Below, piece by piece: positions 1-64,000 of a stretch of 64,000 nucleotides of DNA (the first letter of the stretch is position 1; every line of letters starts with the position of its first letter). The notes beneath the pieces are model-generated. The model did not search any database, was not told the DNA's origin, and saw only the letters and a program-made list of their open reading frames with translations. The position numbers were made by a program, and so were the translations under genes. Origin of the DNA: Verrucomicrobiia bacterium (GTDB lineage: Bacteria; Verrucomicrobiota; Verrucomicrobiia; CAIQCK01); assembly GCA_041667205.1 (NCBI GenBank), contig JBAYFL010000008.1, forward strand, positions 1 to 64,000, written 5' to 3'.

Positions 1-310
1 TCTTTTTCGCGCGGCGCGGCGAAACAAAACAGCTCAACCAACCGCACTGTTTACCCCGACTTCGATCTCACGCTTCAGCCCACCGAAGTTTTCACACAGT
101 CTGGCGCTGCAGCGAACCCGGCGGGGGCGTCGCGGTTGCAATCGTTGCGTCCCATGCGCCGGGTCGCTGAGCTTGGGTCGTTAGACAGTGCCATCTTCCG
201 CATCTGGTGGCCGGAGCTTCTTCCTGGAGTAAACTTTCACGCTTGGCTTGACGCGCTCCACCGGTTTGATGCCCCAGAGCCGGCGGACCTTCGGCGGCGC
301 TGGTCTCTTC

Positions 311-949
311 CTACTCACGACCCAACACGCGCCGGCCTTCGATGCGCAAACGGCCCCCGGCGATCAGCCGCACGGCTTCGGGATAGATGCGGTGTTCCTC
401 GACCTGTATGCGGGCGTGCAGCGTTTGCGCCGTGTCGCTGTCGAGCACGGGCACAGCGGCCTGAACAATGATAGGGCCGCTGTCCACGCCGGCGTCCACG
501 AAGTGAACCGTGCAGCCGGCCACCTTCGCGCCGTAGTCGAGCGCCTGCTTCCATGACTGCAAGCCGGGGAACGCCGGCAACAGCGCGGGGTGGATGTTGA
601 TGACGCAGCCGGAAAACGCCTTCAGGAAATCATCCTTGAGCACGCGCATGAAGCCGGCGAGGCAGACCAGTTCCACGTTGCGCTCGCGTAGCGCGGCGAC
701 GTAACGCTGTTCCACGTCCGGCTCCAGTTTGGTGCGGAACTTGCCCGGCAGAATATAGAGCGCCTCGATGCCGGCCTGCCGCGCGCGGTCGAGGATCTTT
801 GCGTTCTCGACATCACTGATGATGACAGCGATCTCGGCAGGGAAACCGGGCTGGGCGCAGGCATCGAGCAACGCCTGGCAGTTGGTGCCGCTGCCGGAAC
901 CGAGCACACCGAGGCGGAGTTTGCGTTGAGGGGGACTTGTTTGGCTCAT
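311..949 (-). CDS. purN: phosphoribosylglycinamide formyltransferase
   Basis: 212 aa with a full-length formyl_trans_N fold: the N-terminal LGVLGSGSGTN loop, the HPALLPAFPG motif and a C-terminal DAGVDSGPII region match the PurN family. Confidence 0.88.
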   Translation of the reverse strand: MSQTSPPQRKLRLGVLGSGSGTNCQALLDACAQPGFPAEIAVIISDVENAKILDRARQAGIEALYILPGKFRTKLEPDVEQRYVAALRERNVELVCLAGFMRVLKDDFLKAFSGCVINIHPALLPAFPGLQSWKQALDYGAKVAGCTVHFVDAGVDSGPIIVQAAVPVLDSDTAQTLHARIQVEEHRIYPEAVRLIAGGRLRIEGRRVLGRE

Positions 950-979
950 CTGAAATCTCGGACTTGAAATCTCAAATGG

Positions 980-2149
980 TCACGCCAGGCATAACGCCAG
1001 TTCGCGCAGCAGTTCGCGCGAACCGCAAGTCTGAACGCGTTCAATGGCGCGCTTCTCGCGCCGATCCACTTCTTGAAAGCTGATACCGATGAGCCGCGCG
1101 GTTTCTTCGAGTGAATGCGCCACGCCGGCGGCATTGAGGCCGTAACGGAGCACGATCACCTGCCGTTGCTTATCCGTCAGGCACTCAAAAAGCCGCTCCA
1201 GCATCGGCCGGATTTCGCGCTGCGCCAGCGTCTCCGCCGGATGCACAGATCGTTCGTCGCGCGCATCACCGCCGTCCGCCCACGCCGTTTCCAGTGACAC
1301 GCGCTGCGGCATCACTTCCAGCCGGCGCAACCGCGGCAGCGCGTTCACGGGCACATGCACCGGCGCACGCTGGCCTTGCAGGAAGCGGAGCATCGCGCCG
1401 CGAATCCACTCCTGCGCGCATGTCGAGAGCCGGCAGCCGGTGGTGTTGGCGGTCTTGTCAATGGCGTGGAGCAGCGCCATGCAGCCTTCCTGAAACGCGT
1501 CGTGAAACTGGTCCGGCCCCGACGCCATCCGGCCCGCGAGGTCATAGACCAGCCGCACCTGCGCGAAAAACAAATCGGTCTGCGCCGCCTTGTAGCGCGG
1601 ATAGTCGCGCTTGATATGCAACTTGAGCTTGTCGCAGAGCGACACCAACTCGTTCGGCAGCAGCCAGCGCCGGCGCGCGGCGGGGATGTCGTCCTCCGCG
1701 CCGAGTTGGAACAGGATGTGCCGCGCCTGCCGGGCGGTGATGTTGCCGGTGAAACTCTCCAGCACGCCGAGGAGCACGTCCTTCTGCGGTTCCACCAGCA
1801 ACGACTGGATCGCCTGCTCCGCGCTCACGCCCTGACGGCCGCCGCGCAGGTCGCGCAACTGCATTTCGATCAGAACGCTCTGGCGAAACTGCGGCCAGCT
1901 CAGCAACTCGGCGAGGAACCGGCGGTAATGCGCCACCGTTTGCCGCAGGCGCTGCTCGCGGCCGGCGTCGAGCGTCTCCACGGACGCGCCGCTCTCGCGA
2001 ACGTAGCGGATCAGCCGCTCATAACCGTCTGCGCAGCCTGACGCGCCGGTTTCCGGCTGGAGCGCGCCGGTTTCTGGAAGTTCTTGCTTGGTGGTCGCCG
2101 CAATCATACGAAACTGACAAACATTACCCCCAGTGGGCGTTTGTGGCAA
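980..2149 (-). CDS. sigma-70 family RNA polymerase sigma factor (non-ECF, group 2/3-like)
   Basis: 389 aa with recognisable region 2 (DLFFAQVRLVYDLAGRM...FQEGCMALLHAIDK), region 3, and a region 4 HTH (LEETARLIGISFQEVDRREKRAIERV). It is too short to be the primary sigma factor. Confidence 0.7.
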   Translation of the reverse strand: MPQTPTGGNVCQFRMIAATTKQELPETGALQPETGASGCADGYERLIRYVRESGASVETLDAGREQRLRQTVAHYRRFLAELLSWPQFRQSVLIEMQLRDLRGGRQGVSAEQAIQSLLVEPQKDVLLGVLESFTGNITARQARHILFQLGAEDDIPAARRRWLLPNELVSLCDKLKLHIKRDYPRYKAAQTDLFFAQVRLVYDLAGRMASGPDQFHDAFQEGCMALLHAIDKTANTTGCRLSTCAQEWIRGAMLRFLQGQRAPVHVPVNALPRLRRLEVMPQRVSLETAWADGGDARDERSVHPAETLAQREIRPMLERLFECLTDKQRQVIVLRYGLNAAGVAHSLEETARLIGISFQEVDRREKRAIERVQTCGSRELLRELALCLA

Positions 2150-2209
2150 TTTCTTAGTGGCGCCGGACCGCTTTACAGCACGGCGGTCTTGCGTCAGAAT
2201 TCAGTTGTC

Positions 2210-3322
2210 ATGCGGAAGCGAAGTCCATATCGGAGGCGTTGCGGTCGGTGGCTGCGGCTGGCCGGATGGCTGGTCGCAATGGCGTTGCCCTTTGTCCATG
2301 CGGAGCCGCCACCCCTCAAGTTTTCGGACTTCATCACCTCCGCGCAACGGACAGATTCTGCGCCGCGCCTCAAGCCGCTCGACAATCTGGACGTAAACTA
2401 CACCAAAAGCGTGCCCACGCCCGGCCCGGAGGCGATTGCCCGTGGCCAGCGCGATGCCGGCGAAGATGTCTTCAGCGCCATCTATGAACGCCCGCTGGCG
2501 CGCGACCTGGCGTTGCAGGTGGACGGCTCGCTGCGGTTTCCGCAGGAACGCCCGCTCACTGAAACCGGCGTCGCCCAAGGCAATCTGGCGGTGAACAACC
2601 TCACCACGCGCGCGGTTTACGCTGGGACGGACGACTGGTCGCTGAAACCGTTTTACTCGCACACGATGTGGAACCATCAGGAGCGCGCGCAGGCGACGGC
2701 GATGGACCGCGCCGCGAGCAGCCTCGGCATGGACGCCGACTGGCAACTGACCAGCCGCACCAAGCTCACCAGCGGATTGCAGAGCCAGCAGGTGGACTAC
2801 ACAACGTCCGCGTCCAGTTACCGCGCTGACATCGCGTCGTTCGGCGTCGAACAGCAACTGACCGGCAAGCTCAAAGCCGCCGCGAGCGTCGGCACCGAGT
2901 TGCGCGAAGAGTTTACCGGCAAGCGCGCGACCAATCCCAATAACGACCTGAACCTGAGCTACGCACTGCCATACGATGCGACGTTGACCGTCGGCCGCCG
3001 GCAGGCGATTCAGGAAAGCTACCAGCCGGACTTCTACGAGGAGATGAACGAGGCCTACTATTCGCGGCTGAGCCAGCGCGTCCTGCCAAACCTCCAAGTG
3101 GACACCTCCGCCGCGCTGGAATTCGCCGGGCGAAACAGCGCGCTCGCCTCCGCCCTACCCACACGCAATGAGTTCTGGCAGTTTCAGCTCGCGCCGAGCT
3201 ATCAACTGCGCGAGGATTTGAGCGCGCAGATCGGCTACAGCCTGAAGGTTTACACCCTGCCCGCTGTGCCGAACCAGCCGCTCGACAACGCCGTGTTCCT
3301 GAGTTTGAAGCTCACTTACTAA
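2210..3322 (+). CDS. hypothetical secreted/outer-membrane protein
   Basis: Internal ATG at 2210 gives MRKRSPYRRRCGRWLRLAGWLVAMALPFVHA, a signal peptide. The protein ends in an aromatic-terminated beta-strand-like tail (AVFLSLKLTY). No family recognised. The gene is divergent from the sigma gene. Confidence 0.45.
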   Translation: MRKRSPYRRRCGRWLRLAGWLVAMALPFVHAEPPPLKFSDFITSAQRTDSAPRLKPLDNLDVNYTKSVPTPGPEAIARGQRDAGEDVFSAIYERPLARDLALQVDGSLRFPQERPLTETGVAQGNLAVNNLTTRAVYAGTDDWSLKPFYSHTMWNHQERAQATAMDRAASSLGMDADWQLTSRTKLTSGLQSQQVDYTTSASSYRADIASFGVEQQLTGKLKAAASVGTELREEFTGKRATNPNNDLNLSYALPYDATLTVGRRQAIQESYQPDFYEEMNEAYYSRLSQRVLPNLQVDTSAALEFAGRNSALASALPTRNEFWQFQLAPSYQLREDLSAQIGYSLKVYTLPAVPNQPLDNAVFLSLKLTY

Positions 3323-3336
3323 ACCGACGAGGACTT

Positions 3337-3759
3337 ATGGCCGATAAAAACATTCCCGATCTCCAAGCCGTGCTTGTCTGCGAAGATGTCCGGCAGGAGA
3401 TGAACCCCGCCAGCCAGACGCTCGTCGGCGTCGTCAATTGCCTCCAGTCGCCGCAGTTTCCCGTCACGGCGTTCAAGCTGTTCATCTGGGTGCGCTGGTG
3501 CGCCGGGCGCGGCCAGTTCACGCAGCGGGTCCGCCTGCTGACGACCGACGAAGTCACGGTGCTGCGCGAGTCCGACTGCACGTTCCAGCTCGCCGACGAA
3601 CATGTCAGCGTCACCAACGTCACGCTCTTCGGCGGTGTGCAATTCGAGCGGCCCGGTGTTTATTGGGTCGAAGTCCACCTCGACGACGAGTTGAAGATCC
3701 ACTTCCCGTTTCCGGTGGTGCAGATCAAGCAGCCGCCGCAGCCGGCGAAGACGGAGTGA
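3337..3759 (+). CDS. hypothetical protein
   Basis: 140-aa ORF that fits the gap between the outer-membrane candidate and the carbonic anhydrase. No recognisable motif. Confidence 0.4.
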   Translation: MADKNIPDLQAVLVCEDVRQEMNPASQTLVGVVNCLQSPQFPVTAFKLFIWVRWCAGRGQFTQRVRLLTTDEVTVLRESDCTFQLADEHVSVTNVTLFGGVQFERPGVYWVEVHLDDELKIHFPFPVVQIKQPPQPAKTE

Positions 3760-3771
3760 ACCAGACTCGCG

Positions 3772-4614
3772 CTAGAAGTTGCGGCGCGGTCTGTTCCTGA
3801 ATGGGGAAATCACCGGCGGACGTTTCGGCGCGGGAGCGTGGGGAGGCTTTTCTTCCACCAACCGGACTTTCGGCGGCGATTCGAGAGTGAGCACCTCGAC
3901 GACCTTGGCGTCCTTCACCGACCAACCCGTGACCGGCTCCGCTTCGCCAATCTTCGTTTCGGACGGCTTCTTCTCTCCGGCATCAGGCTCTGGCGATGCG
4001 AAGGCGGTCTGCATCGTCGAGTTCTGCACGTTGATGGCTTCGGCGAACTGCGCAGCGGCCGCGTCGAGCACCTGGTAGCCGTTCACCAGCCACTCCAGTC
4101 GGCCCGATTGAATGTCCACCAGCAATCCATGCACCGGAGTCTTCGGCCCAATGATCGGGCTGTGGCGGACGAAATCCACGGCCTTCATCACGTTCTGGCG
4201 CTCGCTGGCGAAGACGCCGAAGAACTCGACGAGATTGTCCGGCAACTTTGACCGGTTCACGCCGAGAGCGTTGAAGCGTTCGGTGAGTTGGAGCACGGTG
4301 GTCTGTCCGGCGCGGCAATCGGTGTGGCCGATGACGGCGATTTCCTTCCCGCCTTTCACCACGCAAGCCAGCGCCAACGAACGGATCGTGCTGCTCATCG
4401 AGCCGGTGATGATGTTGCCCGCGTTGCGCAGCCAGATGAACTGTTCTTCCGGCAGGCCGAGCACCTCCGGCATCAGCGGGTTCAGCCGCGGGTCAATGCA
4501 CGTCAGTGCCACCACCGGCAGCGCTTCTGCGAAGTCCGCCACATGCACACCGGCGCGCTTATCGCCGGCCGCGGCGCGGTGGTTGGCATCCAGGATGGTT
4601 TCGAAGAGACGCAT
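3772..4614 (-). CDS. beta-class carbonic anhydrase with Pro/Lys-rich C-terminal extension
   Basis: Zinc ligand motifs CIDPRL and GHTDCRAG lie in the first 110 aa. Roughly 80 aa of low-complexity tail follows (PPKVRLVEEKPPHAPAPKRPP). Confidence 0.8.
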   Translation of the reverse strand: MRLFETILDANHRAAAGDKRAGVHVADFAEALPVVALTCIDPRLNPLMPEVLGLPEEQFIWLRNAGNIITGSMSSTIRSLALACVVKGGKEIAVIGHTDCRAGQTTVLQLTERFNALGVNRSKLPDNLVEFFGVFASERQNVMKAVDFVRHSPIIGPKTPVHGLLVDIQSGRLEWLVNGYQVLDAAAAQFAEAINVQNSTMQTAFASPEPDAGEKKPSETKIGEAEPVTGWSVKDAKVVEVLTLESPPKVRLVEEKPPHAPAPKRPPVISPFRNRPRRNF

Positions 4615-4640
4615 GGCGTCGGCGCGTTCTCAGCGACGGC

Positions 4641-6170
4641 TCAACTCGCTTTCTTATCGCTCTCGTCCTTCTCCATCGCTTTCCTCAGCGCCGGCACCTG
4701 CTCCAGCAGTTTCTCGAACTTGACGCCGGTGAGGCTCTCGATCACGGGCGGCAATTGGCTGATGATGGTGGTCACGTCGCTGGTGAGTTTGCTCGCGCCA
4801 CCGCCGGGGCCGTTGCCGGCGTTGATGATGACCATCTTCTCGGTCTTGGCCAGCGGCTCGCTGATCTTGCCGGCCACGGCCGGGAGGATTTCGACGATCA
4901 TCTGGATGACGGCGGCTTCGTTGTATTGCTTGAACGACTCCGCCTTGAAGCGCATCGCCTCGGCGGTCGCCTTGCCTTGCGCTTCGATGACGTCGGCTTG
5001 GGCCAAGCCGCGCGCCTTGTTCGCGTCGGCCTCGGCGATACCGGTGGCCTTGACGACGTCGGCGCTGGCGAAACCGGTCGCCTTCGTGGCGGACGCGGCG
5101 CCGGCGGCTTCGGTTTCGAGCTGGAATTTCCGCGCATTGGCGAGCGTCTCGACTTTGTAGCGCTCAGCGTCGGCGGGCTTCTGCACCACCGCTTCGAGTT
5201 CCTTCTGCTTGCGCTGGATTTCCTGCTGCTGTAGCTCGATCTGCTTCTGTTTCTCGATGATGCTGACCTGCACTTCCTCGGCCTTCACCAACTGGCCGGT
5301 CTTGAACTTCTGCAAATCGTAGGCGAGGTCGGCCTCGGCTTTCTTCTGGTTCACCGCGGCTTGATACATGGCGACGTTGGATTGATAGTCGCGCTGCGCC
5401 TCGGCGATCTTGGTGTCGGCGGCAAACTTCGCCTCCTGGCCGGCCTGCTGGGCTTGCGCGGAACGGATCATCGAGTCCCGGTCGGCTTCGGCCTGCGCGA
5501 TGATGGCGTCGCGTTTGACCTGCGCGATGCGCGGCTTGCCGAGTGCGTCGAGGTAGCCCTGCGTGTCTCGAATGTCGCGGATGGTGAAGCTGACGATGCC
5601 GAGGCCCATGTTGGCCATGTCGCCGGCGGCCACCTCCTGCACCTTCGAGGCAAACGCGTCGCGGTTCTGGTAGATTTCCTCCACCGTCATCGTGCCGAGA
5701 ATGGCGCGCAAGTGACCCTCTAGCGTCTGCATCGCGATGTTCTTGATGTCCTCGGTGCGTTTGCTCAGGAACTGCTCCGCGGCGGTGGCGATGGAGACGT
5801 CGTCGCCCTTGACCTTGATCTGCGCCACGCCGTCCACCTTCACCGGCACGCCCTTGCTCGTGTAAACCTCCGGCGTCTGCACATCTATGGTGAGCAACTC
5901 CAGCGAGAGCACGTCGGCTTTCTCAATGACCGGGATGATGAACGTGCCGCCGCCCTTGACGATGCGGAAGCCGCGCGAACTGATTTTGCCATCCGGGTCC
6001 GTCACGCGATACTTGCGGCCGGAGATGATCATCACCTCATTCGGGCCGACCTTCGTGTAGCGGCTGGCCCAGACGGTGCCGAAGACAAAGATGACGATGA
6101 CAAGCCCGACGATGGCGACGGCGGCAAACCCCGCGCCTTCCGGCAGCATGGCGGCAAGTGTTGGTATCAT
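4641..6170 (-). CDS. flotillin / SPFH (band-7) family protein (YqiK/FloT-like)
   Basis: 509 aa: N-terminal TM segment, SPFH domain, then a long coiled-coil region with EA/AEA-rich repeats (KAEADLAYDLQK..., ETEAAGAASATKATG...). Confidence 0.88.
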   Translation of the reverse strand: MIPTLAAMLPEGAGFAAVAIVGLVIVIFVFGTVWASRYTKVGPNEVMIISGRKYRVTDPDGKISSRGFRIVKGGGTFIIPVIEKADVLSLELLTIDVQTPEVYTSKGVPVKVDGVAQIKVKGDDVSIATAAEQFLSKRTEDIKNIAMQTLEGHLRAILGTMTVEEIYQNRDAFASKVQEVAAGDMANMGLGIVSFTIRDIRDTQGYLDALGKPRIAQVKRDAIIAQAEADRDSMIRSAQAQQAGQEAKFAADTKIAEAQRDYQSNVAMYQAAVNQKKAEADLAYDLQKFKTGQLVKAEEVQVSIIEKQKQIELQQQEIQRKQKELEAVVQKPADAERYKVETLANARKFQLETEAAGAASATKATGFASADVVKATGIAEADANKARGLAQADVIEAQGKATAEAMRFKAESFKQYNEAAVIQMIVEILPAVAGKISEPLAKTEKMVIINAGNGPGGGASKLTSDVTTIISQLPPVIESLTGVKFEKLLEQVPALRKAMEKDESDKKAS

Positions 6171-6233
6171 ATTCTCGGCTTTCGTTGAGTTGAGCGTTGT
6201 TTCGATGAGTGGGTTGGCGGTGGAAAATCCGGT

Positions 6234-6812
6234 TCAAGAAGCGGCGACGTAAAACTGCGTGCCGACGATGCGAATGATCTTCACGGTCTGTCCGTTGCCG
6301 AACGCCGCGCCGCCTTCGCTGCGGGCCGGCGCGGTGTAACGGCTGCCGCCGTGAATGTAGGCGATCTCACCGACGCCGTTCGCGGCAATCGGCGTGACGA
6401 CCGTGGCCGTCAAGCCGATCACTTGGGCGATCTTCGATTCGCTGGAGCTTTGCGTCCGGCGGAACACCGCACGGAAGAGCCAAAACACGAGCGTTGCAAT
6501 GGCAAACCCGCCCAACGCCGCCACCGGCGCGCTGATCAAGACCGAACTGGTCGCCTCGATCTTCGAGAGAACCATCCCGATGCCGCCGAACGCCGTGATG
6601 AACGAAGCGATCGTGGTGGGGCTGACGGGCGAGAAACCGGGCATGTCGTGCGTGCCGAAGCCCGCCTCGGCATGGCCCTCGGCTCCAAGGGCTTCGTGCC
6701 CGCCCGCGCCCGCATCGTGCCCGCCAAACACGTCCGCCATGAAGGCGCTGACGATGGTGAAAAGCAAACCGACCCCGAAGCAGATGAGATAGACCAAGAA
6801 GACTTTGTCCAT
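6234..6812 (-). CDS. NfeD-like membrane protein (YqiJ-like flotillin partner)
   Basis: Likely start is the internal ATG at 6812 (MDKVFLVYLICFGVGLLF). Multiple TM helices are followed by a C-terminal OB-like domain (GQTVKIIRIVGTQFYV). It sits immediately upstream of the flotillin on the same strand. Confidence 0.7.
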   Translation of the reverse strand: MDKVFLVYLICFGVGLLFTIVSAFMADVFGGHDAGAGGHEALGAEGHAEAGFGTHDMPGFSPVSPTTIASFITAFGGIGMVLSKIEATSSVLISAPVAALGGFAIATLVFWLFRAVFRRTQSSSESKIAQVIGLTATVVTPIAANGVGEIAYIHGGSRYTAPARSEGGAAFGNGQTVKIIRIVGTQFYVAAS

Positions 6813-7216
6813 AGTAACCTCGTTGGCGTGGTTCCGGGCGTAGTTAATGCCTCTCCCTCCCATCAAGCAAGCCCGAAAGCGCCGCCCGCCCTCCCGCACT
6901 CGTTCCGCGCGGCGCAGCGCCCACACACCGCCGCGACTTTTCTGTTGTGCCGCAATCGCCCCGCGCTACACTGCCGCCGAAGCAATCGAAGGAATTATCA
7001 TGGCCGTGCTGATGTCACAACGAGGCTTTAGTGGTTGGTGCAAGCGAATCTCTCCCCGCGTGACACTTTCGACAATTTCTCAACCCCTTTTGCTGCTCAT
7101 CCGCAGCAGTATGGATCACATCCTCGAAACCATTCGAAAGAACCACGCCCACAGTGCCGCGCAGGCAAAGAAGATGTGCTTAATAGCGACCTAGTCAGCG
7201 CACAATCGGAGATAAT

Positions 7217-7912
7217 ATGTCACTCGTCTTAATCATCGTCATCCCCCTCCTCGCAGGGGCATCCTTGTTCGCATTTGCGGTTAGCTGCCGCCAGAAGCGG
7301 GATGCCAGGACTCAAGCCATCAGTCTTGTTGCAAACATCGCGACTATTGTCGGAGTAAGTTTCGCCGTCCTTGCTGTTGTTTACGGTGCCCTTCAGTATG
7401 AGACTTACTTGCGTGAGTTGTCCAAGAAACCGGACATGGAGGTATGCATCTCTCCACGTGTAATTCCTAAGTCTGGATTGATTCGGTATTCCTCACCTTC
7501 TGCACAGTATACAGAGCCAATGAAGATTATCGTAGAAGTCACCAACATCGGGCAAGTCTCAGGTCGAGAAGTGTTGGCCGTGGTGGGCTTCACCCCCAAC
7601 GTGCAAGTTCTAAGCATCGACTACCGCGGTCCTGGTTTTGAAATGCCCACGCAAGGGAAAGCCGTTTTCATGTTATTCAATCACGACGTTCCAATTCTAC
7701 CCGGCGGACCAAGCATGCCTCTCATGGAATTAACGATTAGACTCCAGAGAATGGGACAGGAACGAATTGAGATCGCCCAACTGATGACAAATGTGGAAGG
7801 AAAGCGCTTCAAAATCTATCAGGTATTCCTTGACCCAATCTCAAATAGGTTCAACAACGAAGTTTGCCAATCTGGGCATAAGACCTCCGTGGGGAATTTC
7901 CCATTAGAATGA
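7217..7912 (+). CDS. hypothetical membrane protein encoded on a low-GC islet
   Basis: 231 aa with a GGAGA ribosome-binding site 7 nt upstream. Two N-terminal TM helices, then a soluble domain. The local GC (about 48%) is far below the roughly 65% of the flanks. Confidence 0.55.
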   Translation: MSLVLIIVIPLLAGASLFAFAVSCRQKRDARTQAISLVANIATIVGVSFAVLAVVYGALQYETYLRELSKKPDMEVCISPRVIPKSGLIRYSSPSAQYTEPMKIIVEVTNIGQVSGREVLAVVGFTPNVQVLSIDYRGPGFEMPTQGKAVFMLFNHDVPILPGGPSMPLMELTIRLQRMGQERIEIAQLMTNVEGKRFKIYQVFLDPISNRFNNEVCQSGHKTSVGNFPLE

Positions 7913-8127
7913 CTGAAATTGTTGGGCCATTCGACAGATGAGGCGGCGACGTAGGTTTCCAAAAGTAGTTTTGGGTTCTTAGTATCCGGTCGTCGGATTC
8001 AATTCATGATTCTTAACGAGTTTCAGACCGGTGGCGGCTATCGAAAGCACGTCAGCAATAAGTTTCGTCTGAGGCGCGGGGACGGGAGGCGTGAGGTTTT
8101 GACCTGAGGGTCAATCCAGTCTTGACC

Positions 8128-8448
8128 TCACTTCACGTCAAGCCGGTCCAGCCGCAGGAGAACGGCGCCGAAGTCGAGGACGCGCTGGCCGGGGACGAGG
8201 AAGCAGGCGGGGATGCTGTAGCAGTTGCCATAGCCGCGCCGGAGCATGCCCAACTCCAGCAGGACGGCGCAGTGTTTGCCGATGTTGGTGGCCGGAACAT
8301 GGAGGCGGTTGGAGAGTTCGAGCACCGGCAGGGCCTCGCCTTTGAGGAGTTCGTCGAGGATTCGCCACCGCGTCATGTCCGAAACGGCTGTCAGGAGGCG
8401 TCCCAATGGGATGACGGGTATTTGTCCGGTCGTGGCGGTCGTATTCAT
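8128..8448 (-). CDS. ArsR/winged-helix family transcriptional regulator (putative)
   Basis: 106 aa with a wHTH-like stretch MTRWRILDELLKGEALPVLELSNRLHVPATNIGKHCAVLLELGML. Confidence 0.5.
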   Translation of the reverse strand: MNTTATTGQIPVIPLGRLLTAVSDMTRWRILDELLKGEALPVLELSNRLHVPATNIGKHCAVLLELGMLRRGYGNCYSIPACFLVPGQRVLDFGAVLLRLDRLDVK

Positions 8449-8479
8449 GGCTTTTTCCCTATTTTCCGCAGGATTACAA

Positions 8480-8757
8480 CATATTCCGACGACCTTGGCA
8501 AGCGTTCTACGGGATGGTTGGTTCTTTCGAACAGGTGCGATATTCTTCCTGCCGGGTGGAAAGTTCTTTCTACAGGGTGAGATATTCGTCTTCCAAGATG
8601 GGATATTCTTTCGGACAGGTGTGATATTCCGTCAAACAGGTGGAAGATTCTTTCTATCAGATGTGATATTCTCGCGAACGGGTGTGATGTTCTTTCGGGC
8701 AGGTGGTATATTCCTCCTCACAGATGGGAGAATCTTCCGGACAGGCGGGATATTGTC
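8480..8757. repeat. about 13 tandem copies of a degenerate 19-24 bp direct repeat (period about 21 bp, consensus TATTCTTTCnnACAGGTGnGA)
   Basis: Read directly: ...TATTCTTTCGGACAGGTGTGA TATTCCGTCAAACAGGTGGAAGA TTCTTTCTATCAGATGTGA TATTCTCGCGAACGGGTGTGA... The array is AT-rich and intergenic, between the ArsR-like gene start and the peptidase gene end. Confidence 0.85.
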
Positions 8758-8885
8758 AGTTGGAAGCGTGCCGATTCAACGGCGGAGGTTGAATTCAGTG
8801 ATCGAGGCTGAATCGAAGTCCGTCGCGATTCGCCGCTATGGCCGGACGAACGCCAAGGTTCCCCAGACTTCCCCGCTCTGCCGCG

Positions 8886-10160
8886 CTACAACTGTTTTAG
8901 TTCCCGCTCGATGCCCTTCGCGTCCTTCGTCGGGCCGATCACGGCCAAGCGCAGGCGCGACGCGCGAAACAGATCGCGGGCGATGGCGTGGACTTCCGAC
9001 GCCGTGACTTGTTGGACGCGGTTCACCACCTCGTCCGGTTCAAATATCTTCCGGAAGCCGAGCAGGTGTTCGCCGGCCCACATCATTTGGTTGCTCGTGC
9101 TCTCCAGAGCGAGCCGCATCTGGCCGATGGCGTAGTCCTTGGCGCGACGCACCTCGCCGATTGACGGCGGCTTGGCGGCGGCGCGGGCCAGTTCGCGCAC
9201 TGTCAGCCGCAGCGCCTTTGTAAGCCGCTTGTTGTCGAGGCCGGCTGAGACGATCATCGCGCCGGCGTCGGCGAAGTAGTTGAGCGAACTCTGGATGGAA
9301 TACGCCAGGCCGTGCCGCTCGCGCACCACCTGGAACAGCCGGCTGCTCATGTTCTCGCCGAAGATCACGTTGAGCAGCTTCAGCGCATAGCGCCGGTCGT
9401 CGGAACGGGAGAAGCTGTGCAGGCCGAGCGCCAGGTGGCTCTGCTCGGTCTCCTTGGTCATCAGCCGCACGACGGGGCCGCGTCCGCCCATGCGCGCGGA
9501 CAGGAACCGGTTGCTCCGGCCTTGGCGGATGCGCTTCGCCAACGGCCGCACCGCCTCCAGCAAGCGCGCGTGCTCCAGCGGGCCAGCGGCGGCAATGATC
9601 GTGTTGTTGCCGACGTAGTGCCGCGCCTTGTAGTCGAGCAGGTCGCGGCGCGAGATGGCGTCCATGGTCTTGAGCGTGCCGGTCAGCGACTTGCCCAACG
9701 GCTGGCGCGGCCAGAGCGTCTCGTTCAGAATCTCGTGCACGTGCTGGTCCGGCCGGTCCAGATACATCTGGATTTCTTCCTTGATGACACCGCGTTCCTT
9801 CTCCAGTTCGGCCGCGTCGAACCGCGGCTCCAGATAGATGTCCATCAATACGTCGAGGAGCAGGTCGAGTTTGTCGGCGCTGGCCTTGGCGAAGTAGCAG
9901 GTGTGTTCCTCGCTGGTGAAGGCGTTGAGGTAGCCGCCGATGCCCTCGACCTCCTGGCTGATCTGCTTCGCGCTGCGGCGGCGCGTGCCTTTGAAGAGCA
10001 TGTGCTCGATGAAATGGCTGACGCCGCAAATCCGCGCCGGTTCGTGCCGGCCGCCGACGGCAACCCAGACGCCGAGCGCAACGCTTTGCATCGAGGGCAT
10101 CTCGGCGGTGGCGACCAACAGGGAGTTGTCGAGGCGCGTGACGTGGTAGCGGGCGATCAT
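8886..10160 (-). CDS. M16 family zinc metallopeptidase (insulinase/pitrilysin-like)
   Basis: Inverted zincin motif HFIEHMLFKGT near the N-terminus. Start placed at the internal ATG at 10160 (MIARYHVTRL...). Both halves of the M16 fold are present. Confidence 0.82.
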   Translation of the reverse strand: MIARYHVTRLDNSLLVATAEMPSMQSVALGVWVAVGGRHEPARICGVSHFIEHMLFKGTRRRSAKQISQEVEGIGGYLNAFTSEEHTCYFAKASADKLDLLLDVLMDIYLEPRFDAAELEKERGVIKEEIQMYLDRPDQHVHEILNETLWPRQPLGKSLTGTLKTMDAISRRDLLDYKARHYVGNNTIIAAAGPLEHARLLEAVRPLAKRIRQGRSNRFLSARMGGRGPVVRLMTKETEQSHLALGLHSFSRSDDRRYALKLLNVIFGENMSSRLFQVVRERHGLAYSIQSSLNYFADAGAMIVSAGLDNKRLTKALRLTVRELARAAAKPPSIGEVRRAKDYAIGQMRLALESTSNQMMWAGEHLLGFRKIFEPDEVVNRVQQVTASEVHAIARDLFRASRLRLAVIGPTKDAKGIERELKQL

Positions 10161-10834
10161 GTCATTTTCTTTCGCTCTGCCGCGTCGTGCTGCGCACGCC
10201 AATGCCGGATGTGCTCGACCGCCTCTTTCGGCTCGTCCACGCAGATGAAGATGTCGAGGTCCTCTGGCGAGATGCACTTCGATTTCAGCATCGTCTGCCG
10301 CATCCAGTCGAGCAGGCCACGCCAGTAATCGCGCCCGATCATGACGACGGGAAACCGCTCGATGCGATGCGTCTGGACCAGCGTGATGGCCTCGAAATAC
10401 TCATCCAGCGTGCCGAAACCACCGGGGAAAAGCACGAACGCGTTGGCGTATTTCACGAAACAGACCTTGCGCGTGAAGAAATACCGGAAATCGAGCGGAT
10501 GGTTGATGTAAGGGTTCGGCTTCTGTTCCGACGGCAACTGGATGTTCAGTCCCACGGAAACGCCGCCGGCTTCGCTCGCACCTTTGTTGGCCGCTTCCAT
10601 GATGCCCGGCCCGCCGCCAGTAATGACCGCGAAGCCGCTCTCCACCAACAGCCGTCCGGTCTGCGTGGCTTTGCGATACATCGGATCATTGCGCTTCGTG
10701 CGCGCCGAGCCGAACACCGTCACCGCCGGCCCTATTTTGCTCATGGACTCAAACGAGTCCACGAACTCCGCCATGATGCGGAAAATTCGCCATGGATCAT
10801 CCCGCGTAAAATCTGGTATCGAGGCGCCAAGCAT
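10157..10834 (-). CDS. LOG family protein (TIGR00730, cytokinin riboside 5'-monophosphate phosphoribohydrolase-like)
   Basis: VTVFGSARTK...ITGGGPGIMEAANKGA...PGGFGTLDE motifs. Its stop overlaps the M16 start by 4 nt. Confidence 0.85.
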   Translation of the reverse strand: MLGASIPDFTRDDPWRIFRIMAEFVDSFESMSKIGPAVTVFGSARTKRNDPMYRKATQTGRLLVESGFAVITGGGPGIMEAANKGASEAGGVSVGLNIQLPSEQKPNPYINHPLDFRYFFTRKVCFVKYANAFVLFPGGFGTLDEYFEAITLVQTHRIERFPVVMIGRDYWRGLLDWMRQTMLKSKCISPEDLDIFICVDEPKEAVEHIRHWRAQHDAAERKKMT

Positions 10835-10933
10835 AAGTAAGCCGCCGCAATGTATCGGCCCCGCCGCAGCATGTCAACGAAACGGGCGAGAAACAGGCTA
10901 TAAGGTTCCTGGTCGAGGCGGTGGCTGAAACAC

Positions 10934-11350
10934 TCAACCGGCCTGCTCGCGCGTCTCCATGCGTAGCAGCCAGACGCTCATCGCCAGCACCGCCATCTCC
11001 ACCACCAGCGTTGTCACGCCGAGCCGTCCGCTGAGCGGCCCGAAACAGCCGCACTCCGGCGACAAGCCGCGCGCCAGCGTCACCACGCCCGCCGCCAGAA
11101 AAACCACCGACATGCCCACCATCAGCGCCAGCGCGCCGGTGCGCCACCGCCCGATGACCGCCAGCACGCCGGCGACGACCTCCCACCACGGCAACAACAC
11201 CGCCACCGTCGGCACGAGCGCGTCCGGCAGCAGATCGTAGTCGGTGATGGCGCGGGCGAACGCAATCGGATCGGCGATCTTCAGCGCGCCCGCAACGATG
11301 TAGATGCCGCCGAGCAACCACAGCGCCACACGTGCCGCGAGAGTTTTCAT
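10934..11350 (-). CDS. MauE/DoxX-like membrane protein
   Basis: Four TM helices with a CGCFG motif in the last third, as in the MauE methylamine-utilisation family. It is the last gene downstream of the kinase operon. Confidence 0.55.
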   Translation of the reverse strand: MKTLAARVALWLLGGIYIVAGALKIADPIAFARAITDYDLLPDALVPTVAVLLPWWEVVAGVLAVIGRWRTGALALMVGMSVVFLAAGVVTLARGLSPECGCFGPLSGRLGVTTLVVEMAVLAMSVWLLRMETREQAG

Positions 11351-11409
11351 TTCGTGGCGCATTTCCGTGTTCGAGAAACACCCCTCGGAGTCGTTGTTTC
11401 GCCTCCAAC

Positions 11410-12546
11410 TCAACCCGGCGGCAGGGTGAACCAGAAGGTGCTGCCTTTGCCGACTTCGCTCTCGAGGCCGATCTGGCCGCCGTGGGTTTCGACGGCAAGT
11501 TTGCAGAAGGTCAGGCCCAGGCCGGTGGAGTGGCGGCGCGCTTCCTTGTCCACCTGGCCGAACTTCTCGAAAACCTTCTTATGATGCTCGGCCGGGATGC
11601 CGGGACCGGTGTCGGTCACGGCCACGCGCGCCATCGAGTCCTTGCGGCTGATGGTGACGGTGATCCGTCCGCCGTCGGGAGTGAACTTGACGGCGTTGCC
11701 AATGAGATTGGCGATGATCCGCTGGAGGACGTCTTTGTCGGCATGGACGCTGAGCGCGCCGGACTGAGACTCGATGCTGAGGCAGCGCTGGCCTTTGAGG
11801 ATGCTGAAGGTGTCCACGACGTCCTTGGCGATGGCGGCCACGTCGCACGCCTGGCGGTTCAGCGGCATCTCGCCGGCTTCCATGCGGCTGACATCCAACA
11901 GGGTGGTGACCATGTCGAGGAGCTTGGCGGTGTGTTTGCCGAGGATGTCAATGTAGCCGACTTCCGACGCGTTGAGCTTGGCGGCGACCTTGACTTTGAT
12001 GAGATCCACATAGCCCGCCATCATCGCCAGCGGCGAACGCAGATCGTGGACGACGAGGTGAACGAGGTTGTCGCGGAGGGTTTCGAGTTCGCGGAGGCGC
12101 TCGTAGTTTTCCTTGAGTTGGCGGTTCTGGCATTCGAGTTCCTTCTGGAGCTGCCGGAGCTTGAGGTGGGTCTCGACGCGGGCGTGGACTTCCTCGAACT
12201 GGAACGGCTTGGTGACGTAGTCCACGCCGCCGAGGCCGAACGCCTTGACCTTGTCCATGGTCTCGTTCAAGGCGCTGATGAAGATGACGGGAATGGAGGC
12301 GAGCTGCGGATCGGCTTTGAGGCGCTTGCAGACTTCGTAGCCGTTGATCTCCGGCATGTTGATGTCGAGGAGGATGAGGTCAGGCGGGTCGCTCTTGGCG
12401 GCCCGGAGGGCCATCTCGCCGCTGGGAACGGGACGGGCCTTGTAGCCGCGGCCTTTGAGCATGCCGTTGAGCAGTTGCAGGTTCTCCGGGGTGTCGTCCA
12501 CGACCAGGATGCTGGGGGTGGCGGCAGGAGTCGGTGTGGGTTGCAT
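11410..12546 (-). CDS. hybrid response regulator-histidine kinase (REC-HisKA-HATPase)
   Basis: N-terminal receiver (ILVVDDTPENL...DLILLDINMP...KPF), coiled coil, H-box VHDLRSPLA, and N/G boxes ([20 protein letters not shown]). Confidence 0.85.
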   Translation of the reverse strand: MQPTPTPAATPSILVVDDTPENLQLLNGMLKGRGYKARPVPSGEMALRAAKSDPPDLILLDINMPEINGYEVCKRLKADPQLASIPVIFISALNETMDKVKAFGLGGVDYVTKPFQFEEVHARVETHLKLRQLQKELECQNRQLKENYERLRELETLRDNLVHLVVHDLRSPLAMMAGYVDLIKVKVAAKLNASEVGYIDILGKHTAKLLDMVTTLLDVSRMEAGEMPLNRQACDVAAIAKDVVDTFSILKGQRCLSIESQSGALSVHADKDVLQRIIANLIGNAVKFTPDGGRITVTISRKDSMARVAVTDTGPGIPAEHHKKVFEKFGQVDKEARRHSTGLGLTFCKLAVETHGGQIGLESEVGKGSTFWFTLPPG

Positions 12547-12552
12547 GGTTTG

Positions 12553-14133
12553 TCAGGGCGCTTCCGGCTGCAGGAGATGCAGCAGCCGTTTGTAATCGAA
12601 CCGTTCCATCAACTGCCGCAACGCCCGCGCGAGCGCGGGATCACGCGGCTCAATGCGGGCGATGAGTTCCAGCAGGTGGTCGAGGTCGGCGTTGATGGCG
12701 GCGCGGCGCATCGCGTCCGTCAGGTCGCGTGGCAGGGCCGCCAACGCGGTGCGTTCGATCTTGGTGGTGGCGCTGGCGGGCGAGGGCGCGATGGTTTCGC
12801 CGGCATAGACATATTTCACGCTGAGGAATTCCCGGATGGTTTCCAGCAGCCGGCCCTCGCGGTAGGGTTTGATGATGAAATCGTCGGCGCCGGCGGCGAG
12901 GATGGCGTTGCGGCTCTCCTGGAAGGCGCTGGCGGTAACAACGATGATCCTGACCGGCGGGGCGTCGGGGCGGGAACGGATGCGGCGAATGACTTCGTAA
13001 CCGTCCACGACCGGCATGCGCAGGTCGAGGAGGATGAGGTCGGGGCGCCACTGCTCGTATAGACGCAGCGCCTCTTCGCCATCGGTGGCTTCCGACGTTT
13101 CAAACCCGACGGTTTTGAGCAGAGTGCGGAGCAGAGTGCGGTTGTCCTCAACGTCATCCGCAATGAGCACTCGATATGTGCGCTGACCCGGCTCCAGCCT
13201 CAGCACGTGACGCAGCTCAGTCTTCTGCGCAACCGCGGACGATTCGCCTTTGGCAATGGCAACATCGAACCGAAAAACGCTGCCTTTGCCGGTCTGGCTG
13301 GTCACGGTGATGTCGCCGCCCATGAGCCGGACGAACTCCCGGCTGATGGCCAGACCCAGGCCCGTGCCGCTGCCGGCGTGGCGTCCGGCGCGGGTCTGCT
13401 CGAACGGGTCGAACAGCCGCTCCATTTCCTCCGGCGCGATGCCCGGCCCGGTGTCCTCGACTTCGATTTTCAGGCGCAGGACGTTGCCTTCCATCGCCTG
13501 CGTCTGCGCACGCAGCGTGATGCCACCTTTATCGGTGAATTTTACGGCGTTGCCCATGAGGTTGATGATCACCTGACGCAGCTTGCTCTCATCGGTGACC
13601 ACGTAACGCGACACCTCGCCGACGCGCTCGATGGAGAAGCACAGTTGTTTGTCGTCGGTCCGCAGGCGGAACATCATCTCCACGTCGTGCAGAAACGCGT
13701 GCAAGTCGAAGGTCGTCGGGTTCAACGTCGTGCGACCGGCTTCGATCCGGGAGACTTCGAGGATGTCGTTGATGAGCGCCAGCAGGTGCTCGCCGCTGCG
13801 GTTGATGGTGTCGAGGTGCTGCCGCTGTTGCGGCGTGAGGACCGGATCGCGCTGCATCAACTGCGAAAAGCCGAGGATGGCGTTCATCGGCGTGCGGATC
13901 TCGTGCGACATGTTCGCCAGGAACACGCTCTTGGCGCGATTGGCCGCCTCGGCGGAGCGCTTGGCATCCTCGAGCTGCTGGATGGATTCCTCCAGCTTCT
14001 TCAGAGCTTTCTCGGCACGCTGCCGCTGGGTGTCGGCGTCCTGCATCATACTCAAAGCGATCCGGCGGGACTTCTCCGGGTCGCTTGAGCGGTCGTCGAG
14101 CCGCCGATCCATATTGTTAACGTTGGAAAGCAT
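12553..14133 (-). CDS. hybrid sensor histidine kinase/response regulator (HisKA-HATPase-REC)
   Basis: Coiled coil, then H-box [13 protein letters not shown] boxes, and a C-terminal receiver ([11 protein letters not shown]...[10 protein letters not shown]). Confidence 0.85.
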
Positions 14134-14148
14134 CGCGTCTCCGCTGGG

Positions 14149-15132
14149 TCACACCTTGCCGGGGCTGCTGGGCGCGCCGGCGGCGGGATTGTCGCGCCGC
14201 CAGACCGGAGGATAGGTGGGCGGACGGTTCAACTCACCGCAAAGCCGGTTCACTTCCTCCTTCAACTCGATCACACGCTCCTCGCGTCCGATCATGGCCC
14301 TGTAGAACGCTTCCAGTTCGGCGGTGCGCTCCTTGACCATTTCTTCGAGGTGATCGCGGTGCTGATTCAACTCATCCTCCGTCCGCTTGCGCTCCGTGAT
14401 GTCCTCAGCCACGGTGAGGATGCATCGCTCTCCACCAAACTCGATCATTTCCGCCGACAATCGCGCGACGTGCGGCTCGGCACGCTTGGAGCGGAAGCGA
14501 GCTTCCACATCGCGATAGCTTCCTTCAGTGATGAGTTTCCGGAAAGCCTGCTCCAGTTCCTGCGGATTGGCCCACAACTCTATTTCCGAGGTCGTCTGCC
14601 CGACCACTTCGTCGCGGCTGTAGCCGGTGTATTGCTCGAACGCCTTGTTGACCTCGATATACCGCCGGTCTTTGAGCGAGACGATGGTCATGATCGTCGG
14701 GCTGGCTTGGAACGCCTTGGAGAATTTCTCCTCGGACTTTTGCAGTTTCCCCTCCGCCTGATGTTTGTAGAGCGCCATCTCGATGACCGTCTTCAGTTCG
14801 CGGTCTTCGAACGGTTTGAGGATGTAACCGAACGGCTCCGTCACCTTCGCGCGCTGCAACGTCGTGTCGTCCGCGTAAGCCGTCAGATACACCACCGGCA
14901 AGTGCCACCGCTGGCGGACCTGCTGCGCGGCTTCGATGCCGTCCATCGCGCCCTCCAGCCGTATGTCCATCAGCACGAGGTCAGGCAGCAGTTGGCCGGC
15001 CAGCGTCAGCGCCTTCTCGCCACTGGGCGCCGAGCCGACCACCTGGCAGCCGAGCAGGTCCAGACGCACTTTCAGGTCGGCAGCCACGATCGGCTCGTCT
15101 TCAACAACTAGAATCCGGGGGTGACTATTCAT
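14149..15132 (-). CDS. response regulator with REC + PAS domains
   Basis: Receiver ILVVEDEPIVAADLK...LVLMDIRLEG...ILKPF, followed by a PAS/PAC region and a Pro-rich tail. It is the near-identical paralog of the N-terminus of the 21957..23087 gene. Confidence 0.8.
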   Translation of the reverse strand: MNSHPRILVVEDEPIVAADLKVRLDLLGCQVVGSAPSGEKALTLAGQLLPDLVLMDIRLEGAMDGIEAAQQVRQRWHLPVVYLTAYADDTTLQRAKVTEPFGYILKPFEDRELKTVIEMALYKHQAEGKLQKSEEKFSKAFQASPTIMTIVSLKDRRYIEVNKAFEQYTGYSRDEVVGQTTSEIELWANPQELEQAFRKLITEGSYRDVEARFRSKRAEPHVARLSAEMIEFGGERCILTVAEDITERKRTEDELNQHRDHLEEMVKERTAELEAFYRAMIGREERVIELKEEVNRLCGELNRPPTYPPVWRRDNPAAGAPSSPGKV

Positions 15133-15137
15133 AAATG

Positions 15138-18100
15138 TTACTCTCCCTGCTTGGCTTGAAACGCAATGTGAAAGGCAACGCCATGGTCTCGTGTAATCTC
15201 AACAGCACCACGCAACTTCTCCACCAACATGAACACCAACTGATGACCCAAGGTTCCGGTCTGGTGAACGTCCAACCCTGACGGCAGGCCCACGCCATCG
15301 TCGGCAACCCTCATAACGATCTGTTCCTGCGGCGTCGTCCGCAACTCGACTTCGATTCGCCCCGCCCGCCCGCCGGGAAACCCGTGTTTGAGCGCGTTGG
15401 AAACCAGTTCGTTGATGATGAGGCCGCACGAAACCGCGCGGTCCAGGTCAATGGCAACATCCTCCAGATGCGGCTCCAGCTTGATGTGCGCGGTCTTCGG
15501 TCCGTAGGAACGGAAGAGATGGCTGCAAATATTCTCGATGTAGTTGGCGAAATTCACGTGCGCCAGGTTCTGCGACCGGTAGAGCGTTTCATGCAACAGG
15601 GCCATGGAACGGACACGATTACCGGTTTCTTGCAAAGTGTCGAGCGCCGCTGTGTTCTTGGTGCGGACTGACTGGAGGCTCAGGAGGCTGATCACGATCT
15701 GGAGGTTGTTCTTCACGCGGTGGTGCACTTCCTTGAGGAGAACGGTTTTCTCCTCGAGGGAGGCCCGAATCTCCTCCTCCGCCCGTTTGTGGGCGGTGAT
15801 GTCGCGTGAAACGCCGACGAGACCGGTAATTTTCCCCGTCTTGTCACGCAACGGCACTTTGGTGGTGGACACCCAAGTCACACGGCCGTCCGGCCAGATT
15901 TCCTTTTCCTCCTTGCCCACCATGGACTCGCCCCGGGCTATCACGCGGCGTTCATCCTCAAGCGCCCCGCGCGCGTGCTCTGGCGCGAAGAAATCGGCAT
16001 CCGTCTTGCCCACGGCTTCGCTCGGATTGCGAAGGCCGAACGACCGGCTCATGGCCTCGTTGATCCGCACGAAGCGGCACTCCAAGTCCTTAAAGTAAAT
16101 GTTGTCGGGGATGGTCGTGATCAGGCTGTTGAGAAGGCTTCGTTCCTGTGCCAGCCCTGCCTCCACCCGCTTGCGTTCTGTGATGTCCTGAACCATCACA
16201 AGGTAATACATCGCCCGTCCTTGCTTGTCACGAATGACCGTGGCCACAGCCGAGCACCACACAATTTCCTTGTCCTTCCGGATGTAGCGCTCCTCTGTGC
16301 GATACACCGGAATATCTCCACGCAGGAGCTTCTCGACAGATTCCACGTCCTGTTTGAGGTGCTCTGGATGGGTAATATCCTTGGCGGTAAAGGAGGTAAG
16401 TTCTTCCTCGGTATAACCCAACATTTCGCAGAACGCGGCGTTGGCCTGGATATAGCGAAAATCCGCGCCCACAATGGCCATGCCGCTCGGGCCTTCTTCG
16501 AAGATCTGGCGGAAGCGTTCCTCGCTTTCGCGCAGCTTCTCTTCCGCGTGCTTGCGCTCGCTGATGTCCCGGCAGTCGGAGAGAATGGTTGGCTTGCCGT
16601 TGAGTTCGAACATGTCGGCGCTGATTTCGACCGGGATTCTCCGTCCGTCCTTGGCAACATGCACTCCTTCCCACAGGGCGTGCTTCTTCTCCTTGAGTTT
16701 CTCCATGATCGCAGGGACGAGAGGAATAAATTCGGGAGTGTCAATGTCGGAAAGGTTCTTCTGGACAAGCTCCTCGCGGCTGTAGCCCAGGCGCTGGCAG
16801 GCCACGTCGTTGACTTCGATGATTCTGCCTGGCAATCCATTGTCCCCCGGTCCCTCGGCGACAAACACCGCGTCATAGCTGCTGTTGAAGAGCAAACGGT
16901 ATCGCTCTTCGCTGGTCCGCAGCGCTTCCTCTGCCAGCTTGCGCCCGGTCACATCCCGGAAGCTCCACACCCGTCCCACCGGCCGGCCCTCGATGCATTG
17001 CGGCAGGGAATAGCGTTCAAAAACCCTGCCATCCTTGAATTCCAGCACGTCAAACCCGGTGACCTCAGGATGGGCATAGAGCTTCTGCACTTTGGCGATG
17101 AAGCCTTCCGGGTCTTTCAGTTGACCCAACATCAATTGGATCGCCTGTTGATCGCGGCCGGCAGTCATCAGATCGCGGTTTCTCCACTCAGGGATGAGAT
17201 CCTTTGGAACCCGCCACATACGGATGAACCGCTCGTTAAAATCCACAATCCGCCCTTGGGGATCCACCACCAAAATCCCGTCTGCTGTGGATTCCAAGGT
17301 GGCTTGCAGGAGCGAAACGGAATGACTGAGCGCCTGCTCTCGCTGCTTGCGCTCGGTGATGTCGCGGGCGATGTGGACGCTCCCGATGAGTTTCCCTTCC
17401 GAATCGCGCAGGGGCGAAACCGTTTCGAGGAAATCACCGCTCAGCCGACTCTCATGAGTTTCTGCGGAGTGCTCAAGACCATCCGCAAGCAATAGCCGGT
17501 GCGGGCAGAACTCCGGCGGATCGTCCACCCCATGGACAAGCGAATGGCACGTCTGCCCGATGCATTTGTTCAGCGTCAGGCCCAACTTGGCCGCCATGGA
17601 CCTGTTGGCGCGAACAATCCGATACTCGTTGTCGAGGATCGCGACAAGGTCCGGCACCGCGTCGAACGTCCGTTCCCAATCCTCTTTGGCTTGAAGGATG
17701 TCGTGTTCCGCCCGCTTTCGCTCGGTGATGTCGCGCGCAATGCTGGACGCGCCCACGATCTCGCCCGCAGCATTCCTGATCGGCGAGATGGTGACGGACA
17801 CGTCAATGATTTTCCCGTCCTTCTTCCGTCGCTTGGTCTCCAGGTGGGTGACGACCTCTCCGCGCTTGATCTTGTCCAGTATCTGCGGCAGTTCGTTGGG
17901 CCGGTCCGCCGGGACCAAAACGGAAAGGGGACATCCGACGATCTCCGCCGCCGCGTAACCGTAGAGCTTCTCCGCTCCCGGATTCCAATTCACGACAACG
18001 CCGTCAAGGGTTTTGCCAACGATGGCGTCTTCCGACGACTCGACGATGGCCGCCAGTCGCGAGATGACTCCTTCGGCCACCCGGCGTCCCCGCCGCATCT

Positions 18101-18473
18101 GCGCCTCCCGTATTTCCCGCTCCACGGCGGGCACGAGGCGGGCCAGATTGCTCTTCATCAGATAGTCGTGCGCGCCCGCCTTCATCATCGTCACGGCGGT
18201 GTCTTCACCAATGGCGCCGGAAACAATCAGAAACGGGATGTCCAGTTCGGCCTTTTGCAACAACGCGAGCGCGGAAGGAGCGTCAAACTGCGGCAGGGAA
18301 TAGTCGCAGATGATGACGTCCCACGATTGCCTGACCAGTGCTGTCTTCATCCCGGCAGCGTCTTCGACCCGTTCCGAACGAACTTCGTAGCCCGCCTTCT
18401 GCAACTTGCGAACCACCAAGTCCGCGTCGCTCTCCGAGTCTTCGATCATCAAGAGGCCGAGCGGCTTGGTCAT
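15138..18473 (-). CDS. multi-PAS sensor histidine kinase with N-terminal receiver (REC-PASn-HisKA_2/HWE-type-HATPase)
   Basis: Start taken at the internal ATG at 18473 (MTKPLGLLMIEDSESD), which gives an ATGA overlap with the upstream response regulator. There are several PAS/PAC repeats. The H-box is HHRVKNNLQIVISLLSLQ (HisKA_2-type) and the C-terminal ATPase is HWE/HATPase_c_2-like. Confidence 0.82.
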   Translation of the reverse strand: MTKPLGLLMIEDSESDADLVVRKLQKAGYEVRSERVEDAAGMKTALVRQSWDVIICDYSLPQFDAPSALALLQKAELDIPFLIVSGAIGEDTAVTMMKAGAHDYLMKSNLARLVPAVEREIREAQMRRGRRVAEGVISRLAAIVESSEDAIVGKTLDGVVVNWNPGAEKLYGYAAAEIVGCPLSVLVPADRPNELPQILDKIKRGEVVTHLETKRRKKDGKIIDVSVTISPIRNAAGEIVGASSIARDITERKRAEHDILQAKEDWERTFDAVPDLVAILDNEYRIVRANRSMAAKLGLTLNKCIGQTCHSLVHGVDDPPEFCPHRLLLADGLEHSAETHESRLSGDFLETVSPLRDSEGKLIGSVHIARDITERKQREQALSHSVSLLQATLESTADGILVVDPQGRIVDFNERFIRMWRVPKDLIPEWRNRDLMTAGRDQQAIQLMLGQLKDPEGFIAKVQKLYAHPEVTGFDVLEFKDGRVFERYSLPQCIEGRPVGRVWSFRDVTGRKLAEEALRTSEERYRLLFNSSYDAVFVAEGPGDNGLPGRIIEVNDVACQRLGYSREELVQKNLSDIDTPEFIPLVPAIMEKLKEKKHALWEGVHVAKDGRRIPVEISADMFELNGKPTILSDCRDISERKHAEEKLRESEERFRQIFEEGPSGMAIVGADFRYIQANAAFCEMLGYTEEELTSFTAKDITHPEHLKQDVESVEKLLRGDIPVYRTEERYIRKDKEIVWCSAVATVIRDKQGRAMYYLVMVQDITERKRVEAGLAQERSLLNSLITTIPDNIYFKDLECRFVRINEAMSRSFGLRNPSEAVGKTDADFFAPEHARGALEDERRVIARGESMVGKEEKEIWPDGRVTWVSTTKVPLRDKTGKITGLVGVSRDITAHKRAEEEIRASLEEKTVLLKEVHHRVKNNLQIVISLLSLQSVRTKNTAALDTLQETGNRVRSMALLHETLYRSQNLAHVNFANYIENICSHLFRSYGPKTAHIKLEPHLEDVAIDLDRAVSCGLIINELVSNALKHGFPGGRAGRIEVELRTTPQEQIVMRVADDGVGLPSGLDVHQTGTLGHQLVFMLVEKLRGAVEITRDHGVAFHIAFQAKQGE

Positions 18474-18925
18474 TGCGACCTCACTTTCGGCGGCGGCTCG
18501 TTCAAGCCCTGCCAATACGCGCCCAACAGTTTGATGGCGGCGTCGAACTGCACAAAATCCACCTGTTTGCGGATGTAGCTGTTGACGCCGAGATCGTAGG
18601 CGGCCGCCACATCCTGTTCTTCCTTCGAGGAGGTGAGGATGATCACGAGCAGACGGCGGGTGCGCTTGTTGGCGCGGACCCGGCGCAAGACCTCCAAGCC
18701 GTCCACTTTGGGCAGCTTGAGATCGAGCAAGATCAGGACGGGCAGTTGGGACACGTCACGCCCAGCGTGCATGCCGCCTCCGAACAGGTAATCCAGCGCC
18801 TCCTGGCCATCCTCGACCACCACGAGTTTGCTGGTGATGCAAGCCCGTTGCAGCGCCCGCTGGGTCAGAGCGACATCGCTCGGATTATCTTCGACAAGCA
18901 AGATGGTTTCTGACGTATCACTCAT
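18470..18925 (-). CDS. single-domain response regulator (CheY-like receiver)
   Basis: 151 aa: ILLVEDNPSDVAL...LILLDLKLPKVDGLEVL...KPVDF. ATGA overlaps at both ends. Confidence 0.85.
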   Translation of the reverse strand: MSDTSETILLVEDNPSDVALTQRALQRACITSKLVVVEDGQEALDYLFGGGMHAGRDVSQLPVLILLDLKLPKVDGLEVLRRVRANKRTRRLLVIILTSSKEEQDVAAAYDLGVNSYIRKQVDFVQFDAAIKLLGAYWQGLNEPPPKVRSQ

Positions 18926-21390
18926 GACGTTTCATCCAGCGTGAAGTAGAAAGTTGTGCCCTGATTCACCTGCGCCTCGGCCCATATCCGGCCTCCGTGG
19001 CGCTGAATGATGCGCTGCACGGTGGCCAGTCCAATGCCTGTGCCCGGAAATTCCGAGGCTTTGTGCATGCGTTGAAACGCGCCAAACAGTTTCTTGGCGA
19101 AAGCCATATCAAAACCCGCGCCATTGTCACGCACGAAATAGGCCGGGCGGTCCTTCACATACGTCAGCCCAAACTCAATGCGTGCCGCAGGCCGCTTGCT
19201 GGTAAACTTGACGGCGTTACCCAGCAGGTTGGTCAGCGCGATCCTCAGCAACCGCTCATCGCCCTGGCCCGTCAGCCCCTGCTGGATCACAAACTCCAGT
19301 TGCCGGTGCGGCAAGTCTTCCTGCAACCGGAGGACGATGCTCTCTGCCAGACCGGTAAGGTCCACGGGATTCGGCCGCATCTCGGCGCGAGTCACGCGGG
19401 ACAGCTTCAGCAGGTCGTCAATCAACTGGCCCATGCGTTGTGTTTCAGCACGGATGCGGCTCAGGTATTGGCGCGCACGCTCGTCCAGCCGCCCACTGTA
19501 GTCCTCCAACAACGCCAAGCTCCAGCCGTCAATGCCGCGCAACGGCGCCGTCAGGTCGTGCGACACCGAGTAAGCGAAGCTTTCCAACTCTTGGTTGGCG
19601 ACGGCAAGCTGGATGGTGCGATCCGCCACGCGTTGCTCCAGTTCCGTGTTGAGTTTGCGGATCTCCTCTTCCGCCAGTTTGCGGCCGGTAATGTCGAAGT
19701 TCACGCCCACGACATTGGTGACCTGACCTTTCTCGTCGGCGATCACACTCGCGGCCGCCTGGATGTGGCGGACCGTGCCGTCGCTCGCGCGAATGATGCG
19801 AAAGTTGAAGTATCCCGCCTTCTTCTCTGTGACAGCCCGGCGCATCTGGCGTTCGACCTGGGTCACGTCTTCCGCGTGGATCATCTCCGCCCATCGCGGG
19901 TAGGTCATGGGTTCTGTCATGAGAAGGCCATACATCTCGAACATCCGGTCGTCCCATGTGACCGCGTTGGAGATGACATCCCATTCCCAAACGCCCATCA
20001 CCGCGGCCTCAGTGGCCAGCGCCAGACGATGGCTGTAGGCCCGCAACTCTTGCTCCGCCTGTTTGCGCTCGGTGATGTCCACCAGAATGGACGCGATGAT
20101 GCCGGGGCCGGTCCGGAAAACGCGCACGTCGTAGAACCCGAAAACGCGCTCGTCCTTGTAGGGCATTTCGAAAGCCTGCGGTCCCAGTTCACCCCGGGCC
20201 ACTTTGCGGTGGATTTCAAGGATCTCCGTGTCCCGGAGGTTTGGGAACACTTCCTCGATTGTTTCTCCGACCAAATTCCGGTGATCCCTGCCGATGATGC
20301 GTCCGGCCGCCGGATTCGTTCCGGTGAGCAACAAACGCGAGTCGGATTCAAGGCGGTAGAAGTGCATCGCCGCGGGTGAAGATTCCACGATACTGCGGAA
20401 CTTCTCTTCCGACTCCCGCAGTGCTTCCTCAGCCCGTTGGCGTTCTGTAATCTCTTGCTTCAGTCCGTCGTTGGCCCGCGCCAAATCGGCGGTGCGCTCC
20501 AGAACACGGTGTTCCAGCGAGGCTTGCATCGTCCGCAACTGTTCAAACAGTTTGTCGAAGGCGACGCTGAGCACGTCAATCTCGTCACGCTCGTCCATCT
20601 CCTGCGGCGTCATCCGCGAAATCTCTGACGTGGCAGCGATTTCCCGGATGTGCCGCGCCATCAGCGACAACCGCCGCGACACCACGAGGTGGAACGCAAT
20701 GATGATCAGCCCGAACAGGAAGGCCAGCCACGTGGCCATGACCATCTGTTTCCAGCTCATCTCGGAAGCCATGGCCAAAGCCACCGTTTCAACGGGGATC
20801 GCAACCGTATCCAGTCCCGCCACGTCCCCGACCTCCCGGTGGAAGCCCGCCGTCGCGCCATATTGCTTCACCAACGCGGCGGGTGCGTCCTTCGGGTCGC
20901 CGTGGCAGCGCATACATTCCGCTTTCATCCGCCGAACCTTGAACTGCGCGACATAGCGCTGGCCGTTGATCTGAATCTGTTCGGTCTTCTGGCTGACTGT
21001 GGGGTTTCGGCGGAAGAAATCAATGGCCTGCAGTTCTTGCGGGGTGGCCTGATTGACCGGATTGCGTGGATTGTCGGAGACAAAACGAACGATGTAGCCG
21101 GGAAACTTCTTCTGGACTTTCTCGAAGACGCTTTGCGAGACGAACATGGGCGACATCATTTCGGGGATGTATTCCTTATTGCCCACAATCCTCTGGATGA
21201 CCGGGTGCATTGTCTCGGAAACGTATTCGCGGATGGCCAGGTTGAACTCCATCGCCATCGCTGCCTGCTGGCCAACCCGGTCGCTGGCGTGATGCTGACT
21301 CGTCACGTAGGTTTCGCGAAAAATAAAAATCGAGAACAGGATGGCGACGATGCCAAACGGCAGGAGAAACCGCATCGCGATGCTTCTCAT
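18922..21390 (-). CDS. sensor histidine kinase with periplasmic CXXCH (heme-c, Tll0287/DUF3365-like) sensor domain, PAS domains, HisKA, HATPase
   Basis: An N-terminal TM helix, then an extracytoplasmic domain of about 190 aa containing KAECMRCHGDPKD (CXXCH), then a second TM helix, HAMP-like and PAS/PAC modules, H-box SHDLTAPLRGI, and N/G boxes. Confidence 0.8.
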   Translation of the reverse strand: MRSIAMRFLLPFGIVAILFSIFIFRETYVTSQHHASDRVGQQAAMAMEFNLAIREYVSETMHPVIQRIVGNKEYIPEMMSPMFVSQSVFEKVQKKFPGYIVRFVSDNPRNPVNQATPQELQAIDFFRRNPTVSQKTEQIQINGQRYVAQFKVRRMKAECMRCHGDPKDAPAALVKQYGATAGFHREVGDVAGLDTVAIPVETVALAMASEMSWKQMVMATWLAFLFGLIIIAFHLVVSRRLSLMARHIREIAATSEISRMTPQEMDERDEIDVLSVAFDKLFEQLRTMQASLEHRVLERTADLARANDGLKQEITERQRAEEALRESEEKFRSIVESSPAAMHFYRLESDSRLLLTGTNPAAGRIIGRDHRNLVGETIEEVFPNLRDTEILEIHRKVARGELGPQAFEMPYKDERVFGFYDVRVFRTGPGIIASILVDITERKQAEQELRAYSHRLALATEAAVMGVWEWDVISNAVTWDDRMFEMYGLLMTEPMTYPRWAEMIHAEDVTQVERQMRRAVTEKKAGYFNFRIIRASDGTVRHIQAAASVIADEKGQVTNVVGVNFDITGRKLAEEEIRKLNTELEQRVADRTIQLAVANQELESFAYSVSHDLTAPLRGIDGWSLALLEDYSGRLDERARQYLSRIRAETQRMGQLIDDLLKLSRVTRAEMRPNPVDLTGLAESIVLRLQEDLPHRQLEFVIQQGLTGQGDERLLRIALTNLLGNAVKFTSKRPAARIEFGLTYVKDRPAYFVRDNGAGFDMAFAKKLFGAFQRMHKASEFPGTGIGLATVQRIIQRHGGRIWAEAQVNQGTTFYFTLDETS

Positions 21391-21484
21391 AGTCCAACCT
21401 CCTCAACATCCGCAATCACCCGGCGGAATGGCCACGTCATTGCAACTCGAAACATTTCCACGACTCTCCATGTGGCGCCATGAG

Positions 21485-21934
21485 CTACTGTTTCCATTTG
21501 GGCAACGGCAACTCGTTCAGCAACAGCCAGTAAAAACCCAGTTGCTGGACAGCTTCCGTGAATTCGGTGAAGTCCACCGGTTTGCGAACGTAACTGTTCG
21601 CGCCCAAGCTGTAGCTCTGGGTCAGGTCTTGCTCTTCCTGCGACGAGGAAAGAATGACGACTGGCAGGAGCCGGGTCCGCTCATCGGCGCGGATGCGGCG
21701 GAGCACGTCCAACCCCGATACCTTGGGCAGCTTCAGGTCCAAAAACACGACCGCAGGCATCTGGGTCGTGTCGCGTTTGGCGTGGACGCCGGTGCCATAG
21801 AGATAGTCCAAGGCCTCGGCCCCGTCCCTCACCACCACGAGCTTGTTGATCAGGTTGATCTTGGTGAACACGCGTTTGACAAGTTGTTCGTCGTCAGCGG
21901 TGTCCTCGACCAAAAGGATCGTTGTGCCTTTCAT
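21485..21934 (-). CDS. single-domain response regulator (CheY-like receiver)
   Basis: 149 aa and a paralog of 18470..18925 (ILLVEDTADDEQL...VVFLDLKLPKVSGLDVL). Confidence 0.85.
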   Translation of the reverse strand: MKGTTILLVEDTADDEQLVKRVFTKINLINKLVVVRDGAEALDYLYGTGVHAKRDTTQMPAVVFLDLKLPKVSGLDVLRRIRADERTRLLPVVILSSSQEEQDLTQSYSLGANSYVRKPVDFTEFTEAVQQLGFYWLLLNELPLPKWKQ

Positions 21935-21956
21935 GTTGTTGACTCCTTCCTATGTG

Positions 21957-23087
21957 TCATGCCGGTGGAGGCAAGGTAAAGAAAAACGTCGCGCCCTGAC
22001 CCAGCGCGCCCTCCGCCCGCACCTTGCCGCCGTGCCGGTGAATGATGCGTTGCACCGTGGCCAGGCCGATGCCCGAACCGGGAAACTCGCTGGTGGTGTG
22101 CAACCGCTGGAACGCGCCGAAGAGTTTGTCCGCGTAGGCCATCTCGAAACCCGCGCCATTGTCGCGGACGAAATACTCGGTCGGGCCTTCCGCCTGACGC
22201 GAGACACCAAACTCGACGCGGGCACTGGCCTGCTTGCCCGTGAACTTCCATGCGTTGTCCAGCAGGTTCTCCAACGCCACCCGCAGCAGACGTTCATCGC
22301 CAATGACTTCCAGCCCGGCCGGGCAGCGAAACTCGACCTCGCGTTTCGGCCCGCGCTCGCGAAGCTCCGCCACGACCGTCTGCGCCAGCGCGCTCAGGCT
22401 GACCTTCTCCCGGCGCATTTCCCTGCGCGACGTGTGGGAGAGCGCCAGCAAGCCGTCTATCAACTGGCCCATGCGCTGGGCTGCCGCCCGGATGCGCTGA
22501 AGGTAATCCTTCGCCTGCTGGTCGAACTTGTCGCCCCAGTCATCGAGCAGCGCCTTGCTGAAACCGTCCATCGCCCGCAGCGGCGCCCGCAAATCGTGCG
22601 AGACCGAGTAGGAAAACGACTCGATCTCTTTCATCGCGGTCTGCAATTCCGACGTGCGTTCGAGGACGCGCTGTTCGAGCGTCTCGTTCAACCGACGGAT
22701 TTCTTCCTCCGTCTGATGTTTGTAGAGCGCCATTTCGATAACCGTCTTCAATTCGCGGTCTTTGAACGGTTTGAGAATGTAACCGAACGGCTCCGTCACC
22801 TTGGCCCGCTCCACCGTCGTGTCATCCGCGTAGGCCGTCAGATACACCACCGCCAGATGCCACCGCTGCCGCATCTGCTGCGCTGCCTCGATGCCGTCCA
22901 TCGCCCCTTCCAACCGGATATCCATCAACACCAAGTCGGGCAACATTTGTCCCGCCAGCGTCAAGGCTTTCTCGCCACTGGACGCTGAGCCGACCACCTT
23001 GCAGCCCAGCATCTCCAGACGCATCTTCAGGTCGGCCGCCACGATGGGCTCGTCTTCAACAACCAGGACTCGCGCTTGCTCATTCAT
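21957..23087 (-). CDS. hybrid response regulator-histidine kinase (REC-HisKA-HATPase)
   Basis: The receiver is nearly identical to that of 14149..15132, and is followed by H-box SHDLRAPLRAM and N/G boxes. It overlaps the upstream kinase stop by 4 nt. Confidence 0.85.
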   Translation of the reverse strand: MNEQARVLVVEDEPIVAADLKMRLEMLGCKVVGSASSGEKALTLAGQMLPDLVLMDIRLEGAMDGIEAAQQMRQRWHLAVVYLTAYADDTTVERAKVTEPFGYILKPFKDRELKTVIEMALYKHQTEEEIRRLNETLEQRVLERTSELQTAMKEIESFSYSVSHDLRAPLRAMDGFSKALLDDWGDKFDQQAKDYLQRIRAAAQRMGQLIDGLLALSHTSRREMRREKVSLSALAQTVVAELRERGPKREVEFRCPAGLEVIGDERLLRVALENLLDNAWKFTGKQASARVEFGVSRQAEGPTEYFVRDNGAGFEMAYADKLFGAFQRLHTTSEFPGSGIGLATVQRIIHRHGGKVRAEGALGQGATFFFTLPPPA

Positions 23088-25417
23088 AAACGTTCTTCTC
23101 CGTATTTTGCCTGAAACGCGATGCGAAAGACAGTCCCTTGATTCTGGCCCACATCCACCGTGCCGTGCAACTTCTCCGCCAGCATGAACACCAACTGATG
23201 ACCCAGAGTGCTCGTCTGGCGGATATCCTGTCCCGGAGGCAAGCCCACGCCGTCATCAGCAACCTTCAAAACAACATGGCCTTCCGGTGTCGCCTGCAAT
23301 TCGACCGCGATCTTCCCAGGTCGTCCGCCGGGAAAGGCGTGTTTCAGCGCGTTGGAAACCAGTTCGTTAACGATCAGGCCGCAAGAGACCGTCTGGTCCA
23401 AGTCAATGGCTACGTTCTCCAAATGTGGCTCCAGCTTGATATGCGCTGCCTTCGGCCCGTAGGAGCGAAAGAGGTGGCTGCATACATCCTCGATGTAGTG
23501 GGCGAAGTTCACTCGCGCCAGGCTTTGCGAAAGGTAAAGCGTTTCATGCAGCAGGGCCATCGAGCGGACGCGATTGGCGGTTTCCTGCATGGCATCGAGC
23601 GCCTCCGGGTTCTTGATGCGCACGGCATGGAGGTTCAGGAGGCTGATCACGATTTGAAGGTTATTCTTCACGCGGTGATGCACCTCTTTCAAGAGGACGG
23701 TCTTCTCCTTGAGAGAAGCCCGGATCGCATCCTCCGCCCGCTTCTGTTCGGTAATGTCCTGCACGGTGCCCGCGGATCGAATGGGCCGGCCTTGTGAATC
23801 ATAGAAGGTTTCCGCCCGCTCGCGGACATGTTTCACCCGACCATCCGGCATGAGCAGACGATGCGTGATGTCGTAGGGGATCTTGTTGTTGACCGAATCA
23901 TCGAAGGTCTGTTGAACCATTTCCCTGTCTTCCGGGTGGACTGCCTTCCGAAACACCTCATACAATGCACCGGGAACCCCGTGGTCCACCTCGAAAATGC
24001 GATAGATCTCATCCGTCCAGATCAGCTTGCTGGTGACGAGGTCCGCCTCCCAACTGCCGATGTGTCCGATGCGCTGGGCTTCAATCAGGCGCGCTTCGCT
24101 CGTCCGTAACGCCTCCTCAACCCGCTTGCGCTCGGTGACGTCGCTCAACACACCATCCGTGCTCATCAGATGCCCCTCCTCACAAACCGGCATCCAGCGG
24201 TCTTCGATGCACTTCAGAGTTCCGTCTTTGCAGCGCCACCATTCCTCGTCACGAATCGCGACCCTGTCCGCCGGCTGCAGTTTCAACTGCTCAAACCGTC
24301 TCTTCTGCTCGTCAAATCTTCCCTTGTAGATCACCCGTGACAAGAAAACGACGCGCCCTCCCATGTTCTGGATGTCTTCCAAGGTGTATCCGAACATCTT
24401 CTCAAACGCCGGGCTGAGGTAGCGAAACTCGTGCGTCCGCGCATCCACGCTGTAGATCGCATCCTCAATGTGCGCGGCGATTCGTTGGAACTTCTCCTCA
24501 CTCTCGCGCAACGCCGCCTCAATCCGCTTGCGATCGGTGATGTTGAACAGCGTGGTCCGGCTCGCCACAAAGTTGCCCTTGTCATCCTGAATGGCCGTCG
24601 AGTTCAGCAACACCGGCAGCACCGTGCCGCCTTTCCGAATCAACTCCGTCTCGATGTCGCTAACCCACCCGCGCTCCTTCAGCACGGGAAATGTCCGCTC
24701 GTAAACCTGCAAGCCCGCGGGCGTGAGCAGGTCGGTCAGTTTCATCTTCCCGACGACCTCCTCCCGTTCATACCCGATCCACTTGAGTTCGGTGTCATTG
24801 ATCCGGATGAAGACGCCCTCTTTGTCCAGCGAGTGATAGCCGCACGGCGCGTTGTCGTAGAGGTCCTGGATAACCCGGGACGATTCCTTCAGCAGTTCCT
24901 CCGCCTGCTTGCGTTCGGTGATGTCCTGGACCGTGCCGATGAACCGCGTGGGCCGGCCCGTCACAGAATCACAAACGAACTCGGCATGTTCGTGGACGAT
25001 GCGCCCCGCCCCGTCGGGACGCAGAATGCGGTGTTCAACATCATAGCGTTTATGTTCGCGGAGCGCCGTTTGGACTTCGGCCCACACCCTGGCCCGATCT
25101 TCCGGCGCAATGGCGTTGCCAAACAATTCATGTGTCACCTGCACCGCGCCCGGCTCGTAACCGAAAATGCGGAACGTTTCATCCGACCACCACAGCGAAT
25201 TCTGCGAGAAGTCATCCGGGTTTCGCAACTCCGCCTCCCAACTGCCCACGTGCGCGATGCGTTGCGCGGCGGCCAGGTGGGTTTCGGTGCGGCGCACTGC
25301 CTCCTCGGCTCGCTTGCGTCTGGAAAACCCCTTCTTAATCTTGAAGGCTGCCCGGTTCGGTCGAGACGAAGGAGTCTCTCGCAAAACGCTTCCGCCGGCT
25401 TTGGATGAAGCCTTCAT
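23084..25417 (-). CDS. multi-PAS sensor histidine kinase (HisKA_2/HWE-type), paralog of 15138..18473
   Basis: PAS/PAC repeats, then HHRVKNNLQIVISLLNLH and a C-terminus about 85% identical to the other PAS kinase. The start is uncertain: the ATG at 25417 is chosen to avoid overlapping the divergent GH78 gene, though the ORF extends to 25783. Confidence 0.75.
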   Translation of the reverse strand: MKASSKAGGSVLRETPSSRPNRAAFKIKKGFSRRKRAEEAVRRTETHLAAAQRIAHVGSWEAELRNPDDFSQNSLWWSDETFRIFGYEPGAVQVTHELFGNAIAPEDRARVWAEVQTALREHKRYDVEHRILRPDGAGRIVHEHAEFVCDSVTGRPTRFIGTVQDITERKQAEELLKESSRVIQDLYDNAPCGYHSLDKEGVFIRINDTELKWIGYEREEVVGKMKLTDLLTPAGLQVYERTFPVLKERGWVSDIETELIRKGGTVLPVLLNSTAIQDDKGNFVASRTTLFNITDRKRIEAALRESEEKFQRIAAHIEDAIYSVDARTHEFRYLSPAFEKMFGYTLEDIQNMGGRVVFLSRVIYKGRFDEQKRRFEQLKLQPADRVAIRDEEWWRCKDGTLKCIEDRWMPVCEEGHLMSTDGVLSDVTERKRVEEALRTSEARLIEAQRIGHIGSWEADLVTSKLIWTDEIYRIFEVDHGVPGALYEVFRKAVHPEDREMVQQTFDDSVNNKIPYDITHRLLMPDGRVKHVRERAETFYDSQGRPIRSAGTVQDITEQKRAEDAIRASLKEKTVLLKEVHHRVKNNLQIVISLLNLHAVRIKNPEALDAMQETANRVRSMALLHETLYLSQSLARVNFAHYIEDVCSHLFRSYGPKAAHIKLEPHLENVAIDLDQTVSCGLIVNELVSNALKHAFPGGRPGKIAVELQATPEGHVVLKVADDGVGLPPGQDIRQTSTLGHQLVFMLAEKLHGTVDVGQNQGTVFRIAFQAKYGEERL

Positions 25418-25565
25418 TGGGTTCCGCAGGTTGCCATGCGCTAGCCTTAACGAAAACGAAAAAACGGCAAGCTTAATCTGCCTGTCGTTTCCGGCCGGCT
25501 TGTTTCGCGCTCCCTTGTCTTCCGTCGGATTGACTTGGCAAAGGCGGGCGGGTATTCGATGAAGC

Positions 25566-28010
25566 ATGAAGCTTGGCATCTTACGATACTTCGTGTTGGT
25601 CTTCTCTCTGGCCACGTCCATATCATGCTCGTTGTCCGCTGCGGTCGGCGACGCAACTGCGCCATCGTTTGTCGCGGCCAGACCGATCTGGCCGAAGGGG
25701 CGTGAGACGGAGAAGAATCTGTTCGTCGGATTTCGCGCCAGCTTCCAAGCACCGGCCAAGGGGCGCGTGTGGCTGCGCGCCACAGGCTCGACGTTGTATC
25801 GGGTATGGCTGAACGGCGAGTTCCTCGCGCACGGGCCGGCCCGCGCGGCGCACGGCTTCTATCGCGTGGACGAACTCGACATCACGAGCCGGCTCAAGCC
25901 CGGCGCGAACCTCGTTGCGCTCGAGGTCGCCGGCTACAACGTGAACAGCTTCTACCTGCTCGACCAGCCGTCGTTCCTGCAAGCGGAGGTGGTCGCCGAC
26001 GGCAAGGTGCTGGCGAGCACCGGCGGCGCGGGCTGGGCGTTTGAGGCGACGGTGCTGCGCGAGCGCGTGCAGAAGGTGCAGCGTTATAGCTTTCAGCGGC
26101 CGTTCACGGAGGTCTATCGCCTCGCGCCGAGCTGTGATGCTTGGCGACGGGATGCGGCGGCGCGTGTGGAAACGGCGAAGTGCGCGGTGATGCCGGCGAA
26201 GGCGTTGCTGCTGCGGCGGATCGCGCAGCCGGACTACGTGCTGCGCCAGCCGTCGTGGCGCGTGTCGGGCGGCGAGTTGCGGACCGGCGTGACGGTGGCG
26301 AAGCCTTGGAAGGACCGTTCGCTCACCGGCATCGGGCCGAAGCTCGGCGGTTATCTCGAAAAGGAGTTGGAGACGATTCCGTCGCTGGAATTGCAAACCG
26401 TCGCCAACGCCAGCAGCACGCCGATCAACCAGCCGTATGCGCCCGGCCAGTCGCTGTCGCTGCGCGCGAACGGCTACGAGATCGCCGACTTCGGCTGCAA
26501 CCTCACCGGCTTCATCGGCGCGCGCGTCAACTGCCGCGGCAAGACGCGGCTCGTGCTCGCTTTCGACGAGATTCTTTCCAACGGCGACGTGGACTTCAAA
26601 CGGCTGGGCTGCGTCAACGCCGTTGTCTGGGAACTGGAGCCGGGCAGCTACGAACTGGAGTCGTTCGAGCCTTACACGCTGCGTTACCTGAAGCTCATGT
26701 CGCTCGGCGGCGATTGCGCCGTGGAGCGGCTCTGGCTGCGCGAGTTTGTCTCCGCGGGCGTCGGCCAGGCGCAGTTCGCGGCAAGCGACGAGCGGTTCAA
26801 CCGCCTCTTCGCGGCCGGGCGCGAGACGTTCCGCCAGAACTCGCTCGACATCTTCATGGATTGCCCGTCGCGCGAGCGGGCGGGCTGGCTCTGCGACAGC
26901 TTCTTCACGGCGCGCGTGGCGCTCGACCTCTGCGGCGACACGCGGATCGAGCGATGCTTCCTGGAGAACTTCCAGTTGCCGGCGAAGTTCGTGCATCTGC
27001 CGGATGGGATGCTGCCGATGTGCTATCCGGCCGACCATTACAACGGCCAGTTCATCCCGAACTGGGCGCTCTGGTTCGTCGTGGAACTGGACGAATACCT
27101 TGCCCGCAGCGGCGACCGCGCGCTCGTGGACGCGTTGCGCGGGCGTGTGCTGAAGTTGTTCGAGTTCTTCAAGCAATACCGCAACGAGGACGGCCTGCTG
27201 GAGAAACTGCCGAGCTGGGTCTTCGTCGAGTGGAGCAAGGCCAACAGCTTCGTGCAGGACGTGAACTATCCGTCGAACATGCTCTACGCCGCCGCGATGG
27301 CCGCTGCCGGCCGGATGTATGGCGTCGAGGACATGGTGCGCGAGGCCGGGCGCATCCGCGAGACGGTTCGCAAGCAGTCGTTCGACGGCGAGTTCTTCGT
27401 GGACAACGCCGTGCGCAAGGACGGCAAGCTCGCCGTCACGCGCAACCGCACGGAGGTCTGCCAATACTTCGCCTTCTTCTTCGACGTGGCCTCGCCGCAG
27501 TCGCACGCGAAGCTCTGGCGGACGCTCGTGACCGACTTCGGCCCGCAGCGCAAGCAGACCAAGGCCCACGCCGACGTGCATCCGGCGAACGCGTTCATCG
27601 GCAACGTGCTGCGGCTGGAACTGCTCTCGCGCAACGGCCTCTGCCAGCAACTGCTCGACGAGTCGCTCGCCTACCATCTCTACATGGCCGACCGCACCGG
27701 CACGCTCTGGGAGAACGACGGCGCCTACGCAAGCTGCAACCACGGATTCGCCTCGCACTGCGGCGTCCACGTGCTCTACCGCGACGTGCTCGGCCTGCAC
27801 GACGTGGACACGGTGAAGAAGACGGTCGCGCTGCGGTTCAGCGACTTGAAGCTCGACTGGTGCGAAGGCGTTCTCCCGACGCCGGACGGCCCGGTGACGC
27901 TGCGCTGGCGCAAGGACAGCGGCAAGCTCCTCTACCAACTCACAACACCCGCCGGCTACGCCGTCACGGTGAAAAACCTCAGCGCCCTCGAACTAGTCCG
28001 ACAACCGTGA
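25566..28010 (+). CDS. alpha-L-rhamnosidase family glycoside hydrolase (GH78-like), secreted
   Basis: Signal peptide MKLGILRYFVLVFSLATSISC, and an (alpha/alpha)6 catalytic-domain signature DCPSRERAGWLCD typical of Bac_rhamnosid6H. 814 aa. Confidence 0.72.
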   Translation: MKLGILRYFVLVFSLATSISCSLSAAVGDATAPSFVAARPIWPKGRETEKNLFVGFRASFQAPAKGRVWLRATGSTLYRVWLNGEFLAHGPARAAHGFYRVDELDITSRLKPGANLVALEVAGYNVNSFYLLDQPSFLQAEVVADGKVLASTGGAGWAFEATVLRERVQKVQRYSFQRPFTEVYRLAPSCDAWRRDAAARVETAKCAVMPAKALLLRRIAQPDYVLRQPSWRVSGGELRTGVTVAKPWKDRSLTGIGPKLGGYLEKELETIPSLELQTVANASSTPINQPYAPGQSLSLRANGYEIADFGCNLTGFIGARVNCRGKTRLVLAFDEILSNGDVDFKRLGCVNAVVWELEPGSYELESFEPYTLRYLKLMSLGGDCAVERLWLREFVSAGVGQAQFAASDERFNRLFAAGRETFRQNSLDIFMDCPSRERAGWLCDSFFTARVALDLCGDTRIERCFLENFQLPAKFVHLPDGMLPMCYPADHYNGQFIPNWALWFVVELDEYLARSGDRALVDALRGRVLKLFEFFKQYRNEDGLLEKLPSWVFVEWSKANSFVQDVNYPSNMLYAAAMAAAGRMYGVEDMVREAGRIRETVRKQSFDGEFFVDNAVRKDGKLAVTRNRTEVCQYFAFFFDVASPQSHAKLWRTLVTDFGPQRKQTKAHADVHPANAFIGNVLRLELLSRNGLCQQLLDESLAYHLYMADRTGTLWENDGAYASCNHGFASHCGVHVLYRDVLGLHDVDTVKKTVALRFSDLKLDWCEGVLPTPDGPVTLRWRKDSGKLLYQLTTPAGYAVTVKNLSALELVRQP

Positions 28011-28110
28011 GGTTTTTCGTTGTGATTCATGGTTTGAACTCCGATGATGCTTTTGGTTCCACTGGATCAGGTGCAGTGAACCGCCTGATGTAACACAGTG
28101 GCGGTGAGTC

Positions 28111-28728
28111 ATGGCAGCGACGAACGACATCTCCGTGACAGACCTGCTGGCGCGCGCGCGGACCGGCGATGAGCGCGCGGCGAACGAGCTTTTCGCGCGC
28201 TGCCGCAACTACCTCGCCGTCGTCGCGCGGGCGCAAGTTGAGAGCTGGCTTCGCGCCAAGGCTGACGCCTCCGACCTCGTGCAGGAAACGCTCGTGGAGG
28301 CGAACCGTGACCTCCGGCAGTTCCGCGGCACGACCGAGGCCGAGTGGCTCGCGTGGCTCCGGCAAATCCTCTCCCGCAACGCCGCCGATTTCGTCCGACG
28401 TTATCGCGGCACCGACAAACGCCAGCAGCGGCTCGAAGTTCCGCTCGCGCCACTGCCAGATCACTCGTCGCTCGCCGCCGGCCTCGAGCCGCGCGACACC
28501 GGCGAAACGCCGACGCAACAAATCATGCGGCTGGAGCGCGAGATTCAGATCGCCGACGCGCTCACGCGGCTGGAGCCGGATTACCAGGAGATCATCATCC
28601 TGCGAAACCTGGAGCGGCTGCCGTTCGAGGAGGTCGCGCAGCGCATGAACCGCTCCCGCCCCGCCGCGCAGATGCTCTGGATGCGCGCGGTGAAGAAATT
28701 GCATGAGGAGATGAAACGTGGCGGCTGA
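28111..28728 (+). CDS. ECF-type sigma-70 family sigma factor
   Basis: Region 2 (DASDLVQETLVEANRDLRQFRG) and a region 4 HTH (QEIIILRNLERLPFEEVAQRMNRSRPAAQMLWMRAVKKL). It overlaps the downstream kinase gene by 11 nt. Confidence 0.82.
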   Translation: MAATNDISVTDLLARARTGDERAANELFARCRNYLAVVARAQVESWLRAKADASDLVQETLVEANRDLRQFRGTTEAEWLAWLRQILSRNAADFVRRYRGTDKRQQRLEVPLAPLPDHSSLAAGLEPRDTGETPTQQIMRLEREIQIADALTRLEPDYQEIIILRNLERLPFEEVAQRMNRSRPAAQMLWMRAVKKLHEEMKRGG

Positions 28729-30361
28729 ACCGAACGGCAACGACGACGCCCTTGCCGCCGCGCTCGACAGTTACCTCGCGGAGTTGCAGGCGGGCCGCAA
28801 GCCAGATCGCGCGTCGTTCGTCGCGCGGCATCCGGAACTGGCGGCGATGCTTGATTGTGTTGAGGCGCTCGACCAACTCGCGCCGCCGCCTTCCAGCGCC
28901 CATGCCGAGACGATTGATTCGAGTTCCGACGGACAGCCGCCGCGACAATCACAACCCAAACCTCTTGCTGACTTCGACCGCTACGAGTTGCTGGGGGAAA
29001 TCGGCCGCGGTGGCATGGGCGTCGTTTACAAGGCGCGGCAGAAGGGACTCGACCGCGTCGTGGCGCTGAAGATCATTCTTGCCGGCCAGCTCGCGTCGCC
29101 GGAGGTTGTGCGCCGTTTTCTGGCCGAATCGCGCGCAGCGGCGCGGCTGCAACACCCGAACATCGTCCGCGTCTTCGAGGCCGGCGAGTTCCAAGGCCGC
29201 CACTTCTTCGCAATGGAGCACGTCGCCGGCTCCAACCTCGCCGCGCTGGCGAGCCGCGGGCCGCTCGATCCCGTGGACGCCGCGCGACTGGTCTGCACCG
29301 TCGCGCGCGCCGTGGAGCACCTGCATTCGCAGGGCATCGTCCACCGCGACTTGAAGCCGTCGAATATCCTGCTCGACGAGAAAGGCCAGCCGTTCGTCAC
29401 CGATTTCGGTCTGGCGAAGCTGCTCGACGCGCAGAGCCAGGTCACGCAGTCCGGCGTGATTGCCGGCACGCCGAGCTACATGCCGCCGGAGCAGGCGGCG
29501 GGGCGCACGGCGGAGGTCGGGCCACGCAGCGATGTTTACAGCCTCGGCGCGATCCTCTACGAACTGCTCGCCGGCCGGCCGCCGTTCCGCGCCGAGTCGC
29601 CGCTCGACACGCTGGTGCAGGTGATCGAGAGCGAGCCGACGCTGCTGCGCGACGTAAACCCGCGCGTGCCGCGCGAACTGGAACTGGTCTGCCTGCGCTG
29701 CTTGGAAAAATCCCCCGACGCACGTTATCCATCCGCGGCGGCGCTGGCCGACGACCTGGAGCGTTTCCTAAAAGGCGAGACGGTGGAAGCGCGGCCGCAA
29801 GGCGCATGGCACCAAGCGCGGCGTTGGGCGCGGCGCGAGCCGGCGCTGGCGTCGCGGCTGATCGGCCTCACCATTTGCGCGGTAGTCGCCCAAGTGAAAT
29901 ACTCGGCCGTCCACAACGTCCCACTGGAACTGCACGTCAATGTGATGACAACGCTGGCGGTGTGGATGCTGGTGTCGGTCGTCTGCCAATGGTTCCTGCG
30001 GAACGAACGCCGGGCTGGTATCGCGCGATTCGTCTGGGCCGGCGCCGACGTGCTGCTGCTCACGGCGGTGCTGAAGGTGGACGATGCGTTCCTCAGCCCG
30101 CTGATCGTCGGCTACCCAATGCTGGTGGTGGCGTCGGGGCTGTGGTTTCGCGTGCCGCTGGTGGCGTTTACGACGGTCATGGCCGCGCTCGTTTACAGCG
30201 CACTGGTGTTCGACAACTACTGCCGTGGCAACGGGCAAGGCCAGTGGAACTGGCACGCCATTTTCGTGGTGGCGCTGGCCATCATCGGATTTATCGTCGC
30301 CTACCAGGTCCGCCGCGTCCGCGCGCTCAGCCGGTTCTACGAAGGCCGTCCAGTGCCATAG
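28718..30361 (+). CDS. serine/threonine protein kinase with C-terminal multi-TM domain
   Basis: GRGGMGVVYKA...VALKII, HRDLKPSNILL, DFGLAK and APE (PPEQ) motifs. About 5 predicted TM helices in the C-terminal 180 aa. Confidence 0.88.
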   Translation: MAAEPNGNDDALAAALDSYLAELQAGRKPDRASFVARHPELAAMLDCVEALDQLAPPPSSAHAETIDSSSDGQPPRQSQPKPLADFDRYELLGEIGRGGMGVVYKARQKGLDRVVALKIILAGQLASPEVVRRFLAESRAAARLQHPNIVRVFEAGEFQGRHFFAMEHVAGSNLAALASRGPLDPVDAARLVCTVARAVEHLHSQGIVHRDLKPSNILLDEKGQPFVTDFGLAKLLDAQSQVTQSGVIAGTPSYMPPEQAAGRTAEVGPRSDVYSLGAILYELLAGRPPFRAESPLDTLVQVIESEPTLLRDVNPRVPRELELVCLRCLEKSPDARYPSAAALADDLERFLKGETVEARPQGAWHQARRWARREPALASRLIGLTICAVVAQVKYSAVHNVPLELHVNVMTTLAVWMLVSVVCQWFLRNERRAGIARFVWAGADVLLLTAVLKVDDAFLSPLIVGYPMLVVASGLWFRVPLVAFTTVMAALVYSALVFDNYCRGNGQGQWNWHAIFVVALAIIGFIVAYQVRRVRALSRFYEGRPVP

Positions 30362-31484
30362 GCGAAGGCGCAGACGACACGCCGAGTGCCTGGCGCAGGA
30401 CGGCGGCGATCCATTGCAGCTCGGCGACATCGCGGTCGGCGAGGAGACCGAATTTCCGGCCGGCGCGCGGATGAACCTGTAGCTCCATCACCGGCCGGTC
30501 GTTGACTTTTACCCCACTGGGGCCGACACAGATTGCGGCAAGTTCGTCGCGCGCCCATTCCTGTGTGCGCGCGCGGAAGAAACCAACGTGGGCAATACGG
30601 AGCCGGTCGGCCATCGCGTGGATCGTCGCCCGGCGCTGGCCCAACCTGAATGCCACAGCCAGAACGCCGACGACACCGGCAAAGAACAGCACGAGCAACC
30701 CGGTGATCGCTGCGACGACCGCCCACCAGATCACGCCGAAGATCAGGAGGGCCTTGTTGTCACGCCAAATACCGGTGGGCGGCACGGTGAGCGCAAAACC
30801 ATCCGGCTGCGGCTCCAGCGTCACATTGCTGCCGGCCGGCTGGTTCAGGTCATTTTGCTCCGCAATCGTTTCGCCGTAGCGCATCGGCTCGACGACGGTT
30901 TCAACGGTGACCTTGCCCGGTGCAAGGACGCGCCCGGGCGTAGCGAGGTTGCAACGGCAGGCCAGATCGTCGCCGAGCGCCTGCAACCACTCGCGCGGAT
31001 AACCGAGCGCGACAAGAAATGGCTTCGGTTTGCCACAAGCAGCATCCAGCGCCGCGAGGCTGCCGAGGAAACTTGGCGCGGTCGCCGGATCCGTCACGCG
31101 GACGTTGAACTGCCTGATGGCATCCGCCGGCTGGCGGCGCGACCAGCGAATCAGTCCCGCTAGCTCCGTCGTGCGCAACACGCCGTCGCGCAGTTCGATC
31201 TCACACTGGCCGATGAGCACAAACAAACCGACCGCCATCGGCGGAATACCGGCAAAGAAAAACGGCAGGCCAAAGAGCGCGAACAGGAAACCAAAAAGGT
31301 TGCCGTCGAGCGACGCCAGCACCATCCAGATGACCGCGAACAAGCTGAAACCCGCGCCAAAGCCGAGCGGCACCAAGCCGATGAACCGCAGCGGGCCGAT
31401 GGAGCGCCGCGGCAACTCGTAACGCACACCGCCACCGTGCAGCAGTTCGCGAACAACGATGGCCGCGGGCAACGGAGCGTTCAT
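30327..31484 (-). CDS. hypothetical polytopic membrane protein
   Basis: 385 aa with TM helices near both termini. No family recognised. It is convergent with the kinase gene. Confidence 0.5.
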
Positions 31485-31875
31485 GTCGAAGCGGAGGATA
31501 GCACCAAGCGCACGTTGTGTCTCGCTTCGTCAATCTTGTGCCATCATTCTCGGCATTGACCGATTCCTCGACATGTGCCGCACGACGCTCAACGTCACCG
31601 GCGACCTAGTCTGCGCAGTCGTCGCCGCCCGCGGCGAGCAGCAGCCGACGACGTAGCGACACGGCCAGCCCGGTCTCAGAAACTCCTGCAAGAACTGCAA
31701 GAACTGGAAGTTGCATTCTGCCATCGGCGCGTTATCCTCGCGCCTGTCATCACCGCAAGCTGCAAGCAGTCAGGGCCAGTGAAGCCGCCCGCGGACGCAA
31801 AGAATCGCAAAAACCAACCGCTCCGTGGCGCGTTGTCTTCCGACATCCGGACCGTTTGCAGCGCCACGAAAAGGA

Positions 31876-33168
31876 CAAATGAAGCTTCAAATCGGCCTCA
31901 GCCGGAAAATAGCCATCGGCTTTGCGTTGGCGCTGCTGATCTTGATGGCCATCGGCGCCGTGTCTTATCGCAGCACCGTCCAGTTCGCCGAGTCGGCCAA
32001 CATCGTGACCCGTTCCCATCGGGTCATCGCGAAGCTAGAGGCCACCCTCGGCGATTTGGCGAACGCCGAAAGCGAGGCACGTGGCTACGTTATCACCGGA
32101 GATGAAAGTTATCTCGGTCTCTATCGCCGGTTTGCCGCCGACGTCGAGACCAGTGTCGAACGACTGCGCGCGCTGGCGATGGATCCCGCCATCAAAGAAG
32201 GTATTGTGAACCTGGAAAGATTGGTTGAGCAGCGTCTCGCCAAGCTCAGGAAGAGCGTCGAGACACGCAAGCTGGAAGGCCTCGAGGCGGCGGGCAAACT
32301 GGCGGGGCCGGGCAAGAAACTGATGGACGAAGTGCGCCAGGCCGTTAACGATATCGAAGATCAGGAGAGAAAGCTGCTTGATGAACGCGACCGGCTTGCA
32401 AAGTCATTGGCCAGCCGCACCATCACGGTCGTCATCCTCGGCAGCTTGCTGGCCGTTCTAGTGGCGGCCGCGAGCACGATCGTTCTGACCTCGGACATTG
32501 CGCATCGGGAGCGACTGGAGAAAGAGGTCATGGAAATCAGCGAACGCGAACAACGCCGGATCGGCCAGGACTTGCACGACGGCCTGTGCCAGCGGCTCAC
32601 GGGCACCGCGTTGCTCAACCGCAGTCTTCAGCAAAAGCTCGTGGCCAAGTCCATGGCCGAAGCGGCTGAAGCGGGGCGTGTCACGGAATTGATCAACAAC
32701 AGCATCGAGGAGGCGCGTCGTATGACACGCGGTCTGCACCCGGTGCCGGACGAGCCTACGGGTCTGATGATTGCCCTGCGGGAACTGGCGGCTGGCACGC
32801 AGAGCCTGAGCAAGCTCGCCTGCCATTTCAACTGCCCCGAAGCGGTGGCCATCCCAGATCGAACGGCGGCCACGCACCTGTTTCGCATTGCTCAGGAAGC
32901 AACACAAAATGCCATGCGCCATGCGAAAGCCTCGAACATCACAATCTCTCTTCAGGCCGATGAGAACACGATTGCGCTGACGGTAAGCGATGACGGCTGC
33001 GGTTTGCCAGAGCATCGGCAGCGCAAAGGCATGGGTTTGGAGATTATGGACTACCGCGCCCGCGCCGTCGGTGCTACACTGGCCGTGCGGCGCGGTGAAG
33101 AGCGTGGCACCGTAATGTCCTGCACGTTGCCCAGAGACGCGTTCAGTCCGCGCGAAGCGACGTCATGA
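31876..33168 (+). CDS. CHASE3-domain sensor histidine kinase (HisKA_3/NarX-type)
   Basis: Start at the internal ATG (MKLQIGLSRKIAIGFALALLILMAIG). CHASE3-like periplasmic region, TM helix, H-box EQRRIGQDLHDGLCQRL (HisKA_3), and HATPase. ATGA overlap with the next gene. Confidence 0.78.
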   Translation, partial: QMKLQIGLSRKIAIGFALALLILMAIGAVSYRSTVQFAESANIVTRSHRVIAKLEATLGDLANAESEARGYVITGDESYLGLYRRFAADVETSVERLRALAMDPAIKEGIVNLERLVEQRLAKLRKSVETRKLEGLEAAGKLAGPGKKLMDEVRQAVNDIEDQERKLLDERDRLAKSLASRTITVVILGSLLAVLVAAASTIVLTSDIAHRERLEKEVMEISEREQRRIGQDLHDGLCQRLTGTALLNRSLQQKLVAKSMAEAAEAGRVTELINNSIEEARRMTRGLHPVPDEPTGLMIALRELAAGTQSLSKLACHFNCPEAVAIPDRTAATHLFRIAQEATQNAMRHAKASNITISLQADENTIALTVSDDGCGLPEHRQRKGMGLEIMDYRARAVGATLAVRRGEERGTVMSCTLPRDAFSPREATS

Positions 33169-33842
33169 GCCACAAGAAGCAAACCAAGGCCAAGAGACGG
33201 ATCTTGGTTGTTGACGACCATCCGTTGTTGCGGGAGGGCATCGCTCGACTTATTAACGATCAGCCCGACCTCGTGGTCAGTGGCGAAGCGGAAGACCGGG
33301 CTGGCGCTTTGGCGGTCATGGATGCCGCCAAGCCCGACTTGGCGGTGGTGGACATCTCACTTAAAGACCAAAACGGGTTGGAGCTGATCAAAGACTTCAG
33401 GGTGCAGTTCCCCAGTTTGCTAATACTGGCGCTCTCCGTGCATGATGAGTCCATCTACGCCGAGCGCGCCCTGCGCGCTGGCGCGCGCGGCTACGTCATG
33501 AAGCGCGAAGCTTCAGAGAAAGTGCTGGAAGCCATCCGCAGCGTGCTGGATGGCAACGTTTATATCAGCGACCGGATTGCGGCGGGCATTCTGGACAAGG
33601 TTACCGGCTATCCCGCGGGGCCGGTGCGCTCGGCGTTGGATGTTCTGAGCGACCGTGAAATGGAAGTGCTCATGTGGATCGGCAAAGGCTACGGTTCCAG
33701 CCAAATCTCCAAACATCTTCACATCAGCGTGAAGACCGTTGAGGCGCACCGGGCCAACATCAAGCTTAAGCTCAATCTTCCCTCCAGCAGCGAATTGCTC
33801 CAATGCGCCATTGGCTGGGCCCAGCACATGGGCGAAATCTGA
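33165..33842 (+). CDS. NarL/FixJ-family response regulator (REC + LuxR-type HTH)
   Basis: ILVVDDHPLLREG...LAVVDISLKD receiver plus a C-terminal LSDREMEVLMWIGKGYGSSQISKHLHISVKTVEAHRANIKLKL. Confidence 0.88.
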   Translation: MSHKKQTKAKRRILVVDDHPLLREGIARLINDQPDLVVSGEAEDRAGALAVMDAAKPDLAVVDISLKDQNGLELIKDFRVQFPSLLILALSVHDESIYAERALRAGARGYVMKREASEKVLEAIRSVLDGNVYISDRIAAGILDKVTGYPAGPVRSALDVLSDREMEVLMWIGKGYGSSQISKHLHISVKTVEAHRANIKLKLNLPSSSELLQCAIGWAQHMGEI

Positions 33843-33978
33843 CCGCGGACGTCGCTGCCGGATTGGGGCGGTAGGGGATCCTCCCTAGGATGGGTAGTGA
33901 AAATTCCCCAATCCGAAACGGGCGCGCCCCTCATTGTGCCGGGAGCGTGTCAGCCTGTAGCGTCTGGCAGTTAGAAAG

Positions 33979-34683
33979 ATGGAAGTCATGGCTTCAAAAG
34001 AAACTGCCGGCGTAGCGTCGAAGAAACGGGTGTTGCTGGTGGATGACCACGCGGTCGTTCGCATGGGATTGACCGGTTTGATCAACGTGGAACCCGATCT
34101 TGTGGTTTGCGGCGAGGCGGAGGACGAGAGCCAGGCGATCACCGCGGCCAAGGAACTCCAGCCCGATGTTGCGGTGGTGGACTGGTCGCTGAGGAACAGG
34201 GACGCCTCGGAATTGATCACAACTCTGTGCCACCAACACCCGCAATTGCCTGTGCTGGTGCTCTCCGTCCATGAGGAACATCTTTACGGCGAACAGGCCA
34301 TTCGCGCGGGCGCGCGAGCCTACATCATGAAGCATGAGGCCACCGAAAAGCTCATCGAAACAATCCGCCGTGTGGCCGCCGGCGAAGCCCTGCCGGGCCA
34401 AAAGGCAGCCGCGAAATCTTCAACAGCCGGCTTTGGCGAATGGCCGCCCGAGAAGGTCGCCTTGCTGAAAACACTGACGGAGACTGAAACGAACGCGCTG
34501 AGGCTGATTGCCAATGGTTACTCGTCCTCTCACATCGCGGAGTTGCTTGTGCTGCGCCTCAAAAACTTCAACGCACTACAAGAGAGTTTGAAAACCAAAC
34601 TGCGATTGAGCAGCACGGCCGAACTGTTCCAAACCGCGCCTCGTTGGGTTGCTGAATCGCATCGTGCGGCGCGCATGGGTTGA
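33979..34683 (+). CDS. NarL/FixJ-family response regulator (second, orphan copy)
   Basis: VLLVDDHAVVRMG...VAVVDWSL receiver plus a LuxR-like HTH (LTETETNALRLIANGYSSSHIAELL). Confidence 0.75.
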   Translation: MEVMASKETAGVASKKRVLLVDDHAVVRMGLTGLINVEPDLVVCGEAEDESQAITAAKELQPDVAVVDWSLRNRDASELITTLCHQHPQLPVLVLSVHEEHLYGEQAIRAGARAYIMKHEATEKLIETIRRVAAGEALPGQKAAAKSSTAGFGEWPPEKVALLKTLTETETNALRLIANGYSSSHIAELLVLRLKNFNALQESLKTKLRLSSTAELFQTAPRWVAESHRAARMG

Positions 34684-34749
34684 GCAACGCGCGCGCATCC
34701 CTAGAGGCTGCTAGGAGTTTTTCCTTAGAAAGGTTTAGGGGGCCGCCTA

Positions 34750-35277
34750 ATGGCGCATGCCGGCTTGGTGGCTCAAGATTGCAGTGTCATGAAAACCAAA
34801 TCTGAAAGCACTGATTGGAAGGAGAAGGGGCAATGCCACGGCGTGATCGTTCACGAAGACCTGCCGACAGAGTTGCGCGCCAAGAGACTGTGGAGCCAAC
34901 TCGTCCACGACATGGGACAGGGCGTGCGATGCGACGCTACGTATCAGCCCGCCGAGCGGATCAAAGAGTTGTTGGACTTCAACCAAGCCGGTCTGACTGA
35001 CATCGTGATCGTTTCCGTGCATGACCTCGCCCGGTTCTTTTTTGGAGCAGCGGGATGGTTGAACGATTGGCTGAACGCCAAGTCCTGCCTGCCGCGCGCA
35101 TTGTTCGTCCTCCACGACGGGAAAGAGGACAACCAAGCGGTTGGATTCCTACGAGCGATTTCCGAATCCGCCGGCGTAACCTTGTTTAGCCGCGGCCGCG
35201 AAGTCGGCAACGACCCGCCTCTCAGCAATTCGAAACATGACCGTCGGCGGGCGGAAGATCTGGCGTTGGCGTCGTAG
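34750..35277 (+). CDS. hypothetical protein
   Basis: Open frame with no recognisable motif. The start may instead be the internal ATG at 34789. Confidence 0.3.
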   Translation: MAHAGLVAQDCSVMKTKSESTDWKEKGQCHGVIVHEDLPTELRAKRLWSQLVHDMGQGVRCDATYQPAERIKELLDFNQAGLTDIVIVSVHDLARFFFGAAGWLNDWLNAKSCLPRALFVLHDGKEDNQAVGFLRAISESAGVTLFSRGREVGNDPPLSNSKHDRRRAEDLALAS

Positions 35278-35330
35278 CAGGCGGCAGTAAGGGAAATCAA
35301 GACATGAGGCCGATCCCCTGCCACATCAAA

Positions 35331-36077
35331 ATGCCCAGGCGCGGTTTCACCCTGGTTGAGTTGATGACCGTGACTGCCATCATCGGTGTTCTGTCCGGAA
35401 TCCTGGTTGCCGGCGCTGGATATCTTCAGCAAAGGGCACTGAGATCGCGCACCTTGGCCACTCTTGCGCAGGTTTCCACGGCCATAGAGATGTTCCATGC
35501 AGACAAGGGCGGGTATCCACCGGATTTCACCTGCACAACAGATAGCAATGTGCTCATAGCCAACCAGTATGTCTGGCCTTGCGAAGCCCTGTGGTTCTGG
35601 TTGGAGTATTGGGGGCCGCATCAGCAGTATCCCAAGCAACCCTACCTTCATTTCAAGCGCGACCAAGTGATAGCGGGCGAGACCAAGATCCATGCACGGT
35701 ATGATCAGTCTGCCTGCAAGTATCACCGGATCGTTGACGCGTGGGGTAACCCGATGAACTACAAGAGTGCCAACGGAAACAGCTACAGGTTCACCGACGG
35801 CAACTACGTGCCGCGCCAGAACCGGCAGAGTTACGACTTGTGTTCCTACGGCGCGGATAACACCACCTGGAAAGATATGGAAAAGCCATTCGATCGCCAG
35901 AAAGAACTGAGGCTCGATCAGATGACAACAGTGGTCCACTACAACGGGCGGGATCATGGTCAGATACCCAACTATCTATTCAAGCCTTTCGACACCCAAG
36001 TTTCCGCCGGCGGCAAGATGAAGCTTTGTTTCGCCGGTGCAGACAACGACGACATCAACAACTGGCAACGGCGATGA
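35331..36077 (+). CDS. prepilin-type N-terminal cleavage/methylation domain protein (type II secretion / type IV pilin-like pseudopilin)
   Basis: MPRRG|FTLVELMTVTAIIGVLSGILV is a classic class III signal peptide. Start chosen at 35331 to give a short leader. Confidence 0.8.
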   Translation: MPRRGFTLVELMTVTAIIGVLSGILVAGAGYLQQRALRSRTLATLAQVSTAIEMFHADKGGYPPDFTCTTDSNVLIANQYVWPCEALWFWLEYWGPHQQYPKQPYLHFKRDQVIAGETKIHARYDQSACKYHRIVDAWGNPMNYKSANGNSYRFTDGNYVPRQNRQSYDLCSYGADNTTWKDMEKPFDRQKELRLDQMTTVVHYNGRDHGQIPNYLFKPFDTQVSAGGKMKLCFAGADNDDINNWQRR

Positions 36078-36338
36078 TTCAACACTTGATGCGCTTGGAG
36101 GATTTCCATTTGACACCAATCGGCGTCATCTTGGGCGGCAGGGAAACGCCTCTTATTGCCTCTATCCGCTTCTCAACATCTCCATCGCAGTTCCTCCACC
36201 GCCGGTTCAACGAACACAAATGGAGACGGCTGCAATCATGGTGGCCAACAAGCTTGGCAGACCATCACGCGCCGCACCCTGTCTTCACCGTGCGCCGGCG
36301 GCAGTCCCGGAACGGTGCCTAGCCAAACAAAGGATTTC

Positions 36339-38534
36339 ATGAGGTTGGTTATCGTATCAAACAGGCTTCCATTCACGATCGCTGAGAACGATGGCGTTCT
36401 AACACATGTGCCCAGTCCGGGCGGTGTGGCGACAGGGCTGGGGGCATACCTGGCATCGCCACGGGAAGGCAGGGTATTCAAGGAAAGCCTCTGGGCCGGT
36501 TGGCCGGGATGGTCGGGAGCTGAAAACAGGGCTCCCGATGTTCAAAAACGCGCGCTCGAACTCGGCGCGGCTCCCGTGTTCGTCAGTGAGGTTGCGATGG
36601 ACGGTTTCTATCACGGGTTTTGCAACAAGACCCTCTGGCCGCTGTTTCATTGTTTTCCCACTTACGCGACATACGAAGAGTCGTTCTGGGAATCCTATCG
36701 GGCCGTCAATGAGACGTTTTGCGAGCAGCTTTCAAAGGTTCTCAAACCGGACGATATGGTCTGGGTGCATGATTACCAGTTGATGCTTCTGCCAAGGTTG
36801 CTGCGGAAACGCATGGAAGACCTGTCCATCGGTTTCTTCCTCCACATACCATTCCCGCCGCGGGAGGTTTACCAGTTACTGCCCCACAGTTGGAGGACGG
36901 AGATACTGGAGGGGGTGATGGGCGCCGATCTGGTGGGATTTCACACCAACGATTACGCCCAGAATTTTTTGCAGTCCGTTCTCCGGTTCCTGGGACACGA
37001 CCATGCCGTAGGCACCATTGTGGCCGGAGATCGCCCGGTCAAAGTGGATACGTTTCCCATGGGTATAGATGTTCAGAAGTATTACGACGCGGCGCTTTCG
37101 GATGGGGCGGTCATCGCGCAAAACGAACTGCGGAAGTCACTTGGCCAATACCGCCTGATTCTCTCCGTGGACAGGCTGGATTACACCAAGGGCATCTTGA
37201 ATCGCCTGGAGGGATTTGAACGGTTCCTGGAAAAGAACCCGCGATGGCATAAACAGGTTGTGCTGGTTCTCATCGTTGTGCCGTCGCGCATCGGTGTGGA
37301 CAACTATCAACTGATGAAGCAACGGATTGACGAAATCGTGGGCCGGATCAACGGGAAATACGGCGCTGTCGGCTGGGTGCCGATTCATTACCAGTTTGCA
37401 GCGCTGGATCTTGACCATCTGGCCAGTCTGTATCGCGTATGTGATGTCGCTTTGGTGACGCCCTTGCGCGATGGCATGAACCTGATAGCCAAGGAGTATG
37501 TGGCGTCCTGCACCGACGGAAGCGGCGTGTTGATTCTGAGCGAGTTGGCGGGTGCCTCAAAGGAGCTTGGCGAGGCGATCCTGATCAACCCGAACTACCG
37601 GGAGGAGATCGCCCATGCGATCGCCGAAGCCCTGGCGATGTCGGCCGATGAGCAGCGCTCGCGTATTGAAATCATGCAGGAACGACTGCGTGAGTATGAT
37701 GTCTTCAAGTGGGCGGACGATTTCATCCGGCAACAGCTCGTCATGAGCGAGGCGCGCGGTCGTTATCGCGCACGGGTCCTAAACGCCTCGGCGCGCAAGC
37801 AGATTGTCGAACGATTCAAGGCCGCTTCTTCCCGCATCGTGTTCACGGACTACGATGGCACGCTGGTGCCGTTCACCGGGGCGCCCCAATTGGCGAAGCC
37901 GGATTCATCACTGGTGGAACTGCTCACGCGGCTGGCCGAGCATCCGCAGACGACGGTGGCCCTGGTAAGCGGGCGCGACAAAGTGACATTGGAGCAATGG
38001 TTTGGAATGCTGCCAATCGCCTTGATCGCAGAACATGGCGCATGGGTGCGCGAAGCGAACGGTCCATGGCAGATGCTCAAACGACCTGATCCAGCTTGGC
38101 GCAAGAACGTCCTTGCCATGATGCAAAGGCATGTGGTCCGTCTGCCAGGTTCGTTCATCGAGGAGAAGGAATTCTCGGCGGTCTGGCACTACCGCAGGGC
38201 CGACCCCGACCTTGCCAAGGTCCGGGCCGGCGAGTTGATGGACGAGTTGATTTCCTTTACCGCCAACGCTGACGTGCAAGTTCTGCGAGGAAGCAAAGTG
38301 GTGGAAATACGGGAAGGTGGTGTCTCCAAAGGACGGGCAGCAGCACATGTTCTCGCGCAGCATCCCTCCGAATTCGTGCTGGCCGCCGGCGACGACTGGA
38401 CCGACGAGGACCTCTTCAAAGCCATGCCGAAACATGCCTACACGATCAAGGTGGGAGTGTTACCGTCGCGGGCGCGTTATTTCATTCGTCAATATCGGGA
38501 CGCCCGAAAATTGATGGAAGATATCATCCAATGA
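36339..38534 (+). CDS. otsAB: bifunctional trehalose-6-phosphate synthase / trehalose-6-phosphate phosphatase (OtsA-OtsB fusion)
   Basis: N-terminal GT20 domain ([12 protein letters not shown]..., [23 protein letters not shown]), then a C-terminal HAD phosphatase domain ([13 protein letters not shown], ...[12 protein letters not shown]). Start at the internal ATG at 36339. Confidence 0.85.
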
Positions 38535-38599
38535 ACGACGGGGCGCTCCGGTGCTCATAACCCACTTTGGCGTGTGTGGCCGGTAGAGAAGCCCGTAGT

Positions 38600-39481
38600 T
38601 CAGTAGGTGCGTTTCAGCAGGTAATCCGCCAGCGCACGCAATGCCTCACCGGCTTTTCCAAAACGCGCGACCGCTTTCAGCGTGGACGCCGTCCAGCGCG
38701 CGGCTTCAGCGCGCGATTTCTCCAAGCCGAGCAGCGACGGGTAGGTGGCTTTGTTCGCCTTCGCGTCCTTGCCGGCGGTCTTGCCGAGTTGCTCGGTCGT
38801 GGCGGTGCAGTCGAGGATGTCGTCAATGATCTGAAAAGCGACGCCGAGGCCGTGGCCGTAGGCGGTGACCGCCTTGAGCTGCGCGGTCGTGGCGTTGCCG
38901 GCCATCGCACCGAGCCGGACGCAGGTGCGGATCAACGCCGCCGTCTTGCGCTCGTGGATGTAGCGAAGGTCGTCGAAGCTCACCGCGCGGTTCTCGCCTT
39001 CGAGGTCTTCCACCTGTCCGGCGATCAGCTCCAGGCTGCCGCCGGCTCGCGCCAGTTCCAGCACGAACCTCACCGTTGGATGGCGCGGCTGCGGTTTGGT
39101 CTGAGCGATAATCTCGAACGCCTGCGTCAGCAAGCCGTCGCCGGCGAGGATGGCGATGCCTTCGCCAAAGACTTTGTGCGACGTCGGCTTGCCGCGGCGG
39201 AAATCGTCGTTGTCCATCGCCGGCAGGTCGTCGTGGATGAGCGAGTAGGTGTGGACCATCTCGACGGCGCAGGCCGACGGCAGCGCGTTCTTGATCTTGC
39301 CGCCGACCGCTTCGCACGCGGCGAGCACCAGGATCGGCCGCAGCCGCTTGCCGCCGGCTTGGAGGGAGTAGCGCATCGCCTTGTGGATCGTGGTGGGCCG
39401 CGTTTGTTCCGATGGCAGCGCGCGATCCAACGCGGCATCCACCAGCCGCAGGCGTTCATCTAAATAGCTTTTCAGTTCCAT
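38600..39481 (-). CDS. polyprenyl diphosphate synthase (FPP/GGPP synthase, IspA-like)
   Basis: First Asp-rich motif LIHDDLPAMDNDDFRRGKPT and second motif FQIIDDILD. Start at the internal ATG at 39481. Confidence 0.85.
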   Translation of the reverse strand: MELKSYLDERLRLVDAALDRALPSEQTRPTTIHKAMRYSLQAGGKRLRPILVLAACEAVGGKIKNALPSACAVEMVHTYSLIHDDLPAMDNDDFRRGKPTSHKVFGEGIAILAGDGLLTQAFEIIAQTKPQPRHPTVRFVLELARAGGSLELIAGQVEDLEGENRAVSFDDLRYIHERKTAALIRTCVRLGAMAGNATTAQLKAVTAYGHGLGVAFQIIDDILDCTATTEQLGKTAGKDAKANKATYPSLLGLEKSRAEAARWTASTLKAVARFGKAGEALRALADYLLKRTY

Positions 39482-39519
39482 GCTGATTCCTGAATTCGAT
39501 TTTTTCCGGGGCGCGCTGT

Positions 39520-39978
39520 GTGTATCGTAGCTCCATGCAGTGGTGCAAGCAGAAGTTTCCGGCGTTGGTGTTGTTGCTCGGCGGCGCGGCGATCCTGGCC
39601 GCAGTGCTGACCTTTTCGCCGGGCGCGGACGGTTGGGGCGACAACGGCCGCTGGCGGTTGCCACCGTGCTCGTTCAAGACGTTCACCGGCTGGATGCTCG
39701 GCCGCCCGCTGCCGTGCGCGACATGCGGTTTTACACACGCGTTCGCCTACGCCGCGCGCGGGCGGTTCGCCGAGGCGTTTCGCGAACAACCAGCCGGCGC
39801 GGTGACGTTCTTGGCCATGCTGGCGATGATGGCCGGCGCTGGCTGGACGCTGGCGACCGGCTCGCCACCGGTGCAATTGCGGCGATGGCAGTGGATCACG
39901 CTCGGCATCGCGGGCGGGGCGCTGCTGTTGGCGGCGTGGGCTTGCAAACTGTGGGAGGCGTTCTACGCCGTCCGGTAG
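39520..39978 (+). CDS. DUF2752 domain membrane protein
   Basis: PPCSFKTFTGWMLGRPLPCATCGFTHAF matches the CPxxxxTG..CPxCGxTR signature of DUF2752. Flanked by TM helices. Confidence 0.6.
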   Translation: MYRSSMQWCKQKFPALVLLLGGAAILAAVLTFSPGADGWGDNGRWRLPPCSFKTFTGWMLGRPLPCATCGFTHAFAYAARGRFAEAFREQPAGAVTFLAMLAMMAGAGWTLATGSPPVQLRRWQWITLGIAGGALLLAAWACKLWEAFYAVR

Positions 39979-40008
39979 CGAGTTTGAAGCTCGTGTGACG
40001 ACGGGCGC

Positions 40009-41250
40009 TTACGAGAGCTTGAAGAACTGCCGCAGGCTCTTCTTTCCTTGTTGTCCGATGCGGCTCGAAACTCGCTGCCAAGCCTTGGATGGTTTTTCGG
40101 GAGTCTGTTTGCGGTGTTCTTCCTTGCTGGCGTTGAAAGCAAAGTTCTCCAGTTCGATGGACGCCGGAAGTTGGGGCGCCCCGACAACCAGCGGCGCGCC
40201 CATGTTGATGGCTTCCACCGCCTCCGCAGCAAAGGGGATTTCCAGATCGAACGGTCGCGACAGCGCAGTCTCAACCTGGCTCCGCTCCAGATCGTTGCGC
40301 TTGAAAAGATGGTTCAGCACGAGGCGCACGTTGTTGCGGGGATAGTGCCGGAAATCGAAGAATTCCAGCATGGCCTTCATGGTGGCGATGGAGGCCATGT
40401 CGGGTGCCATGATGGCCATGATCTCCTGCGCGGCGTCCAACCCTGCCAAGGTGGTGTTGCGCATGTCGTCGGGCAGGTCCAGCACCACGTAATGATAGTT
40501 CTGGCTCAGCAGGGTCAACATGCGCGAAAGTTGCTCCGGCTTGAGCGCCGACATTGTCTCAGCGCGACCCGGCGCCGGCAGCACGAACGCGCCGCTGCTG
40601 TGCGGCAGCAGCAGCTTGTTCAGCATGTCAATTTCGATTTCCTCGGCCGGCACCGTAGAAATCTCGTCCCAACTGGTGCGTGCCGTCAGATTGAGCATGA
40701 GTGCGCTGTGACCAGCCACATGCGCCAAGTCCACCAGCACGGTGGGCTGGCTCCACAACTGGGCCAGGCCCGTTGCCATGTTGGCCGCCAAGGTGGACAC
40801 GCCGACGCCGCCGCGCAGCGAGTAGGCTGCAATGACCTTGCCCTCGATCCGTTGCGTCTGGCCCTCTCTCGGACGCTCGCCGGCACGGCGCAGCAAGACC
40901 TTGATCCGCGCCAGCAGTTCGGGCGCGTGGAAAGGCTTGGTCAGGTAGTCGTCGGCCCCGGCATCAAGGAAGCGAATCTTCTCTTCCTGGGAACTCTGGG
41001 CGGTCAGGATGATCACCGGCATGTGGGCGAATTCCGGTTTGCGCCTGAGACGGCGGCAGACTTCATGGCCGTCCAATTGCGGCATCACCACGTCGAGGAT
41101 AAGCAGATCCGGCTCATGTTCCTCCAATTTCTCCAGGGCTTCCGCGCCGTCTTGGGCGGTATGCACTTCATAACCTTCGCGCTCCAAGGCATGAGAGAGC
41201 GTTCGCAACGTGCTGCTATCGTCGTCTGCGATGAGAATTACGGCTGCCAT
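40009..41250 (-). CDS. response-regulator receiver fused to MinD/ParA-family ATPase (CpaE-like)
   Basis: Receiver ILIADDDSSTLR...LLILDVVMPQLDG...TKPF, then a deviant Walker A SLRGGVGVSTLAANMA and a ParA/MinD-like core. Confidence 0.8.
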   Translation of the reverse strand: MAAVILIADDDSSTLRTLSHALEREGYEVHTAQDGAEALEKLEEHEPDLLILDVVMPQLDGHEVCRRLRRKPEFAHMPVIILTAQSSQEEKIRFLDAGADDYLTKPFHAPELLARIKVLLRRAGERPREGQTQRIEGKVIAAYSLRGGVGVSTLAANMATGLAQLWSQPTVLVDLAHVAGHSALMLNLTARTSWDEISTVPAEEIEIDMLNKLLLPHSSGAFVLPAPGRAETMSALKPEQLSRMLTLLSQNYHYVVLDLPDDMRNTTLAGLDAAQEIMAIMAPDMASIATMKAMLEFFDFRHYPRNNVRLVLNHLFKRNDLERSQVETALSRPFDLEIPFAAEAVEAINMGAPLVVGAPQLPASIELENFAFNASKEEHRKQTPEKPSKAWQRVSSRIGQQGKKSLRQFFKLS

Positions 41251-41384
41251 AAATCCATTGTTGCGAGTTGAGTTTGCTCTTGCGCCGCGCAACCGGCGCA
41301 GCGCCATCGTTTGTCCGCCAGCCTGAAAAACTAAGCCATCGCCAAATCAAAGGCGAGATGAAAGCTCAGATCCTCCGCGGTTGG

Positions 41385-42569
41385 TCATTTGCCGAGGACT
41401 TGTTCCGTCGCCAGTCGTTCGGCGATCTCGATCAACGCGCCGCTGGCAGTGCCTTGCGGGTCGCTGGACACCATGGGCATACCCATCCGATTGGCCTCTG
41501 AGCAGGCGTCGGTGGCTGTTGGCACAACGCCCACCAGTTGGCAACCCATCGTGCTCAGCACCTCGGCGACGTCCACCGAAATCGGCAGCGGCTGGCGGTT
41601 GACCACCACCACGCCGATGCGGACGGGAATCACGCCCAGTTGCTGGAGCAGGTCTGTCATCACTTTACCCGCCACCACACACGTCGGAGTGCGATCAATC
41701 ACCACCACCACAAAGTCGCAGTGCTTCACCGCCGCCTGACATGCCGCGGAAGCATGGCTCTGTAGATCCAAGATCACGTATTGTCCCAAGCCGGCCAGCG
41801 CGCGCGTCAACGCGTCGACCATGTCAGAACCGAGTTCCTTGAAGTCCTCGGCGCGTTGTGGCCCCAACAGCAGGCTCAGGCCTGACGGCAGTTTCACCAA
41901 ACACCGCTCGACTTCCCGCGAGGTGATTTTATCCGGCTCCAGCTTCATCAGTGTATTGAGGCCGCTCAACGCCGCCCGGCTCTTCTTGTAGAAGAAAGGG
42001 TCGTAGAAGGCGCTGTAAGAACCCAGCAACTCCGCCGCGATGACCTCCTTGTGCTTCTTGGCGAGCGCGGCGGCAACATTGAGCGCGACGGTGGTGGTGC
42101 CGACGCCGCCGCGCGCGCCGATGACGCCGATCGTCTTCCCCGCCTTCGCCCCCTGGACCTGTTTCAACTGGGCCGCCTGCACCTTGTGCCGCTCGATGGC
42201 ATAGTGCAGGGTGCGGTGCAGCGTCTTGGGTTGCACCTGGCCTTTGACCAGAAAATCCTGCGCGCCCTGCCGCACCGCCTCGATGGCGACGGCCTCGTCG
42301 CTGACACCCGTCAACGCCACGACGGGCACGTTGGGCGCTTCTTTTCGCACCGCCGTGAACGTCGCCATGCCCTCGCTGTCGGGAAGCATGAAATCCAGCA
42401 ACACCAGGTCAATCGTCTGCGTGCGCAACTTCTCCAACCCCTCGCTGAGACGCTCGGCGCGTTGGATCACGAAAGCCCCCTCGCCGGCCTTGGTCAACGC
42501 CTCGGTGATCACGCGCGCGTCCACCGCGTTATCTTCCACTAGAAGAATGTTGTATGCCTTGGTGCTCAT
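41385..42569 (-). CDS. response-regulator receiver fused to MinD/ParA-family ATPase (CpaE-like), paralog
   Basis: Receiver ILLVEDNAVDAR...LVLLDFMLPDSEG...VKGQ, then GARGGVGTTTVALNVA and a ParA/MinD core. Confidence 0.8.
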   Translation of the reverse strand: MSTKAYNILLVEDNAVDARVITEALTKAGEGAFVIQRAERLSEGLEKLRTQTIDLVLLDFMLPDSEGMATFTAVRKEAPNVPVVALTGVSDEAVAIEAVRQGAQDFLVKGQVQPKTLHRTLHYAIERHKVQAAQLKQVQGAKAGKTIGVIGARGGVGTTTVALNVAAALAKKHKEVIAAELLGSYSAFYDPFFYKKSRAALSGLNTLMKLEPDKITSREVERCLVKLPSGLSLLLGPQRAEDFKELGSDMVDALTRALAGLGQYVILDLQSHASAACQAAVKHCDFVVVVIDRTPTCVVAGKVMTDLLQQLGVIPVRIGVVVVNRQPLPISVDVAEVLSTMGCQLVGVVPTATDACSEANRMGMPMVSSDPQGTASGALIEIAERLATEQVLGK

Positions 42570-42636
42570 GGTGTTTCTCTCCTACTGACGACCGTCGTTG
42601 CTCCTGCGCTTGCGGAAGGAAAACGTCTTCATCGGG

Positions 42637-43014
42637 TCATCCCTGCGTGATGTTGTGCAGCTCAACAGCGACCCGCTTGAATTCTTCCTCGATCCGGCAG
42701 ATCAACTCGGCGGCTCCCTCCAGTTTTCCAGAACCGGCGAGTTGTTCCAGTTGCAGAGAGACTGCCGTCAGGTTGCTGGCACCGACGTTCAGACTGCTGC
42801 CCTTGATCGTGTGCGCCGCCCGTTTTAGCCCGGTGAAGTCACCCGCCGCGAGCGTCTCGCGCATCGCCACCAGCCGCTGGGCCGTGTCGCTTTCAAATGC
42901 GGAGAACACATCCTTCAGAAACGCCACATCGCCGTCGCCGATCTCGCGCAACCGCTCAATCGCCGCGGCATCCACCGCTGGCTTCTCTTGCCCCAAGCGA
43001 TCAGGTGTTTCCAT
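42637..43014 (-). CDS. Hpt (histidine phosphotransfer) domain protein
   Basis: 125 aa carrying the HTIKGSSLNVGA motif with the phosphorylatable His. Confidence 0.75.
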   Translation of the reverse strand: METPDRLGQEKPAVDAAAIERLREIGDGDVAFLKDVFSAFESDTAQRLVAMRETLAAGDFTGLKRAAHTIKGSSLNVGASNLTAVSLQLEQLAGSGKLEGAAELICRIEEEFKRVAVELHNITQG

Positions 43015-43167
43015 ATTCGGCCTCCATTGCCGCCGTCATCCCGCAGCCGTTGCCGCACACACGGGACCGCGGCCGCCTGTCAATTTTTCTGAACCTCACT
43101 TCTCGATCCAGTCAATGCATCCAACCGCAACTGGCCGGAAGTGTAGTTTTGGCAGCCGGGTTTGTCC

Positions 43168-43349
43168 ATGCAGGAGTTTTGATTGTCGGAACTCCATGAG
43201 AATGTCCCCATCATAACTCTTTAGAAATGTCCCCTTTGGGGCGGAGTTGCGTTAGCAACTCCGGCCACAACATGGAGACATTAACGATGAGTCGGAAGGA
43301 ACGGGATCGGTTGACGGTCATGATCGGGATCATGCAGGAGTTTTGATTG
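43168..43349. repeat. two 19-bp direct repeats (CATGCAGGAGTTTTGATTG at 43168-43186 and 43331-43349) flanking a perfect 8-bp-stem hairpin (GGAGTTGCgttaGCAACTCC, 43243-43262)
   Basis: Read directly in the roughly 400-bp intergenic region upstream of the Hpt gene. Confidence 0.7.
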
Positions 43350-43410
43350 CACACGCGGAGCCTGCCGTGAACTTCCCGGCGTCCGGCCCTTCGCCTGGAT
43401 GACGGCCGTC

Positions 43411-44901
43411 TCACACCGGCCACGGACCTTTGAAACCAGTCTCGGCCAACTTCAGTTTGTGGAGATGGGCGAAGAGGCGGAACTTCCGCGCGTGGTCGCC
43501 GCTGAAGAGGAGGTTGTGGTGGCCTTTGACCATGCAGGCGTCCTCGCGATCGGTGATGGCGATCTCGACATTGGTGGTGCAACCGCCCGCCGGCGGCATT
43601 GCGTGCGATTTTACGACGCGGCCGGCATACACGTCGAGCGCCGGTTCCTTGCCGGGATAGTAATGGATCATCGTCACCGGCTCGTCGGGCTTCCAGAAAA
43701 CTTGGATGGCGCAACTTCCCTCGTTCGTGTGCGCGAACCGCCGCAGCAGATACGGCAACTCCGGCCCGGCCGGCCCGCGCATCCGCGTCGCGCAAGTGCA
43801 ATGCGATGCGTAGTAGTGGTTGCGCTCGGTGTCATAGCAGGGGTTGTGCTGGAAGCCCGGCTGGCCGAGCAGCAACTGGCCGAGCAGTTGGCCGTAGGCG
43901 GCGGGCATGTCGTTCTCGCAGATCGCCGGCACCAACGCGCTGTTGAGCGCGGAGAAACTCATGCACGGCTTGAGCATCCCGCGCCGCAAGCAGGTCATCG
44001 CCACGCCGTCGGCTCGCTCCTCGGCCAGCAGCTTCTTCAACGTCAAGTGCGCCCGCGCGGCGTTCTCCAGCGCCTCGCGCATGATGCCGCGTTTCTCCTT
44101 CGCTCTGCCGCTGAACCGCGCGATGAAGCGCCGCGCCTCCGCGCCGAGCGCGACCTTGCCGAACTCATCGGCGTAGCGATCGAACGGGATGACGCTGATC
44201 TTCGTGCCAAAGAACGTCTCGACGATCTCACCCGGCTTCTTCACGTCGGTGACGCTGAGCAGCTTGCTCTGCGCCATGAGCTTCTTTGTGTTGATCATCC
44301 GCAAGCTGCTCTCGATGGCGTCCATGTTCTCCAGCGACTGGATGAAATAAACGCCCGGCCGCCGATACGCCGTCACCGACCCGTGTTTCACGCCGAGGCC
44401 GATGTAGAAGATCGCGGGAATGCCGAGCTTGTCGGCGGCCTTCAGCAACAACTCGGCGTGCGCGAGGCTGCGGTTGTAGAACATCACCAGCAGCAACCCG
44501 TCCGGCTTCTGAGTTTCCAGTTCCTGTGCCAGCCGCTGCGCGCCGGCATCGTCAGCGATGGACGAGTCATCCATCACGAGCTTCAGGCCGAGCTTCTGTT
44601 CCATCTTCCGCAGCGCGGCTGCGTATTGCCGCTGCCGGCCCTCGGCGTCGTAGTCGTTGCCCGGCCAGCTCCACCAGTCGTCCGTCTTTGTCTTGAATGT
44701 CTTCGATGGCGGATAGAGAAACGCCACGCGCACCGTCGCGCCCTGCTTCGCCGCCCGCGACGCTGCCGCGTTCTCCGCCGCGTCGGCGATCATCGGAGCG
44801 AGCGCCATTCCGCCTAACGCCGCGCTGGCGATGGCGAGAAACTCCCGCCGGTCCAGTTGGCAGCCACACGCGCAGCTTGAATCATGACCATGCTTGTTCA
44901 T
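43411..44901 (-). CDS. TAT-signal exported protein of unknown function (paralog of 52498..54015)
   Basis: N-terminus MNKHGHDSSCACGCQLDRREFLAIASAALGGMALA: a twin-arginine motif preceded by a CxCxC cluster. A C-terminal region is conserved with its paralog (E-D ... PGF..P..DT ... HC..TRM ... GDH). Confidence 0.65.
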   Translation of the reverse strand: MNKHGHDSSCACGCQLDRREFLAIASAALGGMALAPMIADAAENAAASRAAKQGATVRVAFLYPPSKTFKTKTDDWWSWPGNDYDAEGRQRQYAAALRKMEQKLGLKLVMDDSSIADDAGAQRLAQELETQKPDGLLLVMFYNRSLAHAELLLKAADKLGIPAIFYIGLGVKHGSVTAYRRPGVYFIQSLENMDAIESSLRMINTKKLMAQSKLLSVTDVKKPGEIVETFFGTKISVIPFDRYADEFGKVALGAEARRFIARFSGRAKEKRGIMREALENAARAHLTLKKLLAEERADGVAMTCLRRGMLKPCMSFSALNSALVPAICENDMPAAYGQLLGQLLLGQPGFQHNPCYDTERNHYYASHCTCATRMRGPAGPELPYLLRRFAHTNEGSCAIQVFWKPDEPVTMIHYYPGKEPALDVYAGRVVKSHAMPPAGGCTTNVEIAITDREDACMVKGHHNLLFSGDHARKFRLFAHLHKLKLAETGFKGPWPV

Positions 44902-44914
44902 CGCATTCTCCTTC

Positions 44915-46540
44915 TCAGCGTTTGGATTTCGCTTTGCCAGCCTTGCTAGATTCCGCCGGCCCGGCCTGTCTTCGAAACTCCGTCTCCAGCGCCTGCCACT
45001 TCGCTTCCATCGCCTGCGCCCGCTCCGGCTGTTCCTTCACGAGGTTCTTTCTCTCGCAGCGGTCGGTGCTCAGGTCGAACAACTCCCACGTGTCCTCATC
45101 CTCGCGCGCCGAGACCAGCTTCCAGTCACCCATTCGCAGCGCGCGGTTGCCCTCGTGGTTGAAGAAAAGGAACTCGCGCGTCACCGCGCCGTCGCGCGCG
45201 AATGCCGGCGCGAGGCTCTTTCCAGGCAACGGCGGCGCGCCGGCAGGCAGCGCGGCTTTTCCTCCGGCCAGATCGAGCAGCGTGGGCGCGAAGTCAATCA
45301 CGTGGCCAACATCGCGCCGCAGTTCGTCGCGCGCGCTGATGCCCTTCGGCCAGTGGACGATCAGCGGCGTCGAGACGCCGCCCTCGTTCACCCAGACCTT
45401 TTGGCGTCGGAACGGCGAGTTGCTGGCGCTCGCCCAGCCGGGGCCGACGCAGAGGAACGTCTGCCACGATCCCGGCGCCGCCGCGCGGTCGTGGCCGTCG
45501 CCGCGCACCATCAACGTCGCGTCCGCGCCGTTATCGGAGAGGAAGAAGATGACCGTGTTTTCCAGCGCGCCCATCGTTCGGAGCTGTTCCACCACGCGGC
45601 CGATCTCGCGATCCATCCGGTCCACCATCGCTGCATGGATGGCCATCTTCGTCGCCTGAAACCGCCGCTGCTCGTCCGTCAGGCTTTGCCACGCGACGGC
45701 GTAACGGCTTTCGCCCGGCCCGACCTTTTCGAGCAGGTCCGGCTTGAAATAGCGCGGCGAGAGTTTCTCGTCTCGCAGCGCCAGGTCGCAGTTGACGATG
45801 CCCATCTCGCGCAACCGGCGCCACCGCCGTTCGCGCACCACGTCCCAGCCTTCGAGGTAGCGGTCGCGATACTTCGCGATGTCCTCCTGCGGCGCGTGCA
45901 GCGGGAAGTGAGGCGAGATGAATGCGAGGTAGAGGAAAAACGGCTGCGCGGCGTGGTTGGCCGCGTGGTCCTTCATAAAACCGATGGAGCGGTTGGCGAA
46001 CTCCGTCGTCGCGTAGTAGCCGCTGTCCGGCTTCACCGGCGGTGCTTGCACGTCGTCCACCCAGTGTTGCACCGGCGAGAAATAGCGATCCCAATCCTGG
46101 AACCAGTAGGAGTGGTCGAAGCCGCCATCCGCCACCGGCTTCGGCGCGCCGAGCACATGCCACTTGCCGGCGTGATAGCTGCGATAGCCGAGCGGCTTGA
46201 GGCAATGCGGCAGCAACCGCGCCCACGCCGGCAGCCGGCCGCGCGGCGGGTCCATGCGGATTTGTTGCGCGTAGTAACCGCTCATGATGCACGAGCGCGT
46301 CGGCCAGCAACGCGCCGTGTTGTAGAACTGCGTGAACCGCAGGCCGTTCGCGGCGAGGCGGTCGAGGTTCGGCGTGGCAATCTCGCCACCGTAGCAGCCC
46401 GGGTCGGAGAACCCCATGTCGTCGGCGAGGATGATGACGAAGTTCGGCTTCGCGTCGGCGGCGGAGGCAAACCACAGAAGACACGGAAGAAGGAGAAGAA
46501 GAAGCGAGCGAGAACGCCGAGTAGATTGTCTTGAGCGCAT
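44915..46540 (-). CDS. sulfatase (Cys-type, formylglycine-dependent)
   Basis: Signal peptide, PNFVIILADDMG, and active site CWPTR. The Lys-rich tail ends ...SKAGKAKSKR. Start at the internal ATG at 46540. Confidence 0.88.
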   Translation of the reverse strand: MRSRQSTRRSRSLLLLLLPCLLWFASAADAKPNFVIILADDMGFSDPGCYGGEIATPNLDRLAANGLRFTQFYNTARCWPTRSCIMSGYYAQQIRMDPPRGRLPAWARLLPHCLKPLGYRSYHAGKWHVLGAPKPVADGGFDHSYWFQDWDRYFSPVQHWVDDVQAPPVKPDSGYYATTEFANRSIGFMKDHAANHAAQPFFLYLAFISPHFPLHAPQEDIAKYRDRYLEGWDVVRERRWRRLREMGIVNCDLALRDEKLSPRYFKPDLLEKVGPGESRYAVAWQSLTDEQRRFQATKMAIHAAMVDRMDREIGRVVEQLRTMGALENTVIFFLSDNGADATLMVRGDGHDRAAAPGSWQTFLCVGPGWASASNSPFRRQKVWVNEGGVSTPLIVHWPKGISARDELRRDVGHVIDFAPTLLDLAGGKAALPAGAPPLPGKSLAPAFARDGAVTREFLFFNHEGNRALRMGDWKLVSAREDEDTWELFDLSTDRCERKNLVKEQPERAQAMEAKWQALETEFRRQAGPAESSKAGKAKSKR

Positions 46541-46578
46541 GTTTCCTTCCGTGTGTTCCGTGTCTTCCGTGGTTCTCT

Positions 46579-48081
46579 TCAATTGTTGGCGGCCAACCCC
46601 CGCGCGGTGCTTCCCTTCTTTCTCAACTTCGCCAGCAGTTCGTCGAGATGCTTCACTATGTCCGGATGTTCGTTGTAGAGGTTCGTCGTCTCGTTCGGGT
46701 CTTTCTCCAAGTCGTAGAGTTGGCCCGCTGGCGCGTCGGACTTGAGTTGGCCGGCGGCGGTGTAGTCGCTGTTCTTGCGGCCAATCTTCCACGGCTGCAT
46801 CCATGGTCCTTTCTCATCAGTCGAAAAACCGCCGGAGCCACGCTTTGGGAAGAGCAACCACTTGCCCTCACGAATAGCGAGGCCACCCGTGCCGATGAAT
46901 GTTGCGAACGTCCGCACCGGCTTGCGGCCCGGTGTGTCGAGCAGCGCCGGCAACGCGTTGAAACTGTCCGGCCCCTCGTCCGAGCCGAGGTTGCGTCCCA
47001 GCACGGCGGCGAACGTCGCCAGCATGTCGGTCAGCGCGATGAAATCGCCCGTGCGCGTGCCCGCCGGGATGCAGCCGGGCCAGCGTGCGATGAACGGCAC
47101 GCGATGGCCTCCTTCCCACACATCGGTCTTCTGGCCGAGCAGGTCGCCGTTCGCGAGATGGCCGGCTTTCACGGCGTCTCGATGCAACACGCCGCCGTTG
47201 TCGCTCGTGAAGAAAACGAGCGTCTTCTCCGCGAGGCCGAGACGGTCGAGCGCGCCGAGCACTTCGCCGACGGCCCAGTCGAGTTCCTGGATGTAGTCGC
47301 CATACGCGCCGATGCCGCTGCTGCCTTGGAAGCGTTTGCCGGGCGTGACCGGCACATGGACGTTCATCGTGCCGTAGTAGAGGAAGAATGGCCGCTCCTT
47401 GTTCCGCTCGATGAACTTCACCGCCTTCTCCGTGTGCAACGCGCAAAGCTCGTCGTGCTTCACCAGCGCGGACTTGCCGCCTTGCAGGACGCCGTGCGGA
47501 AACTTCGGCGGCTGCGCGGGCAGAATCTTGATCGGGTCGTTCGGGTCGAGGTCGACGACACGATGGTTGTCCACGACCACCTGCGGCGGCTCGTTGTGCG
47601 TCATCGCGGTGCCGAAGAACGAATCGAAACCGCACTCCAGCGGCCCCGGCTTGAGGTCGCCGTTCCAATCCGGTTGCTTTACGCCGTAGCCAAGGTGCCA
47701 CTTGCCGACAAGCGCCGTGGCGTAGCCCGCCGATTTGCAGAGCGAGGCGATGGTCGTTCGCTCCGGCTCGACGAGGCAGTCGCGGTTCCACCTGCGCCCG
47801 ATGCGGTAATACTCGCGGCCCGTGATGATCGCATAGCGCGTCGGCGTGCAAACGGCGCAAGGCGAGTGTGCGTCAGTGAAGAGCCGTCCTTGTTGCGCGA
47901 GCCGATCAATGGCCGGCGTCTTGACCTTCGTCGCGCCGTAGCAGCCGAGGTCGCCGTAGCCAAGATCGTCGGCGAGGATAAAGACGATGTTGGGCTTCTG
48001 GATTGGCTCTGCGGAGTGGAGCGACACTGACGAAGCTAGGAACAGGGCGGCGAGGAAGATGCGGAGTGGTTTCATGGTCAT
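46579..48081 (-). CDS. sulfatase (Cys-type)
   Basis: Signal peptide, PNIVFILADDLGYGDLGCYG, and active site CTPTR. Confidence 0.9.
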   Translation of the reverse strand: MTMKPLRIFLAALFLASSVSLHSAEPIQKPNIVFILADDLGYGDLGCYGATKVKTPAIDRLAQQGRLFTDAHSPCAVCTPTRYAIITGREYYRIGRRWNRDCLVEPERTTIASLCKSAGYATALVGKWHLGYGVKQPDWNGDLKPGPLECGFDSFFGTAMTHNEPPQVVVDNHRVVDLDPNDPIKILPAQPPKFPHGVLQGGKSALVKHDELCALHTEKAVKFIERNKERPFFLYYGTMNVHVPVTPGKRFQGSSGIGAYGDYIQELDWAVGEVLGALDRLGLAEKTLVFFTSDNGGVLHRDAVKAGHLANGDLLGQKTDVWEGGHRVPFIARWPGCIPAGTRTGDFIALTDMLATFAAVLGRNLGSDEGPDSFNALPALLDTPGRKPVRTFATFIGTGGLAIREGKWLLFPKRGSGGFSTDEKGPWMQPWKIGRKNSDYTAAGQLKSDAPAGQLYDLEKDPNETTNLYNEHPDIVKHLDELLAKLRKKGSTARGLAANN

Positions 48082-49550
48082 TTCTTCTGCACGGCGGGAT
48101 ATGGGCGTTCAGGAACGAGACGTTGCCCATCGGAAAAACCTTCCGGCCTTCCGGCCAGCCGCTGGATGAGACGCTGACGCCATTGTTTCACCGCGGGGAG
48201 CTTTGAGAGGTCGCGTTCCTCGCGTGGATCGCGGTCGAGGTCGAACAACTGCTCCGTGCAGTCCGTGGGACGCCAGATGTATTTGAAGTGGCCGTCGGTA
48301 AGCGCGTGAAACGCCTGAGCTTTGCTGTAGCAGGGCGCGTGTTCGAAATGCAGCCAGTCGCGCGTCACGCGTCCCGTGCCGCGCAATACCGACACGAGGC
48401 TGACACCGTCGGCGGATTTCGGACGGTTGATGTGCGCCAGTTCCGCCAGAGTCGGCAGAATGTCTTCGAGACAGACCGGCTGGTCGCAACGTCCGCCTGC
48501 CTTGAAGCCGAGCGACGGCGAGCCGCAGATGACGAACGGGATGTTGGCGGCGCCTTCATACGGCTCGCACTTGCGGAAATAACCGTGGTCGCCGAGCAGT
48601 TCGCCGTGGTCGGAGGAGACCACGATGACCCACGCGCGCCCGGCCTTCTCGCTGCGGGCCTTGAAATCGGCGATCAGCGGGCCGAACTGTTCGTCGAGAT
48701 GCTCGATCAACCCGAAGTAGCCGGCCTGCGCGCGCCGCAGCGGCTCGCCTTCCAAGCGCACGCGATGTCCGCCTTTGTCGCCTGTCGGCGAGAGCGCCGC
48801 CCAATCCACCCAGTCGCCGTGCGCCGGGCGCGGCAGCTCCTTTTTCAGAAGCGCGTCGAAAAACTTCTTCGGCGGGAACAACGGCGGATGCGGCGCGTAG
48901 AACGACGCGGTCAGGAATAATGGCTTCGCGGCGGGCGTGGCATTCACGACCTGTCGGGATTGCCGGACGATCCACGCAGTCGGGTGCAGATCGTCGGGGA
49001 GAGGCCACGGCGCGGCGGGCCAGAGGTTGCAGTTCAGCCCCAGTTTCGCGATCACGTTGCGAATGCCGCCGCATTCCTGCGCGGCTTTCTTCAAGTCGGT
49101 GTCGTAATCGTCGTCCGACACATAGGTCGAACCGAGGACTTGTTTCTGGTAGCCGCAGGTGCCGCTCGCAGACTGCTGGTGCATGTTGCGGCCGACCAGC
49201 ACGGTGGCATAACCGGCGTCCGCCAGCAGGCCCGGCAGGGTGGGCGTCGTAATCGGCCGGGCGCCGTAGCCCACGATTCCACTGGCCTGCGGCGAAGTGC
49301 CGGTCAGCAACGCGTAGCGCGCGGGAATGCACGACGGCACGGTAGAATACGCCCGCCGGAAGAGTATTCCCTGCCGAGCAAGCTCGTCCAACTGCGGCGT
49401 GCGCACGACCGGATGGCCGAGCGCCGACAGGCAGTCGCCGCGCATCTGGTCGGGCATCAAGAACAAGATGTCCGGCTTCTCCGCGGCCCGCGCGTAGAGC
49501 GATGGCGCGAGCAGCACGGCAGAGAGTGTAAGTAATTGGAAAGCCTTCAT
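48078..49550 (-). CDS. sulfatase (Cys-type, choline-sulfatase-like subgroup)
   Basis: MKAFQLLTLSAVLLAPSLYA signal peptide, PDILFLMPDQMRGD, and active site CIPAR. ATGA overlap with the previous gene. Confidence 0.85.
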   Translation of the reverse strand: MKAFQLLTLSAVLLAPSLYARAAEKPDILFLMPDQMRGDCLSALGHPVVRTPQLDELARQGILFRRAYSTVPSCIPARYALLTGTSPQASGIVGYGARPITTPTLPGLLADAGYATVLVGRNMHQQSASGTCGYQKQVLGSTYVSDDDYDTDLKKAAQECGGIRNVIAKLGLNCNLWPAAPWPLPDDLHPTAWIVRQSRQVVNATPAAKPLFLTASFYAPHPPLFPPKKFFDALLKKELPRPAHGDWVDWAALSPTGDKGGHRVRLEGEPLRRAQAGYFGLIEHLDEQFGPLIADFKARSEKAGRAWVIVVSSDHGELLGDHGYFRKCEPYEGAANIPFVICGSPSLGFKAGGRCDQPVCLEDILPTLAELAHINRPKSADGVSLVSVLRGTGRVTRDWLHFEHAPCYSKAQAFHALTDGHFKYIWRPTDCTEQLFDLDRDPREERDLSKLPAVKQWRQRLIQRLAGRPEGFSDGQRLVPERPYPAVQKK

Positions 49551-51019
49551 GGACGACTTCTTCCTTTCTCCTGTGCTCGTTTGAGCAACGCCGACATCTT
49601 CTTCACGAGGTCGGGCTTTTCGGCGTAGAGGTTCTTCGTTTCGGCAAGATCGTCGTCGAGGTTGTAGAGCTGGCCCGGGATGTTGACGACACCCGGCTTC
49701 GCCGCTTTGGCTTTGGCGGCTTTCGCGGCTCGCGCGACTCTCAGAGGCGCAGCCAACGTCTGCGGCGGGATGAGCTTCCACGGCCCTTCGCGAATGGCAA
49801 AGATGCCGTTGCCGCTGTGATGGATGGTGAACAGCCGCAAAGGCGCGTCACGCTTCTCGCCGAGGAGCGCGGGCAGAATGTTGAAGCTGTCCTCGGCGAC
49901 GTCATCGGGCAGCTTTGCGCTGAGAATCGCGGCGACGGTAGCCATGAGATCGCCGTGACAGACGGTTTCGTCGCAGACGCGGCCGGCGGGAGTTTTTCCG
50001 GGCCAGCGCGCCACCAGCGGCACGCGATGGCCGCCCTCGTAGATGTCGCCCTTGTAGCCGCGCAACGGGCCGCTCGGTTTGTGGCCGGCCTTGATCAACG
50101 ACTGCATGTCCGTGTAGGGCGAATGGCCGTTGTCGGCGGCGAAGAAAACGAGCGTGTTGCCGGCGAGCTTGTGGCGGTCGAGCGCGGCGAGCACCTCGCC
50201 GACGGCCCAATCGGTTTCCATGATGAAGTCGGCGATGGCCGATATGCCGCTCTTGCCGCGGAACCGCGCCGACGGGGCGACGGGCTCGTGCGGCGAGGTG
50301 AGCGTGAAGTAGAGGAAAAACGGTTTGCCGGCGGCGGCGCGCTGGCCGATGTAGTCAGTCGCGCGGCGGGCGAGCGTCGGCAGAATTTCGTCGAACTTCC
50401 AACCCGGCAGCATCGGGCCGGGCCGGCCATCAAGGTTTTGCTCGGCCTTCTGCGCGGTGGGCTGGCCGACGGTGCGGTCGTTCTCGATGAAGCAGTAGGG
50501 CGGATAATTTGGCACGTCGGTGCCGAAGTAGTAGTCAAATCCGCGTGTGGTCGGGCCTTCGGCGATGGGCTGGGTGAAATCCGGCGGCTTGTTCGTGTCG
50601 GGACGCGGCCATTGCCAGCCGAGGTGCCACTTGCCGATGCAGGCGGTGGCGTAGCCGTGCTGGCGCAACAGCGAGGGCACAGTGAGCCGGCCAGCCTCAA
50701 TGAGCGGTGGGTCATAGGGCACAAGCACGCCGCGTTTCAGCCGCGTGCGCCACGCGTAACGGCCCGTCAAAATGCCGTAGCGCGTTGGCGAACAAACCGC
50801 CGAGCCGCTGTGCGCGTCGGTGAAGCGCACGCCTTCGCGCGCGAGTCGGTCCACGGCGGGCGTCGGGGTTTTCGAGCCAGCGTTGTAGCAACCGAAGTCG
50901 CCGATGCCCATATCGTCGCCGAGGATAAAGACGATGTTGGGTTTCGACTGCGTGTCGGCGGCGGCGGAGTTGCAGCAGAGGACACAGAGCAACACGGGAA
51001 TGAACGCGAGGTGTTTCAT
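49547..51019 (-). CDS. sulfatase (Cys-type)
   Basis: PNIVFILGDDMGIGDFGCYN and active site CSPTR. Internal AKAAKAKAAK insertion. Start at the internal ATG at 51019. Confidence 0.88.
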   Translation of the reverse strand: MKHLAFIPVLLCVLCCNSAAADTQSKPNIVFILGDDMGIGDFGCYNAGSKTPTPAVDRLAREGVRFTDAHSGSAVCSPTRYGILTGRYAWRTRLKRGVLVPYDPPLIEAGRLTVPSLLRQHGYATACIGKWHLGWQWPRPDTNKPPDFTQPIAEGPTTRGFDYYFGTDVPNYPPYCFIENDRTVGQPTAQKAEQNLDGRPGPMLPGWKFDEILPTLARRATDYIGQRAAAGKPFFLYFTLTSPHEPVAPSARFRGKSGISAIADFIMETDWAVGEVLAALDRHKLAGNTLVFFAADNGHSPYTDMQSLIKAGHKPSGPLRGYKGDIYEGGHRVPLVARWPGKTPAGRVCDETVCHGDLMATVAAILSAKLPDDVAEDSFNILPALLGEKRDAPLRLFTIHHSGNGIFAIREGPWKLIPPQTLAAPLRVARAAKAAKAKAAKPGVVNIPGQLYNLDDDLAETKNLYAEKPDLVKKMSALLKRAQEKGRSRP

Positions 51020-51027
51020 GGCGGTTC

Positions 51028-52488
51028 TCACTTGGCTCCTTTCTTCGCGGCACGCTTCGCTGAGGGCTTGAGGCTCAGGTCTTCCAGCTTCGGCTCGACG
51101 CCGAGCTTGCGGCAGTCGGCATCCACGCTGGCGCTCCAGTCTTCCCAAAGCTTGCGCAACGCGGCGAGCTTGTCGGGATGCTTCGCGGCGAGGTCGTGCT
51201 GCTCGCTGAGGTCCTCGGCGAGGTTGAAAAGCATGTAGCGAGCGGGCGTTTGCTTCGGGCCGGGCTGCTCGCTGCCTTCCGTGGACCAGACCATCTTCCA
51301 ATCGCCCTGGCGCGCGGCGAAGTTGTTGCTCCGTGTGCGACAGCGCCAGAAGAGCGTGTCATGCGGCGCGCCGATCTTTTCGCCGCTGAGGTAGGGCAGG
51401 AGGTTAACGCCGTCGAGAGTTGGTGTCCCGGCTTCAGCCGGTTCGGAGCCGCCTGAAGGCGGGACACCAACACCGGCGGCGGCGAGCGCAGTGGCGTGAA
51501 TGTCCATCGTAATGACCGGCTGGCGATAGACAGTGCCGGGCTTGATCACACCGGGCCATTGCGCGAGCAACGGCACGCGGATGCCGCCTTCGAAAGTCTC
51601 GCATTTCGAGCCGCGCAACGGTGTGTTGCGGGAGCCGTTGACGGCGTTGCGCGTGGTCGGCCCGCCGTTGTCGTTGTGGAAAAAGATCAGTGTGCGGTCG
51701 AGCTGGCCGGTCTCCCTGAGCTTGGCGAGCACCGCACCGACGGCGTCGTCCACGGCGCTGAGCATGGCGGCATAGACGCGACGTTGTTTGTCTTCGATGT
51801 GGGCGAAGCGTTGCAGGTATTTCTCCGTGGCCTGCACCGGTGTGTGGACGGCGTTGAAGGCGAGATAGAAGAACCACTTCTTGCCGCGATGTTTCTCGAC
51901 GAACCGCACCGCTTCGCGACCCCACGCATCCTGCAAATACTCCGTCGCCGGCTCGGGCGTGACGCCGCGCACGACCATGAGCCGGCCGCCGCGCTTGCCC
52001 TTGCCAGGGACGATGCCGGGCAGGTTGTGGCTGCCGCCGCCGAGGATGCCGAAGAACTCGTCGAAGCCGCGCTCGGTCGGACGGAACCCCTCGGTAGTGC
52101 CGAGGTGCCATTTGCCGGTCATGCCGGTCGCGTAGCCGGCGGCCTTGAGCCGTTGCGGGAGCGTGACGACGGCGCGAGGCAGCGGGCCAGTGACGCCGTC
52201 GAGGTCTTCGTTGCCGGAGCGTTGCTGGTAACGACCGCTCATCAACGCTGCGCGCGTCGGCGTGCAAAACGAGCCGGCGGCGTGGGCGTCGGTGAACCGC
52301 GCGCCGCGCTTCGCCAGCGAATCAATGTTCGGCGTCGGGATGTCCTTGCAGCCGTGGCAGCCGATGTCGGCATAGCCCATGTCATCGGTGAGGATGATGA
52401 GGATGTTCGGATTATGGATTGGCGTGTCCGCGGCGGCACTGCTGTAGAGGACACAGAACAACACAAGGATGAGCGCGAGGTTTTTCAT
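51028..52488 (-). CDS. sulfatase (Cys-type)
   Basis: PNILIILTDDMGYADIGCHG and active site CTPTR. Basic tail ...SAKRAAKKGAK. Confidence 0.9.
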   Translation of the reverse strand: MKNLALILVLFCVLYSSAAADTPIHNPNILIILTDDMGYADIGCHGCKDIPTPNIDSLAKRGARFTDAHAAGSFCTPTRAALMSGRYQQRSGNEDLDGVTGPLPRAVVTLPQRLKAAGYATGMTGKWHLGTTEGFRPTERGFDEFFGILGGGSHNLPGIVPGKGKRGGRLMVVRGVTPEPATEYLQDAWGREAVRFVEKHRGKKWFFYLAFNAVHTPVQATEKYLQRFAHIEDKQRRVYAAMLSAVDDAVGAVLAKLRETGQLDRTLIFFHNDNGGPTTRNAVNGSRNTPLRGSKCETFEGGIRVPLLAQWPGVIKPGTVYRQPVITMDIHATALAAAGVGVPPSGGSEPAEAGTPTLDGVNLLPYLSGEKIGAPHDTLFWRCRTRSNNFAARQGDWKMVWSTEGSEQPGPKQTPARYMLFNLAEDLSEQHDLAAKHPDKLAALRKLWEDWSASVDADCRKLGVEPKLEDLSLKPSAKRAAKKGAK

Positions 52489-52497
52489 GATCGTATC

Positions 52498-54015
52498 TCA
52501 GCACTCCGGAACCATCTTGAAACCCATCAGGCTGGCGAGTTGGTGGACGGCTTTTGTATGATCACCGTAGAAGACAACGCGATGCAGCAGCGTGCGAATG
52601 TCGCGATACTTCTTCATGTCGGCGCACCAGTTCACCATCATCTTCTGCGCATCGCCGTTAACTGCGGTGGTAATCTGCGTGCGGCAGCCGCGGTCGTCGA
52701 ACTGGCGCGGCTTGCCCTCGATGATCCTGCCGGTGCTGAACAGCATCGCCTCGTCGTCAATGAACTTCGCGCAGGTGATCGGCTGGCCCACGCGCATGGC
52801 CACCTCCAGCGACGCGCCGCGGTTGTCGTCGCGGTGCGTGCGGATGTTGAACGGCGCGCGCGGCGTGCCAGGGCCGTTCATCCGCGTCGGCGAGACGCAG
52901 TGGGCGTGGATGACGGCGTTCAGGGAGGTGTCGAACAGCGGATCGGTGATGAAGCCTGGTTTGCCGAACGCGTAGGCGAACAGCAGCATCGTCAACGTGC
53001 TGTCGAGGTCGGCCTCGCACGCGCCGACGAAACCCTCGTCGCACAACTGCGCGAAGCCGAGGCACGGGTAGCCGAGAATCTGGATCGGGATGCCGCCGAG
53101 ACAGTTGACGGCGATCGCCTGCGCCTTGGCGTCGGCCATGAGTTGCTTCATCGCCAGATACATCTTCGCCGACTTGATGATCTCGGCCTTGCTCGGCTCG
53201 ACGATCTTCTTGGCGGGCTTGATGAACAAGCTGCGGGCGATTTCGGTGGCGAGCCGTTCATCCACCGCTTTGTGCGCGGCGATCAACTGCTCGGTAGTGA
53301 CATCCACGACCTCCGGCCCGATCCGCTCGCGAATGTCCTTCGCACGCGCGCCGGCCTTCGCCGAGGCGAGCAGGAGTTTGCTCTGACGCATCTGGCCAAC
53401 GGCCTTCAAAAGCGCGATGGCCGTGGCAAGGTCGCGCCAGTCGCGCGAGGCCATCAATACCACGCGTTTGCCCTCGCGCTGGGCCTGGCTGACATACATC
53501 CACTGATGTCCGCTGTAAGGCTGGCTGAAGACGACGACGGGCTTGCCGCAGTTGACGATGCCGGCGAGGTCGCCACGGATACCAAGATGGATGCACAACA
53601 CGCCCGCCACATCGTCGCGCGCAGCGATTTTCGGCACGGCTTCCTTCGCACTGACCACCAAGTCACCACCGACCAGTTCCACTTCGGGAAACTTCGGCAT
53701 CAGCTTGGCGATGAACTTCTCGAACTTCGCCTTCTCCGCCGGCGCGTCGAACTCCGGCTTCGGCCAGGCGCCCGCGCCGCCGAGATAGACCGTGTAAATC
53801 TTCACCTTCGGCGCTGATAGCGACGCGACCGCTTCGCTCGTCGCGAAACTGCTGGCGCCCATTAACCAGCCGCCCGCGGCCGCCGTCGCTTCGAGAAACC
53901 GCCGCCGGCTCATCCGCGCCGCGCAGCCCGCGTGCGCACAGCCGCCACACGTTGACGCAGGGCAGATATTGGAAGTTTCAGTGGTGTTGGACTCTCCTTG
54001 TTTGATCGTGTTCAT
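52498..54015 (-). CDS. TAT-signal exported protein of unknown function (paralog of 43411..44901)
   Basis: N-terminus ...CPASTCGGCAHAGCAARMSRRRFLEATAAAGGWLMGA: a Cys cluster then a twin-arginine motif. It shares the C-terminal conserved blocks with its paralog. Confidence 0.65.
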   Translation of the reverse strand: MNTIKQGESNTTETSNICPASTCGGCAHAGCAARMSRRRFLEATAAAGGWLMGASSFATSEAVASLSAPKVKIYTVYLGGAGAWPKPEFDAPAEKAKFEKFIAKLMPKFPEVELVGGDLVVSAKEAVPKIAARDDVAGVLCIHLGIRGDLAGIVNCGKPVVVFSQPYSGHQWMYVSQAQREGKRVVLMASRDWRDLATAIALLKAVGQMRQSKLLLASAKAGARAKDIRERIGPEVVDVTTEQLIAAHKAVDERLATEIARSLFIKPAKKIVEPSKAEIIKSAKMYLAMKQLMADAKAQAIAVNCLGGIPIQILGYPCLGFAQLCDEGFVGACEADLDSTLTMLLFAYAFGKPGFITDPLFDTSLNAVIHAHCVSPTRMNGPGTPRAPFNIRTHRDDNRGASLEVAMRVGQPITCAKFIDDEAMLFSTGRIIEGKPRQFDDRGCRTQITTAVNGDAQKMMVNWCADMKKYRDIRTLLHRVVFYGDHTKAVHQLASLMGFKMVPEC

Positions 54016-54100
54016 CTCGTCACCTCTGGAGTTGTGGCAGCGCTGAACGGCTTCCGTCGCGGCGGCAGATTATGCCTGCTGCACGGCACTTTGAAAACCT

Positions 54101-54442
54101 TCATTCCCTACGATCCACGCCGTGCGCTGCTCGCTGCGGCTTTGGCCGGCAGATTTTCTCCCAGCCGGGGTTGTTCCATTTCACCGGATAACCCGCGCAC
54201 TGCTCCGGTCTCGCGGCATAAACGGTGCAGTCGTTCCCGTTCAGGAACAGGCACGGCGACGCGGGATCGCCTTTGATGGCGAGATCACGCCGGTCGCGCG
54301 CCAGATCGGTGTAACGCTGGATGAATTCTTGCTCGGTGAGCTTCAACACCGCCGCCAACCGCGTGATGTCGGCATCGGTCAGATGAATCTGTCCCGGAAT
54401 CCGGCAGCATTCACCGCAGCGCGTGCACTTAAACTCCGTCAT
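54101..54442 (-). CDS. YkgJ-family (UPF0153) Cys-cluster Zn/Fe-binding protein
   Basis: MTEFKCTRCGECCRIPGQIHLTDADI... plus a distal ...PCLFLNGNDCTVY...QCAGYP matches the CxxCxxCC pattern of YkgJ. Start at the internal ATG at 54442, which overlaps the upstream sulfatase stop by 1 nt (TGATG). Confidence 0.65.
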   Translation of the reverse strand: MTEFKCTRCGECCRIPGQIHLTDADITRLAAVLKLTEQEFIQRYTDLARDRRDLAIKGDPASPCLFLNGNDCTVYAARPEQCAGYPVKWNNPGWEKICRPKPQRAAHGVDRRE

Positions 54443-55842
54443 CACTTTGAGTCTTCCAACTGTGACTGCACCGGTGTGACGGTGGCGCGGTGGCGCTTCA
54501 CTTCCTTCGCGATGTCGGCGAGCACGCCGGGATGGTCCTTGGCGACGTCGAACCGCTCGCCCGGATCGCGGCCGAGGTGGAACAGCAGCGGCGGATTGTG
54601 CTGCGCGACCGGATCCTTGTCGTAGCCGGAGCGCGTGATGAAGTGCGCCTTGAACGGCCCCTTGCGCACGGCAAAAAGCTGCGTGCCGCGATAGTAAAAC
54701 ATCGTGTCGCGTTTGCATGGGCCGGCGCCGAAGAGCAGCGGCGACATGTCCACGCCGTCGAGAAACAGATCGCGCGGGAGCGTCGCGCCGGCGAGCGCGG
54801 CGAATGTCGGCAGCAGGTCGAGCGAACTGGCCAGCTCGCGGTTCACGATGCCAGGCTTGATCCGGCCGGGCCACCACGCGATGCCCGGCTCGCGCATGCC
54901 GCCTTCCCAAGTCGAGCCTTTGCCGTCGCGCAACAGGCCCGCGGAACCGCCGTGCGTGTCGAAGATCAGCCACGGGCCGTTGTCGCTGGTAAAAAAGACC
55001 AGCGTGTTCTCCGCCAGCCCCTCGGCGCGCAACGTATCGAGCACTTGGCCGACGCTCCAGTCGAGTTCCTCCACCACGTCGCCGTAAAGCCCGCGCCGGC
55101 TCTTGCCGTGGAATTTCTCCGAAGCGAACAGCGGCACATGCGGGAAGTTATGGGCGAAGTAGAGGAAGAACGGTTTCGCCTTGTTGGCGCGGATGAACTT
55201 CAACGCCTCGGCGGTGTAACGCGGCGTGAGTTGGGTCTGGTCGGGGCCGCGTTCGAGAACGACAGCATCGCGCATGAACGGCGGTTTCCAATACTCGCTC
55301 TTCGGCTCGAAAAACGCCGCGCGCCCCTTTGGCCCGGCGCTCGCGTCGCGATCCATGTCGTTGGAGTAGGGAATGCCGAAGTAGGAATCGAAGCCGTGGC
55401 TGGTGGGCAGGAATTGCGGATGATGGCCGAGGTGCCACTTGCCGACGCAGCCGGTGGCGTAACCGCGCGACTTGAGCATCCGCGCGATGGTCAGTTCATT
55501 TGCAGGCAGGCCGCCCTTGGAGTCGGGAAAGAGCACGCGGCGTTTGTCGCTGCACATGCCGCTGCGGATCGGCAGCCGGCCCGTCATCAACGCTGCCCGG
55601 CTCGGCGTGCAGACCTCCGCCGCGACGTAGAAGTCGGTGAAGCGCATGCCCTGCGCCACCATGCGGTCGAGGTTCGGCGTGCGGATGCTCGGATGCCCGT
55701 AGCAAGCAAGGTCGCCGTAGCCCATATCATCGGCGAGAATGACGATGATGTTCGGGCGCTCCCCGGCGGCGCGGGCCACAGCAACGCTGACGACGAGCAA
55801 AACGGCAACGGCACAGGATTGGATGAAGCGCTGTGATTTCAT
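54442..55842 (-). CDS. sulfatase (Cys-type)
   Basis: MKSQRFIQSCAVAVLLVVSVAVARA signal peptide, PNIIVILADDMGYGDLACYG, and active site CTPSR. Confidence 0.9.
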   Translation of the reverse strand: MKSQRFIQSCAVAVLLVVSVAVARAAGERPNIIVILADDMGYGDLACYGHPSIRTPNLDRMVAQGMRFTDFYVAAEVCTPSRAALMTGRLPIRSGMCSDKRRVLFPDSKGGLPANELTIARMLKSRGYATGCVGKWHLGHHPQFLPTSHGFDSYFGIPYSNDMDRDASAGPKGRAAFFEPKSEYWKPPFMRDAVVLERGPDQTQLTPRYTAEALKFIRANKAKPFFLYFAHNFPHVPLFASEKFHGKSRRGLYGDVVEELDWSVGQVLDTLRAEGLAENTLVFFTSDNGPWLIFDTHGGSAGLLRDGKGSTWEGGMREPGIAWWPGRIKPGIVNRELASSLDLLPTFAALAGATLPRDLFLDGVDMSPLLFGAGPCKRDTMFYYRGTQLFAVRKGPFKAHFITRSGYDKDPVAQHNPPLLFHLGRDPGERFDVAKDHPGVLADIAKEVKRHRATVTPVQSQLEDSK

Positions 55843-55921
55843 AGAGTTTTCGCAAAAGCTCCCGCCGCCGCTTGGGCGGCCGAGAAACAAACAACCACAA
55901 TGAGCGATGGCGACCGGTGGC

Positions 55922-56614
55922 TCATCTTATGCCGGCCGATTGCATTTGCTTGAGGGCCTCCAACTGTTGCTGGTGGTATTCTTCACGCTCAGGCCTGTGC
56001 GGCGTCTGCAAGTGGCCCTTGATGTATTCCGTCGCCCCTTTCACGCCGCCGTATCTCTCCGCATACGCGTGCATGTCCTCTGCATGACCGTTGGGCATCA
56101 CGATATGCCAACGGCCGTTGCCGTCACGCATCGCCGTCGGCTTCTGCGGCGGATTGGGCCACAGGCCCGGCTTGCCGCCTTTGTTCGTGGACTGTTGCGA
56201 CATACCGATGGCTTTCGGGGGCGGAGGCGGAGCCGCCATGATGTTTTCGGGCTGAATGACGGCCGTTTCATTTCCTTTGGCCAGCGTCACGCTGCGGTTG
56301 CCGTAATCCACCTCCATCACGGTGACGCCGCCGGGCAACTGGTCGCCTTTGCGCACGAATCGCGCCCGCACGCCGGTTCTCTCCAAACTCGCTTCGGCGT
56401 AACTTCCTTGGCGAATCATGCCGGTGACACGCCACTCCGCGGCAAACTCGGGCACAGCGCTGCCCGTTGTTGGATCCTGTGCCATGATTGTTGGCACAGC
56501 CAGACAGAAGACGAAAATCAGCTTCTTCACAAAGAAAAATCCGTTCGGCGCTGCTGCGCTTTCTACTCCGAACCGACGGAAATACAAGCCTGCGATTCCT
56601 TCACCGTGCCACAA
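55922..56614 (-). CDS. hypothetical secreted protein
   Basis: Signal-peptide-like IFVFCLAVPTIMA near the N-terminus (the true start is possibly a non-ATG codon), and a Pro-rich linker. No family recognised. Confidence 0.4.
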   Translation of the reverse strand: MWHGEGIAGLYFRRFGVESAAAPNGFFFVKKLIFVFCLAVPTIMAQDPTTGSAVPEFAAEWRVTGMIRQGSYAEASLERTGVRARFVRKGDQLPGGVTVMEVDYGNRSVTLAKGNETAVIQPENIMAAPPPPPKAIGMSQQSTNKGGKPGLWPNPPQKPTAMRDGNGRWHIVMPNGHAEDMHAYAERYGGVKGATEYIKGHLQTPHRPEREEYHQQQLEALKQMQSAGIR

Positions 56615-56644
56615 CTCTCACGCCCGGCTGAGGTGGAGTTTGCT

Positions 56645-57952
56645 TCACGCCTGCTTGCGCTTGCGCTTCTTGCCGGCTTTGCCTTTCTTCGGCTCGTCAG
56701 AGGCGACTTTGCCTTTGGCGGGACTGAGCTTGTCGAGGACGGCCTGCAGACGCGCGCGGGCGGCCTTGGTGTCGTCGCTGGCCGAGTCGGCGGGGACAGG
56801 CTTCTCCACGAACGGCGCGTCGCTCATGTCGAACAACTCGCCGCTTTGGGTGAGCTTGTAGCCTTGCTCGCGGACATACCACTTCGCGCCAAGCTGGACA
56901 AAGATCCAATCGCGCGGTGTGCCTTTCTCGCCGCGCAGCTGCGGCGCGAAGCTGCGGCTGTCGAACGTCACGCCTTCCGGCATCTTCGCGCCGCCAAGCT
57001 CGGCGAACGTCGCGAAGAAATCGCTGAAGTCCACGAGGTCGTTGAGGACCTTGCCTGCGGGCATCGTGCCTTTCCAACTCGCGATGAGCGGCACGCGGCT
57101 GCCGCCTTCGAGCACGGTGCCTTTCTGGCCATTAATCTTGCGTCCGTTGATGATGGACCGGTCGGCGCCGAACTTCGCCGTGCCGTTGTCGCCGGTGAAC
57201 ACGATGAGCGTCTTCTCGCGCAGGCCGAGCTTGTCGAGTTCCGCGACGAGCTGGCCGACCTGCTTGTCGAGGTAGGCGACGTTATCGTCGTAGAAATCCT
57301 TCTTGCCATCGCCCTTGCTGTCTGGCGTGCGCAGGATCGGGCCGTGGATGAGATGCGTCGGGTAGTAGAAGTAGAACGGCTGCTCGCGATGCCGCCGGAG
57401 AAAGTCCAGCGTGAAGTCCATGCACGCGTCGGGGCAGTAAACGTCCTGCTTGGTCTCGACGAGTTGGCCGTTCTTGGTGTAGCTCGTCCTCCAATACCAT
57501 CCGCCCGCGGTCGGGTCAGTAAGCCATTCGTCGAAGCCCCAATCGCCCGGCGTGTCGCCCATCTGCCGCCACTTGCCGGTCATGCCCGTGGCGTAACCAG
57601 CCTGCTTCATTGTGCGAGCAAGCGATGGTTCGTCCTTGAACGATGGCCGACCGGCGCTTGGATTCGTCGAGCCGCCGGTGCGGAAACCGTAGCGGCCGGT
57701 GTTGATCGTGCAGCGCGACGGCCCGCAGAGCGGCGTCGAGTAACACTGCGTGAAACGCGCGCCGGTCTCGGCGAGCTTGTCGAGGTTTGGCGTCTTGCCC
57801 TTGAACCGGTCGGAACCGTAGCAACTGACGCCGTCGAGGCCGTAGTCGTCGGAGAGAATGAAAAGGATGTTGGGTTTCTGCGGATCAGCGGCGCTGGTGG
57901 ACCACGGAACACACAGAAGACACGGAAGGATGAGTTGGAGAGTTCGTTTCAT
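56645..57952 (-). CDS. sulfatase (Cys-type) with polybasic C-terminal tail
   Basis: PNILFILSDDYGLDGVSCYG and active site CGPSR. The tail ends ...EPKKGKAGKKRKRKQA. Confidence 0.9.
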   Translation of the reverse strand: MKRTLQLILPCLLCVPWSTSAADPQKPNILFILSDDYGLDGVSCYGSDRFKGKTPNLDKLAETGARFTQCYSTPLCGPSRCTINTGRYGFRTGGSTNPSAGRPSFKDEPSLARTMKQAGYATGMTGKWRQMGDTPGDWGFDEWLTDPTAGGWYWRTSYTKNGQLVETKQDVYCPDACMDFTLDFLRRHREQPFYFYYPTHLIHGPILRTPDSKGDGKKDFYDDNVAYLDKQVGQLVAELDKLGLREKTLIVFTGDNGTAKFGADRSIINGRKINGQKGTVLEGGSRVPLIASWKGTMPAGKVLNDLVDFSDFFATFAELGGAKMPEGVTFDSRSFAPQLRGEKGTPRDWIFVQLGAKWYVREQGYKLTQSGELFDMSDAPFVEKPVPADSASDDTKAARARLQAVLDKLSPAKGKVASDEPKKGKAGKKRKRKQA

Positions 57953-57964
57953 GGTGGGTGTTCC

Positions 57965-59341
57965 TTATGTGGTTGCTGCGTCTTTCTTTGCTTTCTTGCG
58001 TTGTTTCCTCTGCTTCTTGTCGCCGTCGGCCTTCTTGCGCGTCTTGGTTGCGCCAGCCGCAGGATTGAGCTTGTCGAGCACGCCCTGCAATTGCGCGCGC
58101 GCGGCGTTGGCTTCGGCATTTTGTGAATCGGCGGAAACCGGCTTCTGCGCGAACGGCGCGTCCTTCATGTCGAAGAGTTGGCCGCTCTCGGTCAGCTTCC
58201 AACCGTCGTTGCGGGCATACCACTTCGCGCCGAGTTGCACGTAAGTCCACTCGCGCGGCTTGCCTTTCTCACCGCGCAACTGCGGCGCGAAACTCCGACT
58301 GTCAAACGTGAGGTTCTCCGGCATCTTCGCGCCGGCCACTTCGGCAAATGTCGCGTAGAAGTCGCTGAAGCCCACAAGGTCCTTCAGCAAACGGCCGGCG
58401 GGCGTCACGCCTTTCCAGTTGGCGATAAGCGGCACGCGGCTGCCGCCTTCGTTCACTTGGCTCTTGCGGCCGTCCACGGGCCGGCCGTTGATGGTGCCGA
58501 CGGGGACGCTGCCGTTGTCGCCGGTGAAGACAATGAGCGTCTTCTCGCGCAGGTTCATCTCGTCAAGAGTGGCAACGAGCTTGCCGACAACCTTGTCGAG
58601 GTAAGTGATGTTGTCGGTGTAGAGCGGATTATCGCCTTTGCCTTTGCTCTTTCGCGCGCCTTTGACCTTCTCCTTGCTGCCTTCCTTGCTGTCGGGCGTC
58701 GCCAGAATCGGTCCGTGAATGAGCGTCGTCGGGTAATAGACGAAGAACGGCCCGTCGCGGTGACGCTTGATGAAGTCCACGACGAACTCGTGAAACATAT
58801 CGGGCGCATAGCTCGTGTCGGTCACCGGCACAACCTGGCCGTTCTTGTTGAGCGCGGGCTTCCAGTAGCGCTCGCCCCTGGACTTGTCCCATCGCAGGAA
58901 CTCATCCCAACCCCACGCGCGGCCTTCCTCGGCCGTTTCGAGGTATGAGAGATGGCTCCACTTGCCCGCAAGCGCGGTGGCGTAGCCGGCTTGCTTGAGC
59001 GTCTTGGCGATGCAAACCTCTTTGTCCGGCTTCGCCGCCGCTCCACAGCCGTTGTCGAGCACGCCGGTGCGGAAAGCGTAGCGGCCGAACATGCACAGCG
59101 CCCGCGACGGCGCGCACAGCGGCGCAGAGTAACATCGCTCGAATCTCACGCCGCCCGCCGCGAGCGAGTCGAGGTTCGGCGTCTTAAACGCGCCACCGTA
59201 GCACCCGACGCCCGGAATACCGTAGTCGTCGGCGAGGATGAAAATGATGTTCGGTTTGGCGGGCTTGTCTTCGGCCGCTTGCAGCGAGGCCAACGGCGAC
59301 AGCAACAGTGCGCAGACAATCAGAGTGATGAGATGTTTCAT
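57965..59341 (-). CDS. sulfatase (Cys-type) with polybasic C-terminal tail, paralog of 56645..57952
   Basis: PNIIFILADDYGIPGVGCYG and active site CAPSR. The tail ends ...TKTRKKADGDKKQRKQRKKAKKDAATT. Confidence 0.9.
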   Translation of the reverse strand: MKHLITLIVCALLLSPLASLQAAEDKPAKPNIIFILADDYGIPGVGCYGGAFKTPNLDSLAAGGVRFERCYSAPLCAPSRALCMFGRYAFRTGVLDNGCGAAAKPDKEVCIAKTLKQAGYATALAGKWSHLSYLETAEEGRAWGWDEFLRWDKSRGERYWKPALNKNGQVVPVTDTSYAPDMFHEFVVDFIKRHRDGPFFVYYPTTLIHGPILATPDSKEGSKEKVKGARKSKGKGDNPLYTDNITYLDKVVGKLVATLDEMNLREKTLIVFTGDNGSVPVGTINGRPVDGRKSQVNEGGSRVPLIANWKGVTPAGRLLKDLVGFSDFYATFAEVAGAKMPENLTFDSRSFAPQLRGEKGKPREWTYVQLGAKWYARNDGWKLTESGQLFDMKDAPFAQKPVSADSQNAEANAARAQLQGVLDKLNPAAGATKTRKKADGDKKQRKQRKKAKKDAATT

Positions 59342-59362
59342 GTTGTTCCCGATGTTGAGTTG

Positions 59363-60751
59363 TTATCGCTTCTGCCCCTTTTTCGCCCGCTTCTTTTCCT
59401 TCTTCTTCGCTTTGTCTTTCGGCATTGAGGGTGGCGCCAACTGGGTGTTCCAGTCGTCCCACATGGCCTTGAGTTCCTTGACCTTCTCCGGCTGCTTGGA
59501 GGCGAGGTTGTTCTTCTCGCCTATATCCGTAGCGAGGTCGAACAACTCCGGCGGGTTGTTATCCATGTCGCCGTGGACAAGCTTCATATCGCCATGCCGG
59601 ATGGACCACATGCCGTCAATGCGCCAGCACAGCGTCTGGTGCGGGCGCTCCTTGTTTTCGCCGGTCAGATGGGGCAGCAGGTTGACGCCGTCGAGTTTCC
59701 ACGCGGGATCAACCGTCCCGCCCGCCGCCGCCACACAGGTCGGCATCACGTCGAGTTGGATGACGGCGCGATCCTCCACCTTGCCGGCGGGCAACTTGGC
59801 TTTCCATTGCATCATCCACGGCAGGCGCGTGCCGCCCTCCCAGCAGGTGTGTTTGTGGCCGCGCAACACGCCGTTACCCTCGCGATGGCCGGGTGCGCCG
59901 TTGTCGCTGATGAAAAAGATGAGCGTATTCTCCTCCAGCTTCAGCGCGCGCAGCTTGCCGAGCACCACGCCGACGGCGTCGTCCATCGCCGAGAGCATGC
60001 CGTCGAAGTCGCGGCGCTTCGGGTCGCTGATGTGTGCGAAGCGTTTCAGATATTTGTCCGTCGCCTGATGCGGCGAGTGGACGGCATTGAACGGCAGGTA
60101 GAGAAACCACGGGGCGTCCTTGTGCTTCTCGATCCATTCCGACGCCCGCGCAGCGAATGCGTCGGTGGTGTATAACTCCTTGTCCTTCACACTCTGCACT
60201 TCTGGCGAGACGCGGGAGTCAATGAAACCCTTCGGCGTGAAATAGGAGCCGGGATTGCCGGTGACGCCAAAGTATTCGTCAAAGCCGCGCTTCATCGGCA
60301 GATGCTCCGCGTCGTTGCCGAGGTGCCATTTCCCGATCGCGCACGTCGCGTAGCCCAGCGTCTTCATGCGGTTGGCCAGCGTCGTCTCCGTCAACGGCAG
60401 GCCGCGACCTGGCGCCATGTTGTTGTTCTCATGGCCGAAGCGCTGTTGATAGCGCCCGGTATTCAGCCCCGCGCGCGAGGGCGAGCAGAGCGGCGCGGAG
60501 ACGTAGCCGCTGGTGAACCGGATGCCGTTGGCGGCGATGGTATCAATGTTCGGCGTCGGCACTTCCTTGAACCCGTAGCAGCCCAGTTCGCCGTAACCGA
60601 GATCGTCCGCGTAGAGAATGAGGACGTTGGGCTTCGGAGATGCCCCAGCGTCGGCGCAAATGCCATCGGGCAAGGTGATGGTCGAAACAAGGCCAACGAA
60701 GCTGAGGATGCTCAAAAACGGTTTTACTCTGGTCATGGTCGCTCCTTTCAA
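59363..60751 (-). CDS. sulfatase (Cys-type) with polybasic C-terminal tail
   Basis: PNVLILYADDLGYGELGCYG and active site CSPSR. The tail ends ...PKDKAKKKEKKRAKKGQKR. Confidence 0.9.
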   Translation of the reverse strand: MKGATMTRVKPFLSILSFVGLVSTITLPDGICADAGASPKPNVLILYADDLGYGELGCYGFKEVPTPNIDTIAANGIRFTSGYVSAPLCSPSRAGLNTGRYQQRFGHENNNMAPGRGLPLTETTLANRMKTLGYATCAIGKWHLGNDAEHLPMKRGFDEYFGVTGNPGSYFTPKGFIDSRVSPEVQSVKDKELYTTDAFAARASEWIEKHKDAPWFLYLPFNAVHSPHQATDKYLKRFAHISDPKRRDFDGMLSAMDDAVGVVLGKLRALKLEENTLIFFISDNGAPGHREGNGVLRGHKHTCWEGGTRLPWMMQWKAKLPAGKVEDRAVIQLDVMPTCVAAAGGTVDPAWKLDGVNLLPHLTGENKERPHQTLCWRIDGMWSIRHGDMKLVHGDMDNNPPELFDLATDIGEKNNLASKQPEKVKELKAMWDDWNTQLAPPSMPKDKAKKKEKKRAKKGQKR

Positions 60752-60829
60752 ATGCGCAACGGTGGCAGAGAAAACACCGCTGCCGCGCGGTGGTTTCGAC
60801 CTTTCTTGAACAAAACCGGCGCGTGCGGT

Positions 60830-61870
60830 TTATGGGGCGATTTTGAGGATGCGGCTGTTGTAGCTGTCCACAATGTAGAGAACGCCGTCGGTGTGGACAT
60901 AGATGCCGTGCGGGCGGGCTAACTCGGTCTTGAGCGGGTCGGCGGCGAGCGCGGCGCCTTTCCTGTCGGTGCCGGCCACGCGAACCAGCTTGCGAGTCTT
61001 GGGAATATATTTGCGGACAACGTTGTTCTCGGCGTCGGCGATGAGGATGTTGTCCTGGAGGTCGGGGTAGAGATGCTTCGGGCCGTTCATCTCGGCCTTG
61101 AGCGCGTCGCTGCCGTCGCCGCTGAAACCTTTGTTGCCCGTGCCGGCCACGGTGCGGATTTTACCGGCCTTGTCCACGACGCGTAGCGCGTGGCCGCTGC
61201 GTTCGAGGATGTAGATGTTTCCCTTCGAGTCCACGCAGACTGCGCGCGGGTCTGCGAGCGGGCTGCTCACGGCGTCGGCGCCGTCGGTGGGCACGCCGCG
61301 CTGGCCGTTGCCAGCGACGGTCTTGACGAGGCCGGTTTTCATGTCCATCGCGCGGATGCGGCGGTTGCCGAGGTCGCAGATGTAGAGCTGCCGGCCGGCG
61401 CGGTCGAGCGCGATGCTGAAGGTGCCGTTGAACTTCGCCTTCGCGGCGGGGCCGCCGTCGCCGCTGAAGCCTTTCTCGCCGTTGCCGGCAATGGTGGTGA
61501 TGATGCCGCTCTTCGCGTCAATCTTGCGGACGCAGTGGTTCAGCGTGTCGGCGATGAGCAGGTCGCCGTTGGGCTCGACGATGAGGTTGTGCGGGAAATG
61601 GAGTTGCGCCTTCGCCGCGGGGCCGCCGTTGCCTGAGAAACCCTTCCCGCCCTCGCCGGCGATGGTCTTGACGACGCCTTTCGCGTCCACCCTCAGGATG
61701 CGCCCGCTTTCCTCGCAGATGAACATGTTGCCCTTCGCATCGAGGGCCGCTCCGAACGGCTCGTGCAGGTTCGCGCTGTCGCAGCCTGCGACGAGCGTGA
61801 GTTTGCCGGCGTGGGCGGCGGTGGCGAGAACAAGGAGCGGAAGAAGTGGAATCAGGGTATTGAATCTCAT
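60830..61870 (-). CDS. NHL-repeat beta-propeller protein, secreted
   Basis: Signal peptide MRFNTLIPLLPLLVLATAAHA. Six repeats of the form ...GNGxxGFSGDGGPA...AxLxxPxGIAxDxxGNLYIAD. Confidence 0.8.
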   Translation of the reverse strand: MRFNTLIPLLPLLVLATAAHAGKLTLVAGCDSANLHEPFGAALDAKGNMFICEESGRILRVDAKGVVKTIAGEGGKGFSGNGGPAAKAQLHFPHNLIVEPNGDLLIADTLNHCVRKIDAKSGIITTIAGNGEKGFSGDGGPAAKAKFNGTFSIALDRAGRQLYICDLGNRRIRAMDMKTGLVKTVAGNGQRGVPTDGADAVSSPLADPRAVCVDSKGNIYILERSGHALRVVDKAGKIRTVAGTGNKGFSGDGSDALKAEMNGPKHLYPDLQDNILIADAENNVVRKYIPKTRKLVRVAGTDRKGAALAADPLKTELARPHGIYVHTDGVLYIVDSYNSRILKIAP

Positions 61871-61874
61871 GGCG

Positions 61875-62921
61875 TCATTTCCTCATGGCTTGGCCGATGG
61901 CGCGGAGTTGCTCGACGAACGGCGCGGGAATCAGGCCGCTTTTCTGGATTGGCACGTCGAACGTCACGACGCCGCCTTTCGCCGCGAGCTGGCGCGTGGT
62001 GGCGATGATCGCGTCGTCAGGCATCTGCGGCCGGTCGCCGCGGCACCACGTCGAGCCGAGATACGTGAGGATCTGGAACTGCACCTTCCGCCCTTCGCAC
62101 TCCAGCCAACGGCCGGGACAAGCCTCCACCGCCTTGCCAAACTCCTTCAGGTTCACCTCGCCCGCCGCGTAATCCTCGTGCCGCGTGAACACGATAACCG
62201 GCACCTTCACGCCGGGATTGAACGCGACGATAGCGTCCGGGTTGCCCGCCTTCAGCGCGCGCGCGAAGCTGGCGAAATTCGGCTCATCGTCGAAGCGATA
62301 CATCTGGTCGGGAAAATAACAGCCGTCAATCCACCACCCCGCGACGCTCTTGCCCCAGCGCTGCGACCACTCGCGGATCACCGACTCCCATCGTTGTTGG
62401 AAAGCCGCCAGCCGGCCGCCCACCGGTTCGCCGGGCAACTGCCAGCCGCCCGTCCGTCCCCAGAGCCAGCCGAGCTTTTGCCGCGCCACGGGATCGGCCG
62501 CGGGCGCGCCGCTCGGCAGATAAACCATCAGCCGGATGCCGCGGGCCGCCAGCGCCGCTGCCACGTCGGCCACGAGATCGCGGCGCGAGCACTTGCTCGG
62601 TGTGATGCCGACGAGCTTGTCATAGGTGGCGTTCGGCGCGCAGAAGTGGCCGGAGTTTTGGCCAATGGTGAAGAGCAGATACCGCGCGCCGGTCGAGGCC
62701 AACTGATCCACCAAGCCGGGCACGTCGAAGCGGTTGACCTGCTCGTTCCAAGCCTCGGCGGTGAGTTCCGCACCGCCTTTGCTGCTGGGGGCCGCGCCGA
62801 GGTAATGCGTCATGACACCCCACTTGGCCTGATGAAACCAATCGGTCGGCTCAGCGGCGGCTGTTATCGTCGCGGCGGTTGTCAGCAGCAGCGTTGTGAG
62901 GAACAAAGCATTGCGTGGCAT
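61875..62921 (-). CDS. secreted glycoside-hydrolase-like protein (GH29 alpha-L-fucosidase-like TIM barrel, tentative)
   Basis: Signal peptide, then QAKWGVMTHYLGA, which resembles the AKFGIFIHWG block of GH29. A later WWIDGCY motif. The assignment is weak. Confidence 0.4.
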   Translation of the reverse strand: MPRNALFLTTLLLTTAATITAAAEPTDWFHQAKWGVMTHYLGAAPSSKGGAELTAEAWNEQVNRFDVPGLVDQLASTGARYLLFTIGQNSGHFCAPNATYDKLVGITPSKCSRRDLVADVAAALAARGIRLMVYLPSGAPAADPVARQKLGWLWGRTGGWQLPGEPVGGRLAAFQQRWESVIREWSQRWGKSVAGWWIDGCYFPDQMYRFDDEPNFASFARALKAGNPDAIVAFNPGVKVPVIVFTRHEDYAAGEVNLKEFGKAVEACPGRWLECEGRKVQFQILTYLGSTWCRGDRPQMPDDAIIATTRQLAAKGGVVTFDVPIQKSGLIPAPFVEQLRAIGQAMRK

Positions 62922-62986
62922 TGGCGTTCTCCTTTATGAACGGCGACGGACCAGCGGCGCGGCGGGACAGGGATGCCTGCGACAGG

Positions 62987-64000
62987 TCACAGCTCCCCGC
63001 CGAGGATGCCGCCGAGACGGCTAAGGTCGTCGTCGTTGTAATACTCGACACGGATGAAACCGCCGACCGTTTGCGGATGGATGGTGACCTTGGTGCCGAG
63101 CTTGCGGCAGATGCCGTTCTCAATGGCGAGGACGTGCGGCGGTTTCTCGGCGTCGGCGCCGCGCTTGCGGCGGATCGGCTGGCGGCGGCCGGTGGTGGCC
63201 TTGATGCGCTCGACCAACCTCTCGGTGTCGCGGACGTTGAGGCCGTCGCGCAAGACGCGCTCGGCGACGATGGTCATTTCGTCGGTGATGGTCAGGCCGA
63301 GGATGACCTTGGCGTGGCCGACGGAAAGCTGGCCGTCGCGGACCCAGGCCTGCGCCTGTTCCGGCAGGCCGAGCAGGCGCAACGCATTCGCCACGGTGGC
63401 GCGGTTCTTGCCGACCTGCTGGGCCACCTGCTCCTGCGTCAGTCCAAACTTTTCCATCAACTGCTGATAGCCGTGCGATTCCTCGATGGGGTTGAGGTCC
63501 TGGCGCTGGAGGTTTTCGATGAGCGCCAACTCCAGCGAATCACGGTCGTCAGCGGTGCGGACGACGATCGGCACGGTGGCCAGTCCGGCCTCGCGCGCGG
63601 CGCGGAGACGGCGCTCGCCGGCGATGAGTTCGTAGCCCTGGCCGTCGGCGGCACGGCGGACGATGAGGGGCGAGACGATGCCGTGCTCGCGGATGGAGGC
63701 GACGAGTTCTTCCAACGCCTCGTGTTCGAACTTCGTGCGCGGCTGAAACGGGTTGGCGCGAATCTTGCCGATCTCGACCTGCGCGACGGCGTCAGCGGAC
63801 GGCGCAGGCGGGGCAAGGGGCGCGGGCGGAGCCGATGGCGCAACGGGCGGCGCTGCAACCGTGACGGGCGCGGCAATTGCCGATGGCGCAGGTGGGGGCA
63901 CGGGCACCGGCATGGTCATTGGCACGGCTGTTGGTGTGGTTGCCGTCTTGGACAACCCGCGCTGGATGAGCGCGTCCAGTCCTTTTCCAAGCGCTTTCTT
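62987..64000 (-). CDS. parB: ParB/Spo0J chromosome-partitioning protein (5'-partial; continues beyond the window end)
   Basis: ParB box I/II (GKIRANPFQPRTKFEHEALEELVASIREHGIVSPLIVR...YELIAGERRLRAAREAGL) and an HTH. Reverse-complementing the last 60 nt gives KKALGKGLDALI, the conserved ParB N-terminal motif. That motif lies upstream of the ORF-track ATG, so the true start is outside the window. Confidence 0.85.
   Translation of the reverse strand, partial: KKALGKGLDALIQRGLSKTATTPTAVPMTMPVPVPPPAPSAIAAPVTVAAPPVAPSAPPAPLAPPAPSADAVAQVEIGKIRANPFQPRTKFEHEALEELVASIREHGIVSPLIVRRAADGQGYELIAGERRLRAAREAGLATVPIVVRTADDRDSLELALIENLQRQDLNPIEESHGYQQLMEKFGLTQEQVAQQVGKNRATVANALRLLGLPEQAQAWVRDGQLSVGHAKVILGLTITDEMTIVAERVLRDGLNVRDTERLVERIKATTGRRQPIRRKRGADAEKPPHVLAIENGICRKLGTKVTIHPQTVGGFIRVEYYNDDDLSRLGGILGGEL

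Follow-up and report, generated by a model that had tools for sequence, protein, structure and literature searches.

The window, the 64-kb stretch of DNA that was analysed, carries on its minus strand a run of three co-oriented ORFs encoding, in order, Hpt, RP2 and RP1. Hpt (42637..43014) is a stand-alone phosphotransfer protein of 125 residues. RP2 (41385..42569) and RP1 (40009..41250) each combine a receiver (REC) domain with a MinD-fold, ATPase-like domain, of the TadZ/BcsQ type in RP2 (Pfam, residue alignment) and of the TadZ type in RP1 (Pfam, orthologs). The RP1 ORF is open to 41307, and the Pfam scan used 40009-41307; comparison with orthologs indicates that translation most likely starts at Met20 (41250), which gives a protein of 413 residues. 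RP1 and RP2 are collinear, distant paralogs (26% identity, E = 2e-16), and both are annotated as CpaE by JGI. On the plus strand, a gene for a DUF2752 membrane protein (39520..39978; Pfam 1.4e-9) converges with RP1 across a 30-bp gap. The ORFs and Pfam calls bear out this run of genes and its convergent neighbor as originally predicted. Treating DUF2752 as part of the unit did not hold up: the gene is kept only in a relative of 86% identity (L001) and is absent from the orthologous loci of 71-73% identity (L091 type). DUF2752 is probably a bystander.

A sigma-70-like promoter for the Hpt-RP2-RP1 unit was predicted from the sequence at 43140..43168 (minus strand), with a -35 element TGGACA (43168-43163), a 17-nt spacer and a -10 element TACACT (43145-43140). 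No other promoter-like site was found within 39300-43500. The predicted promoter lies inside a conserved non-coding block, AAACTCCTGCATGGACAAACC.G....CCAAAACTACACT, that shows no variation among the window, L001, L100 and L091. The genes upstream of this block differ among these four loci, and the putative promoter block travels with the module. In addition, a 19-nt direct repeat, CAATCAAAACTCCTGCATG, occurs in two exact copies in the window versus 0 expected from shuffles, both on the minus strand. The distal copy (43331..43349) is 164 nt upstream of the proximal copy (43167..43185), which overlaps and abuts the -35 element, falls within the conserved block and is a candidate regulator site. 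We propose that Hpt, RP2 and RP1 make up an autonomous operon, driven by a promoter of its own, and act as the output stage of a multistep phosphorelay.

The phosphotransfer protein matched Pfam PF01627 at 1.6e-14 (54.3 bits versus a cut-off of 24.6) and was the sole protein among the window ORFs to contain an Hpt domain. Its phospho-accepting histidine is H68, in the HxxKG motif HTIKGSS (HTIQGSS in L091), and its orthologs share 87% (L001) and 62-64% (L091) identity. Both RP proteins matched Response_reg, at 3.2e-21 for RP2 and 4.6e-35 for RP1. Receiver residues were judged by alignment to CheY positions 12, 13, 57, 87, 106 and 109. At these positions, RP1 has D28, D29, D72, T102, Y121 and K124 (ORF numbering), and RP2 has E12, D13, D59, T87, F106 and K109. 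Thus, each has the residue set of a canonical response regulator: acidic pair, Asp, Thr/Ser, aromatic residue and Lys. The catalytic and switch residues show little or no variation among 35 RP1 homologs, and the phospho-acceptor Asp is present in 103 of 110 RP2 homologs. The acidic pocket and phospho-acceptor Asp that had been attributed to both receivers were therefore present upon proper alignment. With a genuine Hpt and two canonical receivers, phosphotransfer from the one to the others, as had been suggested, is plausible. In the window, the link between Hpt and receivers is one of gene adjacency; homologs adjoin kinases or Hpt domains.

The output domain of RP2 matched AAA_31, ParA, CBP_BcsQ and CbiA in Pfam, and that of RP1 matched CBP_BcsQ, AAA_31 and ParA, such that the predicted pairing of Response_reg with AAA_31/CbiA-type domains was recovered (both in RP2, AAA_31 in RP1). 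The Walker-A-like motifs, aligned to MinD KGGTGKTT, are R165-GGVGVST in RP1 and R153-GGVGTTT in RP2. In both, the signature Lys is replaced by Arg; the P-loop Lys is replaced by Val in RP1 and Thr in RP2. This motif state extends to the two families: 111 of 120 RP1 homologs have RGGxGVS[ST], the RP2 family has [KR]GGVGTTT, and neither family nor either protein has the deviant Walker A sequence xKGGxxGK[ST]. The deviant Walker A motifs had been described as intact, which is incorrect. The reading of RP1 and RP2 as positioning ATPases in the ParA/MinD sense fails for this reason, as the catalytic P-loop Lys is missing from both proteins and their families. What the two proteins do have is the combination that characterizes TadZ, a MinD/ParA fold with K/RGGxGx[S/T] and no P-loop Lys; the reported TadZ consensus is K/RGGXGXS/T. 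Reports on TadZ describe a protein that binds ATP, shows little ATPase activity and serves as a hub at the cell pole. RP1 and RP2 lack the P-loop Lys and are therefore expected to bind ATP, dimerize and hydrolyze poorly.

The best match to an AlphaFold2 model of RP1 (pLDDT 83) was a Lys-less ParA-family ATPase from Chlorobium (3EA0, TM 0.87), and ErTadZ (3FKQ) was the only ATPase-containing match that covered two domains. Across 35 RP1 sequences, down to 47% identity, 60 positions are invariant, including G166, G167, G169, D193 and D277. The C-terminal tail of RP1 is also conserved: a helix is predicted at 408-430, and the protein has an amphipathic end, KKSLRQFFKLS. Related homologs from Verrucomicrobiota end in KGLRRLFG and those from Chloroflexota in a basic QQRRQKR-type tail. 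The RP1 helix may resemble the membrane-targeting sequence of MinD. RP2 has no C-terminal amphipathic tail of this kind.

A nine-gene two-component cluster (11410..25783, minus strand) encodes five kinases and six receivers in the same window; Pfam detected no output domain and no Hpt in it. The part at 11410-21390 is orthologous (74-87% identity) to a cluster that abuts the triad in relatives. The Hpt had been called an orphan. This applies only to its operon: the kinase cluster that adjoins the triad in relatives sits in this very window. One member of the cluster (12553..14133, minus strand; Pfam) is a hybrid histidine kinase with HisKA-HATPase-REC architecture and no Hpt, and its 77%-identical ortholog is three genes from RP1 in L091-type loci. 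Based on this synteny, it is the best candidate for the upstream phosphodonor of Hpt.

No Tad/Cpa genes were found in the 64-kb window using Pfam on approximately 48 ORFs and phmmer searches of every ORF in the window with Tad queries. The original prediction had noted CpaE-like proteins with no pilus assembly genes nearby, which is true of the whole window; its assignment of an unknown cargo is not supported by the orthologous loci. Specifically, in two ortholog lineages of 71-73% identity, the triad lies between a complete Flp/Tad operon and a two-component cluster. On the Tad side, the order is CpaF <- degenerate-receiver TadZ <- secretin <- RcpC <- DUF362 <- Flp <- Flp <- LuxR-type regulator, after which the triad side continues as Hpt -> RP2 -> RP1 -> transporter-REC fusion <- kinase cluster. 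Thus, in these relatives, one Hpt is followed by three receivers, and the triad borders the Tad operon yet is divergent from it and outside it. Tad genes and the triad are unlinked in this genome and in the closest relative; in the nearest relative that shares the detached layout, another contig carries a full Tad locus. Relative to L001, dN/dS was 0.16 for Hpt and, over full length, 0.125 for RP2 and 0.146 for RP1. The triad is under purifying selection (dN/dS 0.12-0.16) and has been functionally retained after detachment from the Tad locus.

The organism of the window also appears to have a Tad operon, located on a different contig. The secretin (P0246) and RP2 (P0121) both occur in ENA assembly ERZ27249449, and their NCBI accessions are about 2,400-2,900 apart in two MAG submissions; the Tad contig is assigned to the same genome by MAG binning and accession proximity rather than from a closed genome. 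As in the relatives, this operon encodes a separate, degenerate-receiver TadZ between secretin and CpaF. RP1 and RP2 are therefore extra, phosphorylatable paralogs and, since the operon already encodes a TadZ, would be dispensable as a structural hub.

In more distant relatives of the RP proteins, the usual neighbors are histidine kinases, often accompanied by Hpt domains; some of these relatives form tandem pairs, and several adjoin Flp/Tad genes. In L125, an RP2-like protein with a canonical receiver is encoded by the sole MinD-like gene beside a complete Tad operon; two hybrid kinases that contain Hpt domains come next. L106 has the order kinase-REC-RP2-like-Flp-Flp; in L139, TadG-TadE-TadE adjoin the RP2-like gene, and in L157, Flp-TadE-TadE-TadG-RcpC lie 3.7 kb downstream of it. 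Overall, Tad genes were present at 4 of 28 metagenomic RP-like loci (5 of 28 if a weak TadE match in L121 is included) and at none of the four RP1-family loci L002, L004, L088 and L090. In operon-embedded TadZ/CpaE proteins (L091, L182, L186, L159-L177), the receiver positions are degenerate.

Among characterized systems, RP1 and RP2 most resemble TadZ/CpaE, a polar localization ATPase that the Tad/Flp pilus machine needs for its assembly. Aggregatibacter TadZ, Caulobacter CpaE and Eubacterium rectale TadZ (3FKQ) have the same layout of approximately 400 residues, with a receiver-fold N-terminal domain and a MinD-fold domain, and share the Lys-less Walker-A-like motif; RP orthologs and several distant relatives adjoin Flp/Tad genes. 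At the sequence level, the resemblance to 3FKQ is slight (E = 0.005 for RP2). The TadZ/CpaE N-terminal domain is a degenerate "atypical receiver domain", whereas the RP receivers are canonical (D/E-D-D-T-Y/F-K). Moreover, TadZ/CpaE is encoded within the tad locus, typically in the slot between secretin (rcpA/cpaC) and tadA/cpaF, whereas the RP genes are two paralogs outside it, in an operon with Hpt, and the Tad operon has a classical TadZ of its own. BcsQ (YhjQ), a MinD-like organizer of enterobacterial cellulose secretion, has the same type of P-loop, without Lys, and the motif of the E. coli protein, RGGVGTTT, is identical to that of RP2. CBP_BcsQ was the best Pfam match of the RP1 ATPase domain (32.7 bits, cut-off 21.3) and was passed by RP2 (23.9 bits); TIGR03371 matched RP2 at 2.5e-13 and 50.1 bits, far under its cut-off of 157.85. 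BcsQ differs in having no receiver domain, and no bcs or cellulose synthase genes were found in the window (Pfam) or in the related loci examined. A review describes BcsQ as closely related to TadZ. MinD, FlhG (FleN) and Soj/ParA have the same fold but carry KGGxxGK[ST], in which the RP proteins have K to R and K to V/T; RP1 and RP2 further differ in their N-terminal receiver. Finally, the His-Asp-His-Asp phosphorelays LuxU-LuxO and Ypd1-Ssk1/Skn7 likewise use a stand-alone HxxKG Hpt followed by receivers, and Ypd1 feeds two of them. Hybrid kinases without Hpt are in the same window as the triad and adjacent to it in relatives. The outputs of these relays are transcription factors, as opposed to the scaffold-type ATPase-like domains of RP1 and RP2. 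On this basis, we identify RP1 and RP2 as a putative phosphorelay-controlled TadZ/CpaE-like pair, a variant of the known TadZ/CpaE theme.

The gene content suggests signal-controlled assembly of the Tad pilus, and we consider the chances about even that a phosphorelay acts through RP1/RP2 scaffolds to control the Flp/Tad machine. In the mechanism that we infer, one or more hybrid histidine kinases, with that at 12553-14133 as the best candidate, would phosphorylate H68 of Hpt, from which the phosphoryl group would pass to D59 of RP2 and D72 of RP1. The output domains would be nucleotide-dependent scaffolds of the TadZ/CpaE-BcsQ type rather than oscillating ParA/MinD motors. Receiver phosphorylation may switch dimerization (possibly as an RP1-RP2 heterodimer), membrane association or partner binding, and would so determine where or whether the Flp/Tad machine, encoded on the other contig with its own constitutive, degenerate-receiver TadZ, is assembled.

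It is possible, although rather doubtful, that the same phosphorelay serves a different or broader cargo, with RP1 and RP2 as general kinase-controlled scaffolds in, for example, polysaccharide secretion as with BcsQ; in that case, shared regulation or chance would account for the proximity of some relatives to Tad genes. Glycosyltransferase or polysaccharide genes adjoin homologs in L088, L090 and L157, BcsQ is among the top ATPase-domain matches in Pfam/NCBIfam, most family loci have only kinases or Hpt as neighbors, the Tad operon has its own TadZ and purifying selection on the triad persists while it is unlinked from Tad. However, Tad/Flp genes adjoin family members in at least five independent contexts (L091 type, L106, L125, L139 and L157), far above expectation for a locus of approximately 10-15 kb in a multi-megabase genome; no other machine recurs near them, and the L125 protein is the sole TadZ candidate of a complete Tad operon. 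A related and tentative possibility is that canonical-receiver TadZ-like proteins constitute a large class of two-component outputs: phospho-switchable, ATP-binding, hydrolysis-poor scaffolds, often RP1-type/RP2-type heterodimers, through which kinases control the placement or assembly of envelope machines. Tad would be one client, and the triad in the window would serve another. Bearing against the Tad reading itself, the triad is unlinked from Tad genes both here and in the closest relative, the Tad operon already encodes a TadZ, and most of the family members surveyed have kinases as neighbors and no visible Tad gene nearby.

The originally predicted model, in which a ParA/MinD-type hydrolysis cycle on membrane or nucleoid positions an unknown cargo and phosphorylation gates the cycle, is unlikely. 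Both proteins have the MinD fold, the best PDB sequence matches were MinD proteins (A. fulgidus MinD-1, 2.4e-13; Aquifex MinD, 7e-9) and RP1 has a predicted amphipathic C-terminal helix that may be MinD-like, but across both families the P-loop Lys is missing and the signature Lys is Arg. Nor does the operon encode a MinC-, MinE-, ParB- or McdB-type partner (ORF list and Pfam); the ParB at 62987-64000 is 20 kb off and of the ordinary chromosomal type. Slightly less probable still is that RP1 and RP2 are mainly phosphate sinks or connectors that shape flux among multiple kinases, their ATPase-like domains having no spatial role. The linked cluster, whose five kinases and six receivers lack any output domain, and the three receivers after one Hpt in relatives, would fit such a role; strong conservation of the ATPase-like domains and the RP1 C-terminal tail (60 invariant positions in 35 sequences) and dN/dS values of 0.12-0.15 over full length argue against it. 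An ordinary cpaE/tadZ locus, with RP1 and RP2 as the TadZ of a Tad system, agrees with the JGI annotation of both proteins but is very improbable and is contradicted by gene content: 64 kb without Tad genes, a separate degenerate-receiver TadZ between secretin and CpaF in relatives and the same assembly, and RP receivers that are canonical, unlike those of operon-embedded CpaE proteins. Nor does an ordinary cpaE locus immediately outside the window, which would have overturned the original prediction, fit the findings: the Tad operon has its own degenerate-receiver TadZ, with RP1 and RP2 outside it.

The prevailing view of TadZ/CpaE is that of a constitutive polar hub with a receiver-like domain that has lost its phosphorylation chemistry, and the signal control of Tad pili known so far acts via transcription or polarity factors. 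A search of the literature found no experiment on any canonical-receiver TadZ-like protein. The existence of a widespread sister group with a complete receiver site, tied to hybrid kinases and Hpt and recurrent beside Flp/Tad genes, suggests that assembly or placement of the pilus machine is controlled directly by phosphorylation. It also gives a plausible view of the ancestor or descendant of the degenerate TadZ receiver. Control of Tad would also provide the missing output of the nine-gene kinase cluster. Current database labels for proteins of the RP1/RP2 type are only "response regulator" or "CpaE".

The triad consists of three consecutive minus-strand ORFs separated by short gaps: Hpt (42637-43014, 125 aa), RP2 (41385-42569, 394 aa) and RP1 (ORF 40009-41307), RP1 and RP2 each joining a receiver to a MinD-type domain. 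Every domain named in the original prediction was recovered by Pfam: Hpt (1.6e-14), Response_reg in RP2 (3.2e-21) and RP1 (4.6e-35), MinD/ParA-type families matched by both proteins (CBP_BcsQ, AAA_31, ParA and CbiA), and DUF2752 (1.4e-9). The RP1 gene most likely spans 40009-41250 and encodes 413 aa, because RP1 orthologs begin at the position equivalent to Met20. RP1 and RP2 are collinear, with an identity of only 26%. The GC content of the window is approximately 62%, and its closest protein matches are from Verrucomicrobiia and Verrucomicrobiota MAGs. Based on comparison with an 86% identical relative, the dN/dS values were 0.16 for Hpt, 0.125 for RP2 and 0.146 for RP1. The three genes are still under purifying selection since their separation from a Tad pilus locus, and these values rule out decay of the triad after detachment. 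The DUF2752 gene (39520-39978, plus strand), which is convergent and lies 30 bp beyond the three ORFs, was rejected as a module member: the gene is retained in the 86% relative alone and missing from the 71-73% orthologs.

At the six catalytic and switch positions of E. coli CheY, the aligned residues are D-D-D-T-Y-K in RP1 and E-D-D-T-F-K in RP2. The RP1 receiver residues were invariant or nearly so in 35 homologs with identities down to 47%, and the phospho-acceptor Asp was kept in 103 of 110 RP2 homologs. The histidine of the Hpt protein is located in HTIKGSS, and this was the only Hpt detected when all window ORFs were searched. Phosphotransfer is therefore chemically plausible, as had been proposed, with all six residues present in both receivers and the histidine present in the Hpt.

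The Walker A motifs, which the original prediction described as deviant but intact, have lost both lysines. Specifically, in HMMER alignments to MinD structures, KGGTGKTT of MinD corresponds to RGGVGVST in RP1 and RGGVGTTT in RP2: arginine replaces the signature lysine, and valine (RP1) or threonine (RP2) replaces the P-loop lysine. The pattern [KR]GGxG[VT][ST][ST] was matched by 111 of 120 RP1 homologs, mostly as RGGxGVS[ST], and the RP2 family motif is [KR]GGVGTTT. As both families share the variant, the change is not a local defect. It conforms to the TadZ 'Walker-A-like' consensus, K/RGGXGXS/T, as quoted in a 2026 preprint. According to secondary sources, TadZ binds ATP, hydrolyzes it poorly and serves as a polar recruitment hub.

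In its AlphaFold2 model (pLDDT 83.4), RP1 consists of a receiver and a MinD fold joined by a disordered linker. The top Foldseek match in the PDB was the Lys-less Chlorobium ParA-family ATPase 3EA0 (TM 0.87), with MinD, FleN and Soj ranking after it. The only two-domain match with an ATPase was TadZ of E. rectale (3FKQ). The other close family of the ATPase-like domains, based on Pfam and NCBIfam, is BcsQ. RP1 also carries a strongly conserved C-terminal tail, SKEEHRKQxPxxPSxAWQRV (window 40012-40140), in which S, P, W, R and R are invariant across phyla. Chloroflexota tails end in a basic QQRRQKR-type stretch and Verrucomicrobiota tails in an amphipathic KKSLRQFFKLS or KGLRRLFG, which we take to resemble the membrane-targeting helix of MinD.

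The gene content of the window contradicts an ordinary cpaE locus. Pfam analysis of approximately 48 window ORFs revealed no T2SSE/CpaF, T2SSF/TadBC, secretin, RcpC, Flp, TadE/G or prepilin peptidase, and phmmer searches with Tad proteins from related loci found no Tad genes in the window. The triad is flanked on one side by polyprenyl synthase and trehalose-phosphate synthase/phosphatase genes, and on the other by a protein without a Pfam match and a nine-gene sulfatase array. A two-component cluster at 11410-25783 (minus strand) contains nine genes with five histidine kinases and six receivers, including stand-alone REC and REC-PAS proteins and one hybrid HisKA-HATPase-REC kinase (12553-14133). 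No Hpt or recognizable output domain was detected in this cluster by Pfam. Judged by paralog matches of 57-74%, its 21485-25783 portion looks like a partial internal duplication.

In the 71-73% orthologs, which represent two lineages, the triad has a Tad operon on one side: CpaF, a 427-aa REC-like protein, secretin, RcpC, DUF362, two Flp genes and, nearest the triad, a LuxR-type regulator, all pointing away from the triad. On the other side, Hpt, RP2 and RP1 are followed in the same direction by an NCS1-transporter-REC fusion and then, in the opposite direction, by REC-kinase, hybrid kinase, REC-PAS, REC-PAS-kinase, REC and Tll0287-PAS-kinase genes. In these relatives, the triad thus physically links the Tad operon to the kinase cluster. 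The left two-thirds of the window's cluster is syntenic with theirs: by tblastn, the relatives' six kinase-cluster genes are orthologs (74-87%) of window 11413-21390, in the same internal order and inverted relative to the triad. Their Tad genes had no window counterparts by tblastn. The 427-aa protein has a degenerate receiver (D57 to H, T87 to A, K109 to A) and RGGCGRT, features that identify it as a classical TadZ. RP1 and RP2 are thus additional to the operon's own TadZ. In GCA_016222825.1 (86-88% identical), the order Hpt-RP2-RP1-DUF2752-polyprenyl synthase is retained and the outer flanks are different.

Two features of these loci are recorded here. The fusion gene immediately after RP1 (11295-13217 in locus L091, a 71-73% ortholog; also L085-L098) encodes 625-640 aa with an NCS1-type transporter-like membrane domain (Transp_cyt_pur) and a canonical C-terminal receiver 46% identical to that of RP1; it has no window counterpart. 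In Verrucomicrobiota Tad operons, a conserved gene for a DUF362 protein separates the flp genes from rcpC (L091 4787-5821; L182 8016-9071; L186 298-1335). To our knowledge, DUF362 is not among the standard Tad components.

Tad genes in near relatives and in the window's own assembly were sought using the secretin of the 71-73% relatives as query. In the 86% relative, a separate contig carries a complete Tad locus: two Flp genes, DUF362, RcpC, secretin, degenerate-receiver TadZ, CpaF, TadB, TadC, TadG and TadE. Proteins identical to those of the window are present on contigs of 217 kb and 360 kb. A secretin, P0246, has accessions in two MAG submissions (MFA6564868 and MFA7005403) that are separated from those of the window RP2 (MFA6562012 and MFA7002988) by 2,856 and 2,415, respectively; the gap is 2,747 for the pair known to share a genome in GCA_016222825.1. 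P0246 also shares an ENA assembly with the window contig. Its contig begins inside an flp gene and encodes DUF362, RcpC, secretin, a degenerate-receiver TadZ (VILVHNG, RGGCGRT), CpaF and TadB/C. Based on the accession proximity and the common assembly, this genome very probably encodes the pilus machine at a site not linked to the triad, an assignment that reflects MAG binning rather than a closed genome.

A genome-contig search with the full-length RP1 alignment centered on a generic receiver motif, ADDY.KPF, and recovered ordinary response regulators, the only full-length relatives being L005 and L006. The family survey was therefore performed on metagenome contigs using an ATPase-only alignment. 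The RP1 ATPase domain yielded 57 clusters (50% identity) at E<=1e-30 and 3,746 at E<=1e-10, most of them two-domain proteins of approximately 400 aa. We mapped 28 metagenomic RP-like loci using crude ORF calling and analyzed their 99 immediate neighbors with Pfam. HATPase_c was found in 24 of these, Response_reg in 22, HisKA in 21, Hpt and further MinD-type proteins (tandem pairs) in five each, and Flp and TadE in two each. Chloroflexota homologs of RP1 come after giant PAS hybrid kinases bearing Hpt domains. Tad/Flp genes adjoin RP-like genes in four of the 28 loci (L106, L125, L139 and L157). L106 has the order kinase-REC-RP-Flp-Flp, and L139 has TadG-TadE-TadE next to the RP-like gene. The sole MinD-like gene of the complete Tad operon in L125 encodes a divergent RP2-like protein, and the genes after it encode two Hpt-containing dCache hybrid kinases.

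The receiver sites fall into two classes that share the P-loop variant: kinase-linked RP-like proteins are canonical, whereas CpaE proteins encoded between secretin and CpaF are degenerate. Partial exceptions among the former are L139, without the second acidic residue and Thr/Ser, and L129, whose second tandem member is degenerate. In the literature searched, which for TadZ consisted of secondary sources, nothing specific was found on a canonical-receiver TadZ/CpaE or a receiver-MinD response regulator. Tandem receiver-TadZ-like pairs occur in unrelated lineages (L102, L115, L121 and L129), with an RP1-type and an RP2-type member in L102 and L115. The arrangement suggests that the members work together, perhaps as a heterodimer. 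In L101, the second gene upstream of an RP2-like gene encodes a CheA-like kinase (4856-7171; H-kinase_dim, HATPase_c, CheW, REC), and some family members may be wired to chemosensory-type pathways.

Our preferred reading, in which we place about even confidence, is a His-Asp-His-Asp relay in which one or more hybrid kinases would phosphorylate Hpt, which would then pass phosphate to RP2 and RP1; these TadZ-type nucleotide-dependent scaffolds would in turn tune the assembly or placement of the Tad machine. Its parts differ in strength. The proposed phosphorelay to two canonical receivers has good support, and it is reasonably supported that the RP1 and RP2 domains are scaffolds, not motors. The Tad machine is a putative client, to which synteny points. 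The main rival keeps the relay and leaves the client open; most family members have only kinases nearby, and the Tad operon already has its own TadZ. We regard this rival as somewhat unlikely. The original prediction of ParA-like positioning ATPases is weakened, since RP1 and RP2 lack the P-loop lysine. ParB (62987-64000) was rejected as their partner: it is of the ordinary chromosomal type (ParB_N, HTH_ParB) and 20 kb away. Its gene is truncated by the window end, and the partner parA is expected just beyond.

The intergenic region 5' of Hpt is 396 bp. The sole sigma-70-like site in 39300-43500 (TGGACA, 17-nt spacer, TACACT; 43168-43140) sits in a block invariant across the window, the 86% relative (L001), L100 and L091. 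As the upstream genes differ in each, the module brings its own predicted promoter. No intrinsic terminator above chance was found within or after the operon. Two exact copies of a 19-nt direct repeat, CAATCAAAACTCCTGCATG, lie 164 nt apart, one overlapping the conserved non-coding block and the other farther upstream. The region upstream of Hpt further contains an imperfect tandem repeat of 20 nt (43190-43234) and an inverted repeat of 12 nt (43239-43266). Repeats within 43140-43349 are possible regulator sites.

Elsewhere in the window, at 31825-36077, the gene for a CHASE3-HisKA_3 kinase precedes a pair of genes for LuxR-type response regulators, one for a protein of 175 aa without a Pfam match and one for a prepilin-type N-methylation protein. 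The LuxR-type regulators (33165-34683) were rejected as orthologs of the relatives' flp-side regulator, with identities of 36-39% versus 64-87% for true orthologs. The prepilin-type protein (35304-36077) was rejected as a Tad component based on its N_methyl/T2SSG pseudopilin signature, which is not that of Flp. At 28111-30361, an ECF sigma factor gene overlaps the next gene, which encodes a 547-aa Ser/Thr protein kinase, and the pair may form a signaling unit. Two proteins of approximately 500 aa lack Pfam matches (43411-44901, with a twin-arginine-like signal, and 52498-54015). Finally, nine minus-strand sulfatase genes (44915-60751), followed by genes for an NHL-repeat protein (60830-61870) and an alpha-L-fucosidase-like protein (61875-62921), look like a sulfated-glycan degradation island.
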